The notes under the pieces are model-generated. The model worked only from the letters and a program-made list of their open reading frames with translations, had not been told where the DNA came from and did no database searches. From positions 1 to 45,220 of the forward strand of contig DAOTYR010000147.1 in assembly GCA_034434655.1 (NCBI GenBank): a stretch of DNA of 45,220 nucleotides, written 5' to 3'. The position numbers were made by a program, and so were the translations under genes. Shown piece by piece: positions 1 to 45,220 of the stretch. Source of the DNA: Chloroflexaceae bacterium. GTDB lineage: Bacteria; Chloroflexota; Chloroflexia; Chloroflexales; Chloroflexaceae. Positions within the stretch are counted from its first letter, which is position 1, and each line of letters starts with the position of its first letter.

Positions 1-135
1 GCCACGCCGGAGCCCGGCACAGCCGCGCCGACCACCGCGCCCCCCGCCACGCCGGAGCCCGGCACAGCCGCGCCGACCACCGCGCCCCCCGCCACGCCGG
101 AGCCCGGCACAGCCGCGCCGACCACCGCGCCCCCC
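1..135 (+). repeat. Three copies of a 45-nt in-frame tandem repeat
   Basis: The unit gccacgccggagcccggcacagccgcgccgaccaccgcgcccccc recurs at 1, 46 and 91. The array may continue upstream of the window. Confidence 0.9.
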
Positions 136-333
136 GCGACCGAGATGCCGACGGACGGGACGCCCGCTATTCCGCCGGAGTTGCCGCAGCCTACCGAGGC
201 GGTTGGGCCGTATCCGGCGCCACCCGCCGCAACCACCGCGCCTGCAGTGACGGCGCAGGGCTTCGGCGGCGGGGCGCTGGCGCCCTACCTGCTGGTTGCG
301 ACCGTGATTCTGGCGTTGTTCCGCCGGCGATAG
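1..333 (+). CDS. 3' end of a CDS cut by the window edge. It encodes a Pro/Thr/Ala-rich repeat (surface/secreted-type) protein ending in a hydrophobic segment plus an RRR tail.
   Basis: Frame 1 is open from nt 1 to the TAG at 331-333. It contains three in-frame 15-aa repeats (ATPEPGTAAPTTAPP). The C-terminus ...QGFGGGALAPYLLVATVILALFRRR* has the layout of a C-terminal anchor or sorting signal. Confidence 0.55.
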   Translation, partial: ATPEPGTAAPTTAPPATPEPGTAAPTTAPPATPEPGTAAPTTAPPATEMPTDGTPAIPPELPQPTEAVGPYPAPPAATTAPAVTAQGFGGGALAPYLLVATVILALFRRR

Positions 334-649
334 GCGCCTGCGCGGCTGTCCCGCATATCAAAATCTGGTAGCAGTTCTCAGAAAGGTTGAACCTTGTGGG
401 CAAGGTTGCACGATGACCCTCCCGCAGGCTGCGAGTCTGCGGGAGGGTGGAGCAGTACGGCAGACGCGAACGATGGTCAACGTATCTGCGAAATGCTGTA
501 GTAGCGCAATGCTGCGCGGGACGCAGGTTGCCACGGAGCGCGGGTACGTTGCCCGCGCTCCCGTGATGGGGCATAGCACCGCAGGCGGGCAAGACCCTTT
601 CTGACCCTCACCTGCGGGGACGGTGGCTGCCAGTAACTGTTCACGCCTG

Positions 650-745
650 GGGTAACCCACGCGCCTGCCAGCGAGGGCGTCCCACCCCCATCGCTTCTCC
701 GCGGGCAAGATGCCCGCGCTCCCAGGAGAAATGTGAACCCTTACG
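650..745. repeat. Hairpin-type intergenic repeat ('R2' family), uninterrupted copy
   Basis: The segment ...ccacgcgcctgccagcgagggcgt...tctccgcgggcaagatgcccgcgctcccaggagaaatgtgaac matches 24436-24645. The match holds once the 117-nt insertion at 24493-24609 is removed. Confidence 0.75.
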
Positions 746-757
746 GCTACCGGCGCG

Positions 758-3160
<2,403 letters not shown>

Positions 3161-3261
3161 ACGGGCAGAGGAGGGGGTACGCTCCGCTGCGCACTCATCT
3201 TGCCGACAGGGGCCAGTCAGGGCCACAGATGGTTCGCCCCAACCGGCGGATGGTTGATTGC

Positions 3262-3345
3262 CAGGAGACCGGAGAAACCGGGTTTCCCCGCACCCTGGCC
3301 CGCGGGAGGGTCTGGGAAGGCGTCGCCCTGCCCAACCCTGCCACC
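3262..3345. repeat. Mosaic GC-rich palindromic repeat
   Basis: ggagaaaccgggtttcccc lies at 3271-3289. It is followed by the ccgcgggagggtctggga...gccctgcccaaccc module seen in other intergenic regions. Confidence 0.7.
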
Positions 3346-3535
3346 TGGCGCTGTCCATCGGCCCCGCCAGGTTTATTGCAACGCTTTTGCACTATACGCG
3401 GGTGACTCTTCCTTGTCAATAGCCACAATGGCGACCGCTCACACCCGGGGTCACCCACGCAACCGGGAGCGCGAGCGAGGGCGTCACGGCCCGCGTCGCG
3501 TCTCCGCGGGCGCCCAGGAGCCGCCCGGCGCGCAG

Positions 3536-3575
3536 GGGCCGGGGAAAACCAGGTTTTCCCACCCTCCCCGAGGGC
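3536..3575. repeat. Palindromic repeat variant
   Basis: ggggaaaaccaggttttccc lies at 3541-3560. Confidence 0.65.
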
Positions 3576-3612
3576 GTAGTGGGCCGCCCGAGCCCACGCG
3601 GGGCGCAGGACT

Positions 3613-4077
3613 TCACCCGTCAAAGGCGTGGATCTCGATCCGCAGATGGAAGACCTGCTCCTGGAGGACCGGTTCGAGGAGCATTGTGGTCAGGATCCGA
3701 GAGCGGAGGGGACGAGGCGAATGGAAGAGATGGGTGCGACAGCGGGTATCGCTCGCGCCGAAGCCGGGCACCGGCGCGCTCAGCGCCGGAAGGGCGGCCA
3801 GGGCGCTGCACCAGCGAGCCTCGAAGCGCTCGGGGCCGCCGACGGTCCAGGCTTCACGGAGGCGCGCCAGGGGGCGCAGGTAATCGATGTGCCAGTGGGG
3901 GCGCGGCTTCTCGACGCGGCGGTGATGCGCCAGGCGCGCCGGCAGCCCGCCCGCGCCGAAAGCGCTGCCCACGTAAAGGTAAAACCCGGGGTGAAAGTCA
4001 AACACGCCCAGTTTGCCGATCCGCACGCCGGGCGCCAGGCGATCCAGTTGCAGCACCAGAATATATGAGCCCTTCAC
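3613..4077 (-). CDS. DUF123 / GIY-YIG (Uri)-superfamily nuclease-like protein
   Basis: Only the 3' 465 nt of the 531-aa ORF look real. That part reads (V)KGSYILVLQLD...IGKLGVFDFHPGFYLYVGSAFG...RLAHHRR...PHWHIDYL, which is typical of DUF123. A GTG at 4075-4077 is preceded by AGGA 6 nt upstream. The rest of the ORF is antisense to purD. Confidence 0.6.
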   Translation of the reverse strand: MKGSYILVLQLDRLAPGVRIGKLGVFDFHPGFYLYVGSAFGAGGLPARLAHHRRVEKPRPHWHIDYLRPLARLREAWTVGGPERFEARWCSALAALPALSAPVPGFGASDTRCRTHLFHSPRPLRSRILTTMLLEPVLQEQVFHLRIEIHAFDG

Positions 4078-4388
4078 AGCGATTCCTGCTTGCGTCGGGG
4101 AGGCGGCGCATTGAACCAGACCGTTCCCGGCGCCGGATGATACCCCCACAGAGTAACCGGGTAGAGCGATCTGGTCAAGGCTGGCGCGAGCGGGGGGTGT
4201 GACGTAACGTCTTGCACGTTCTTCCACGCCCGACGGCTCAAGCCGCGGGCTACGGTCCTGCGAAGCCGGCCTGCGCCGGCTCGCGAGGCCACGCAGGCGG
4301 CCTTCACATCCATGGCCGACGGCTGCTTCAGCCCGACGGAGCGCTGTGCAAGATATTTCGTCACACCCACGAGCATGCCGGCCGGGTA

Positions 4389-4397
4389 TGTTATACT
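4389..4397 (+). promoter_or_regulatory. Candidate extended -10 box (TGtTATACT) for purD
   Basis: This is an AT-rich box in GC-rich DNA, 39 nt upstream of the purD ATG. The candidate tkt box has the same spacing. No clear -35 is visible. Confidence 0.35.
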
Positions 4398-4435
4398 TTC
4401 CCTGGCGGCATACCTTCAACCCTTTGCGACAGCAT

Positions 4436-5686
4436 ATGAACGTTCTGCTGATCGGCTCTGGCGGCCGCGAGCACGCCCTCGCATGGAAGATCGCCCAGTC
4501 GCGCCATTTTACCCGGCTCCTCAGCGTGCCCGGCAACACCGGCACCGGGCAGTACGGCCAGAATGTCCCCTTTCCGCTGAGCGATTTCGACGCGATTGTG
4601 GACCTGGCGCAGCGCGAGGCGATCGACCTGCTGGTCGTCGGGCCGGATAATCCGTTGGCCGATGGGATCGTTGATGTCTTCAAAGCGGCAGGCATTCCGG
4701 CATTCGGACCGACCGCCGCGGCGGCGCGCATCGAGAGCAGCAAGTCGTTCGCCAAGGAGATCATGGCGGCCAGGGGCGTGCCCACGGCTGAAGCGATGAT
4801 CTTCGACTCGCCGGTTGAAGCCGTGGCCTTCGTGCAACAGAGCGGGCGGCCCTGGGTGGTCAAGGCCGACGGGCTGGCCCTGGGCAAAGGCGTGGTGGTG
4901 CCCGATGACGTGGAAGGCACCCTGGCGGCAATCACGCGCCTGTCGGCCACCCGCGCCGGCAGACGCCTGCTGCTCGAAGAACGCCTCGAGGGGCGCGAAG
5001 TCTCGGTCCATGCCCTCTGTGACGGCGAACATCTGCTGGTGCTGCCCACGGCGCGCGACCATAAGCGTTTCGGCGAGGGCGACACCGGCCCCAACACCGG
5101 CGGCATGGGCGTGATCGCCCCCGTGGATGAAGTAACCCCCGCCGTGCTCGAGCAGATCGTCACCACCTGTATGCAACCGGTGGTGGACGAACTGGCCGCC
5201 CGCGGCACGCCCTTTCGGGGCCTGCTCTACGCCGGGGTCATCCTGACCCGCGAGGGGCCGAAGATCCTGGAGTTTAATGCGCGCTTCGGCGACCCGGAGG
5301 CGCAGGCGATCCTGCCTCTGCTCGACGGCGATGTGCTGGAAGTGTTCTACGACTGCGCCGTGGGCCAGTTGCATCCCGAAAAGCTCCGCAAACGCAAGGG
5401 CTATGCCGTCTGCGTGGTGCTCTGCGCCCAGGGCTACCCCGGCAAGCCGCGCGTCGGCGACGCCATCCGCGGCGTCGAAGCCATAGACGACGAGCAGGTG
5501 CTGATCTTCCACGCCGGCACGGCCATCGGCCCCAACGGCCTCTGCACCGCCGGCGGGCGCGTCATCGGTGTGACCGGCCTTGGCCCGACCCTGGCGCGGG
5601 CGCGGGCACGGGCCTATGAGATCGCCGAGCGGGTGGCCTTTGAGGGCAAGTACTTCCGCCGGGACATCGGCAAGGAGCCTGGGTGA
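4436..5686 (+). CDS. purD: Phosphoribosylamine--glycine ligase
   Basis: The N-terminus is MNVLLIGSGGREHALAWKIAQS. An ATP-grasp core is present and the C-terminus reads GGRVIGVTG. The start is the ATG at 4436; the ORF track begins upstream at 4346. Confidence 0.93.
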   Translation: MNVLLIGSGGREHALAWKIAQSRHFTRLLSVPGNTGTGQYGQNVPFPLSDFDAIVDLAQREAIDLLVVGPDNPLADGIVDVFKAAGIPAFGPTAAAARIESSKSFAKEIMAARGVPTAEAMIFDSPVEAVAFVQQSGRPWVVKADGLALGKGVVVPDDVEGTLAAITRLSATRAGRRLLLEERLEGREVSVHALCDGEHLLVLPTARDHKRFGEGDTGPNTGGMGVIAPVDEVTPAVLEQIVTTCMQPVVDELAARGTPFRGLLYAGVILTREGPKILEFNARFGDPEAQAILPLLDGDVLEVFYDCAVGQLHPEKLRKRKGYAVCVVLCAQGYPGKPRVGDAIRGVEAIDDEQVLIFHAGTAIGPNGLCTAGGRVIGVTGLGPTLARARARAYEIAERVAFEGKYFRRDIGKEPG

Positions 5687-5861
5687 GGGACCCGGCTGCG
5701 GCCAGGCCGGATGGGAGGAACTGGCCTCCCCGCAGACGGAGGCTTTGCCGGCCCGGGAGGGGCGCGGCGAGGGCCGGCCCTCTTCGAAGAAGCGAGCTTT
5801 CAACCCGTGAGCATAGCCCGGACGCGGTTGCGGTTCCCGAACCTGCCACGAGACAAGGTGC

Positions 5862-6530
5862 ATGATGTATCAGGTTGCCGTGCTGCTGAGCGGCTCCGGC
5901 TCCAATCTCCAGGCATTGCTGGACGCCGAGGCTGCCGGGGCGCTCGGCGCCGAGGTGACCCTGGTGGTCAGCGACCGCGCCGACGCCTTCGGCCTGCAGC
6001 GCGCCCTGGCCCGCCAGGTTGCCGCAGCCTACGTGCCGCTTCCCGCCACGCCTCGGGGCGCCGATCGCGCCGCCGCGCGGGCCGCCTGGGAACGGCGCCT
6101 CGCCGACGTGGTGGCGGCCTTTGCTCCTGACCTGGTGCTGCTGGCAGGGTTCATGCGCATTCTCTCGCCCGCCTTCCTGGATCGGTTTCCCAACCGGGTG
6201 ATCAACCAGCACCCCGCCCTGCTGCCCGATGACGGCGGCGACACCTACGTGACCAGCGCGGGGCTGGTCATACCCGCGCTGCGGGGCGCTCATGTCGTCG
6301 CCGAGGCCCTGGAACGGGGTCTGCCGATCACCGGCTGCACCATCCACCGCGTCACTCCCCGCGTGGACGACGGCCCCGTCCTGGCGCGCGCCGAGGTGCC
6401 CGTGCTGCCGGGGGATACCCCCGAAACGCTCCACGCGCGCATCAAGCTCGAAGAACACCGTCTGATCGTCGACGTGGTGCGCCGCCTGGCCCTGGAACAC
6501 GCCTGCGCCGGGGCAATGGTGAACCAATGA
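5862..6530 (+). CDS. purN: Phosphoribosylglycinamide formyltransferase
   Basis: Motifs VAVLLSGSGSNLQALLDA, VLLAGFMRIL, INQHPALLP and TGCTIHRV are present. Confidence 0.9.
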   Translation: MMYQVAVLLSGSGSNLQALLDAEAAGALGAEVTLVVSDRADAFGLQRALARQVAAAYVPLPATPRGADRAAARAAWERRLADVVAAFAPDLVLLAGFMRILSPAFLDRFPNRVINQHPALLPDDGGDTYVTSAGLVIPALRGAHVVAEALERGLPITGCTIHRVTPRVDDGPVLARAEVPVLPGDTPETLHARIKLEEHRLIVDVVRRLALEHACAGAMVNQ

Positions 6531-6544
6531 AGCATGCTTCACCT

Positions 6545-6783
6545 CGGCCGTCCATGCGGCCCGCGCCGCACACTGACGGGATGAACATACTTCCTGGGAG
6601 GGCTACGCCCACCCAAACCCTCCCACCGGGTGGGGGGATGGAGAAACCGGGTTTCCCCATCCCCCTGCGGGGTGCGGGCGTGGGGGAACCAGGTTCCCCC
6701 ATCCCCCTGCTCCAGGACTGCGCCCTCACCCGCCCGCGGGCGGGGGGATGGGGGAACCTGGTTCCCCCATGTTCACGTTAGGC
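6545..6783. repeat. Cluster of mosaic palindromic repeats
   Basis: Palindromes lie at 6638-6660 (atggagaaaccgggtttccccat), 6681-6701 (tgggggaaccaggttccccca) and 6748-6770 (atgggggaacctggttcccccat, perfect). The cluster also has the ccgtccatgcgg...gacgggatgaacatacttcctgggagggc module and a terminal gttcacgttag. Confidence 0.85.
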
Positions 6784-6819
6784 CGGCCAGATGAGAAGTT
6801 GATGACAAGGAGGTCAACC

Positions 6820-7092
6820 ATGCCCAGGTACGTGATCGAGCGCGAGCTTCCCGGAGCGGGCAAGCTTTCGGCCCAGGAGCTGCAGGCCATCTCGCAGAAA
6901 TCGTGCGACGTGCTGCGCGGAATGGGGCCACGCATCCAGTGGCTCCACAGTTACGTCACCGACGACAAGATCTACTGCGTGTACATCGCGCCCGACGAAG
7001 CGGCGATCCGCGAACACGCGGAAAAGGGGGGCTTCCCGGCCAATCGCATCTCCGAGGTGAGGACGGTGATTGACCCGACGACGGCGGAGTAG
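6820..7092 (+). CDS. DUF4242-family small protein
   Basis: The sequence reads MPRYVIERELPGAGKLSAQELQAISQKS...WLHSYVTDDKIYCVYIAPDEAAIREHA. AAGGAGG sits 6 nt upstream of the ATG at 6820. The upstream part of the ORF lies in repeat DNA. Confidence 0.7.
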   Translation: MPRYVIERELPGAGKLSAQELQAISQKSCDVLRGMGPRIQWLHSYVTDDKIYCVYIAPDEAAIREHAEKGGFPANRISEVRTVIDPTTAE

Positions 7093-7123
7093 TTGCGCCC
7101 GTGGGGAATGGCAACGCGCCCGG

Positions 7124-7154
7124 GGTTGCGCCGGCGGCGGTTGGCGGCGCAACC
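7124..7154 (+). terminator. GC hairpin downstream of the DUF4242 gene (possible terminator, no U-tract)
   Basis: ggttgcgccg (7124-7133) pairs with cggcgcaacc (7145-7154) around an 11-nt loop. Confidence 0.3.
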
Positions 7155-7288
7155 GCGGGGGGTTAAGGTGAGGATTGATTTCAGTAGCGCCGATTGGATT
7201 CAGTCGTGACAGATTAGACGCATAAGCGCGCCGACTTAAGGATGCGGTAACAGTTGTCTATTAAGATTTGTGTACAGTAGAGCCAGGC

Positions 7289-8251
7289 ATGCCAGATATC
7301 CGGTGGAAACGTATGGCACTGCTCAGTTCCAGCACAATCACCTTCAGCGGACACGAGACGTTTGTCCTGCGGAGTAACTGGCTCAAGAAAGCATACGACT
7401 TACTTCAGGACCAGCCCGACCTGTTTGCGCGCGAGGATTGCTTTGCGCGCCTCGGGGTGGGCAAAAATATGGCTCAGTCAATTCGCTTCTGGGGGCGTGT
7501 GTGCGGCGTATTCGAGCGGACTGAAGACAGCAAGGGTCATCGGGCAACCTGGCTTGGTCAGGCTCTCCTGGATGACCATAACGGTTGGGATCCGTTTCTT
7601 GTGACGCCAACCAGCCACTGGTTGCTGCATTGGCAGATCGTGAGACGACCAGAGGTAGCTTTTACCTGGTACTTTACCTTTAATTTGTTACGTCGTGGTG
7701 AATTTACCATCCCAAGCTTAGCTCAACAGATCCTCACGTTCGTTGCCCAGTATGGTGGCAAAGCGCCCTCGGATGCCACGCTCAGTCGCGATATTGACTG
7801 TATGCTGCGCTGCTACGTGCAACCTGATGCAATCCATCTCAAGACTGCGGTCGAAGATGCGCTCTATTGCCCTTTGCACACCACCGGTCTCATTCAGTCT
7901 CTGCCTAACCAGCAAGCCTATTATCTGGTCAGCGGCACTCATCCAAATCTCTCCGATCACCTGGTGGCGCTGGCGTCATTCCACCAGGCCCGAATGCTCA
8001 AGCGGAAGACCGTGTCATTCGCTGAACTTGCCTACGGAGAACGTTCACCAGGCCGGATCTTCCGGCTCGACGAAGACGCGCTGCTTGCGCGTCTGTTGCG
8101 GCTGGAGCAGGTGACAGCGGGCCGCGCAGTCTACAATGAAAGCGCCGGCATCCGCCAGATCGCCTGGCGTAACCTGGATGAGGAAGAGCACGAGGTTGAT
8201 CGCGCTCTTCTGAAGGCTGCTTTTAACCAGGAACACGCCTATGCCGAATAA
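7289..8251 (+). CDS. sspB: DUF4007-family protein (SspB-like)
   Basis: The N-terminal signature ITFSGHETFVLRSNWLKKAYDLL fits my recollection of DUF4007 proteins. It is the first gene of the operon and overlaps the next gene by 11 nt. The start is uncertain among TTG 7268, ATG 7289 and ATG 7313. Confidence 0.55.
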   Translation: MPDIRWKRMALLSSSTITFSGHETFVLRSNWLKKAYDLLQDQPDLFAREDCFARLGVGKNMAQSIRFWGRVCGVFERTEDSKGHRATWLGQALLDDHNGWDPFLVTPTSHWLLHWQIVRRPEVAFTWYFTFNLLRRGEFTIPSLAQQILTFVAQYGGKAPSDATLSRDIDCMLRCYVQPDAIHLKTAVEDALYCPLHTTGLIQSLPNQQAYYLVSGTHPNLSDHLVALASFHQARMLKRKTVSFAELAYGERSPGRIFRLDEDALLARLLRLEQVTAGRAVYNESAGIRQIAWRNLDEEEHEVDRALLKAAFNQEHAYAE

Positions 8252-11200
8252 CAGCGCCATCAGGGTAGCACCACGATTCACCCGGTCGGTGCATATTGGC
8301 CGCGATTTCCGCGATCTGCGCTTCCACCTCGACGGCTACCAGGTGACGCCGCTGGTGCGCCAGACTGCTGGACAGATTCTGTCCGGTCTGGCTGCCGACG
8401 CCACCGAACGCGCCTTTTCCGTGATCGGTCCCTTTGGTGCTGGCAAATCGGCGTTCGGGCTGTTCCTGGCCCATTTTCTGCAACGACGCCCGGCAGGGCG
8501 GCGCAAGTTGCTCACTTCGCTAGGCATAACGATCCCCGATGCACACTTACCCCTCGATGCGCCCACGCTCCTGGCGGTGCGCGTGCCAGGCAATCACGCT
8601 CCGCTGCGCCATGCGCTGCTGCAGGCGCTCAATGAGGTTCTGGACAGAGAAACGCGCCGGTCGGAGATTGCTGCCCTGTGTCAAACCCTTGAGCGCGCCA
8701 GGCACGACCCAAACCTCGATCCGGTACGCACGGCAGACTATGTAGCCGAGGCTGCGCGTCTACTCCGCGCCCAGGGTCGCTTCGATGGCCTGCTGGTGGT
8801 GATTGACGAACTTGGCCAGTTTCTTGATTATGCGGCCCGCCAGAATGAGGAACGCGATCTGTTCGTCTTGCAGAGCCTGGCTGAGACAGCAACACGTAGT
8901 GGCGATACCCCCGTGCTCGTAGTGACCATTCTGCACCAGGCATTCGAGCGCTATACCATCCACGCCGGGCCTACCCGGCGCGCTGAGTGGGCGAAAGTGC
9001 AGGGGCGCTTCAAAGACTTGCCGTTTCAGGAACCGGCGGCTCAGATAGTACGCATGGTCGCCTCCGCCCTCCGGCCGGTGGGGCGCGATCCATACAAGTG
9101 CGCGCGCGAGGAATGGACCACACAACTTGCCACTCTTTCCGAAGATCTTGGCCTGCGTCCGGTCGAGATCAGTTCAGCAGAATGGCGAAGCCTGCTAGCC
9201 GACACGTATCCGATTCATCCCACAGTGCTGGTCGCCCTGCCCTCGCTGTTCCGCCAGTTAGCTCAGAATGAGCGTTCACTCTTCGCCTTCCTCCATACTG
9301 ACGAGCCATGGGCGCTGCGCGATGTAACTGCTGATGCTGTGACTACTGACAGCCTGCCGATCTACCGGCTTACCCATCTTTATGCCTATGTTGAGGCTAA
9401 CCTTGGGCCATTTCTGTTCGGGAAGGCCCGCGGACAGCGCTGGGCTGAACTAGCCGAGGCACGCGTAGCTCTCGCCAACAGTGATCCGCTCCACCTCGAT
9501 ACACTGACCGTCGTAGGCGTTCTGGGCGCCATCGAACGCGCCTCGGGGCTACGCGCGAGTCAGGCGCATGTCGCCTTCGCGCTTGCTGATACACCTGACG
9601 ACCAGGCCGTCACTGATGCCTTGCGTGCACTGAGTGAACGGCGCATCATAGTGTACCGGCGCTATCGCGACAGCTATATCATCTGGGAAGGCAGCGATCT
9701 CGACCTGGAGACCCTGACCCAGGAAGCCCGACGGATGATTAGCGAACGGATGGATCTTACCGCCCTGTTGCAGCAGCATGCCGACACCACTCCACGCATC
9801 GCCCGGCGACATAGTTACCGTACCGGAGCCACGCGGGTATTCGCGGTGCGGTATGTGGAGGCTACACGCCTCAGCGTAGATCTGGCTGCCAGGGAAGGCT
9901 ACGATGGCGAACTCCTCCATGTCGTCCCGGCTGACGAAGAAGAACTGCGCGCAGCAGAGCATTGGGCACGCGACCCGGCGCGCGCCGAAGAACCATGGCG
10001 GATAACTGTCCTGCCACGGCACCTCCACGATCTGCGAGATCTGCTGCTTGAGGTCGCGGCGCTGCGCAACCTGCTCGATGAGCGCGCAGAACTCGAACAC
10101 GACCGGCCAGCGCGTCGCGAGGTGGCCGGACGACTGCTTGAAGCTCAGCAATTCCTCGCCGATACAATTATTGAGACCTATGGACGCGGGCGCTGGTTCT
10201 ATGCGGGTCAGCCCTACCACCCTCAGAGCGCCCGTCAGATTGACGATCTCCTTTCCAGGGCCGCGGATGCTACCTACCCTCACACTCCGCTGGTGTGGAA
10301 CGAGTTGATTGTTCGTCGCCAACTCACCTCAGCAGCGACCAAGGCGCGGCGCAACCTGGTTGAAGCGATGCTGAGCCGTGGCGCCGAGCCGCTCCTGGGA
10401 ATGACGGGCTACCCACCCGAACGGGCAATCTACGAGAGTGTTCTGCGTATGGGTGGATTACACCGCCGGGATGTGAATGGGACGTGGCGCATCGGCCCGC
10501 CGCCGCCGGAAGATCCGTTACGTCTGGGTCCGGTCTGGCAGGCGATGGAACGGCTTCTCGACACTGGGCGATCCGAACCTCACCCCATCGCGCACCTGTT
10601 TGCGCACATAGAAAGCCCGCCCTACGGCGTGAAAGCCGGATTGGCGCCGCTGCTCTTCGTGGCATTCTACGTAGCCCGTGCTGGCGAAATCAGCATTTAT
10701 GAACGTGGCACATATGTCCCGATGCCAGACATCGCAGTCTTCGAGCGGCTGATGACACGACCTGAACAGTTCAGCGTAAGCCTGTGCCGAGCCGAAGGGG
10801 CGCGCTGGCAGGTGTATGAACGACTCGCCCGCGCTCTAGCGCCCCAGGCTCTCACCCAGCCGTCACAGCCTGCCTTACTGGCCGTAACTCTGCCCCTGCT
10901 GCGCTTCATCAACCAACTGCCAGCGTACAGCAAGCAGACCAGACGCCTGAGCTTGCGGGCGCAGGCAGTTCGTCAGGCGCTCCGAGAAGCTCGCGCACCT
11001 GACGAACTGCTCTTCGAGCGATTACCAGGCGCATGTGACCTACCCTCGTTCCGCGCCGATGATGACGAAGGCACCCTATGGGTCGAACCTTTCGTCGCCG
11101 CCTTGCGTGAGGCCTTGCAAGAGTTACAAGGCGCCTACGCACGCTTGATTGAAACCGTTGCTACGCGCATTAGCGCAGCCTTCGGTTTACCATCAACCGG

Positions 11201-11678
11201 CGCGTCTGGCTACGAGGAACTGAAAAGGCGTTATGCGGCATTTGCCACCGCCGTAGCCGATCCGCAGATTCGCGCTATAGGCATGCGCCTGGAAACCGCC
11301 GATCCTGGAGATCAAGCCTGGATCGTGAGCCTAGCCACACTGGTGGCAAAACGTTCTCCAGAAACATGGAGCGATGCAGATCTCCCGGGGTTCGAGGCTG
11401 CCATAGCTGATCTGGGGCAACGCTTTCGGGCAGCCGAAGAACTGGCGCTCGTCACGCACACTGCCTCGCCTGACACACCGCTGGTGCGGGTCGGCTTAAG
11501 GAATGGACGCGGTGAAATCAGCCGGGTCGTGTATGCCGGTCTGACGGACCCGGCGGTGGAGCGCTTGCGGGCGGATCTCCGCGCATCCCTGGAGCGCCAT
11601 GCCGATCTCACAACTGATCAGCATGTTGCCGCTCTGACCGACCTGTTGCATGAAATCTTGACCGTCATGGAGAGCTAG
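8241..11678 (+). CDS. sspC: Large (1145-aa) P-loop NTPase (SspC-like)
   Basis: Walker A GPFGAGKS lies at 8427-8450. Walker B-like GLLVVIDELGQFLDY is followed by VLVVTILHQAF. Its position between the DUF4007 gene and the PAPS-reductase-like gene supports the call. Confidence 0.55.
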   Translation: MPNNSAIRVAPRFTRSVHIGRDFRDLRFHLDGYQVTPLVRQTAGQILSGLAADATERAFSVIGPFGAGKSAFGLFLAHFLQRRPAGRRKLLTSLGITIPDAHLPLDAPTLLAVRVPGNHAPLRHALLQALNEVLDRETRRSEIAALCQTLERARHDPNLDPVRTADYVAEAARLLRAQGRFDGLLVVIDELGQFLDYAARQNEERDLFVLQSLAETATRSGDTPVLVVTILHQAFERYTIHAGPTRRAEWAKVQGRFKDLPFQEPAAQIVRMVASALRPVGRDPYKCAREEWTTQLATLSEDLGLRPVEISSAEWRSLLADTYPIHPTVLVALPSLFRQLAQNERSLFAFLHTDEPWALRDVTADAVTTDSLPIYRLTHLYAYVEANLGPFLFGKARGQRWAELAEARVALANSDPLHLDTLTVVGVLGAIERASGLRASQAHVAFALADTPDDQAVTDALRALSERRIIVYRRYRDSYIIWEGSDLDLETLTQEARRMISERMDLTALLQQHADTTPRIARRHSYRTGATRVFAVRYVEATRLSVDLAAREGYDGELLHVVPADEEELRAAEHWARDPARAEEPWRITVLPRHLHDLRDLLLEVAALRNLLDERAELEHDRPARREVAGRLLEAQQFLADTIIETYGRGRWFYAGQPYHPQSARQIDDLLSRAADATYPHTPLVWNELIVRRQLTSAATKARRNLVEAMLSRGAEPLLGMTGYPPERAIYESVLRMGGLHRRDVNGTWRIGPPPPEDPLRLGPVWQAMERLLDTGRSEPHPIAHLFAHIESPPYGVKAGLAPLLFVAFYVARAGEISIYERGTYVPMPDIAVFERLMTRPEQFSVSLCRAEGARWQVYERLARALAPQALTQPSQPALLAVTLPLLRFINQLPAYSKQTRRLSLRAQAVRQALREARAPDELLFERLPGACDLPSFRADDDEGTLWVEPFVAALREALQELQGAYARLIETVATRISAAFGLPSTGASGYEELKRRYAAFATAVADPQIRAIGMRLETADPGDQAWIVSLATLVAKRSPETWSDADLPGFEAAIADLGQRFRAAEELALVTHTASPDTPLVRVGLRNGRGEISRVVYAGLTDPAVERLRADLRASLERHADLTTDQHVAALTDLLHEILTVMES

Positions 11679-11724
11679 CAAGCGCCGGGAGATTGCTGAA
11701 ACTCACAGATCGGTATAACGAACA

Positions 11725-12558
11725 ATGCAAAAGCACGATGCCATTACACGCGCCTGGGCTGAACGACCGGGGCGGCATATCGTAAATCTGAGCGGCGGCA
11801 AAGACAGCACTGCCCTGGCGATTTTTCTGCGCGACAAGATCCCCCCACTAGAGTACGTCTTTTGCGACACCCATAAAGAACTTCCGGAAACCTATGAGTA
11901 CCTGGAGCAGCTAGAAGCCTACCTGCAACGGCCGATTACCAGATTGAACGCGCAGCGCGGGTTCGACCACTGGCTAGAGATCTACGGAGGCGTGTTGCCA
12001 TCGGCGCAGGTGCGCTGGTGTACGCGCAAGCTGAAGATCGAGCCATTCGAAGCCTATGTCGGCGATGACACGGTCTGGAGCTACATCGGCATCCGCGCCG
12101 ACGAACAACGCAGCGGCTACATTTCAACCAAGCCGAATGTGCATCCGGTCTTTCCTTTTAAAGAGTGTGGCATGGCGCTAAGCGACATCGAGGGAATCCT
12201 GGCGGAGAGCGGATTGGGATTGCCGAGGTACTATGAATGGCGCCAGCGCAGTGGCTGCTATTTTTGCTTTTACCAACGTAGCGGGGAATGGATCGGACTT
12301 AAGGAGCGACATCCAGACTTATTTGAACAGGCGAAACAATACGAGAGCGAACGGGGAGGGGAACACTTTTACTGGCGCCAGCGCGAAAGCCTGGCCGAAT
12401 TGGAGCGGCCCGAGCGTATCGCCCAGATCAAGGCCGAACACCGGGCGCGCCTGGAACGCGAGCGCGCTCGACGGCCTGATCGTCCGTTGATAGAGGCGCT
12501 TGGTGCAGCCCTTGATGCCGAAGACGATGCGCAAGGATGTGATATTTGTCATTTGTAA
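11725..12558 (+). CDS. sspD: Phosphoadenosine-phosphosulfate-reductase-family PP-loop ATP pyrophosphatase (SspD/DndC-like)
   Basis: The PP-loop NLSGGKDSTAL has SGGKDS at 11791-11808. RWCTRKLKIEPF is present. Cysteine pairs CYFC (12256-12267) and CDIC (12538-12549) are present. Confidence 0.75.
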   Translation: MQKHDAITRAWAERPGRHIVNLSGGKDSTALAIFLRDKIPPLEYVFCDTHKELPETYEYLEQLEAYLQRPITRLNAQRGFDHWLEIYGGVLPSAQVRWCTRKLKIEPFEAYVGDDTVWSYIGIRADEQRSGYISTKPNVHPVFPFKECGMALSDIEGILAESGLGLPRYYEWRQRSGCYFCFYQRSGEWIGLKERHPDLFEQAKQYESERGGEHFYWRQRESLAELERPERIAQIKAEHRARLERERARRPDRPLIEALGAALDAEDDAQGCDICHL

Positions 12559-12573
12559 ACAGGCTCGACGCTT

Positions 12574-14361
12574 ATGTCAATTATCCGCAACCCCTTCGTC
12601 GACTACCTCAACAAGTACACTACTGCCTCACCAGACCACGAGGCCGCCTTTGACGAATTTGTCGCGCATACGCCGCCACCACCTGGCGGTCCATTGCGCT
12701 TTCAGACAAAGGTCGAGAAATTCCTCCGCATTCGCTTTGCCGAGTCCAGGCCACCTTCGATCATTCTTACCGGAAATGCCGGTGACGGCAAAACCTTTCT
12801 CTGTCGACAGATCATCCAAATATTTACCGCGAGGCATATTGATGACTGGGAAGAACTTGTCGAAAAACCACTTGAACGCCACGGAATTCGCCTGTATGTT
12901 ATCAAAGATCTCTCTGAGCTAAGTGAAGAGGAAGGCAGATCGGTACTCAACCGGCTAGAGCAAACCCTTAATTCGGAATCAAGTGATCGGTATCTGATTG
13001 CCGCTAATGAAGGACGCCTGCGAGATTTGCTGACTCGCGTCCAAACACCAAAACTTACCGAGTCAATCAAAACTCAACTTCAATATGGCATAGAATCAGG
13101 CTCCACGTCGCTGGTAGTAATCGACCTGACCAAAGTGACGACGTCGGCATTCGTCCCCGAGACATTACGCTGGATGACCAGCAATATTCACTGGCAAGTC
13201 TGTACCGATTGCCCCATTATTGAGAGGTGCCCGTTACACTACAATGTGCGTACTCTTCGCGATGAACGGGTTGTCAGACGGGTGCAGTTCCTCTATGATC
13301 TGCTAGAGCATCTTGACATCCACGTAACAGTGCGCGACATGCTGATTCACCTGGCATTTACACTGACCGGGAATCAGAGTTGTCCTGAATTGCAGCGACT
13401 CGACGCCGAAGATGCCGATCGTCATCATCTCGTGTATTACGAGAACATCTGGGGCGGATCTGAAAACAGTCCCTTTCGTCGCAAGGCAAGTGTCGTGCAA
13501 CATCTGGATCGGTTACAAATTGGGAAGCATTCCATCTTTGAGATCGATGACTTCATTATCAATGGAGGCGATCATCCTGATCAGACAATAGTTCATGCTC
13601 AACTCTTTACTCCAGCCGTCGATCTCGATTTCAAACGCTTTGAACAAGAACGTCGGGCATACATCGAAGGCGGCGCGGAAAAACAGACGGGTGAAGAAAC
13701 TCAGGCTTTTTTAGAGTGGTTGCCGCACTGTCGGCGCAAGTTATTTTTCGAGTCGCCCGATGAACAGCAGGCTAATGAATTAATCACTTTTCGCTACCTC
13801 AACACCTACCGGCAGTTGCTCACCAACAAGCACAAACCTACCGATAGTATACGCCATCGCCTGATACTAGGACTGAATCGCGCCTTTGCGCGGCTCTACC
13901 TTACTTTCGATGATATTCTCTACGTCACTAGTCAGTACCTGCACAGCGCTGAACAACCCCGGCCGTTGGTGCGACTAGAAATCCCTGCTAATGGGATCGG
14001 CCTTTCGATTGATGATCGCGAAGAACAAGCATTTGATCGGCGCTGGGCCGATCTCTATATACATTTTAGCCCACCGCCAGAATTGCACCTGCGTTGGACA
14101 AAAGACGCGCTGAAACCGCAGCGATGGCGTCTTAATCTACTGGTCTTTGAATATCTCTTGCGACTGGCTGACGGCGGGACATTCAACGTGCTCGCTGACG
14201 AGTGCGAACTAAGCATACGCAGCCTGAAAGATCGCTTACTCAGTGAATTCGCCCATGAAACGACAAACACGCGCATCAGATTCTTTGTTGCTGAGCAGCA
14301 ACAGTACGTTCTAAAGACCATCTATCTTGACGAGAAAGGGATTATCCGCGCAGGAGGTTAG
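12574..14361 (+). CDS. sspF: 595-aa P-loop protein (DptF/DndF/SspF-like restriction component)
   Basis: Walker A GNAGDGKT lies at 12772-12795. LYVIKDLSELS is Walker-B-like. Size and position match the first gene of F-G-H trios. The start is 15 nt after the sspD-like stop. Confidence 0.5.
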   Translation: MSIIRNPFVDYLNKYTTASPDHEAAFDEFVAHTPPPPGGPLRFQTKVEKFLRIRFAESRPPSIILTGNAGDGKTFLCRQIIQIFTARHIDDWEELVEKPLERHGIRLYVIKDLSELSEEEGRSVLNRLEQTLNSESSDRYLIAANEGRLRDLLTRVQTPKLTESIKTQLQYGIESGSTSLVVIDLTKVTTSAFVPETLRWMTSNIHWQVCTDCPIIERCPLHYNVRTLRDERVVRRVQFLYDLLEHLDIHVTVRDMLIHLAFTLTGNQSCPELQRLDAEDADRHHLVYYENIWGGSENSPFRRKASVVQHLDRLQIGKHSIFEIDDFIINGGDHPDQTIVHAQLFTPAVDLDFKRFEQERRAYIEGGAEKQTGEETQAFLEWLPHCRRKLFFESPDEQQANELITFRYLNTYRQLLTNKHKPTDSIRHRLILGLNRAFARLYLTFDDILYVTSQYLHSAEQPRPLVRLEIPANGIGLSIDDREEQAFDRRWADLYIHFSPPPELHLRWTKDALKPQRWRLNLLVFEYLLRLADGGTFNVLADECELSIRSLKDRLLSEFAHETTNTRIRFFVAEQQQYVLKTIYLDEKGIIRAGG

Positions 14362-14366
14362 CAAAG

Positions 14367-16010
14367 ATGACCTCACACTACGGCAACTACGATCACACCA
14401 AGTCCCCCCTTGCCACATACATCTGGGGTCATCGTCTACGCACCGGACAGCACTGGATCGAATACATGGTTGAGTTTTTGAGTGTGATATCAGGGTTTGA
14501 CTACCAGCTTGGTCAAGGCCTTAAGGGTCACCCCAACGTTAAGGTGGAGTACCGTCTTCCCAAACGACTAGGCCTACGGCGCTTCATTTTCTACGATCAG
14601 CGCGAAAAGAATCGTAACCCCTACGATGACCATGCCGTTCAAGAACTCCACAAGAGGCTCAGTTCACGCGTCTGTGGAATAGACAGTCACTCTGACCAGA
14701 TCGCGATCGATCAGGTACGCTCGCTCCTGCGCTCTTTCTCGGTAGTCGAAGGCAATCGCTCATGGTATGCCAAAACTCTTTTTCCTGTACATGAAGAGTT
14801 TCTACTCTGGGAAGGACAGCGTAGCCGTTCAGCGAAACTCACCACGCCGCTTCTGACACCTGACCTTGATTTAAATGAACTGGACCCGGACAACCTGGAT
14901 CGCGGAATGGAGTTCACCACACGCAACTTCTTTGCGCGCGGCGGGGAGATCTACTACCTGATCCTCTCAGCCGGCACTGAGAAGCAGCCGGACTATCGCA
15001 TGTTCATTGGCAAACGACTACGGGAGTTGCTGACTGAGCACAATCGAATTCTTGGCCAGATTGCCAGTACCATTGATACGACCTGGCAACCACGCGACAA
15101 TGGTCATACGAATTCCGCTTTTATCACTGGCTCACTCGGCTGGATACCACAACGGGATTGCGCACTCTACCAGCAGGTTGCTGAGGACCTGGTAACATTC
15201 CTCCAGAATAATTTGGATTCGCTTGAGTGCCTCGAACTACTGGCCCATCTGATCGGATTTCATATCATTTGTTACATATATCACCACGCCAATCCACATA
15301 TTGATCGTCCAGCACTGATCGTTGACCTGCTAGGCGCGCATGACGGCGGCGTATTACGCAATCAATCAGCGGCTTCACTCCGTGAACAGGAAGATCGGCA
15401 ACTTCGTAGAGCGAAGGACTTCGTTACAGAGCGGGTTCGGGAATGGGCAACTGATCAATTAGAAGGACCAATCTTGCTGGACCACCTTGAGCAGGAAACT
15501 AAGAACTATTTTCAATTGGGCCAGACCAGGGCGAAAGCAGAATACAACAAGACCCTCAAAGAACTCGGCCAATCCTATCAGATAGAGAGGGATCGCGAGC
15601 GCCTGCTCAAAGCATATAGCGAAGGTTTGTTCAAGGCCCTGGAGGGCGAGCTACGCAAAAATTTCCTTGGAATCCATCGCAAAATCGGACAAGCGATCGG
15701 CTTGATCGCGCCTATCAAAGGCCCAAAACCTCGCTTTGTGCTTGGCGACACTCTGTTAAAAACCCTGGTAATGGCGAACCTCAAACCCGATGACACTTTA
15801 CCATTCGGTGAGTTTTTGGAACGGCTCTATGCGCGTTATGGAATCATCATTGGTCCTGGCGAAAGCCGCACTGCACAGGTAATGGAGCGTTTGCGGATCA
15901 ATGAAGAATATTTCTCTCGTAACCGCGATGCACTCCGCGAACGTATGCGTCGCGCGGGCCTGCTAATCGAGTACTCCGACACAACGGCAATCGTCCGACG
16001 AGTTCAATGA
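14367..16010 (+). CDS. sspG: 547-aa protein with no recognisable motif (DptG/DndG/SspG-like by position and size)
   Basis: The ORF starts 5 nt after the previous stop, and a GGAGG lies in the end of the upstream gene. It overlaps the next gene by 4 nt (ATGA). The assignment is by synteny only. Confidence 0.4.
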   Translation: MTSHYGNYDHTKSPLATYIWGHRLRTGQHWIEYMVEFLSVISGFDYQLGQGLKGHPNVKVEYRLPKRLGLRRFIFYDQREKNRNPYDDHAVQELHKRLSSRVCGIDSHSDQIAIDQVRSLLRSFSVVEGNRSWYAKTLFPVHEEFLLWEGQRSRSAKLTTPLLTPDLDLNELDPDNLDRGMEFTTRNFFARGGEIYYLILSAGTEKQPDYRMFIGKRLRELLTEHNRILGQIASTIDTTWQPRDNGHTNSAFITGSLGWIPQRDCALYQQVAEDLVTFLQNNLDSLECLELLAHLIGFHIICYIYHHANPHIDRPALIVDLLGAHDGGVLRNQSAASLREQEDRQLRRAKDFVTERVREWATDQLEGPILLDHLEQETKNYFQLGQTRAKAEYNKTLKELGQSYQIERDRERLLKAYSEGLFKALEGELRKNFLGIHRKIGQAIGLIAPIKGPKPRFVLGDTLLKTLVMANLKPDDTLPFGEFLERLYARYGIIIGPGESRTAQVMERLRINEEYFSRNRDALRERMRRAGLLIEYSDTTAIVRRVQ

Positions 16011-19000
16011 AGGAGTTTTGTAGGATGCGCAGTGATCAGATTATTGCCGATGCGCTCAAACGCTACCTTGAGGCTTGTCTGCGCGAGAATCAAGCGTCAC
16101 GAGCGTTTTTTCGGCTTTCCGGATTTGATCAACCCATCTACAAAGCCTTGCTGGATAATCTGGCCCGTCTGAATTGGCGCCTTGGCGATATGCAGCTCGA
16201 AGTGCGCAGTATTGCATCCATTTCCAGTCATGATGAACGGGTCATGGAGCGGCATCGATCCGCGACGTGGTATCGCAACCATCTTAAAGCCGGCTATGCT
16301 CTGGTGCTAATTCAGAATCGCCGATCTACAGATGCTCAGAGTCTCAAAGATTTGTACTCCGTGACTGAAGGCTCACTCACAAATGATGGTCTGGCACATT
16401 TGATTGCAGCAACATGTGTGAACTATCAATTGAAACCTGAAGATCGCAAACAACTCGAAACATTCATACGTCGGTTTGGGAAAAAACTCTTCAAACCACA
16501 ACTTCGCGACCTGACAGAGTTTCTCTATCATGTTGACAAGAGGCTTGCGGAGCAACCAACAGCCATAATGCCTGACGCCATTGCTCGCGCTTTGCCATAC
16601 CTGGGATTATTTCAGTGTCTGGATTTTGCACCACACCTCAACACCCTTCAGGGTGACCGAATGCTGCGGCAGTTGCACAACGCCGCACGAATCGGTAGCG
16701 AGGTATTTGATGAGAATAAACAGGAGACATATCTAAAACGGCTGGAAACGGCGCCACTTGAGGATGACAGTGCGCTGAATGGTTATAGTGCCGAGGAGAA
16801 ACGTGTTTTGCTCCAACAGTTTATTGAAGGCCAGTTCCGGAATGACCGAACAAACACGCTTCGTGTCCTCCAGATCGACTGGCGCGAGGTTCAACACATT
16901 ATTACGACAAAGACTCGCAGTTCGCAGGCACAGAAGTTCAAGGAAATTGCTGACGAGATCGAAGAAGCGTTTCCTCAAGACACGATATCTGACCGTAATC
17001 TGATTGAGTTGCTTACCTCTCTGCGTAATGAGCGTGAACCAGAGGCAGATCTAGTCGATCAAGTCGTCGAACAGATTGGCGATAGTCTGAGTAAGCAATT
17101 GCGCGGCAAACTGCGTCGTCTGGTGAAGACTCGCACGCGCAAACACAGCGATTTCCTGGTTGGCCTGACAGCACTGGCCATTGAATTGTTGCATCCTCGC
17201 CAGGATGAATTGCAACCAGGAACACGTATGCGGATTGAACTGGATGAACAGACGTTTGAAGATCAAGCAATTAAAATTTTTCATACTTTATTCGGTGGAA
17301 TTGAGAAGATATTTTCAGATATTGAATGGGATCTGAACTCCGTTTCAGAAATTCTATCAGGGTATGAAACTCGTGAAACCGGGGAAGATCATGAAAAAGA
17401 AGGCCAGAGTGAAGTACGATTTCGGGTAGGAATCCTGGATGCCGATGGCCAAGAACTTGCCAGAGCCGACCTGATCTGGCAGTACCGTTCTGACAGCCCG
17501 GCTACAGCAACCTACCGAATGCTCGAAGCTGAACGACAAACGCTGAAACATCTCAACAATAAGCGCCTCCGCATTCCGATCTTTAAACGCTGCCCACACA
17601 GCGAAGATATCAGTAATCTGGATCTCCATCGTCCGTTGAAATCGTTCGGAAACTGGTCCGATCAGCCAGAGGATCTACGAACGTTGCTGTCAGCTATGCC
17701 ATTGCAACGACTCAGACCGCAAGCGCCGAAGGCTCTCTTTGAGGCGCTAGATGGACTGGAAGAGGCCTGGGGACAGTTCGTGCAGACAGCGACAGATCAG
17801 GGGCTCATAGCCGCAGACATCAGTTCCTTGCTCGAAGCCTATGCCAATCTTCTTCACGCGGCCATTAGTCACTTGCAAACCGGTCAGGAAGTCTCTTTCG
17901 GGCTTCGGGTATTGGTTCAGGCGTGGATGATCGGTGCCAGCGGATTTGAGGATTGGGCGATCATCCCTCTTCTACATCCGCTCAAACTGCTCTGGTGGCG
18001 CGAACGTGCTCGTCATTTCGCCGGTATTGTGCGACAGTTACTGACTCCAGCGCAGTCCGTTACCATCGTGGATGAACCAAGACTACAGCGCGAACTAGCC
18101 ATAACCTATGGATCTAGCCAGTTTCCACCTATTCTGGCCCTTCCGCCGAAGGAAGGAGCCCCTGTCGAGTGGTTTGTTCCTATCGAGGAAGTTGAAGGGT
18201 ATGAACTCTTCTTCCCCGCTCACAAACTCAATGCGTCTTTTGGGTCGTCTACGGCCAACCTTTTTGCCGATGAAACAGAAATCGCCACTCGACGCGCCGT
18301 TGAAGGTATTGCGGGTGTTATTCAGGACTATGTCGAAACCTATCCCTTTGTTCGTGATGGATTGGAACTAGTGCTACTCGAATGCCGGAATAGCATTTTT
18401 CCTGAACTTCTGATTGAACAAATAACAAAATCCGACACTGCAGAATCCATACGCACTTCACTACTGGTACATACGTCTGATCGCGGGGCACCGATCTTTC
18501 AGCGGCTTAGTGAGTGGGCAGCGAATCACCATGATAGCGCTGATCATCTATCCGGGGATTACTTCCCATCAATTAGTCTCAACGTGCAGCAGGGTCCGTT
18601 CGAGGAACTGCTACGCAAGAGCACAAACAAAGATCTAGTCATTCTGGCTGATGTCCTGGCCCAACGAGGGCAACGCATCATTCCCGAATTGTCTCAGTCT
18701 GAACCGAATGATATTCCGCTTGAAGGGTTCCTGCCCATTTACCGTGCGCAGCAGGAACCGTTCGAGCGCGGCGAACTCTATCGACGCCTGCGACTTACCC
18801 AGACTGATCAACCAGCACTAGTACGACACTTCCTACTCGCACAGTATGCAGCATTTCAGAAGCGCGGAGTTGATCCGCGAGCAACGGTAAATTTCTATCG
18901 TGAGACGAGCCTGGACGATTGGAAAAACGATCTCAAGAAACTTCATCACCATTTCAACTGGGTTATTTGCTACGATCCTGCAATTGACCGTTTCCTGTTG

Positions 19001-21115
19001 CAAGCGACGTTACCAGACACAGTACAGGTTATCCGCTATTCACTGGGGCTCGGCGAGAAACGTCAGCATAATCTTACCGTTTCTTCGTCACATAAACCAC
19101 AGATTATCGTACAGCGACGATTAGCTTCACGCCTGAAACAGATGCTTCCCGCTGCTGATCGCATATTGCTTGACCAGATTGCCGGCCAGTTGATCGAACA
19201 GGCCAAGCAGATCTCGGGAGATATTGTGCTACGCGCGGCGGGACCAGGCGCGTTCCTCAACGAAATGATCGGCATTGTCGCGGCAAAGTTTGAAACTGAA
19301 CGCCGGCTCGAAACACGTTATCCCAACGCTCTTAGAACCTGGATCCTACTTGACGACTTTGAACACTGGTTTCACGGTAAATTCCCCGACCTGCTATGCG
19401 TGGTCATTGATCGAAGCATGAATAACGCTCTTAAATTACATTTAGAGATCGTTGAAGCTAAGTGCGTGAGTCAGCATGCCTTCAATACTGAAACCGTTGA
19501 TGCCGAAGAACAGGCCCGTCGCGGCGCCGGTCGGTTGGTGGCAGCTTTTGCGCCCGGCGCACATCACCTTGATGCCACCTTTTGGTACGATCAGTTGTAC
19601 CGAGCCATCGCCGGAAACCTCGTTGTGGAATACGAACAGCAATCCTTGTGGGAGCTTTTTCGCGAACGCTTTCAAAACGGCGATTTTGAACGGACGATCA
19701 GCGCGCATGCCTGGACGTTCTGCTATGATGGGCAGGCGGGTATTGAGAAAGGTCCAGAGGAGACACAGACGAGTCGGCCTGTGCCTGATGCGCCCGGTGT
19801 GCCTTTATACACACATCGGTATGGACGCAAAGAGTTGTGCCAGATCCTGCGTGAACTCGTTGAGCATTCGGAAGGCCTTACGCCAACAAATGCCTGGATG
19901 CCCGCACAGGATATCGTCGAAGTCACAACTGTTCAGTCAACCACAACGGATGCCATCGCTTCCCCTGTCACCCTTGGACCCGTATCGTCAGATCTCTCAA
20001 CTGATGAACAAAACTGGTTAGATCTTATGGCTCGCAATCTCGAGAAGGCTTTACGCCACCGGGGGGTGCGCGTGCTGCGCATTAATCCAACTGATGCCGA
20101 TGTGGGGCCAAGCATTGTGCGTTTCAAGGTCCGACTTGGTCACGATGAGACTCTCCGAAAAGTTCAAAGCGTAGCCACGGATCTGGCACGGGATCTTGCG
20201 CTTGAAAAAACGCCGCTGATAGCTAATGTACCTGGCACGCAATTTGTTGGGATTGATTTGCCACGTCCACAACCAACGATCGTCGCTCTGGAACCACTGT
20301 TGGAGCAATTACCTTTACCAGCACCGGCTGAATTACCGATCATAGTTGGAATCACGCCTGATGGAACCGTGGTGAAAGATGATCTTTCTGAATTTCCTCA
20401 CTTGCTGGTTGCTGGAGTTACGAATTCTGGCAAATCTGTGTTTTTACGGAATCTGCTTCTCTGTCTCATAAAGCGATATGCTCCGAAACATCTTGAACTC
20501 CTGATCATCGATCCAAAACACACCGATTTTACTTTCTTCAACCAACTGCCGTATCTGCGTGGGGGCAAGGTGATAGTAGACCCAGGTGAGGCCAGAGAGG
20601 CGCTGCTGGAATTAGCGCGAAGTGAGATGAGACGTCGTCAACGTATCATGAGTGGACGAAGTCTAAAGGTCAAGCAGTTTAATCTTGACTATCCTGACGA
20701 AGCTCTGCCGCCAATTGTAGCCATGATTGACGAATACCATATGTTGATCAGCCAGATGGATCGAAAGGAACGAGAAACATTTGAGCAAGATCTTTATATC
20801 CTGGCGGCCGCTGCTCGTTCAGTGGGTATTCATCTAGTAGTTGCCACTCAGCGTCCGGGCGCTGACGTGATCACTCCAAATCTTAGAGCTAATCTAGGCG
20901 CTCAGATTGCATTCCGCGTCTCAACAGGCACCAATTCTCGAGTGGTTATTGACGAGAGCGGCGCTGAACATCTCATTGGTCGTGGCGATATGCTTTTTCG
21001 TCAGGCTTCCGGAGAAGTGATCCGTCTGCAAGCACCGTTTATGTCAGAAAAGGAACTGCTCGATTATCTTAAATCACTAATGCCAAAGCATCACAGAGAT
21101 GCCGCAAACTCGTGA
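16007..21115 (+). CDS. sspH: 1702-aa giant protein with a C-terminal FtsK/SpoIIIE-type ATPase motor (DptH/DndH/SspH-like)
   Basis: Walker A GVTNSGKS lies at 20414-20437 and Walker B MIDEYH has its DE at 20729-20734. HLVVATQRPGADVITPNLRANLGAQIAFRV and GRGDMLF are present. An alternative start is the ATG at 16025, which has AAGGAG 9 nt upstream. Confidence 0.6.
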   Translation: MKEFCRMRSDQIIADALKRYLEACLRENQASRAFFRLSGFDQPIYKALLDNLARLNWRLGDMQLEVRSIASISSHDERVMERHRSATWYRNHLKAGYALVLIQNRRSTDAQSLKDLYSVTEGSLTNDGLAHLIAATCVNYQLKPEDRKQLETFIRRFGKKLFKPQLRDLTEFLYHVDKRLAEQPTAIMPDAIARALPYLGLFQCLDFAPHLNTLQGDRMLRQLHNAARIGSEVFDENKQETYLKRLETAPLEDDSALNGYSAEEKRVLLQQFIEGQFRNDRTNTLRVLQIDWREVQHIITTKTRSSQAQKFKEIADEIEEAFPQDTISDRNLIELLTSLRNEREPEADLVDQVVEQIGDSLSKQLRGKLRRLVKTRTRKHSDFLVGLTALAIELLHPRQDELQPGTRMRIELDEQTFEDQAIKIFHTLFGGIEKIFSDIEWDLNSVSEILSGYETRETGEDHEKEGQSEVRFRVGILDADGQELARADLIWQYRSDSPATATYRMLEAERQTLKHLNNKRLRIPIFKRCPHSEDISNLDLHRPLKSFGNWSDQPEDLRTLLSAMPLQRLRPQAPKALFEALDGLEEAWGQFVQTATDQGLIAADISSLLEAYANLLHAAISHLQTGQEVSFGLRVLVQAWMIGASGFEDWAIIPLLHPLKLLWWRERARHFAGIVRQLLTPAQSVTIVDEPRLQRELAITYGSSQFPPILALPPKEGAPVEWFVPIEEVEGYELFFPAHKLNASFGSSTANLFADETEIATRRAVEGIAGVIQDYVETYPFVRDGLELVLLECRNSIFPELLIEQITKSDTAESIRTSLLVHTSDRGAPIFQRLSEWAANHHDSADHLSGDYFPSISLNVQQGPFEELLRKSTNKDLVILADVLAQRGQRIIPELSQSEPNDIPLEGFLPIYRAQQEPFERGELYRRLRLTQTDQPALVRHFLLAQYAAFQKRGVDPRATVNFYRETSLDDWKNDLKKLHHHFNWVICYDPAIDRFLLQATLPDTVQVIRYSLGLGEKRQHNLTVSSSHKPQIIVQRRLASRLKQMLPAADRILLDQIAGQLIEQAKQISGDIVLRAAGPGAFLNEMIGIVAAKFETERRLETRYPNALRTWILLDDFEHWFHGKFPDLLCVVIDRSMNNALKLHLEIVEAKCVSQHAFNTETVDAEEQARRGAGRLVAAFAPGAHHLDATFWYDQLYRAIAGNLVVEYEQQSLWELFRERFQNGDFERTISAHAWTFCYDGQAGIEKGPEETQTSRPVPDAPGVPLYTHRYGRKELCQILRELVEHSEGLTPTNAWMPAQDIVEVTTVQSTTTDAIASPVTLGPVSSDLSTDEQNWLDLMARNLEKALRHRGVRVLRINPTDADVGPSIVRFKVRLGHDETLRKVQSVATDLARDLALEKTPLIANVPGTQFVGIDLPRPQPTIVALEPLLEQLPLPAPAELPIIVGITPDGTVVKDDLSEFPHLLVAGVTNSGKSVFLRNLLLCLIKRYAPKHLELLIIDPKHTDFTFFNQLPYLRGGKVIVDPGEAREALLELARSEMRRRQRIMSGRSLKVKQFNLDYPDEALPPIVAMIDEYHMLISQMDRKERETFEQDLYILAAAARSVGIHLVVATQRPGADVITPNLRANLGAQIAFRVSTGTNSRVVIDESGAEHLIGRGDMLFRQASGEVIRLQAPFMSEKELLDYLKSLMPKHHRDAANS

Positions 21116-21146
21116 GCGCTAGATCGCTTCCCATCGCATTGAGCGG

Positions 21147-21179
21147 CAGTCTACAATCCACAATCTAAAATGGTATAAG
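21147..21179 (+). promoter_or_regulatory. Heptad-phased AATCNNN motif ending in TGGTATAAG, copy A
   Basis: The sequence is cagtctac aatccac aatctaa aatggta taag. It shares its architecture with 41498-41539 and 41789-41823. TGgTATAAG resembles an extended -10. Confidence 0.4.
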
Positions 21180-21212
21180 ATAGATTAATTACATCTACAC
21201 TGTAATCAGGTT

Positions 21213-21309
21213 TTTCCCGTCCCCCCGTCATTCCAACCGGCGGGGTGTGGTTGTTTTCCCTCGTGGGAATGGCATGCTCATGTTTCCCCGTCCCCCCGTC
21301 ACTCCAACC
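21213..21309. repeat. Direct duplication of the 3' end of the cdd-like gene
   Basis: tttcccgtccccccgtcattccaacc (21213-21238) matches tttccccgtccccccgtcactccaacc (21283-21309). The second copy contains the real stop codon at 21299-21301. Confidence 0.8.
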
Positions 21310-21679
21310 CAAACGCATCGGGCAGGAGATCGGCGATGGGCACGGGGCGGTCAGGGTCGGCTGCGCTGAGGATCAGCAGGGTGGGGGCGAACTCGATGAG
21401 GGCCTGCAGGCAGTCGCCGCAGGGGTAGGGCATGTCGGCGCCCGCGCCGGCGACGGCCAGCGCCGTGAAGCGGCGCGCGCCCGCGGCGCAGGCGCAGACC
21501 AGCGCCGCCTTGGCCGCGCAGACGCTGGAGGCGTAGTTGGCGATCTCCAGGTTGCCCGCGGCGAAGATCCGCCCGTCCTCGGCCAGCAGGGCCGCGCCGC
21601 CCCGCCGCCCGGTGCGCGGCGCATGGGCCAGCGCCGTCGCCTGGCGCGCCGCGTCGAGCAGAGTCGCCAGGTCCATCAT
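21299..21679 (-). CDS. Cytidine/deoxycytidylate-deaminase-fold protein lacking the catalytic Glu
   Basis: The sequence GGAALLAEDGRIFAAGNLEIANYASSVCAAKAAL...PYPCGDCLQALIEF keeps the zinc-ligand Cys residues (C...PCGDC). CAE is replaced by CAA. The gene has a 4-nt ATGA overlap with the upstream kinase gene. Confidence 0.7.
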   Translation of the reverse strand: MMDLATLLDAARQATALAHAPRTGRRGGAALLAEDGRIFAAGNLEIANYASSVCAAKAALVCACAAGARRFTALAVAGAGADMPYPCGDCLQALIEFAPTLLILSAADPDRPVPIADLLPDAFGLE

Positions 21680-22233
21680 GGCCCACGCTCCTGCATCAAG
21701 CGGTCGAACAGCGCGTCCACCCGCGCGTTCAGAGCCGCGAGGTCGCCGTCGTTGACGATGAGCTGATCGGCCATGGCAATCGGCCCGCCTTTCTCGATGT
21801 GCTCGATTTCGCGCTCGTCGCGGGCCTCGGCCTCGGCCGGGGTGAGGGGCCGCTCGTCGCGCGCGGCCAGTCGCCGGTACCGCTCCGCCCGCGGGGTGTA
21901 GACCGCAACGACCACCAGATCATCGCCGAAGGCGTGTTTCAGGGTTTTGTACTCGCTGAAGCTGTACAGCCCATCAATGATCACGGCTGGATGGTTCGCC
22001 AGCAGGGCGCGGATCTGCGGCAGGGCGAGCTGAGCGCACACGTCCATCCCGTGGGTCGCCCGCAGCTCCTCGCGCACGGCGCGTTCGTGCTCGGGGGTGA
22101 TCGGCAGGCCCCGGGCCAGCACCTCGCGAATAATGAATTCGCCGAAGCGGATCGTCGGCAGGCCTTTCTCGGCCAGCCGCCGCGTCACCTGGCTCTTGCC
22201 CGAACCGGCCATTCCTACGATTGCCAGGACCAT
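21676..22233 (-). CDS. Small P-loop nucleotide/nucleoside kinase-like protein (dephospho-CoA-kinase/UPF0200-like)
   Basis: The N-terminus MVLAIVGMAGSGKSQVTRRL carries Walker A. The length is 185 aa. GAGGAA lies 8 nt upstream of the ATG at 22233. Confidence 0.6.
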   Translation of the reverse strand: MVLAIVGMAGSGKSQVTRRLAEKGLPTIRFGEFIIREVLARGLPITPEHERAVREELRATHGMDVCAQLALPQIRALLANHPAVIIDGLYSFSEYKTLKHAFGDDLVVVAVYTPRAERYRRLAARDERPLTPAEAEARDEREIEHIEKGGPIAMADQLIVNDGDLAALNARVDALFDRLMQERGP

Positions 22234-22239
22234 TGTTAT

Positions 22240-22536
22240 AGTTCCTCTGCTGTGACAGGAGTTACACGGTCGCCTTCCGGCAGGGAGAGGTGGAGGGCCT
22301 GCGGCCCACCTCCAGCCCGCGGTTGCCCGCCCGCGGGGGGTGGGCCGGGGGGCTTTAGCCCGGCTGCCTGGCCGCCGCGGGCGGGAAAGGGGGCATGCGG
22401 GGAGGCGATGCCTCCCCGCGCCCCTCCACTACGTGAGTCCTGTAATGTGAACAGCGGCTCCTGGAGCAGGGGGTGGGGAAACCGGGTTTCCCCATCCCCC
22501 CGCCCGCGGGAAGGCCTGGCTCTCCAGCAGGGGTAT
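22240..22536. repeat. Mosaic GC-rich repeats
   Basis: A hairpin gcggggaggc-gat-gcctccccgc lies at 22397-22419. Palindromes lie at 22474-22494 and 22537-22555. Confidence 0.75.
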
Positions 22537-23135
22537 GGGGAAACCGGGTTTCCCCACGCCCCTGCCCACGGGAGGGTCAATGACACCGCCCCCTCCCTCA
22601 CGCTCCTCGCCGGGGGAGGGAACCGGGCGCCTCCCCCCCGGCGGGGGGAGGCCGGGAGGGGGGCCACCCGGTTGCCCCCCTTCCCCGCGGGAAGATTCGG
22701 GAGAGCACCGGCTTCTCGCAGGGGGCATAGGGCAACCCGGTTAGACCATCCCCCTGCCCGCGGGAGGGTCAATGACACCGCCCCCTCCCTCACGCTCCTC
22801 GCTGGGGGAGGGAACCGGGTGCCTCCCCCCAGCGGGGGGAGGCCGGGAGGGGGCAACCCGGTTGCCCCCCTTCCCCGCGGGAAGATTTGGGAGAGCACCG
22901 CCTTCTCGCAGGGGGCATAGGGCAACCCGGTTACACCATCCCCCTGCCCGCGGGAGGGTCAATGACACCGTCCCTTCCTCACGCTCCCCGCCGGGGGAGG
23001 GAACCGGGCGCCTCCCCCCAGCGGGGGGAGGCCGGGAGGGGGGCCACCCGGTTGTCCCCTTCCCCGCGGGAAGATCTGGGAGGGCACGGCCCTCACGCAG
23101 GGAGATGGAGCCACCCGCTTGCCCCACGCCCTCGC
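22537..23135. repeat. Three tandem copies of a ~190-bp composite repeat
   Basis: The anchor ggagggtcaatgacaccg recurs at 22571, 22763 and 22953, giving periods of 192 and 190 nt. The units are near-identical by eye. Each carries the gggaaccgggcgcctcccccc.gcggggggaggc and ggggcaacccggttgcccc hairpins. Confidence 0.85.
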
Positions 23136-23196
23136 CGCTGGCTATGCTGACGGTAGAGTACCACAAGTCGCGCAGCATACTGGCAACCCCTGCCTC

Positions 23197-23312
23197 ATGG
23201 TCTTTGAATAACTAATCCGGTATAGCCCGCGCAGGCGGGCTTCCCCTTGCCTAGCCGAGGGCTTTAGCCCGACGGCTAGCGCGGGATAGCGGATTAATTT
23301 CTCAAAGAGCAT
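23197..23312 (-). mobile_element. 116-nt MITE-like element, copy 1 (reverse orientation relative to copy 2)
   Basis: The termini are atggtctttgaataa...tttctcaaagagcat. The internal sequence ctagccgagggctttagcccgacggctag and gcccgcgcaggcgggc is the reverse complement of copy 2. Confidence 0.75.
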
Positions 23313-23811
23313 AAGGCGCGTCTTCGGCCCAGAGGAACACGATGCGCTCGCCGCCGACGATGGCCAGGCCATTGTCGAGCGGGGCCGCGCTGATGGAGCG
23401 CCAGCCGAGCACCTCCCGCCCGTTGACGTCGTAGAGGGCGAAGTCGCCGCTGATGGCCCCGTTGGTGAAATAGCGGGCGTCGCCTGGCACGAGATCGAGC
23501 ACGCGCCGGGCAAGCTCCTGGGCGCGCGCCGGGGGCGCGACCTGCGCGGGGTAGGCCAGTTCGCCGCCGATCAGATGGGTTAGGAGCTTGACCGCAATGC
23601 GGCGAGGCAATTCGACCCAGTGTTCGCCGAGGCCCTGATAGCCCAGTTCCGCGGCCAGCGCGTCGCAGGCGGCGAAGGGTTGGGCCGGCGCGGCGGCCAG
23701 ACGGCGCGCGGCAAACGTCAGCGGGTAACTCGATGCGCGGGCGCGGTCGAGGTCGCGGGCGAGGGCCGCGATAGCAGGGTCGGGGTCGGATAGGAGCAGG
23801 GGAGAAGCCAT
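23302..23811 (-). CDS. Hypothetical protein (169 aa)
   Basis: The ORF is the only long one here that is not built from repeat DNA. No motif is recognised and no clear RBS is present. The last codons and the stop lie inside MITE copy 1. Confidence 0.45.
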   Translation of the reverse strand: MASPLLLSDPDPAIAALARDLDRARASSYPLTFAARRLAAAPAQPFAACDALAAELGYQGLGEHWVELPRRIAVKLLTHLIGGELAYPAQVAPPARAQELARRVLDLVPGDARYFTNGAISGDFALYDVNGREVLGWRSISAAPLDNGLAIVGGERIVFLWAEDAPYAL

Positions 23812-23897
23812 AAGGCATGGTTCAGATCGGAGCGTCGCGGCCCGGCGGGCGCGTCTGTCGGTGACGGCGCGCCCCCCCGGCCAGACGACGGCGCGGG

Positions 23898-24377
23898 TCA
23901 GACCGTCAGGCCCAGCGCCGAGGCCAGGTCGGCCAGGGCCTGGCGTTCGATGTCGCTGACCGCTGTGCCGCCGAAGCCCAGAAAGCCGCCTTCCTTGCCA
24001 GCCTCGGCGGCCCTCCGGGCCGTGTCGTAGAGGAACTGCTTGAAGGCCTGGCCCTCCTCCGGCGAGCGCCCCTCGACCAGGGCCACTGCCTGGTTGAGCG
24101 TATTCATCGCGAAGGTTCTGGCCTCTTCCTTGCTGGAGAACTTCGGCAAATCGGGCTTGATATTGCGCGCCTGCAGATCAGCGGCCAGATCCTTGACAAT
24201 CTGGAGCGAGGCCGCGTCTCTGGCGCCTTCGATGATGCCGCTGACAGCGGCGAACATCTCTTTCATCAGTCCGATGGGGCCGCCTGGATCGGCCATCGAG
24301 ATGTACATCGCGGTAACGACCGGCGCGAGGCCGATGGTCTGCCATTCTTCCGGTGTGAAATCCGTCCTGGAGGCCAC
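23898..24377 (-). CDS. Hypothetical protein (159 aa)
   Basis: The sequence reads (V)ASRTDFTPEEWQTIGLAPVVTAMYISMADPGG... The start is a GTG at 24375-24377, with AGGA 7 nt upstream. The family is not recognised. Confidence 0.5.
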   Translation of the reverse strand: MASRTDFTPEEWQTIGLAPVVTAMYISMADPGGPIGLMKEMFAAVSGIIEGARDAASLQIVKDLAADLQARNIKPDLPKFSSKEEARTFAMNTLNQAVALVEGRSPEEGQAFKQFLYDTARRAAEAGKEGGFLGFGGTAVSDIERQALADLASALGLTV

Positions 24378-24435
24378 AGATCATCCTTTCTACGCAAGAC
24401 ATCGTTGCGCTGGCGCCTGTTCGCATCTCAGGTCG

Positions 24436-24645
24436 TCCACGCGCCTGGGAGCGCGGGTGTTCCGCTCTCGTCTCCTCTCCGCGGGCAAGATGGTCTTTGA
24501 GAAATTCATCCGCTATGTCAGTCTAGCCGTCGGGCTAAAGCCCTCGGCTACGGGATGCGAAGCCCGCCTGCGCGGGCGAGAGCGGAGTATTTCTTCAAAG
24601 ACCATGATGCCCGCGCTCCCAGGAGAAATGTGAACACTTACAGAG
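24436..24645. repeat. R2 hairpin repeat interrupted by the MITE-like element
   Basis: cctgggagcgcggg (24444-24457) is complementary to cccgcgctcccagg (24610-24623). The flanks match 650-745. Confidence 0.75.
24490..24605 (+). mobile_element. 116-nt MITE-like element, copy 2 (filled site)
   Basis: The element runs atggtctttgagaaat...atttcttcaaagaccat with terminal inverted repeats. GATG is duplicated at 24489-24492 and 24606-24609. The empty site gggcaaGATGcccgcgc lies at 703-719. Confidence 0.8.
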
Positions 24646-24707
24646 ACAGGTCCATTATGCCATAAGCAGGGCGCGCGCGGGGGAGGTGAAATAACAGGTA
24701 GCCACAG

Positions 24708-24716
24708 TGCTATAAT
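24708..24716 (+). promoter_or_regulatory. Candidate extended -10 promoter box (TGcTATAAT) for tkt
   Basis: A perfect TATAAT lies at 24711-24716 with TG at -15/-14. It is 39 nt upstream of the tkt ATG. The -35 is weak. Confidence 0.45.
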
Positions 24717-24754
24717 GCTCAGGTCATAGCAACATTGGCGCCAAGGAGCAAGGT

Positions 24755-26785
24755 ATGACCGACGAGACGGGCGCGGAAGACCTGTGGCAGGCTGAGATTG
24801 ACCGGCTCTGCGCGAATGCGATCCGCGCCCTGGCGATTGACGCGATCGAGGTGGCGAAGAGCGGCCATCCGGGGCTGCCGCTGGGGATGGCCGACGCCGC
24901 CTATGTGTTGTGGACGCGCTTTTTGAAGCACAATCCCGCCGATCCCGCCTGGCCGGATCGGGACCGGTTCGTGCTCTCGGCAGGGCATGGTTCGATGCTG
25001 CTCTACGCGCTGCTGCATCTCAGCGGCTACGAACTGAGCCTCGACGACCTGCGCGCCTTCCGGCAATGGGAGAGCAAAACCCCCGGCCACCCCGAATACG
25101 GCCTGACCCCCGGCGTGGAGACGACCACCGGCCCGCTGGGGCAGGGGTTTGGCATAGCGGTGGGGATGGCTATGGCCGAACGCTGGCTCGGCGAGCGTTT
25201 CAACCGGCCCGGCTTTCCAATTGTTGACCATTACACCTATGTCCTGTGCTCCGACGGCGATCTGATGGAGGGCATCAGCCACGAGGCGGCGAGCCTGGCC
25301 GGCCACCTGCGACTGGGCAAGTTGATCGCGCTCTACGACTCGAACCTGGTCTCGCTTGATGGCCCGACCGAACTGACCTTCACCGAAGATGTGGCCGCGC
25401 GCTTCGCGGCCTATGGCTGGCAGGTGCTGCGCGTGGACGGGCACCAGATGGCCGAGGTGGCCGAGGCGCTGGCCGAGGCGCGGGCGGAGCGCAACCGCCC
25501 GTCGCTGATCATCGCCCGCACGGTGATCGGCTATGGCAGCCCGAACAAGGCCGGCAAGCACATCGTCCATGGCGAACCGCTGGGGGTCGAGGAGGCCCGG
25601 CTGACCAGGGCCAACCTGGGCTGGCCGCTCGACCCGGCCTTCTACGTGCCCGAGGCGGTCTACGAGCACATGCATCTGGCGCTGGAAGTGGGCGACCGGC
25701 GCCAGCGGGAGTGGGCCGCGCTGATGGCGCGCTACCGGACGAGTTACCCGGAACTGGCGGCCCTGTGGGAGCAGATGCAGACCCGCGCCCTCCCCGCCGA
25801 CTGGGAGGCGTTGTTCCCGCCCCTTGCCCCTGACGCGCAGGCGAAAGGGACGCGGGTGACCTCGGGGCAGGTGTTGAACGCGCTGGCGCCGGTCGTGCCG
25901 GCGCTGCTCGGCGGCTCGGCCGATCTGGGCGGCTCGAACCACACGACGCTCAAAGGCGCGGCGCCGCTCAGTGGCGAGAGTTTCGCCGGGCGCAACATCT
26001 ACTTCGGGGTGCGCGAGCACGCGATGGCGGCGGCGCTGAACGGCATGGCGCTCCACGGCGGCATCATCCCCTATGGCGGCACCTTCCTGGTCTTCAGCGA
26101 CTACATGCGCCCGGCGATCCGCCTGGCGGCGCTCATGCACCTGCAGGTGGTATTCGTGTTCACCCACGATAGTATCGGGTTGGGTGAGGATGGGCCAACC
26201 CATCAACCCGTTGAGCACCTGATGTCGCTGCGGCTCATTCCCAACCTGCATGTCTTTCGGCCCGCCGATGCCAATGAGGTGCGCATGGCCTGGCGGCACG
26301 CCCTTGAACGACGCGACGGCCCGACGGCCCTCGTGCTCACCCGCCAGAACGTGCCGACCCTTGATCGCCGGCAACTGGCGCCGGCGGAGGGCGCCCTGCG
26401 CGGCGGTTACATCCTTCGCGACGCCGAGGGGGCGCAGGCCCTGCTGCTCGCCTCGGGTTCCGAGGTGGCCGTGGCCCTCGAGGCTGCCGATCTGCTGGCC
26501 GGGCGCGGCATCCCGACGCGGGTCGTGAGCCTGCCCTGCTGGGAACTGTTCGAGGCCCAGGAGCGCGCCTATCGCGAGAGCGTGCTGCCGCCCGCCATGA
26601 CGGCGCGCGTGGCGATTGAGGCAGGGCGCACCCTCGGATGGGAACGCTATCTCGGGCCTCGCGGCGTGGCCCTGGGTGTGGATCGGTTCGGGGCCTCGGC
26701 GCCCTCTTCCGAGTTGTTCAGACACTACGGGTTGACGGCCCGGCATGTGGTGGAGGCGACCCTGGAGGTGCTGCGACAGACGTAA
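24755..26785 (+). CDS. tkt: Transketolase
   Basis: Motifs [49 protein letters not shown] and [20 protein letters not shown] are present. AAGGAG lies 6 nt upstream of the start. Confidence 0.95.
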
Positions 26786-26961
26786 GGCACGTTTCAAACT
26801 CGATTGATAGTCTGGCGAGCGCCATCCATGTGGCTGCGCCGCGCACACCGAACGCGACCATAGGGGTGGTTGCGGAGGGGCCTGGCCCCTCCACAACCAC
26901 CCCGCCAGACCGTCAAGGGCAAACCGCAGGTTTTGAACCATGCCTAAGCATCTATTTCGTC

Positions 26962-28233
26962 TCATTGGCGGTTTCGCGGTTGGGGATCGTTATCCGGCGC
27001 AGGCGCCTCGGCGCCCCGGATGGCGGCGGCATAGACATGCGCCAGGGGGATGTTGTGGGCGCGGGCGATGGCGGCGCAATCCTCGTACTCAGGGGCCAGC
27101 CCCGCGACCGCGCCGTCGAGGAGTTTGCGCTTGACCCGCACCGCCCCCCAGGGGGTAGGCGCGGTTACCCAGTCGCGAGGGGCCGCCTGGCGCTCCACGG
27201 GCGACCAGCGCACCCCCAGGCTGGGCGTCTCGCGGAGCATCAGACTGGCGAGAGCGGGCACCTGCTCCGGATGGGCGAGACAGGCCAGTTGCAGCGCCGG
27301 GCGGCTTTTTTTCATCACCAGGGGCGCAGCCCAGGCGTCGAGGGCCCCCGCGGCCAGCAGCCGCTCGATGGCGTAGGCAACACCTTCGCCGGTGGCGTCG
27401 TCGAGGTTGCAGCGCAGTTCATAGAGCGTTTCAGCCGGGGCCGGAGACGCGCCGCAGGCCGCCTCCGGGGCCGCCTCCGCGGGCCGCGCCGGAGGCCCAG
27501 CGCTGGCGCCCGGGTACGCTTCGCCGATCCAGACGCGCAGGGCGTTGAGCCGCGGAAACTCCTTCTGGCCCAGGCCGTAGCCGATGCTCCGCACAATCAT
27601 TGGCGGTTGCGTGAAATGGGCAAGCTCGGCCAGAAGCGCCGCGGCGGTGGGCGTAACCAGTTCGCCATCGCTGCCGGGCGGGGCGGGCGCCACCGGCGCG
27701 CCGACCTCGGCGAGGAGCGCCAGGGTCGCCGGCGCCGGCACGGGCAGAGAACCGTGGCGGGTCAGCACCCAGCCACGCCCGAGGGGCAACGCCGAGGCAT
27801 ACACGCGCTCGACCCCCAGAAGGGCCAGCCCGACACAGACGCCCACAGTGTCAACGATGCTATCAACGGCGCCGATCTCGTGGAAATGCGCCTGCTCAAC
27901 CGGCACGCCATGGATGGCGGCCTCGACACGGGCGAGGCGCCCGAACGCGCCCAGGGCCCAGGATTGGGCCGGCGCGGGCAGGGCCGCCGCGGCGATCAGG
28001 GCGCGGATCTGCGCCCAGTCGCGCGAGGGTTGGTCCTCGCGCACGGCGATGTCGAGCCGGGTCGCCGTCACCCCGTGGCTGAGCACGCGCCGGGCGGCGA
28101 GGGTGTACCCGTCGAGGCCAAGCCCGTCCAGGGCCGTTTGCAGGGCGGCGAGGTTCAGTCCGGCATCGAGCAGCGCGGCGAGCAGCATGTCACCCGCGGC
28201 GCCGTGAAAACAATCGAAGTAGGCCACCTTCAT
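26962..28233 (-). CDS. larC: LarC-family (DUF111) nickel-insertion protein
   Basis: MKVAYFDCFHGAAGDMLLAALLDAGL and FHEIGAVDSIVDTVG are present. The start overlaps the upstream hydrolase stop by 4 nt (ATGA). Confidence 0.85.
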   Translation of the reverse strand: MKVAYFDCFHGAAGDMLLAALLDAGLNLAALQTALDGLGLDGYTLAARRVLSHGVTATRLDIAVREDQPSRDWAQIRALIAAAALPAPAQSWALGAFGRLARVEAAIHGVPVEQAHFHEIGAVDSIVDTVGVCVGLALLGVERVYASALPLGRGWVLTRHGSLPVPAPATLALLAEVGAPVAPAPPGSDGELVTPTAAALLAELAHFTQPPMIVRSIGYGLGQKEFPRLNALRVWIGEAYPGASAGPPARPAEAAPEAACGASPAPAETLYELRCNLDDATGEGVAYAIERLLAAGALDAWAAPLVMKKSRPALQLACLAHPEQVPALASLMLRETPSLGVRWSPVERQAAPRDWVTAPTPWGAVRVKRKLLDGAVAGLAPEYEDCAAIARAHNIPLAHVYAAAIRGAEAPAPDNDPQPRNRQ

Positions 28234-28988
28234 GGCGCTAACCCGTGGTCATGGAGAAAGCGACGCACCCGTTCGCGGAAGGCCGCCGGATTGCGCCAGG
28301 CAAGCAGGTGCCCGGCCTCGGGTTCGTAGACCAGCCGCGCGCCGCGGATGCCCGACACGATGACCTGCGCCTGGGCGTCGGGCACGAAGGGGTCCCTGCC
28401 CCCCTGAAACACCAGCACCGGGACGTGGATCGCGTCGAGGCAGGGCGCGACAACGGTGCGCGCGGCGGCCATCAGTTCGATGGCCTGCTCGACGCCGGCA
28501 TTGAGCCGGGGCCACCAGTCTTCGCCGTGTTGCAGGCGCATGTAGCGGTGCCACGCTGGTGACATGCTGGCGGCACTGTGATGGTGCGCGTCCACCGTGG
28601 CGGTGGTCACCTGATGAAAGACGCCGTCGAGGATCAGGGCCGCGACGCGGTCGGGGCGCTGGCAGACGGCGTTGAGGGCGGTGATGCCCCCGGCGCTCAT
28701 GCCGAAGACTGGCACGGGCGCGTCGAACAGCGCGCCAAGCAGATCGGCCAGGGCTTCGCCCTGCATACCGAAATAGCGTGTGGTGAACAGCCCCTCGGGG
28801 CGCGCCGAGCGACCATGGCCGAGCAGATCAACGCTGATGACCCGGTGCTCGTCGGTGAAACGGGCCGCGAGGCGGGCCTGGGTTGCCGCCGTGTAGGTAT
28901 TGCCATGCAGCAATACCAGCGGAGCGCCCGATCCCGCTTCTAGATAGTGTAAGGGACCATGGCGGGTCGGAACGACGTTCAAGCGCAT
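28230..28988 (-). CDS. Alpha/beta-fold hydrolase
   Basis: APLVLLHGN and VFGMSAGG (nucleophile elbow GxSxG) are present, plus a C-terminal GHLLAW. I place the start at the ATG at 28988; the ATG at 29006 is also possible. The ORF 5' extension to 29261 is repeat DNA. Confidence 0.75.
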   Translation of the reverse strand: MRLNVVPTRHGPLHYLEAGSGAPLVLLHGNTYTAATQARLAARFTDEHRVISVDLLGHGRSARPEGLFTTRYFGMQGEALADLLGALFDAPVPVFGMSAGGITALNAVCQRPDRVAALILDGVFHQVTTATVDAHHHSAASMSPAWHRYMRLQHGEDWWPRLNAGVEQAIELMAAARTVVAPCLDAIHVPVLVFQGGRDPFVPDAQAQVIVSGIRGARLVYEPEAGHLLAWRNPAAFRERVRRFLHDHGLAP

Positions 28989-28991
28989 TCC

Positions 28992-29295
28992 TCTGTAGCC
29001 GTCCATGCGGTTCCGCCGCACACCGACGGGATGAAAACACTTCCTGGGAGGGCTGCGCCCTCCTAACCCCTCCCACCGGGTGGGGGATGGGGAAACCTGG
29101 TTTCCCCATCCCCCTGCGTGAGGGCTGCGCCCTCCCCGACCCTCCCGCGGGCGGAGAAGGGGGCAACCGGGTTGCCCCCCTCCCAGCCCCCCCCGCCGGG
29201 GGGAGGCGCCCGGTTCCCACCCTCCCCCGGCGGGGGAGGGTGAGGGAGGGGGCGGTGTCATTGGGAGGGCCGCGCCCTTCCGACCGTTTCACAGG
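28992..29295. repeat. Mosaic palindromic repeat cluster
   Basis: A perfect palindrome atggggaaacctggtttccccat lies at 29087-29109. ggggcaaccgggttgcccc is present. The tgacaccgccccctccctcac module appears in reverse orientation. Confidence 0.85.
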
Positions 29296-29541
29296 GATCC
29301 TACGCTGGAGCATTCGCGCCGTCAAGGGGCAGGCGCCGGCCCGCTGGCCCTGCCCCCTGTGACCGCAAGGGGATTTTAGTCGTCAAGGTTTTACTGAGAA
29401 CCCTGCATAGCTATCAATTTTCAGTAAGATATGCTAGGATAGATGCCATCTTATCAGGCAGGGGTGGGGGGAAACCGGGTTTCCCCACACCCCTGCGGTC
29501 GCCTCGCTTCACTGATCCTTCACCAGCGCTAGGAGTCAACA

Positions 29542-30429
29542 ATGAAGGCTGCACCTGGGCGGGCGCTACTGCTCCTCATCGGAATCCTGCTCGTCGGATG
29601 GGGGCTGTTGCCGCGCCAGACTCTACCTGCTGTGGCGGCGCCATTGTTGCTCATTACGGAGACCCCCACCGGCGAGCCGCCCACGCGCACCCCCGAACCG
29701 CCGACGCTGACGCCCCCGCCAATCACGGCGACGCCCCCGCTGGCGACGCCGACAACGCCCCCGCTGGCGACGCCGACAACGCCCCCGCTAATCACGGCGA
29801 CGCCCCCGCCGGCGACGCCGACAACGCCCCCCCCACCGGAGGAGGAGGAAAGCCCACGCGATACACCAACCCCGACCGCAACCCCGACCGCAACCCCGAC
29901 CGCGACGCCAACGCTGACGCCCACGCCGGCGGTTCTGGCTGACCCGGCGATTAGCAAGTTGGTTGATCCGCGGGTTGGTGTAGTGGGCGCCGATGTTACG
30001 TACACGATTGTTGTTTCGAACATCGGCGGCAGTGTGGCAACCGGGGTGGTGGTCGAGGACACGCTGCCGGCCTTTCTGGCGATCGTGTCGGCAATGGCTG
30101 ACCGGGGTGAGGTGACGGTGAACGGCAACACCGTCCGGGTGAGCATTGGTGAACTGGCGCCGGGGGAGTCGATCAGCGTTCGTGTCGTGGCCCGCGTGAC
30201 GCAGGCGCCAGCGCCGCCGAACAACCAGAACCTGGCCATGGTGTCGAGCGAGAGTCCCGATGCCAACCTGAACAACAATCAGGCTTCGGTGGCCCTGGCC
30301 AGCCCGCCACCGGTGATATTGCCCGCCACCTCGTCAACCGGCGCCGGGGTGCTGCCTGCCCTGGCGACCGCGCTTGGCCTGATGCTGATCGTGGGCAGCC
30401 TGCTGGTGCGCCGCAGGGTGCGCCGCTAA
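29542..30429 (+). CDS. DUF11-repeat surface protein with signal peptide, Pro/Thr-rich linker and an LPXTG-like C-terminal anchor
   Basis: The N-terminus MKAAPGRALLLLIGILLVGW is signal-like. The DUF11-like core reads VDPRVGVVGADVTYTIVVSNIGGSVATGVVVEDTLP...GESISVRVVARV. The C-terminus is LPATSSTGAG followed by a hydrophobic stretch and RRRVRR. AGGAG lies 7 nt upstream of the start. Confidence 0.75.
   Translation: MKAAPGRALLLLIGILLVGWGLLPRQTLPAVAAPLLLITETPTGEPPTRTPEPPTLTPPPITATPPLATPTTPPLATPTTPPLITATPPPATPTTPPPPEEEESPRDTPTPTATPTATPTATPTLTPTPAVLADPAISKLVDPRVGVVGADVTYTIVVSNIGGSVATGVVVEDTLPAFLAIVSAMADRGEVTVNGNTVRVSIGELAPGESISVRVVARVTQAPAPPNNQNLAMVSSESPDANLNNNQASVALASPPPVILPATSSTGAGVLPALATALGLMLIVGSLLVRRRVRR
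29717..29930 (+). repeat. In-frame short tandem repeats encoding the PT-rich linker
   Basis: ccgctggcgacgccgacaacgccc is repeated, and the larger PPITATPPLATPTTP / PLITATPPPATPTTP unit also repeats. accccgaccgca occurs three times at about 29869-29905. Confidence 0.8.
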
Positions 30430-30431
30430 AA

Positions 30432-30575
30432 GCCTCACGTAAAAATAAGCCCTCGGCGAGGGGGGTGGGGAAACCGGGTTTCCCCATCCCTCAGCGGACG
30501 CGGGCCTCCGGCCCGCGCACCCAGGCCCCGGCCCCTGGGAGGGTCTGGGCGGGCTACGCCCTCCCAGGAACAACC
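30432..30575. repeat. Mosaic palindromic repeat
   Basis: A reverse-orientation end module (cacgtaaaaataag) is followed by tggggaaaccgggtttcccca at 30466-30486. The gcgggcctccggcccgc hairpin and gggcgggctacgccctccc are also present. Confidence 0.85.
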
Positions 30576-30621
30576 TTTTTCCTCCTGGACCTTCCCGCAG
30601 GAATTATCCGCACAGGCTCAT

Positions 30622-33384
30622 ATGAAAGCGCACATCCCAGCCGTCGTTTTGATCATCCTGGCCACCCTGCTCGTCGCCCATGCGCCGCAACCGGTCACGG
30701 CGCAGCCCGAGCCGCCGGGCTTCCGCGCTGGTGCGCAGGTCGCAACCGATGGGGTTGTGCTGCGCCTGGAGTGGCCGGGGGTCGGGCCGGCCTCCGCCCC
30801 GCCGCCCGGTTCGACCCTCGTGGCGCTGCTGTTGCCACCCGAGGGCGATGCCGCGCCCCGGCTCACCAGACTGCGGCAGACGCCCTGGAGCGGTGATGCG
30901 CCGGACCACGCCCCCTTGCCGGCGCGGACCCATCCCGACGGTGAGGTGTACCCGCCGCTGCCGGAGTTTGCCGCGCCTCCCACGCCCGATGCGCCGATCA
31001 GCTTGCTCCGCGAGGGCTGGCTGCGCGACCAGCGGCTGGGCGTGTATGCCCTCAATCCGGTCTATGTGGCAGACGGCGCCGCGTTCCGGGTGGAGGTGGC
31101 CGAAGCGCTCGTTCCCGGCGCGCGCCCGGCCGATGCCGGCGCCCTGGCCCAGCTCGAGGCCCACCCCTTCGCGACAGGGGCCCCCACGCCTGACCCCCAG
31201 GCCGGCGAGCCAGGCTGGAAGATTACCGTCAGCGCTCCAGGCATCCAGGAACTCACCGCAGCGGATCTGGCCGCCGCCGGGCTGAACCTGGCCCAGGCCG
31301 ATCCGGCCACGCTGCGCCTGCGCTACCAGGGCCGCGACGTTCCCCTGGAGATCCTGCGCGATGGGGGCGCTCCGGCAGCGCTGCGCTTCTACGCCGAGCC
31401 GGGCGATCGCTGGAACGCCACCGCCGTCTACTGGCTGACGGCGGGCCGGGGCGCGGGGACGCCAATGGCCGTGCGCGAGGCCGACGCCACCGACGCGCCG
31501 CTGCGCGCCACCGCGATTGAACGGGGGATCTGGCGTTCCAACCGCATCCTGGAGAGCCGCCTGCCCGGTCCCGATGGCGATCATTTCTTCAGCGCCGATC
31601 TGCGGGTCATCGCGCCCCCCAATCCGCCGGATAGCGTGGTGGCGACGATCACCCCCACGCTCCCGCCGAACGGGCCGCTCACCCTCACCCTGCAGGGCGC
31701 GACCCTGCGACGCGGTGATTTCACCCTCTGCGCGCGGGCCGGCGCGCCCCCCGCCGATCCTTCCTACCGCCCCTGCTCTGTGGCCGGGCAGCCGGAACAA
31801 ACCGCGCGCTGGACCGGACGGGGAACCTGGTCGGAACGGGTGAGTCTGCCCGCCTTCGCCACCCAGGCGACGGTCTGGTTGTTACCTGCCGCGGGCGCCG
31901 ATCAGGTGCATCTGGATGGCGTGGCGTGGGAGGCGCCCGTGGCCCTCAACCTGCGCGGCAACGGGGCCCGCTTCGTGGGAAGCGCCGGACGCTTCCGCTA
32001 CCAGCTCGAGGGGTTGCCCGCCGGCGCGACGGTCTACGATGTGAGCGACCCACGCGCGCCCGCGCGCCTGAGCTTTGCCGGCCCCATCTTCGAGGACAAC
32101 GCGCCCGCGCCACGGACCTATCTCGTCACCGGGCCGGGCACGCTGCACCGGCCCGTCGTGACGGCCCACGCGCCCGTGGAACTGCCACGGAACGCCCGGG
32201 TGGTGTACATCGCGCCGCGGGCCTTTCTCGACGCTCTGGAGCCGCTTATCGCCCATCGCCGCGCCCAGGGCTGGACGGTGGCCAGCGTGGCGGTCGAAGC
32301 GCTCTACGATGCCTGGAGCGGCGGGCAGGTGCACCCGGAGGCGATCCGCAGCTTCCTGCGCCACGCCGCTGAAACCTGGGAGAGCGCGCCCATCGCCGTT
32401 GTGCTGGTTGGCGATGGCACCTCCGATCCACGCAACTACCTCGGGCGCAATAACCGCACCTGGATCCCGCCCTACCTGGCCATGGTTGACCCCTGGCTCG
32501 GCGAAACGGCCTGTGAGACCTGTTTCGTCCGTCTTCAGGGTGATGACCCGCGCCAGGACGGCGTGCCGGACATGTGGCTGGGGCGTCTGCCGTCGAAGAG
32601 TGTGGAGGAAACGGCGGCCCTGGTGGCGAAGATCCTGGGTTATGAGCGCAGCGGTCTGCTGGGGGGCTGGCGGGCGCGCCTGGCCTACATCGCCGACAAT
32701 CCCGACACTGCCGGAAACTTCGCCCTCGCGGCCGAAGAAAGCATCGCCCTCCACCCGCGGCAGGCGCGGATCGCGCGGGTCTACTACGACCCCGAAGCGC
32801 AGGCGGGCGACCCATGGCGCGAACGCGACCCGCTGGCCGCCCTGAGCCGCGCTATGAGCGCCTTTGAGTATGGCGCCGCGTTTCTCAACTTCCTCGGTCA
32901 CGGCTTGCAGTTCCAGTGGGCCTACACCGGGCCGCCGCTGCAACCCAACGCTCCGCAGGATCGCCAGTACCTCCTGGGCCTGTTCGAGGTGGACGACCTG
33001 CGCAACGGCGGGCAGTTGCCGGTGGTGCTGGCGCTATCCTGCCTGACCGGCGCATTTCACACCCCGGCCTTCACCGGCACGTCAATTGACGAGCGCCTGG
33101 TCGCGCGGGCCGATGGCGGGGCGATTGCCAGTTGGAGTTCAACCGGCCTGGGGGTGCTCTACGGGCACGATGCGTTGCAACGGGGCTTCTACCAGACGCT
33201 GTGGGCCGCGCCGCGGCCCCCGCCGCTGGGCGCGCTGACCCTGGCGGGCCACCTGGAACTGTTCACGGCGGCGGCGTGCTGCCAGGAAACCGGCAGCGCG
33301 TTCGCCCTGCTCGGCGACCCGCTTACGGCCCCGCAGGTGAACCTGGGGGGCGAGAGCGTGTACCTGCCGGTGACGCGGCGGTAA
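30622..33384 (+). CDS. Secreted peptidase C25 (gingipain-like cysteine peptidase) family protein
   Basis: The signal-like N-terminus is MKAHIPAVVLIILATLLVAHA. VYIAPRAFLDALEPLIAHRRAQGW...VVLVGDG is present. FLNFLGHG is the candidate catalytic His and VVLALSCLTGAF the candidate catalytic Cys. Confidence 0.65.
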   Translation: MKAHIPAVVLIILATLLVAHAPQPVTAQPEPPGFRAGAQVATDGVVLRLEWPGVGPASAPPPGSTLVALLLPPEGDAAPRLTRLRQTPWSGDAPDHAPLPARTHPDGEVYPPLPEFAAPPTPDAPISLLREGWLRDQRLGVYALNPVYVADGAAFRVEVAEALVPGARPADAGALAQLEAHPFATGAPTPDPQAGEPGWKITVSAPGIQELTAADLAAAGLNLAQADPATLRLRYQGRDVPLEILRDGGAPAALRFYAEPGDRWNATAVYWLTAGRGAGTPMAVREADATDAPLRATAIERGIWRSNRILESRLPGPDGDHFFSADLRVIAPPNPPDSVVATITPTLPPNGPLTLTLQGATLRRGDFTLCARAGAPPADPSYRPCSVAGQPEQTARWTGRGTWSERVSLPAFATQATVWLLPAAGADQVHLDGVAWEAPVALNLRGNGARFVGSAGRFRYQLEGLPAGATVYDVSDPRAPARLSFAGPIFEDNAPAPRTYLVTGPGTLHRPVVTAHAPVELPRNARVVYIAPRAFLDALEPLIAHRRAQGWTVASVAVEALYDAWSGGQVHPEAIRSFLRHAAETWESAPIAVVLVGDGTSDPRNYLGRNNRTWIPPYLAMVDPWLGETACETCFVRLQGDDPRQDGVPDMWLGRLPSKSVEETAALVAKILGYERSGLLGGWRARLAYIADNPDTAGNFALAAEESIALHPRQARIARVYYDPEAQAGDPWRERDPLAALSRAMSAFEYGAAFLNFLGHGLQFQWAYTGPPLQPNAPQDRQYLLGLFEVDDLRNGGQLPVVLALSCLTGAFHTPAFTGTSIDERLVARADGGAIASWSSTGLGVLYGHDALQRGFYQTLWAAPRPPPLGALTLAGHLELFTAAACCQETGSAFALLGDPLTAPQVNLGGESVYLPVTRR

Positions 33385-33432
33385 GACACGCTTGCGCTGC
33401 CCGGCCTGGCAGAGGTATCAGCATGGGGAGGT

Positions 33433-33453
33433 GCGGCGGGCGCAGCCCGCCGC
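33433..33453. terminator. GC hairpin in the convergent intergenic region
   Basis: gcggcgggc-gca-gcccgccgc forms a 9-bp stem. A second imperfect hairpin lies at about 33526-33565. Neither has a U-tract. Confidence 0.3.
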
Positions 33454-33616
33454 GATGCCGCCGGTCCGCCCGTGGCAGGGCGCGCCCTGGCGCAGAGCGC
33501 ACGAGTCTGCCGCCACGGGCGGAACGGAGGGGGGGCGGGGAGGCAACGCCTCTCCGCCCCCCTCCAACAGTATTGTGCAGGGCCTGCGGATCCGCTCGCG
33601 CCCACGCCTTCAACTG

Positions 33617-34726
33617 CTACGGACTGGTAGGCGTCGGAAAGACCGGTTGCTCGTCCGTAGCGATAAGTTCATCCTCGCGCACCCAGCCGACCACGCGCGC
33701 GTCACCGGCGCGCACAAACGCCTGATAATAGCCGTCGAGCTTATCGAACGGCACGATGCGCGCCCCTTCCCCGGCGCGCAGCAGGACACGGGCATCGTCA
33801 CGAGGCGCGGCGCGCACCGCCGCGCCCGCGGCCACCGCTCGCATCACCGGGTAATCGGGCGGCAGCAAGGCCGCTCCGTCATGGGGATCGCGCTGGCGGA
33901 GGTACGCGAGCACGCCATCGGCAATTCCGCGAGCCACGCGCTCAGGCTGCCCAAAAAGCACCGCGCGGTCAGCGGCGCTGGTCATAAAGCCCATTTCGAT
34001 GATGATCGCCGGGGTGGTGCGGGCGATGGCGTGCTGGTAGCGGCGGTAGCTAAAGGCGTAGTAGCCCTTCATGTTAAAGGTGACGCCGCCGCTGTCCTGC
34101 GGGAGACCCGTGGCGGGGCCGTAGGCGGCGGCCACGGCGTCCATCAACGCCCGGGAAGCGGCGGAGGCGCGCCAGGGAGTGGCCAGTTTCCAGCCCCGGG
34201 CGGTGGGGCCGCTCGAGCCGTCGGCGTGAATGGCGATGAAGGCGTCGGCATCGTAGCCCGGCGGCACAGTGGCGGGGAGAATATCAACCATCACGCCCTG
34301 GGCTTCCAGCAAGGGCTTGACGCGGTTGGCGATGGCGAGGTTCAGTTCGGCCTCGGTAACGTTGCCCCAACGGGCGCCCGTAGAGGTGCGTAGACGGGCC
34401 AGTTCCTCGGGAAGTTCGTCTGAGCGCAGGTGGCCTGCCTGGAGACCAATCCGCGGCGGCGTGCCCGGAGGACGAGGGGTCGGCGTGGCGGAGAGGGCGG
34501 TCGCCCTTGTCGCCGGCGCAGGCGCCGCTGTCGGCGATGCAACCCCGCCGGGGACAGGCCGGGCAACCGCGCCGCGCGCGGTCGAGGTCGCGGCGGGCAG
34601 CGTAGGGGGCGCTGGCGTGACCGGCGCCGGAGGGGCCGCGCGGGCAGCGACGCACGCCGAGAGGAGCAACGTTAGAGCCAGCAGGAGCAGCGGCGCAACG
34701 GGGCGCCGGTTCGGTCGTTTGGACAT
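33617..34726 (-). CDS. N-acetylmuramoyl-L-alanine amidase (Amidase_3 type) lipoprotein with a C-terminal SH3-like region
   Basis: A lipobox LLLSAC is present. The core reads GLQAGH...EAELNLAIANRVKPLLEAQGVMVDIL...DAFIAIHADGS. GAGGAAA lies 6 nt upstream of the start. Confidence 0.8.
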   Translation of the reverse strand: MSKRPNRRPVAPLLLLALTLLLSACVAARAAPPAPVTPAPPTLPAATSTARGAVARPVPGGVASPTAAPAPATRATALSATPTPRPPGTPPRIGLQAGHLRSDELPEELARLRTSTGARWGNVTEAELNLAIANRVKPLLEAQGVMVDILPATVPPGYDADAFIAIHADGSSGPTARGWKLATPWRASAASRALMDAVAAAYGPATGLPQDSGGVTFNMKGYYAFSYRRYQHAIARTTPAIIIEMGFMTSAADRAVLFGQPERVARGIADGVLAYLRQRDPHDGAALLPPDYPVMRAVAAGAAVRAAPRDDARVLLRAGEGARIVPFDKLDGYYQAFVRAGDARVVGWVREDELIATDEQPVFPTPTSP

Positions 34727-34794
34727 GTGCGGTTTCCTCGGATATGATGTAAACCTGGCCAGCGACAGGATGCTGGAGAGCTGCGCGCTTTCAG

Positions 34795-34897
34795 TATACC
34801 TTGAGTGGGAAACCGGGTTTCCCCATCCCCCTGCGGGGGCGGGGCGTGGGGAAACCCGGTTTCCCTACACCCTTCTCCGAGAGCTTATTTTCACGTT
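34795..34897. repeat. Mosaic palindromic repeat abutting the lysZ/argB start
   Basis: gggaaaccgggtttcccc lies at 34807-34824 and ggggaaacccggtttccc at 34847-34864. The end module cttattttcacgttag finishes 13 nt before the ATG. Confidence 0.85.
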
Positions 34898-34908
34898 AGA
34901 GGCCTGCC

Positions 34909-35707
<799 letters not shown>

Positions 35708-35712
<5 letters not shown>

Positions 35713-35925
35713 CGTGAACATGGGGGAACCTGGTTCCCCCATACCCCCGTTTTCATCGGGCGGTGTGCGGCGCAGCCGCATGGACGGCTAAGGTGAACAT
35801 ACGCCCTTGGCGAGGGGAATGGGGAAACCGGGTTTCCCCATTCCCCCACCCGCGGGAGGGTTTGGGAGGGCACAGCCCCTGCGCAGGGGGAGGGGGAAAC
35901 CCGGTTTCCCCCCTTCTCTCACCCG
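35708..35925. repeat. Mosaic palindromic repeat cluster
   Basis: ctgacgtgaac overlaps the stop codon of the upstream gene. Perfect palindromes lie at 35720-35742 (atgggggaacctggttcccccat) and 35818-35842 (aatggggaaaccgggtttccccatt). ggggaaacccggtttcccc lies at 35893-35911. Confidence 0.85.
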
Positions 35926-35953
35926 GTATGAACAGGTACCACCAGAAACACAG

Positions 35954-35983
35954 TTGCCAAGTGGTATGCCCCATCACTATAAT
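35954..35983 (+). promoter_or_regulatory. Candidate sigma70-type promoter (TTGCCA - 18 nt - TATAAT) upstream of the kinase operon
   Basis: TTGCCA lies at 35954-35959 and TATAAT at 35978-35983, about 83 nt upstream of the ATG at 36066. It is a conspicuous AT-rich box in GC-rich DNA. Confidence 0.5.
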
Positions 35984-36065
35984 GGTTCCCAGCGTAGCAA
36001 TACGCGCCCGCTGTTCCCTCCTGATCATTCGTGGCGCAGGCTTGCCCGGCCCGTAGAGGTTAACG

Positions 36066-38126
36066 ATGGGTCTGATCAAGAAAGTTGGCACGAAAGCCTT
36101 CAGCGTTCCCTCCGCTGAGAGTGTCTCTGGATCACCGCCCGAGGAGGGAACGCGAACCTTTGCCGGTGGCGCTGCCGCCGATGAGAGCGCCCCCGCGATC
36201 CGCCCCGAGGGTTCCGCCGACGCGGGCGCCAGCACCGGCGCCCGGCACACTGGCGCGCCAGGCGCGCCGCGAAGCCCCACGGCCATGCCCCTCCTCTCGG
36301 CTGGCACCGTGCTCCAGGGCCGCTACCAGATCGAAGAGGCGATCGGTATCGGCGGCATGAGCCTGGTCTATCGCGGACGGGACCTGCGCTTCAAGGACGT
36401 GGTGCGCTACTGCGCGATCAAAGAAATGGCCCAGAGCGCCCCGGACTCGCACACGCGCCTGCTCAACTTGAAGAACTTCGAGCGCGAGGCGGGTCTGCTG
36501 GCAACCTTGCAGCATCCGGCCATTCCCAGGGTCTATGACTTTTTCGAGGAAAACGGGCACGTGTACCTGGTGATGGAACTGGTCAAGGGCAAGGACATGG
36601 AGACGATCCTCGAAGAGGCGGGCAAGCCCCTCGACGAGGCGCGGGTGGGGCGCTGGGCCGTGCAGATCTGCGACGTGCTGGCCTACCTCCACAACCACAA
36701 ACCTCAGCCAATCGTGTTCCGCGACATGAAGCCGTCCAACATCATGGTGATCGAGGACGATCGGATCGTGCTGATCGACTTCGGCATTGCGCGCACCCTC
36801 AATCGCAGCGACCGCAAGGGCACCATGATCGGCACCGAGGGTTACTCGCCTCCCGAGCAGTACCGCGGTATCGCCGAGCCGGTGGGTGACATCTACGCCC
36901 TCGGCGCAACGCTGCACCACCTGCTCACCAATACCGATCCGCGCCTGGAAACGCCCTTCACCTTCCACGAACGGCCGGTGCGCCAGCTTAACCCCGCTGT
37001 CTCGCCCGAGATGGAGGCGGTGATCGTCAAGGCGATCGAGTACGATATGGAGGCGCGCTGGCAGAGCGCCGAGGAGTTGAAACGCGCCTTGCTGGCCGTG
37101 CCGGGCATCGGCGAGACGCCGGTCGCTCCCCGCGCCGCCGCGCCGGCGGTGATCAAGGGCGCCGCCAGCACCAGCCTGGTCTGGAGCTTCGCCTGCGAAG
37201 ATGAGGTGCGCTCGTCACCCTGCGTCGCCGGGGGCATGCTCTTTATTGGTTCGTATGACCACAATCTCTACGCCCTGGACGCCGGGCGCGGCGAGTTCCG
37301 CTGGAAGTATGCCACCGAGGCGGGCATCAGTTCCTCCCCGGCAGTCTGGCAGGATAACGTCATTGTGGGTTCCGAAGATGGCGCGGTCTACTGCTGCGAT
37401 ATGCGCCGCGGTAGCCTGCGCTGGACCTTCCGTACCCCGAAGCCGGTGCGCTCCTCGCCGCGCATCGAGGACCGGGTGGTGTTTATCGGCTCCGATGACC
37501 AGCACGTCTACGCCCTTGATGGGTTGCGGGGCACGCTGATCTGGAAGTATCGCACCTGGAACCCCATTCGCTCGTCGGCATGCCTTGCCGGCGAGCGGAT
37601 CTTCATCGGCGGCGATGATGGGCACGTCTACTGCCTCGATGCGCGCAGCGGGGGCGTGAAGTGGAAACAGCGCACCCAGATGCCGGTGCGCTCCTCGCCG
37701 GCTATCGGCGAGGGCCTGGTCTACGTCGGCTCGCTCGACCAGAACCTCTACGCCCTGGACGCGGAGGGCGGCTGGCCGGCCTGGCGTTTCCGCACCGGCC
37801 ATTATGTCAACTCTTCGCCGTGCGTGGTGGGCACCCGCGTCTTCGTTGGCGGGGTAGACGGGTTCTTCTATGCCCTCGATGCCAAGACGGGCCGCCTGGC
37901 CTGGAAGCACGAGGTCGGCAGCCAGATCACCTCCTCGCCGCGGGTCGAGGCCGGTCGGGTGTACTTTGGCGCCGTGGACGGCTGCGTCTACTGCCTCGAT
38001 GCCGGCCAGGGCAACCTGATCTGGAAGTTCTCCACCGGCGGCGCAGTGGTCTCATCGCCGGCCGTCGCCGAGGGGGTGGTGTATATCGGCTCGATGGATC
38101 AGAAGGTGTATGCGCTGAAAGCGTAA
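36066..38126 (+). CDS. Ser/Thr protein kinase with a C-terminal PQQ-like beta-propeller repeat domain
   Basis: Kinase motifs are GIGGMSLVYRG, CAIKEM, IVFRDMKPSNIM, IDFGIAR and GTEGYSPPE. Repeats of the type SSP.V.....VY.GS.D...YALDA occur about 8 times. Confidence 0.88.
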   Translation: MGLIKKVGTKAFSVPSAESVSGSPPEEGTRTFAGGAAADESAPAIRPEGSADAGASTGARHTGAPGAPRSPTAMPLLSAGTVLQGRYQIEEAIGIGGMSLVYRGRDLRFKDVVRYCAIKEMAQSAPDSHTRLLNLKNFEREAGLLATLQHPAIPRVYDFFEENGHVYLVMELVKGKDMETILEEAGKPLDEARVGRWAVQICDVLAYLHNHKPQPIVFRDMKPSNIMVIEDDRIVLIDFGIARTLNRSDRKGTMIGTEGYSPPEQYRGIAEPVGDIYALGATLHHLLTNTDPRLETPFTFHERPVRQLNPAVSPEMEAVIVKAIEYDMEARWQSAEELKRALLAVPGIGETPVAPRAAAPAVIKGAASTSLVWSFACEDEVRSSPCVAGGMLFIGSYDHNLYALDAGRGEFRWKYATEAGISSSPAVWQDNVIVGSEDGAVYCCDMRRGSLRWTFRTPKPVRSSPRIEDRVVFIGSDDQHVYALDGLRGTLIWKYRTWNPIRSSACLAGERIFIGGDDGHVYCLDARSGGVKWKQRTQMPVRSSPAIGEGLVYVGSLDQNLYALDAEGGWPAWRFRTGHYVNSSPCVVGTRVFVGGVDGFFYALDAKTGRLAWKHEVGSQITSSPRVEAGRVYFGAVDGCVYCLDAGQGNLIWKFSTGGAVVSSPAVAEGVVYIGSMDQKVYALKA

Positions 38127-38169
38127 GCCATGGGTTCAGTAGAGCTATGCGCTATGCTCCCGTCGCGTG

Positions 38170-38255
38170 CCGAACCGCCCCTCCCTCACTCTCCCCCGCC
38201 GGGGGAGGGGATCAGGCTCCTCCCCCCGGCGGGGGGAGGCTAGAAGGGGGGCGGA
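38170..38255. repeat. GC-rich hairpin repeat
   Basis: The sequence ccgcccctccctcactctcccccgccgggggaggg...ctcctccccccggcggggggaggc is the same module found in the 190-bp units. Confidence 0.8.
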
Positions 38256-38311
38256 ACGCTGCGAACGGTACATTTCCTACGAACCATCTTCCCTGAGCGG
38301 TCGGAGTTGCT

Positions 38312-39409
38312 ATGATCCGTTTCCGCAAGCTGTTCTATCCCGACGATACCGACTTCCCCGCAGGTGGGAGCAACGATGCCCACCCCATCGCTGACCCGCC
38401 GCCAGACGAGCCGCCCTGGTGGAGCAGCGAGGATCCCCCTCCCGCCGGGAGCGTTCCGGAACCTCCTTCTGCGGAGACGGTCCAGGCACCGGAAACGCCC
38501 TCCGATCCGGCGAAGGCGCCCACCCGCCCCTTTCAGCCGCCCCCTGACCCCGGCGAGACCCACCCGGAGCCTTCGACCCACTACCTCGACGCCGATAGCG
38601 CCCCCGCGGTGTGCGCGCGGCGCTCCACACAGGGCCTGGCCGTCGCTGCGGCCCGCGACGTCGGGCGGGTGCGCGAGAATAACCAGGACAGCAGCTTCGC
38701 CATGCTGGCCTCGCTCCCCCGCGAGAACGGCGATGTCTGTGTCGGGCTGTTCATCGTCGCCGATGGCATGGGCGGGCACCAGGGCGGCGAACTGGCCAGC
38801 CGGCTGGCCGTTCGCACCGTGGTGAACCACGTGCTCAGCCAGCTCATTCTGCCTGCCCTCGACGACAGCGCCACCGAGGCCCTGCAGCCGCTGATGGTCT
38901 CGGCGGTGCAGGCCGCCAACCAGGCTATCTGGGACGCGGCTCAGGCCCTGGGCAGCGACATGGGCACTACCTGCACGGCGGCCCTGCTCGTTGGCCACAG
39001 CCTCTACATCGCCCATGTGGGCGACAGCCGCGCCTATCTCTTCGAGCCAGGCGGCTTGCGGCCCCTCACGACCGATCACTCGACGGTTGGGCGGCTGATC
39101 CAGCTCGGCCAGCTCGATCCCCTCGAAGCCCGCGAGCACCCGCTGCGCAACCAGTTGTACCGCACCGTCGGGCAGCAGCCGCACGTGCCTGTGGACTTCA
39201 TCTACCAACCCGTCGGCCAGAGTTCGCACCTGCTGCTCTGCTCCGACGGCCTGTGGAGCCTGGTGGACGAAGGGGCCATGGAACGGGCCTTGAGCCAGTG
39301 CCGGTGGCCCCAGGATGCCTGTGACGAACTGGTCGCCCTGGCCAACCTGGCCGGGGGCGACGACAATATCTCGGCGATTGTGGTAACCCTACCGCGCACG
39401 GAGCAGTGA
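38312..39409 (+). CDS. PP2C-family Ser/Thr protein phosphatase with a Pro-rich N-terminal extension
   Basis: GRVRENNQDS, LFIVADGMGGHQGGELAS, GTTCTAALL, AHVGDSRAY, LLCSDGLW and GGDDNISAIVV are present. Confidence 0.88.
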   Translation: MIRFRKLFYPDDTDFPAGGSNDAHPIADPPPDEPPWWSSEDPPPAGSVPEPPSAETVQAPETPSDPAKAPTRPFQPPPDPGETHPEPSTHYLDADSAPAVCARRSTQGLAVAAARDVGRVRENNQDSSFAMLASLPRENGDVCVGLFIVADGMGGHQGGELASRLAVRTVVNHVLSQLILPALDDSATEALQPLMVSAVQAANQAIWDAAQALGSDMGTTCTAALLVGHSLYIAHVGDSRAYLFEPGGLRPLTTDHSTVGRLIQLGQLDPLEAREHPLRNQLYRTVGQQPHVPVDFIYQPVGQSSHLLLCSDGLWSLVDEGAMERALSQCRWPQDACDELVALANLAGGDDNISAIVVTLPRTEQ

Positions 39410-39411
39410 CT

Positions 39412-40668
39412 ATGGGCCCAGGCATCTCCCTCCGCGTGACCCTTAGTCGCAACGTGCTCCCGGCGAGCAGCGAGCCGCAATTGCTCTATGCGCTGCTCGA
39501 ACTGACCGCCCAGGGGCTGCCGGCGACCTTGCCGAAGCTGCCCTTGAACCTCTGCCTGGTGATCGATCGGAGCTCCTCGATGCGCGGTGAACGGCTCCAG
39601 CAGGTGAAAGAGGCCGCCGGGCGCATCGTGGAGATGCTCGATCCCGACGATTACTTCGCCCTGGTCACCTTCAACGACCGGGCCGAAGTGGTCGTTCCAG
39701 CGCAGCGGGCGCGCAACCGCAACGACCTGAAGCGCCAGATCGGCATGATCGAGGCCGCCGGGGGCACCGAGATGGCGACCGGTATGGCCCTGGCACTCCA
39801 GGAGATCCAGAAACCGGTGCAGGGGCGCAGTGTCAGCCGCATTCTTCTGCTGACCGATGGGCGCACCTATGGCGACGAGGGCCGCTGCGTCGAGATCGCC
39901 CGTCGCGCCCAGAACCGCGGCATCGGCCTGACGGCCCTGGGCATCGGCAACGAGTGGAACGAGGATCTGCTCGAAACTATGGCCGCCCACGAGAGCAGCC
40001 GCACCCAGTTTATTACCTCGGCGGCGGAGATCAGCACGATCTTTACTGAGGAGGTCAAACGCATGTCCTCCACCTTCGCCCAGGACATGGCCCTGCGCTG
40101 CGAGGCGCGCCCCGGCGCGCTGCTGCGTTCGGTCGATCGGGTGCGCCCGTTCATCGCTAACATTCAGGCGCTGGAGGAACGTGAACTGCTCTGGAAGGCG
40201 CCCCTGGGCGACTGGTCGGGGGCCGATCCGCAGGCCCTGTTGCTCGAGGTGGTGGCGCCGCCCCTGGGCACCGGCGACCACCCCCTGCTGCGCCTGAACC
40301 TGACCTACAACCTCCCCGGCATGAACCTGATGCACCAGCAGGGCGAACTGGTCCTGCGGGTCGCCGTGCGCTCCGCCGACAGCGTCAGTTACGAGGTCGA
40401 TCCGACGGTCAAACACTGGCTCGAACGGCTGGTGGCCTATCGGCTGCAGGCCCGCGCCTGGCAGGACGTCGCCGACGGCAAGATCGAGGAAGCGACGCGC
40501 CGCCTGCAGATGGCCGGCACGCGCCTGTTCGAGGCCGGCGAAACCGAACTGGCACGCACCGTGCAGGAGGAAGCCACGCGCCTGCTGCGCTCGGGCAACG
40601 CCAGCGCCGAAGGACGCAAACGCATTAAGTACGGCACGCGCGGGTTGATGGGGCCCGGGGAAGGATGA
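39412..40668 (+). CDS. von Willebrand factor type A (vWA) domain protein
   Basis: The MIDAS motif is LVIDRSSSM. LVTFNDRAEV, AGGTEMATG and ILLLTDGRTYGDE are present. The ATG at 39412 has GGAG 9 nt upstream. An alternative GTG at 39406 overlaps the PP2C stop. Confidence 0.8.
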   Translation: MGPGISLRVTLSRNVLPASSEPQLLYALLELTAQGLPATLPKLPLNLCLVIDRSSSMRGERLQQVKEAAGRIVEMLDPDDYFALVTFNDRAEVVVPAQRARNRNDLKRQIGMIEAAGGTEMATGMALALQEIQKPVQGRSVSRILLLTDGRTYGDEGRCVEIARRAQNRGIGLTALGIGNEWNEDLLETMAAHESSRTQFITSAAEISTIFTEEVKRMSSTFAQDMALRCEARPGALLRSVDRVRPFIANIQALEERELLWKAPLGDWSGADPQALLLEVVAPPLGTGDHPLLRLNLTYNLPGMNLMHQQGELVLRVAVRSADSVSYEVDPTVKHWLERLVAYRLQARAWQDVADGKIEEATRRLQMAGTRLFEAGETELARTVQEEATRLLRSGNASAEGRKRIKYGTRGLMGPGEG

Positions 40669-40773
40669 GCCTGCGGTTTTGGGGCAAGGTTGTTCGTCCC
40701 TTCAGGCTCAAGCGAACGAACGCTTGGCGCGGCGAACGCTAGTTCGCCCACCGAGGCGCCACCGGAGGCAGGT

Positions 40774-41295
40774 ATGCAGCGATGTACGCACTGTAACGCG
40801 CAACAACTTGACGGGGCGATTTTCTGCTCGGAGTGCGGCGCCAGTTTACTCGGCAGCCCGCAGCGCCGTGAGACCACCGCTTCCCTCAACCGGGCCGCGG
40901 CCACGGGCGAAGCGACGGCCTTCGAGATGAGCGAGCCGCTGGTGATCGACGCGCCAGCCGTGAGCGTGGCCCCGAGCCTGACCCTGGTGGTGATCAACAG
41001 CGGCAGGCGCATCACCCTTGAGGCCGTTGATAACCTGCTCATCGGTCGCAAGGACAACCAGCGGGGGATCTACCCCGACGTGGATCTGGGCCTCGACGGC
41101 GGCTATGATGCCGGCGTCTCCCGCCGCCACGCCATGATCTCGTTGCAGAACGGCACTTACTGCATCGAAGATCTGGCCAGCGCCAATGGCACGTTCGTCA
41201 ATGGACGGCGTCTGCCGCCACAGGAGGCCTGCCCCATTCGCCCCGGCGATGAGTTGAAGCTCGGCACGTTGCTGCTGCGTTTCGAAGTGGGATAA
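40774..41295 (+). CDS. Zinc-ribbon plus FHA domain protein
   Basis: The zinc ribbon reads MQRCTHCNAQQLDGAIFCSECGASL. The FHA core reads IGRKD...DVDL....GVSRRHA.I......YCIEDLASANGTFVNGRRL. GGAGG lies 5 nt upstream of the ATG at 40774. Confidence 0.8.
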   Translation: MQRCTHCNAQQLDGAIFCSECGASLLGSPQRRETTASLNRAAATGEATAFEMSEPLVIDAPAVSVAPSLTLVVINSGRRITLEAVDNLLIGRKDNQRGIYPDVDLGLDGGYDAGVSRRHAMISLQNGTYCIEDLASANGTFVNGRRLPPQEACPIRPGDELKLGTLLLRFEVG

Positions 41296-41790
41296 GTGAC
41301 AGGACGCGCGCGGTGGAAGGGTGCGGGGAGGCTGCGCCTCCCCGCGTACGCCCCGCCCCCGCCCGCGGCGGCCCGATGGTTCGTGGAGGGCCTGCCGTCC
41401 TCCACCCCTCCCCGCCGGGAGGCGACCGCGTAATACCAAATCCAGTTGGCAGTTCCGCATTGTCGTTGCCGTCATCGCTCATCGTGACGCCATGCGCGGC
41501 AATCTGCAATCCAAAATCTGCAATCGGAAATGGTATAAGTCCTGTCAAATAAGCGCATCGGCGCTTCAGCCCCTCTCCCAACCTCCCCCCGCTGAGGGGA
41601 GGAGCCACGCTCCCGCCCCCGGCGAGGAAAGGCAGGAGAGGGGTGTGGGGAAACCAGGTTTCCCCCTCCCCTGCGGATGCGGGCCTCCGGCCCGCGCACC
41701 CGGACCCCGGCCCCTGGGAGAGGGTTTGTGAAGACTGCGCCCTCGCAGGAACAATCGTATGTTCATCCCGTTGGGGTGCGGTATTGCCGG
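41296..41790. repeat. Intergenic mosaic repeats (with heptad motif copy B embedded)
   Basis: A hairpin gcggggaggc-tgc-gcctccccgc lies at 41323-41345. ggggaaaccaggtttcccc lies at 41647-41665. gcgggcctccggcccgc and gactgcgccctc are also present. Confidence 0.8.
41498..41539 (+). promoter_or_regulatory. Heptad AATCNNN motif ending in TGGTATAAG, copy B
   Basis: The sequence is ggc aatctgc aatccaa aatctgc aatcgga aatggta taag. Confidence 0.4.
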
Positions 41791-41823
41791 CAATCTAAAA
41801 TCTACAATCCGAAATGGTATCAG
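41789..41823 (+). promoter_or_regulatory. Heptad AATCNNN motif ending in TGGTATCAG, copy C. It is the likely promoter of the small downstream gene.
   Basis: The sequence is ggc aatctaa aatctac aatccga aatggta tcag. The box ends 14 nt before the GAGGAG RBS (41838-41843) and 28 nt before the GTG at 41852. Confidence 0.45.
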
Positions 41824-41851
41824 GCCTCTTTTCACCTGAGGAGTGTCATCC

Positions 41852-42097
41852 GTGGCCAAGACCGTCATTCTGCACCTGACCGGCGAGGACCCGCTGCTGG
41901 CCGAGATCGAGGCCGAACCGCAGCCGGGAGATCAGTTTATCCGCGTCTTCAACATGCGCAAGCGCGATGGCAAGCCGGTGAACTACCTGGCCGCCGGCGT
42001 ACAGGCAGTGATCTTTCCCTGGCACCGTATCACCTTCATTGAGTTGATGCCCAGCGAGGAAGAGCGCAGCTCGGTGATCGACTTCTTCCGCTCGTAA
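41852..42097 (+). CDS. Small hypothetical protein (about 81 aa)
   Basis: The sequence reads (M)AKTVILHLTGEDPLLAEIEAEPQPGDQFIRVFNMRKRDGKPVNYL... and is non-repetitive. GAGGAG lies 8 nt upstream of the GTG at 41852; the ORF track starts at the GTG at 41843. The family is not recognised. Confidence 0.5.
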   Translation: MAKTVILHLTGEDPLLAEIEAEPQPGDQFIRVFNMRKRDGKPVNYLAAGVQAVIFPWHRITFIELMPSEEERSSVIDFFRS

Positions 42098-42366
42098 GGG
42101 GCTGCGCCCTCCCAAACCCTCCTGCGGGCGGGGGAATGGGGAACCCGGGTTTCCCCATTCCCCTGCCCCAGCAGCCTATTTTCACGTCAGCCGTCCATGC
42201 GGCTCCGCCGCGCACCGACGGGATGAACATACTTCTTGGGAGGGCTGCGCCCTCCCAAACCCTCCCAGGGGGCGGGGCCTGGGTGCGCGGGCCTCCGGCC
42301 CGCGTCCGCTGAGGTATGGGGAACCCGGGTTTCCCACCCCCCTCTTCGAGAGTCTATTTTCACGTC
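42098..42366. repeat. Mosaic palindromic repeats
   Basis: gaatggggaacccgggtttccccattc lies at 42134-42160. The tattttcacgtcag end module occurs twice. The ccgtccatgcgg...gggatgaacatacttcttgggagggctgcgccctccc module is present. Confidence 0.85.
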
Positions 42367-42416
42367 AGGTGCATACCCTGTCCCGGTCTAACCTGCAAAC
42401 GGATAGGAAACAGCCT

Positions 42417-43370
42417 ATGATCGAGTACTCCGGACACGCCGGCGCCGCGGGTCGGCTCCAACGCAGCGAACTGTTCGTGCCCGCCTCGCGCTGGGCCATG
42501 ATCGAAAAGGCGGCCCGCAGCGCCGCCGACGCGGTGTGCATTGACCTCGAGGATGCCGTCGCCCCCGCGGACAAGGACACCGCCCGGGCCAACGTGGCCC
42601 GCGCCTTTCGCGAACTCGACTTCGGGCCGCGCCTGCGCTCCTTCCGCATCAATGGCCTTGACACCCCCTTCGCCTACCGCGATCTGATCGAAGTGATCGA
42701 GACGGCCGGCGAGCACGTGGACCTGGTGATGGTGCCCAAGGTGAGCGGGCCGGAGGATATCGCCTTCGTGGACCGGCTGCTCACGCAGATTGAACTGGCG
42801 CGCGGCCTGTCGCGGCGGATCGGCATCGAGGCGCAGATCGAAACGGCGCGGGGCTTTCTCTACATCCGCGAAATCGCTGCGGCCTCGCCCCGGCTGGAGA
42901 CGTTGATCTATGGCCCTGGCGACTATGCGGCAGGGTTGCGGGCGCCCCTGGCGAACGTGGGCGAACGCGATGAGTACGACGCGGCCTACCCCGGCCACCG
43001 CTGGCATGCGATCATGCACGCCATTGTCGCCGCGGCGCGCGCCAACGGCCTGCGCTGTCTCGACGGCCCCTTCGCCGGCCTGCAAGCGCCCGAAGAGTTG
43101 GAACGGGCCAGCCGCGCCGCCAGGGCCCTCGGCTTCGATGGCAAGCAAGCCATCCACCCCGGGCAGTTGGAGGTCATCAACCACGTCTTCGCGCCATCAG
43201 CCGCGGAGGTGGCGCGGGCCGAGGCAGTGTTGCGGGCCTACGCCCAGGCCGTGGCCCAGGGCCGTGGCGTCGTTAGTCTCGATGGCAAAATGATCGATGC
43301 GGTCAACATCCGCATGGCTCAGGTGATCGTCGAGCAACACCGTATGATCCAGCAGCGCGGAGAGCAATAG
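42417..43370 (+). CDS. HpcH/HpaI aldolase / citrate-lyase beta-subunit-like (CitE-family) acyl-CoA lyase
   Basis: RSELFVPASR, DAVCIDLEDAV, DLVMVPKV and IEAQIETA are present, along with the IYGPGDY and GKQAIHPGQL motifs. The ATG at 42417 has AGGAAA 6 nt upstream. Substrate cannot be assigned. Confidence 0.75.
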   Translation: MIEYSGHAGAAGRLQRSELFVPASRWAMIEKAARSAADAVCIDLEDAVAPADKDTARANVARAFRELDFGPRLRSFRINGLDTPFAYRDLIEVIETAGEHVDLVMVPKVSGPEDIAFVDRLLTQIELARGLSRRIGIEAQIETARGFLYIREIAAASPRLETLIYGPGDYAAGLRAPLANVGERDEYDAAYPGHRWHAIMHAIVAAARANGLRCLDGPFAGLQAPEELERASRAARALGFDGKQAIHPGQLEVINHVFAPSAAEVARAEAVLRAYAQAVAQGRGVVSLDGKMIDAVNIRMAQVIVEQHRMIQQRGEQ

Positions 43371-43374
43371 GATC

Positions 43375-43735
43375 CCCGTGTAGCACGGGAGGGCTTTGTC
43401 CTCTGTGGAGGCGCCCGGCGACCCGCTTGCCCCGTCCCCCGCTATGCCGCCGGGCGGCACACCACCCGATGAAAACGGGGGTATGGGGAAACCTGGTTGC
43501 CCCATACCCCTGGTTGAGGACTGCGCCCTCACCCTCCCGCGGGCGGGGGCGTGGGGAAACCCGGGTTCCCCACACCCCTGCGCGCGGGCTGCGCCCTCCC
43601 CAACCCTCCCACTGGCTCGTCTGAGAAAACCCGGGTTCCCCACACCCCTGCGCGCGGGCTGCGCCCTCCCTAACCCTCCCACCGGCTCGTCTGGGAAAAC
43701 CCGGTGTCTCCAGACCCCTCGCCAGGGGACTATTC
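43375..43735. repeat. Mosaic palindromic repeats including an internal ~60-nt direct duplication
   Basis: The unit cccgggttccccacacccctgcgcgcgggctgcgccctccc(c/t)aaccctcccac(t/c)ggctcgtctg occurs twice, at about 43560-43625 and 43630-43695. Confidence 0.8.
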
Positions 43736-45214
43736 TGGTCCTCGAAACTCCAGCACCCCATCGTTGATGGGGCCAAAGCGCAGGCTCAACAGATCGAGCA
43801 AGTAGTTCTGGTAGAGTTTCCACGGCTTCTTCACACCCTGGCGCGGCAGCCTGTCGAGGGCGCGCAGCACGTAGCCCGAGGTGAAGTCGAGCGCCGGAAC
43901 CGTGCCGAGATTCGGATCGCGCCGGCGGGGCGTACACTGGCGATAGCCGTGGCGCTCCATGTAGTTGAGCAGGCGGCAGACATAGGCGGCGGTCAATTCG
44001 CACTTCAGCGTCCAGGAGGCGTTGGTGTAGCCGAAGGCCGAAGCCAGATTGGGGATGTCGCTGTACATCATGCCCTTGTAGCTGAGGGTGCTGGCAAGAT
44101 CCACCGGTCGCCCATCTACCACCAGTTCTGCGCCACCCATCAGTTTGATCACCAGCCCGGTGGCAGTCACGATCACATCGGCCTCAAGCTCGCGCCCCGA
44201 ACACAGGCGCAGGCCCCTCTCGGTGAAGGTGGCGATCTCATCGGTGACCACCGTCGCCCGCCCCGAGCGAATGGCGCGAAACAGGTCGGCATCAGCGGCC
44301 AGGCACAGCCGCTGGTCCCAGGGATTGTAGCGCGGCGTGAAATGCGTGGCGACGTCGTAGCCGGGGCCGAGGTGTTGTTGGGCCATGCGGATGATCGCCT
44401 GCTTCGTGGCCCTGGGGAACCAGCGCGCCAGGTAGTAGAAGAGCATGTTGACCAACACCGCCTTCCAGCGGGTGGCCCGGGTGGCGAGCGCGGGAGGGAA
44501 TAGGCGTTGCAGCGCAAGGGCCACGCCATCCTCCGAGGGCCGCGCCAGCACATAGGTCGGCGAGCGCTGCAGCATCGTCACCTGCGCCCCCCTTTCGGCC
44601 AGCGCCGGCACCAGCGTGATCGCCGTGGCGCCGCTGCCGATCACCACGACGCACTTGCCACGATACTCCATGTCCTCCGGCCAGTGCTGCGGATGGACGA
44701 TCCGCCCGCCAAAGCGTTCCACGCCCGGCCAGTCAGGGGTGTAACCGCTGGCGTAGTCGTAGTAGCCGCTGCACATAAATAGAAAGGCGCAGGTGAAACG
44801 CAGCGGCGTCCCTTCCGGCCCCCGCTCGACCTCAACCGTCCAGCGGCCCTCGTCGGAGGACCAGCTTGCCCGGCGCACGCGGTGCTGGAAGCGGATGTGG
44901 CGGTCGATGCCGAAGGCGCAGGCGGTTTCGCGGATGTAGCGCAGAATGCTCGGGCCATCGGCAATGGCCTTCTTTTCGCGCCAGGGGCGAAAGCTATAGC
45001 CCAGGGTATACATCTCCGAGTCCGAGCGCACCCCCGGATAGCGAAACAGATCCCAGGTGCCGCCAATAGTGTCGCGGGCCTCGAGGATGGCAAACCGCTG
45101 CGTGGGGCAGCGCGTTTGCAGGTAGTAGGCGGCGGCGATGCCGGAGAGTCCGGCGCCGACGATCAGGATATCAATGTGTTCAGGGTTCATAGTATGGTCC
45201 AGGTTTTGTAGCAT
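43730..45214 (-). CDS. Flavin-containing (Baeyer-Villiger type) monooxygenase
   Basis: The FAD motif is DILIVGAGLSGIAAAYYL. The FxGxxxHxxxW-like motif is FGGRIVHPQHW. The NADP motif is VVVIGSGATA. The start is the ATG at 45214 or 45190, close to the window edge. Confidence 0.8.
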   Translation of the reverse strand: MLQNLDHTMNPEHIDILIVGAGLSGIAAAYYLQTRCPTQRFAILEARDTIGGTWDLFRYPGVRSDSEMYTLGYSFRPWREKKAIADGPSILRYIRETACAFGIDRHIRFQHRVRRASWSSDEGRWTVEVERGPEGTPLRFTCAFLFMCSGYYDYASGYTPDWPGVERFGGRIVHPQHWPEDMEYRGKCVVVIGSGATAITLVPALAERGAQVTMLQRSPTYVLARPSEDGVALALQRLFPPALATRATRWKAVLVNMLFYYLARWFPRATKQAIIRMAQQHLGPGYDVATHFTPRYNPWDQRLCLAADADLFRAIRSGRATVVTDEIATFTERGLRLCSGRELEADVIVTATGLVIKLMGGAELVVDGRPVDLASTLSYKGMMYSDIPNLASAFGYTNASWTLKCELTAAYVCRLLNYMERHGYRQCTPRRRDPNLGTVPALDFTSGYVLRALDRLPRQGVKKPWKLYQNYLLDLLSLRFGPINDGVLEFRGPE

Positions 45215-45220
45215 CTTCCT

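Follow-up and report, generated by a model that had tools for sequence, protein, structure and literature searches.

A probable complete SspBCD-SspFGH phosphorothioate-based defence system carried by a recent island insertion in an uncultured Chloroflexaceae-type bacterium

The window, that is, the whole 45,220-nucleotide stretch of Chloroflexaceae contig that was analysed, contains six co-directional ORFs on an inserted island. The features are given below, with domain boundaries within SspH expressed as residues where useful.

7158..21277, no strand: inserted island of approximately 14.1 kb with the whole system (blastn of empty-site contigs L008 and L011)
7289..8251, + strand: sspB, 320 aa, DUF4007 protein (Pfam DUF4007, 2.3e-73; PADLOC SspB, 5e-84; PDB sequence search, solved SspB structures 6JUF and 6LB9, 2e-39)
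8241..11678, + strand: sspC, 1145 aa, large P-loop ATPase related to BrxC/PglY (PADLOC SspC, E=0, 1124 bits, full length)
11725..12558, + strand: sspD, 277 aa, PP-loop ATP pyrophosphatase of the PAPS-reductase superfamily (PADLOC SspD, 2e-114; Pfam PAPS_reduct, 2.5e-11)
12574..14361, + strand: sspF, 595 aa, P-loop NTPase of the restriction module (PADLOC SspF, 3e-235, full length)
14367..16010, + strand: sspG, 547 aa, mostly helical protein with an apparent DndG-like fold, putative DNA-binding or discriminating subunit (PADLOC SspG, 1.3e-47)
16007..21115, + strand: sspH, 1702 aa, giant multidomain putative effector (PADLOC SspH, E=0, 1248 bits)
18344..19096, + strand: SspH residues ~780-1030, Rossmann/class-I methyltransferase-like fold (Foldseek on the AF2 model)
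19244..19816, + strand: SspH residues ~1080-1270, candidate PD-(D/E)xK restriction-endonuclease domain (motif and topology)
19997..21058, + strand: SspH residues 1331-1684, FtsK-alpha and FtsK/SpoIIIE motor, no gamma domain (Pfam FtsK_alpha, 1.3e-10; FtsK_SpoIIIE, 3.6e-29)
21192..21309, no strand: right junction, an imperfect copy of native sequence 3' of cdd (copy at 21192-21238, recurring at 21281-21309)

Consecutive ORFs are spaced by -11, +46, +15, +5 and -4 nt, exactly the gaps and overlaps given in a preliminary description of this DNA, and the 15-nt gap between sspD and sspF makes the restriction module adjoin sspBCD. Two starts could be placed differently. An upstream TTG at 7268 could lengthen gene 1 by 7 codons, while in public annotations of identical contigs the gene starts at the ATG at 7289 and encodes 320 aa; gene 6 begins six codons further downstream in some gene calls, giving 1696 rather than 1702 aa. 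Scans for promoters (7 found, 9.1 expected) and terminators (13 found, 12.9 expected) performed at chance.

In PADLOC, the six proteins paired one-to-one with the models for SspB, SspC, SspD, SspF, SspG and SspH at E values between 1e-47 and 0, and the Pfam domains on the island proteins were DUF4007, PAPS_reduct, FtsK_alpha and FtsK_SpoIIIE. The sspBCD-sspFGH-like identity proposed in the preliminary description is backed by the Pfam and PADLOC searches that it had suggested, and each of the nine motifs that it quoted was located in the protein to which it had been attributed. The locus is, with high confidence, a complete SspBCD-SspFGH phosphorothioate-based defence system of restriction-modification-like character, recently acquired as a 14.1-kb island. 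The system type was published in 2021 from Vibrio anguillarum FF-93 (Wang et al., mBio, PMC8092258).

Within the modification genes, SspB carries FSGHETFVLRSNWLKKAY at residue 19; in published systems it is the modification-module subunit that binds and nicks DNA. The PADLOC SspC match spans residues 10-1067 of the gene 2 product, with a Walker A motif (GPFGAGKS) at 63 and a Walker B motif (VVIDELG) at 186. SspD has its PP-loop, SGGKDS, at residue 23, and five of the six residues (S23, G24, G25, D27, S28) are invariant across 19 homologues, as are the cysteines C99, C178xxC181 and C272xxC275. No cysteine desulfurase of the SspA/IscS type was found among the scanned ORFs of the 45-kb contig, and the sulfur donor is therefore assumed to act in trans. 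IscS can stand in for SspA, whose gene may also lie elsewhere (PMC8092258).

SspF has a Walker A motif, GNAGDGKT, at residue 67. At a threshold of 90% or more in 22 aligned sequences (one of the aligned loci, L023, consisted of gaps throughout), the conserved elements were GNAGDGKT, KDLSE, AANEGRLR and the cysteine cluster C210xxC213x5C219. The SspG match covers residues 18-544, and its gene sits between sspF and sspH. PDB sequence searches with SspF and SspG gave no match. The AF2 model of SspG (pLDDT 81, pTM 0.86) had a single standout in Foldseek, the DndG structure 7EXX (probability 1.00, E 2.5e-3), at a modest TM of 0.35/0.42.

SspH could be divided further. In its AF2 model (residues 131-1330; pLDDT 82, pTM 0.73) the first ~470 residues of the protein are mainly helical, with scattered strands from ~375. 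The top Foldseek matches were to TrmK, MidA, GRAS and other methyltransferase folds (E ~1e-2, probability up to 1.00); the boundaries of this module were taken from the alternation of strands and helices in the model. A search of the module for GxGxG and [DNS]PP[YFW] found neither motif, and it is apparently inactive as a methyltransferase. Further along, E1086, P1127-D1128, E1150-x-K1152 and Q1169 are invariant in 25 SspH homologues, and the D...E-x-K signature is also kept by relatives whose motor is of the TraG type and by the SspH of Agrobacterium. The model places the D just before one beta-strand and ExK within the next, with helices on either side. No usable match came from Pfam (E <= 10, four separate SspH segments) or from a PDB profile search with an alignment of the nuclease region alone; motif and model topology point to residues 1080-1270 as a candidate PD-(D/E)xK nuclease. 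The motor that follows matched FtsK (PDB 2IUU) at 9e-48 over residues 1324-1684, carries GVTNSGKS (1470), MIDEYH (1573), VATQRPG (1612) and GRGDMLF (1658), and leaves only ~20 residues C-terminal to it. The middle protein and much of the giant, for which the preliminary description could assign no function, have in this way been partly assigned; the structure prediction and Foldseek comparison that it had recommended for genes 5 and 6 pointed to a DndG-like fold for SspG and a methyltransferase-like fold for SspH. A literature search for SspG or SspH mechanism after 2021, and for links between MADS and FtsK, found nothing relevant.

Horizontal acquisition, which the preliminary description had proposed, was shown directly. 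In blastn comparisons of the two empty-site contigs with the window, homology to the left flank stops at 7157 and homology to the right flank restarts at 21278. The empty contigs belong to the same metagenome series, with empty and occupied versions present within one sample. A related contig carries an ssp allele that is ~75% identical between flanks that are 91-93% identical. The island has a GC of 0.50-0.60 and its flanks 0.68-0.70, and the lower GC noted earlier for the operon is real at third codon positions as well: GC3 is 0.83-0.86 in flanking genes but falls to 0.62-0.64 for sspBCD and 0.48-0.55 for sspFGH. The 25 host REP-like palindromes all lie outside the island. The repeat at the right junction, found by repeat search and empty-site comparison, is 27 nt long and 93% identical. 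Pfam and flanking-ORF scans found no integrase or transposase inside or beside the island, and a tRNA search returned no tRNA, which rules out a tRNA attachment site. Rfam CRISPR-DR28 matches were rejected as CRISPR, being inside two inverted MITE-like elements with no repeat array.

Related loci in species-representative genomes were retrieved using a scan with an SspG alignment; a scan of the same genomes with the single SspH protein found nothing. The order B-C-D-F-G-H is preserved in approximately 14 complete related loci, and the sspA-less six-gene operon was found repeatedly across Chloroflexota. In 14 of the 15 related loci, sspBCD has a GC 4 to 10 points above that of sspFGH, irrespective of the host GC. 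The step characterizes the operon family, and its recurrence led us to reject it as a sign of separate origins for the two modules.

The closest alternative is that the restriction module is of the Dnd type (DptFGH/DndFGH) and is paired with a non-Dnd modification module, which would make the locus a member of the Dnd family. DndFGH/DptFGH and SspFGH share the three-gene layout and sizes (a P-loop protein, a mid-size protein and a giant of ~1700 aa), the SspG model matches DndG, and SspF shares with the published description of DndF both a Cys cluster and an Asn in its Walker-B-like position. DndH is laid out as a TRD, an inactive methyltransferase, a REase and a HerA/FtsK motor, with one clade carrying FtsK-alpha (PMC10853773); it has also been reported with an inactive SNF2-like domain and two beta-sandwiches. 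SspH resembles this order in fold and architecture, FtsK-alpha included, with methyltransferase-fold matches at E ~1e-2 and a candidate REase recognized by motif and topology. However, none of the Dpt or Dnd F, G and H models of PADLOC or NCBIfam gave a match at E <= 0.01, while the SspF, SspG and SspH models did so at values up to E=0. There is no profile-level sequence similarity between DndFGH and the SspFGH found here, the partner genes are sspBCD instead of dndBCDE, with no dndB, dndD or dndE, and DndC models match SspD only weakly (~1e-5). Membership in the Dnd family is accordingly very unlikely, and the resemblance most plausibly reflects distant homology of the two families. Where the preliminary description had set DndFGH/DptFGH and SspFGH side by side as one architecture, the SspFGH part holds by sequence and the Dpt/Dnd part does not.

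We also consider it highly improbable that the locus is a decaying or domesticated remnant, in which the modification genes would serve as an orphan epigenetic system beside an inactive FGH module. In the 2021 survey 84% of sspBCD loci had no restriction partner (PMC8092258), and the absence of a sulfur-donor gene from the contig would fit such a history. Against this, the six ORFs are intact, every invariant family residue is kept, and identical protein sequences recur on many contigs. All six genes are under purifying selection, with dN/dS of 0.07-0.13 relative to a diverged allele (0.10-0.13 for sspF, sspG and sspH). A BREX-type-4-like or MADS-like system sharing only parts with Ssp is scarcely credible, since the matches that suggest it (SspC to one PADLOC BrxC model at 576 bits, SspD to BrxP at 1.5e-10, the SspG C-terminus to NCBIfam MAD7 at 1.3e-7 and the SspH motor to PADLOC mad8 at 9e-23) are far weaker or partial beside the Ssp matches on the same proteins, the MAD7 match reaches 31 bits against a 410-bit cut-off, and no PglZ, BrxL or methyltransferase domain was found in the island proteins or scanned flanking ORFs.

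Among known systems, the SspBCD-SspFGH locus of FF-93 has the same six families with sspBCD adjoining sspFGH. Its cluster likewise lacks sspA, and sulfur is drawn there from an IscS-type enzyme in trans, as is assumed for the locus here; in both, SspF has a Walker A motif and SspH a C-terminal FtsK-like domain. The six genes here form one packed co-directional unit, whereas sspFGH is treated as its own operon in that study (PMC8092258), where Chloroflexaceae-type hosts are absent from the taxa named as main carriers. An uncharacterised sspABCD-sspFGH locus on the Agrobacterium tumefaciens plasmid pAtCFBP7129b (NZ_CP039925.1) encodes homologues of all six proteins, at identities of 39% (SspB), 26% (SspC), 46% (SspD), 25% (SspF), 39% (SspG, C-terminus) and 26% (SspH). 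Unlike the locus here, it has an adjacent cysteine desulfurase gene, sspA, convergent modules and an extra gene after sspH. The modification motif could differ, since identity is only 25-46% to this, the sole proteobacterial locus compared. The SspABCD-SspE system shares the SspBCD modification module, and neither the island nor any ORF scanned in the window encodes SspE (DUF262 and HNH). The presence of PT activates SspE, while SspFGH instead attacks DNA without PT (PMC8092258).

By analogy with these systems, sulfur would come from a cysteine desulfurase whose gene lies at another site in the genome, and SspD, SspC and SspB would mark host DNA with single-strand phosphorothioates; the published Ssp mark is 5'-CpsCA-3'. 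SspF, SspG and SspH would then act jointly against unmarked DNA. In this scheme SspH is the putative effector, its FtsK-type motor translocating on DNA and its PD-(D/E)xK domain nicking or cutting, while the DNA and its modification state may be read by SspG and by SspH through its methyltransferase-like, apparently inactive module, and SspF may be a nucleotide-binding regulator. In the published system SspFGH damages DNA without the PT mark, and sspFGH is toxic without PT and protects against phage with PT (PMC8092258). For DndFGH the published mechanism is translocation-coupled nicking with an ATPase repressed by PT. We infer the chemistry, the motif, the identity of the cutting subunit and the way in which the sulfur mark would block attack, and D1128, E1150 and K1152 of SspH offer a testable proposal for the DNA-cutting subunit.

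A bolder and rather unlikely reading is that the sspA-less Chloroflexota clade is a distinct Ssp subtype with a PT motif other than 5'-CCA-3', possible because identity to the Agrobacterium plasmid proteins is only 26-39% for SspB and SspC. The same reading would include a cryptic Dnd-type 'HerA/FtsK capture' arm that cuts via the SspH PD-(D/E)xK domain, and a purN/cdd site serving as a hotspot at which whole ssp alleles are swapped.

The SspBCD-SspFGH assignment brings little that is new in kind. The host is an uncultured Chloroflexaceae-type bacterium, the system is an ordinary example of an already described anti-phage type, and standard defence-system finders would call the locus SspBCD-SspFGH. 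The fold evidence tentatively ties SspFGH to DndFGH, even though the founding paper described the two as without sequence homology (PMC8092258). The system is also common and kept as a single operon in Chloroflexota, a phylum that was not highlighted in the original survey (PMC8092258), and one chromosomal site in three states (empty, allele A and allele B) provides a clean natural case of gain, loss and allele turnover.

The system in the window is, judged by profile assignment, of an already known kind, SspBCD-SspFGH, since SspABCD-SspFGH has already been defined in Vibrio anguillarum FF-93 (Wang et al. 2021, PMC8092258). In that strain sspBCD plus iscS write 5'-CpsCA-3', sspFGH adjoin sspBCD, and each of the three sspFGH genes is essential to defence. 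SspD is an ATP pyrophosphatase and SspB a nickase, SspA can be replaced by IscS or encoded elsewhere, and SspFGH damages mark-free DNA and is toxic without sspBCD. The survey in the same paper found sspFGH adjoining sspBCD at 196 of 2,678 sspBCD loci, mainly in Rhizobiales, Pseudomonas, Escherichia and Burkholderia (PMC8092258).

Genes of the ssp island, with PADLOC profile matches
7289-8251, + strand: sspB ORF; SspB, 5e-84
8241-11678, + strand: sspC ORF; SspC, E=0, 1124 bits, full length
11725-12558, + strand: sspD ORF; SspD, 2e-114
12574-14361, + strand: sspF ORF; SspF, 3e-235
14367-16010, + strand: sspG ORF; SspG, 1.3e-47
16007-21115, + strand: sspH ORF; SspH, E=0, 1248 bits

The preliminary description of six plus-strand ORFs, with their spacings, motif positions and lower GC, was confirmed in full. 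Intergenic spacings from sspB to sspH are -11, +46, +15, +5 and -4 nt, and GC falls from 0.68-0.70 in the flanks to about 0.60 in sspBCD and about 0.50 in sspFGH, with third-codon-position GC of 0.83-0.86 in flank genes, 0.62-0.64 in genes 1-3 and 0.48-0.55 in genes 4-6. The proposed sspBCD-sspFGH-like identity is likewise supported, as the PADLOC profiles assigned the six proteins one-to-one to Ssp families. Pfam places DUF4007 in SspB (2.3e-73) and PAPS_reduct in SspD (2.5e-11). Among solved structures, SspB hits its namesakes 6JUF and 6LB9 at 2e-39 and the C-terminus of SspH hits FtsK at 9e-48. Dpt or Dnd F/G/H profiles gave no match to the island proteins at E <= 0.01. Cross-matches of BrxC to SspC, BrxP to SspD, MAD7 to the SspG C-terminus and mad8 to the SspH motor were partial, with scores well under those of the Ssp profiles, and the six island proteins and the scanned window ORFs include no detected PglZ, BrxL or methyltransferase.

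Named homologues of SspG and SspH are nearly all from Chloroflexota. A scan of species-representative genomes returned 34 loci, and the co-directional B-C-D-F-G-H order is kept in about 14 complete loci in which all six proteins were mapped, including Oscillochloris trichoides DG6, Ca. O. fontis, Chloroflexus islandicus and Herpetosiphon llansteffanensis. On an Agrobacterium plasmid, sspA-B-C-D and F-G-H are convergent, and the proteins are 25-46% identical to those of the window. Among the mapped related loci, a clear adjacent cysteine desulfurase was found at one (L045) and a weak, partial match at another (L039). The two-step GC was considered as a sign of separate module origins and rejected; it is a trait of the operon family, since sspBCD exceeds sspFGH by 4-10 points in 14 of 15 related loci, irrespective of how GC-rich the host is.

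Horizontal acquisition, also proposed earlier, is borne out by empty-site contigs with the same flanks. Named members of the PurN cluster at 90% identity point to a Chloroflexaceae- or Oscillochloridaceae-type host. The upstream flank is housekeeping (topA, a DUF123 gene, purD, purN and an SCO4226-like gene), as is the downstream flank (cdd, a small kinase gene, then transketolase and larC). Many contigs from a single ENA metagenome assembly series encode proteins identical to those of the window, and on two contigs of the series, L008 and L011, the SCO4226-like gene abuts cdd. Aligned by blastn with the empty-site contigs, the window shows junctions at 7157/7158 and 21277/21278, which gives an island of about 14.1 kb at 7158-21277. 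Sample ERZ27247240 is the source of both an occupied contig (L006) and the empty contig L008. No tRNA, integrase or cysteine desulfurase was detected in the whole 45,220-bp contig, and no recombinase gene near the right end of the island. The window has 25 sites, often clustered, with a REP-like perfect palindrome, GGGGAAACCGGGTTTCCCC, or a variant of it (for example at 6640-6768, 22475-22555, 29089-29486, 35722-35911 and 43485-43711). None of the 25 lies inside the island, for which the chance is about 9e-5 under uniform placement, a figure to be read knowing that REP-like elements are intergenic and the island is short on intergenic space.

Other features of the window
21192-21238, recurring at 21281-21309: right-end duplicate, an imperfect copy of native sequence downstream of cdd that takes in the last codons of cdd
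22530-23102: tandem array of three GC-rich 190-nt units, 91% matching, intergenic, downstream of the kinase gene
23197-23312 and 24490-24605, opposite orientation: pair of MITE-like elements of about 116 nt each, with terminal inverted repeats ATGGTCTTTGA...
23294-23818 and 23898-24377, - strand: two small ORFs between the MITE-like elements, no Pfam match

The MITE-like elements explain two borderline Rfam CRISPR-DR28 matches, and no CRISPR array is present. The segment downstream of the kinase gene (22236-24700) is also strain-variable: the related contig L003 carries at 18257-21644 pgk, a nucleotidyltransferase / HepT-like toxin-antitoxin pair, DUF488 and a NERD-domain gene, where the window has a repeat-rich segment. 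Unrelated to the ssp system, a co-directional Ser/Thr protein kinase-PQQ-like beta-propeller fusion, PP2C phosphatase and VWA-domain protein occupy 36066-40668.

Related strains show the purN / SCO4226-like / cdd site in no fewer than three forms: empty (L008, L011), occupied by the ssp allele of the window, or occupied by another, roughly 75%-identical one in L014 (CALAMI010000034.1). L014 is filed in a 'Candidatus Binatia' MAG and is probably mis-binned, because its flanks are 91-93% identical to the Chloroflexaceae-type window contig (purD, purN and cdd, 91-93% DNA identity). A fourth arrangement, L010, has different genes after purN. The ssp genes of L014 and the window share only about 75% DNA identity; synonymous divergence is 0.98-1.53 across the six ssp genes and 0.16-0.51 for purD, purN, the SCO4226-like gene and cdd, where the strong codon bias of high-GC flank genes may depress it. 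Since dN/dS is 0.07-0.13 for the ssp genes and their dS exceeds that of the flanks, the genes are under purifying selection and the two alleles diverged long before their hosts did. The pattern fits independent acquisition, or replacement via recombination in the flanks.

SspG and about 1400 aa of SspH had been described as without assignable function. When an AF2 model of SspG built with 27 homologues (pLDDT 81, pTM 0.86) was compared with the PDB, a single entry stood out, 7EXX 'structure of DndG' (prob 1.00, E 2.5e-3), at a modest TM of 0.35/0.42; the second-best match is about 100 times weaker. For SspH, Pfam places FtsK_alpha and FtsK_SpoIIIE at residues 1331-1618, with no FtsK gamma domain in the C-terminus after the motor. 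A model of residues 131-1330 (pLDDT 82, pTM 0.73) best matches class-I methyltransferase / Rossmann folds (TrmK, MidA, GRAS; E about 1e-2), and the methyltransferase-like region, about residues 780-1030, looks inactive because both GxGxG and [DNS]PP[YFW] are missing. Just downstream, E1086, P1127-D1128, E1150-x-K1152 and Q1169 are invariant across 25 homologues; in the model the D precedes one strand and ExK lies within the next, both flanked by helices, and Agrobacterium SspH and distant relatives whose motors are TraG-type keep the D...ExK motif. This candidate nuclease of PD-(D/E)xK topology is a motif-plus-topology call, since Pfam and PDB sequence searches of the region gave no supporting match. 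Three distant SspH homologues (P0204, P0206, P0207) have the SspH N-terminal region and D...ExK but a TraG/VirD4-type ATPase (PF10412, PF12846) instead of FtsK, which fits the published proposal of repeated capture of HerA/FtsK-class motors.

In the account of Rakesh, Aravind and Krishnan 2024 (PMC10853773), DndH is ordered as TRD, inactive methyltransferase, REase and HerA/FtsK, with FtsK-alpha in one clade, and DndG is an SspB-related triple wHTH protein; SspF, SspG and SspH are never named there, and the 2021 paper reported no sequence homology between SspFGH and DndFGH (PMC8092258). SspF has conserved GNAGDGKT, KDLSE and AANEGRLR motifs, the last with Asn in a Walker-B-like position, and a CxxCx5C cluster, which recall the published description of DndF. 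Taken with the models, these features suggest that SspFGH and DndFGH may be distantly related in structure.

Family membership, intact motifs, purifying selection and insertion as an island are what we observe in this operon. By the published scheme, SspD, SspC and SspB, together with a desulfurase encoded in trans, would write single-strand phosphorothioate (PT) marks, and SspFGH would attack unmarked DNA. We infer that SspH would move along DNA as a nuclease, that SspG, together with the apparently inactive methyltransferase-like module of SspH, would read DNA and its modification state, and that SspF would be a nucleotide-binding regulator. A PT mark would probably stall the motor, as with DndFGH, whose ATPase activity PT is reported to repress.

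Follow-up and report, generated by a model that had tools for sequence, protein, structure and literature searches.

SspH of a Chloroflexaceae phosphorothioate-based anti-phage locus: a predicted restriction-endonuclease-fold nuclease fused to an FtsK-type DNA translocase

In the SspABCD-SspFGH system of Vibrio anguillarum FF-93, SspBCD makes single-strand phosphorothioate (PT) marks (5'-CPSCA-3'), and SspFGH, all three proteins of which are required for defence, causes TUNEL-positive (3'-OH) DNA damage in E. coli lacking PT (Wang et al. 2021, mBio, PMC8092258). The sole domain of SspH recognised in the available text of that paper was an FtsK-like C-terminus. Another large protein, DndH, was described as an inactive methyltransferase, a REase keeping all key catalytic residues and a HerA/FtsK motor, and a comparison with BpuSI was made in the same work (Krishnan et al. 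2024, PMC10853773).

The window (the whole 45,220-nucleotide stretch of Chloroflexaceae DNA analysed here) contained a complete sspB-C-D-F-G-H locus as detected by PADLOC, with sspH as its last gene:

7268..8251, + strand, sspB (DUF4007; Pfam/PADLOC)
8241..11678, + strand, sspC (PADLOC SspC, E=0)
11725..12558, + strand, sspD, PAPS-reductase-like (Pfam/PADLOC)
12574..14361, + strand, sspF, a P-loop NTPase (PADLOC SspF, E=3e-235; Walker A at G67-T74, with invariant residues)
14367..16010, + strand, sspG, a MAD7-family protein (PADLOC SspG, E=1.3e-47)
16007..21115, + strand, sspH ORF of 1702 aa (PADLOC SspH PDLC02804, E=0, 1248.6 bits)

The giant ORF is SspH, the large effector subunit of a PT-based anti-phage system. 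A preliminary description of this DNA had reported the 1702-aa ORF at 16007-21115 on the + strand, which proved real, its translation having no internal stop; it had named DptH, DndH and SspH as homologues to align, but did not state the identity of the protein as SspH of SspBCD-SspFGH. The sspG stop codon overlaps the sspH ATG (ATGA). Translation may in fact begin at an alternative ATG, M7 at 16025, which has AAGGAG in front of it. The D-F-G-H order was kept in 11/11 related loci fetched, with B-C upstream in 10/11. Neither sspA nor a cysteine desulfurase was found among the 22 window ORFs scanned. Named SspH homologues came from Roseiflexaceae, Kouleothrix and Oscillochloris.

A nuclease domain was predicted in the middle of SspH. 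Conservation was counted in 120 close homologues and in a set of 262 whose identity fell as low as about 25%, and the key residues were aligned with those of a DndH-like family:

19250..19876, + strand, predicted PD-(D/E)xK (restriction-endonuclease fold) nuclease domain, residues 1082-1290
19352..19354, + strand, D1116 codon, in an LDD motif directly after beta1 (258/262 homologues; DndH-like family: invariant E, 30/30, at the aligned position)
19385..19390, + strand, P1127-D1128 codons, the 'PD' opening beta2 (D in 257/262, the remaining 5 being gaps; aligned with an invariant DD, 30/30)
19454..19462, + strand, E1150-A-K1152 codons, the '(D/E)xK' on beta3 (E 259/262, K 258/262; aligned with an invariant E-V-K, 30/30)
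19511..19513, + strand, Q1169 codon, in the helix after beta3 (258/262; aligned with Q/E, Q 19 and E 11 of 30)

P1127 and D1128 were each present in 120/120 close homologues. In the 115 most distant rows, D1116, D1128, E1150, K1152 and Q1169 were each present 112-114 times. The string DLLCVVIDRSMNNALKLHLEIVEAK, singled out in the preliminary description, was present, starting at residue 1128; W1121 (256/262) and W1193 (249/262), outside this string, were also conserved. Conservation along SspH was highest in residues 961-1200 and the ATPase core. A Pfam scan of 28 proteins gave no family at E<=1 over the nuclease region. D1116 lies after beta1; many PD-(D/E)xK enzymes have the first acidic residue in the first helix.

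The AlphaFold model of residues 960-1320 (pLDDT 88) had a restriction-endonuclease fold, which structure prediction had been proposed to check, and D1116, P1127-D1128, E1150-x-K1152 and Q1169 were located on its beta2, beta3 and alpha2 elements. The best structural matches of this model were HamA, PaqCI, McrC and MspJI, all moderate (Z 7.3 or less). When SspH residues 742-1300 were compared by hhalign with the matching region of the DndH-like family, an alignment of 298 columns was obtained (SspH residues 974-1285, Prob 97.5%, E=4.9e-12), in which the catalytic residues matched one to one; a reversed-template control gave E=0.17. This family was matched by five PADLOC DndH models but was itself under the NCBIfam DptH cut-off (45 bits vs 620), and SspH had no direct match to the NCBIfam and PADLOC DndH/DptH models at E<=0.01. 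Conservation, predicted fold and profile-profile homology support the core of the earlier proposal, that a predicted restriction-endonuclease-fold nuclease and an FtsK-type dsDNA translocase are fused in a single polypeptide; its residue assignment was half wrong.

The REase-like domain might instead bind DNA or act as a scaffold without being catalytic; the damage would then come from another subunit (the MAD7-like SspG, for example) or arise indirectly through the action of the motor. SspG carries invariant Asp/His residues, and the related MAD7-MAD8 pair is termed an 'ATPase-nuclease module' in the available text of a 2026 paper (PMC13662399); SspG might therefore be a nuclease as well as, or instead of, SspH. 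However, all four canonical catalytic positions of SspH and Q1169 were kept in 257-259/262 homologues, to about 25% identity, and the catalytic residues were likewise invariant across the DndH-like family; REase domains that are inactive usually lose such positions. Moreover, no nuclease family was found in SspG by Pfam or PADLOC, and the best Atlas match of its predicted structure was a cluster labelled TIGR02678-family, not a nuclease. We consider a non-catalytic domain unlikely and prefer a catalytic one in SspH.

Three further features preceded the nuclease domain:

16007..18229, + strand, fast-evolving N-terminal region, residues 1-741, with an alpha/beta unit (~30-120), helical arrays and a beta-rich unit (~376-530)
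18230..18946, + strand, class I SAM-methyltransferase (Rossmann) fold, probably inactive, residues ~742-980
18926..19096, + strand, highly conserved beta-alpha-beta-beta unit (FNWVxCYD...DR...GLG...NLTVSS), residues 974-1030, with invariant H980, W985, D990 and D994

About 1100 aa had previously been left unassigned; residues ~742-980 now have a methyltransferase-like fold, and residues 1-741 are still without a family. The AF2 model of the latter had a pLDDT of 87.8, conservation was 0.25-0.37 per 40-aa window, and R90 was the sole conserved polar residue. Foldseek returned weak rows only (clamp-loader RFC1, E=3.9e-3; delta subunit, E=8.9e-3), and hhalign of the N-terminal 740 aa with the DndH-like N-terminus detected no similarity (Prob <1%). 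The C-terminal boundary of the methyltransferase-like fold is uncertain because the two models had been cut at 960 and 980, and the unit at 974-1030 may be either the end of this fold or a separate Alba/IF3-C-like unit. Similarity of the methyltransferase-like part to the DndH-like family was weak (hhalign Prob 7%, E=0.005).

SAM motifs were absent from the methyltransferase-like domain: the loop after beta1, ECRNSIFPE (consensus NCRNAALPG), was not a glycine-rich SAM loop, no (D/N)PP(Y/F) followed beta4 and no conserved acidic residue ended beta2. No methyltransferase Pfam family matched SspH. The earlier suggestion that the first ~1100 residues may sense modification or bind partners is addressed in part by these results: a DNA- or modification-reading role would be compatible with the modelled fold. 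With neither SAM motifs nor a methyltransferase Pfam match, SspH is very unlikely to act as a Type IIG/ISP-like enzyme that combines restriction and modification in a single active chain and methylates DNA through its methyltransferase-fold domain, and protection in the published system was by SspBCD phosphorothioation (PMC8092258).

An active site of D1135 with E1147 or E1150, plus K1152, as first proposed, is highly improbable. The codons were confirmed (D1135 at 19409-19411, E1147 at 19445-19447, E1150 at 19454-19456 and K1152 at 19460-19462), and E1150 and K1152 were invariant. D1135, however, falls where beta2 ends, in a column that most homologues fill with P, S, G, T or E (P 53, S 17, G 11, T 11 and E 6 in the 120 close homologues; P 59, S 38, E 22 and T 21 in the 262). 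E1147 was conserved in part only (E in 114/262), most distant homologues having Q, T, V, H or I there. The preliminary description had itself named a lack of conservation as grounds for refutation, and this is what was found for D1135 and E1147; a D1135-based active site is refuted by conservation. The motif spacing on which it had relied, taken as a loose pattern D-x(10-30)-[DE]xK, was at chance level (6 in SspH vs 6.3 +/- 2.3 in 200 shuffles), and the stricter pattern PD-hh...h[DE]xK occurred once vs 0.008 expected. The residue before D1128, where beta2 begins, is an invariant proline, and the pair takes the canonical 'PD' position. As judged from sequence conservation, the predicted catalytic aspartate is D1128, not D1135; D1116 and Q1169 are invariant as well.

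The C-terminal part of SspH comprised a linker and the motor:

19880..19996, + strand, low-confidence Thr/Ser/Pro-rich linker, residues 1292-1330 (pLDDT 43-57, model residues 331-361; conservation 0.22)
19997..20263, + strand, FtsK alpha domain, residues 1331-1419 (PF17854, E=1.3e-10, 41.8 bits vs cut-off 22.9)
20333..21049, + strand, FtsK/SpoIIIE motor, residues 1443-1681 (Walker A, Walker B, R1604 and Q1615)
20414-20437, + strand, Walker A of the motor, GVTNSGKS, G1470-S1477
20729-20734, + strand, Walker B of the motor, D1575-E1576

The FtsK/SpoIIIE motif set noticed earlier at the C-terminus was borne out by Pfam PF01580 at residues 1443-1618 (E=3.6e-29, 102 bits vs cut-off 24), and the motor profile matched FtsK structure 2ius_A (E=4.2e-76). 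G1470, G1475, K1476, D1575, E1576, R1604 and Q1615 were each present in at least 95% of 41 sequences. Motor type varied by clade (35 HerA-type and 48 FtsK-type among 85 SspH representatives). Despite strong FtsK and weak EssC/EccC/TraB matches, a housekeeping or conjugative role for SspH as a DNA pump of the FtsK/TraB type, in place of one in defence, is most improbable, as SspH scored 157.5 bits vs a cut-off of 1566 for the NCBIfam FtsK equivalog and 34 bits vs 800 for TraB, had no membrane or gamma domain family by Pfam, was fixed at the end of ssp operons and was patchy in the phylum (14/400 genomes).

The data bear directly on SspH identity, gene context, domain folds, catalytic-residue conservation and nuclease-region homology to DndH-like proteins. 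We think it probable that SspH is the large effector of SspFGH, working with the upstream SspBCD and built, from N to C, of a ~740-aa region, a methyltransferase fold without SAM motifs, a PD-(D/E)xK domain, a flexible linker, and FtsK-alpha with an intact FtsK/SpoIIIE ATPase, and that it carries out motor-coupled cutting of unmarked DNA. The FtsK motor would form a ring on double-stranded DNA and pump it with ATP, and the tethered nuclease domains would nick or cut DNA without host PT marks. Target sensing and licensing may come from SspF (P-loop NTPase), SspG (MAD7-like) and two non-catalytic parts of SspH, the N-terminal and the methyltransferase-like one. Nicking or scattered cuts would fit better than site-specific double-strand cleavage, since Southern blots of T4 DNA in the 2021 study revealed no discrete degradation products (PMC8092258).

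The present SspH and that of FF-93 belong to the same family (PADLOC SspH, E=0), resembling each other in operon position after sspB-C-D-F-G and in the FtsK-like C-terminus and differing in phylum. The system is already known; the domain assignment is new, being absent from the literature searched, and the predicted PD-(D/E)xK domain and methyltransferase-like fold go beyond the FF-93 description in the available text of PMC8092258. DndH/DptH share with SspH a length of ~1700 aa, a C-terminal layout of methyltransferase-fold domain, REase and HerA/FtsK motor, and a motor type that differs between clades, but in the tree of SspH nuclease domains the motor changed once, not repeatedly. SspH partners SspF/SspG and is paired with SspBCD, unlike DndH/DptH, whose partners are DndF/DndG; a DndFGH restriction complex was reportedly described by Wu et al. 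in Nat Catal in 2022. SspG falls in the MAD7 family and the SspH motor matched PADLOC mad8 (E=8.7e-23), resembling the MAD7-MAD8 module of MADS, but the MAD8 profile (314 positions) covers an ATPase only, without the N-terminal region, methyltransferase-like domain and nuclease domain of SspH. Type ISP/Type IIG enzymes (LlaGI, BpuSI) combine a PD-(D/E)xK nuclease and a methyltransferase-fold domain in one polypeptide, and Type ISP enzymes also include a dsDNA translocase. SspH differs from them in lacking SAM motifs, in having a motor of the ring-forming FtsK type rather than SF2, and in that self-marking is phosphorothioation by separate proteins. Hachiman HamA and McrC, with 9-11% sequence identity to SspH, are PD-(D/E)xK nucleases paired with an ATP/GTP-driven motor. 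Their motors are separate proteins of another class (HamB, an SF2 helicase; McrB, an AAA+ GTPase), whereas in SspH the predicted nuclease and the FtsK motor form a single chain.

The 1702 uninterrupted codons at 16007–21115 (+) were matched by the PADLOC SspH model PDLC02804 (E = 0, 1248.6 bits, residues 169–1288) and by PDLC02806 (E = 1.9e-148, residues 7–1311), and the product is assigned by profile match to SspH of the phosphorothioate (PT) defence system SspBCD-SspFGH (PMC8092258). Directly 5′ of sspH lay the other ssp genes, identified with PADLOC:

7268–8251, plus strand, SspB
8241–11678, plus strand, SspC
11725–12558, plus strand, SspD
12574–14361, plus strand, SspF
14367–16010, plus strand, SspG

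The stop codon of sspG overlapped the ATG of sspH (ATGA; window 16007–16027). A second in-frame ATG lay six codons in, at 16025 (M7), with a suitably spaced AAGGAG before it; translation may therefore begin there, giving a protein of 1696 aa. The N-termini of SspH homologues aligned better with M7 than with the first ATG. Residues are numbered here from the first ATG (16007), as in the preliminary description. Flanking genes with Pfam matches were of housekeeping types, topoisomerase I, a formyltransferase and a nickel-insertion protein among them, and a scan of 22 ORFs of the window detected no cysteine desulfurase. On the minus strand, opposite to the ssp genes and ~2 kb upstream of them, an ORF of 531 aa (3613–5208) whose C-terminal part matched DUF123 (E = 1.2e-23) adjoined topoisomerase I; its gene call is uncertain because other long ORFs overlap it.

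Catalytic residues of a PD-(D/E)xK nuclease had been proposed in SspH at D1135, E1147/E1150 and K1152. The string of residues quoted for this motif, which begins at residue 1128, and its codon coordinates were correct. The loose motif D-x(10–30)-[DE]xK had 6 ends in SspH against 6.3 ± 2.3 in shuffled sequences, which was at chance level; conservation was used to decide on the nuclease site. Alignments were made of 120 close homologues and then of 262 sequences, by adding 142 of the 150 best-scoring cluster representatives from an exhaustive HMMER search (508 matches with E of 0.001 or less, of which 278 reached 1e-10 and 42 reached 1e-30). Of the proposed set, E1150 (259/262) and K1152 (258/262) were retained, and D1135 and E1147 were rejected as catalytic residues on conservation. 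The D1135 column held P 53, S 17, G 11, T 11 and E 6 in the 120 close homologues and P 59, S 38, E 22 and T 21 in the 262; at E1147, E occurred in 114/262, and most of the distant rows had T, V, H or I there. D1128 was found in 257 of the 262 sequences, the rest being gaps, and was preceded by P1127 in all 120 close homologues. Similar conservation was seen at D1116 (258/262), W1121 (256/262), Q1169 (258/262) and W1193 (249/262), and D1116, D1128, E1150, K1152 and Q1169 were kept in 112–114 of the 115 most distant rows. The strict pattern PD-hh...hExK occurred once in SspH against 0.008 times expected. In 40-aa windows, residues 961–1200 were as conserved as the ATPase core, and residues 1–960 mostly much less so. 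Conservation showed strong purifying selection on this putative nuclease site, and it names residues for mutation: D1116, D1128, E1150 and K1152.

An AlphaFold2 model of residues 960–1320, made with 40 homologues (mean pLDDT 88.4, pTM 0.85), placed these residues on the following elements:

1082–1104, long helix
1109–1114, beta1, followed by a short helix that opens with D1116
1129–1136, beta2, with P1127-D1128 leading in
1142–1154, beta3, bearing E1150 and K1152
1156–1180, long helix, bearing Q1169
to ~1290, two further helices and more strands

The conserved D and (D/E)xK were thus found on consecutive strands, D1128 at the beginning of beta2 and E1150/K1152 on beta3, and the predicted order of the elements fits the alpha-beta-beta-beta-alpha-beta core of PD-(D/E)xK enzymes. 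Structural matches to residues ~1045–1295 were nearly all PD-(D/E)xK nucleases, at moderate Z scores of 7.3 or less; those of lower Z included NucS, Can2, R2 endonuclease, CdiA-CT toxins, Card1 and LmuA. In a Foldseek check, as suggested in the preliminary description, the best rows were McrC (E = 0.04), HamA, MspJI and FokI, and against the PDB no match at E ≤ 0.001 was obtained for this model or for a second one of residues 1–980. The fold is further supported by the homology to the DndH-like nuclease region given below. With Pfam at E ≤ 1, the nuclease region was without a family in 28/28 queries (the isolated domain, 8 fragments and 19 distant SspH proteins of full length). When PDB sequences were searched with a profile, every match (FtsK, HerA, EccC and DptH-ATPase) fell within the motor, apart from a marginal one to DEPDC5 (E = 0.006) at N-terminal profile positions 81–156. 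On the model, SspH carries a predicted PD-(D/E)xK domain joined by a flexible linker to its FtsK motor.

The motor itself was recognised by Pfam as FtsK_alpha (residues 1331–1419, 41.8 bits against a cut-off of 22.9) and FtsK_SpoIIIE (PF01580, residues 1443–1618, 102.2 bits against 24); these were the only families reported there, with no membrane or gamma-domain family. The SspH family profile matched FtsK crystal structures at E = 4e-76. In a set of 41 sequences, including 22 distant ones, Walker A residues G1470, G1475 and K1476, Walker B residues D1575 and E1576, R1604, and, in the ATQRP motif, Q1615 were kept in at least 95%. The FtsK motor of SspH, a C-terminal FtsK/SpoIIIE-like region already described by Wang 2021 (PMC8092258), is intact.

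The second model, covering residues 1–980, had a pLDDT of 87.8 and a pTM of 0.68. In a wide structural search, its residues ~742–980 matched class I SAM-dependent methyltransferases and were assigned a Rossmann-like methyltransferase fold. Neither motif I (GxGxG) nor motif IV ((D/N)PP(Y/F)) was present in the SspH family consensus; the loop after beta1 of this methyltransferase-like domain read ECRNSIFPE and the sequence after beta4 ADVLA. Residues 1–741 were folded within the 980-aa model, and the rows of its structural searches were taken up by the methyltransferase-like domain. Foldseek rows for dynein AAA modules and for clamp-loader subunits (E = 3.9e-3 to 9e-3), obtained with this N-terminal model, were too weak for an assignment, and no usable match to residues 1–960 was found in the ESM Atlas.

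Queried with the 361-aa nuclease region, a sample of 400 genomes of the same phylum gave matches in 14, in 8/24 of the same family and in 1/4 of the same genus (the window's own genome left out); such patchiness is usual in defence islands. A pattern search for related loci with the single SspH protein gave 23 matches, none of which was confirmed, and the alignment offered no conserved stretch that could serve as a pattern. In the 11 related loci fetched (L014–L024), the order SspD-F-G-H was kept in all, and SspB-C was recognisable upstream in 10. Identity to the proteins of the window was 56–82% for SspD, 35–65% for SspB and 29–62% for SspC, and 24–57% for SspF, 22–54% for SspG and 23–50% for SspH; it drops from SspD to SspH, and the restriction genes therefore evolve faster than the modification genes. 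When these loci were compared with window 7268–21115, it was SspD specifically that the restriction half outpaced in divergence. The genes before sspD in the most distant locus (L024:494–5373, plus strand) were not recognisable as SspB/SspC; they were ORFs of 905 aa, with a weak PADLOC Type II REase match (E = 1.2e-6), and 722 aa, with none. In another locus (L015:3687–8892, minus strand), two overlapping ORFs, of 1370 and 449 aa, made up SspH, with the break between its nuclease part and its motor; either a frameshift or a true division of the gene might account for this.

The type of motor varied among relatives. Pfam found FtsK_SpoIIIE in 4 of the 19 distant full-length SspH proteins and HerA/DUF87/TrwB-type ATPases in the other 15, and 85 full-length cluster representatives, classified with two phmmer queries, comprised 48 FtsK-type, 35 HerA-type and 2 unclassified members. 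In the nuclease-domain tree the HerA-type SspH proteins formed one clade, with a support of 1.0, which indicates a single exchange of the motor while the nuclease core was conserved.

SspG matched NCBIfam MADS7 (E = 1.3e-7, residues 361–538) and Atlas clusters with PF26611, and is assigned from these matches to the MAD7 family; the SspH ATPase (20333–21049) matched PADLOC mad8 (E = 8.7e-23). Thus the SspG-SspH pair shares a module with the methylation-associated MADS system. This bears on the main rival explanation, that the SspH domain is not an active nuclease and SspG is the nuclease instead, since MAD7-MAD8 was termed an ATPase-nuclease module in a 2026 paper (PMC13662399); the text of the MADS preprint names no domains in either MAD7 or MAD8. 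Residues D274, H437, R456, D461, N519 and D538 were kept in 12 SspG orthologues, which gives SspG invariant Asp/His residues, but SspG matched no nuclease family and no recognisable nuclease motif was seen among its invariant residues. The sole recognisable nuclease site among the three restriction proteins was that in SspH, here taken as the candidate nuclease. A reading of SspH as the cellular FtsK was rejected, the NCBIfam equivalog NF007615 scoring 157.5 bits against a cut-off of 1566. SspH-type proteins of ~1700 aa are usually named "DNA translocase FtsK" or "hypothetical protein", and restriction effector would be a better label.

According to PMC8092258, expression of SspFGH without SspBCD impaired growth and gave filamentation and TUNEL-positive cells, and SspFGH together with SspBCD blocked T4 DNA replication; sspF, sspG and sspH were each needed for defence, and discrete T4 fragments were not seen on Southern blots. 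PT-dependent anti-phage activity requiring all three genes is known there only from the Vibrio system expressed in E. coli. For the present protein, identity as SspH together with the nuclease-motor architecture is considered quite probable. The motor of SspH would form a ring on duplex DNA and pump it, the tethered PD-(D/E)xK domains would nick or cut scattered sites in PT-lacking DNA, and sensing and licensing would fall to SspF and SspG together with the parts of SspH that are non-catalytic. Enzymes of the PD-(D/E)xK class produce 3′-OH ends, which would fit the TUNEL result. For this detailed coupling of motor and nuclease, we put the chances at about even.

SspFGH is an experimentally validated anti-phage system that damages PT-lacking DNA, for which the defining paper named no nuclease (PMC8092258). 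The 2024–2025 reviews repeat the 2021 description, and none of the papers on SspFGH or SspH that were searched assigned a nuclease domain to SspH, with the possible exception of PMC10853773. Section 22 of that paper presents neighbourhoods of the type "Orc/CDC6 + REase + HerA/FtsK (with FtsK-alpha)" under no name; SspFGH may be among them, and the nuclease domain may already be covered there without SspH being named. The system and the protein family are already known; the domain assignment in SspH is useful and testable.

No DndH or DptH profile (PADLOC DndH, TIGR03237) matched SspH at E ≤ 0.01, and the genome of the window contained no TIGR03237 match. A TIGR03237 search of 201 genomes from the phylum gave one weak match, below the cut-off, to a DndH-like protein of locus L025, from another genome. 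This locus (L025:5605–15020) is a three-gene DndFGH-like cluster with an HTH/RmrA-like gene upstream; its large protein has 1672 aa, and the neighbours of that protein weakly matched DndF and DndG/mad7. Residues 809–1150 of the 1672-aa protein were matched by five PADLOC DndH models (E = 1.9e-18 to 1e-9) and its C-terminus by SspH and mad8 models, with an FtsK motor of the SspH/mad8 type. From 32 relatives of this protein, a profile of the 30 full-length members, itself representing a divergent DndH relative, was aligned with the SspH profile by hhalign. SspH 742–1300 aligned with the matching DndH-like region at Prob 97.5% (E = 4.9e-12, 298 columns, covering SspH 974–1285) and the nuclease part alone (1040–1300) at Prob 97.6% (E = 4.5e-12); the control with reversed template columns gave Prob 0.3% (E = 0.17). 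In this alignment with DndH-type proteins, of a kind that the preliminary description had called for, D1128 and E1150-x-K1152 fell in columns of invariant residues of this divergent family: P-D1128 matched D-D and E1150-x-K1152 matched E-V-K, each in 30/30, D1116 matched an invariant E (30/30), and Q1169 matched Q (19/30) or E (11/30). A REase domain of the DndH type appears from these profiles to be present in SspH, the comparison family being divergent. The methyltransferase-like part aligned with the DndH-like region at Prob 7%, a similarity of sequence that was not significant, and segments 1–130, 130–375, 375–540 and 540–741 gave Prob 0.1–0.8% against the DndH-like N-terminus.

DndH comprises an inactive SF2 domain, an HTH, beta-sandwiches and a TRD, then a methyltransferase that is inactive, a REase in which every catalytic residue is present, and a HerA/FtsK ATPase, as given by Krishnan et al. 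2024 (PMC10853773), which credits Wu et al. 2022 (Nat Catal) with the REase, nicking and translocase activities. The "REase + HerA/FtsK" architecture was already known in DndH. The same paper describes the HerA/FtsK ATPase of DndH as "captured" from different sources, of which the single motor exchange in SspH would be a simpler version. A speculative and rather doubtful extension is that SspH and DndH are two branches of an ancient "methyltransferase-relic + REase + captured ring motor" family derived from single-chain restriction-modification enzymes, in which the PD-(D/E)xK site of SspH (D1116/D1128/E1150/K1152) would be the sole DNA-damaging activity of SspFGH, and the dead methyltransferase fold would read PT at the SspBCD site and gate the nuclease during pumping by the FtsK ring. 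In 2021, the restriction modules of Ssp and Dnd were described as having no significant sequence identity (PMC8092258); the homology of SspH to the DndH-like nuclease region ties the two modules together.
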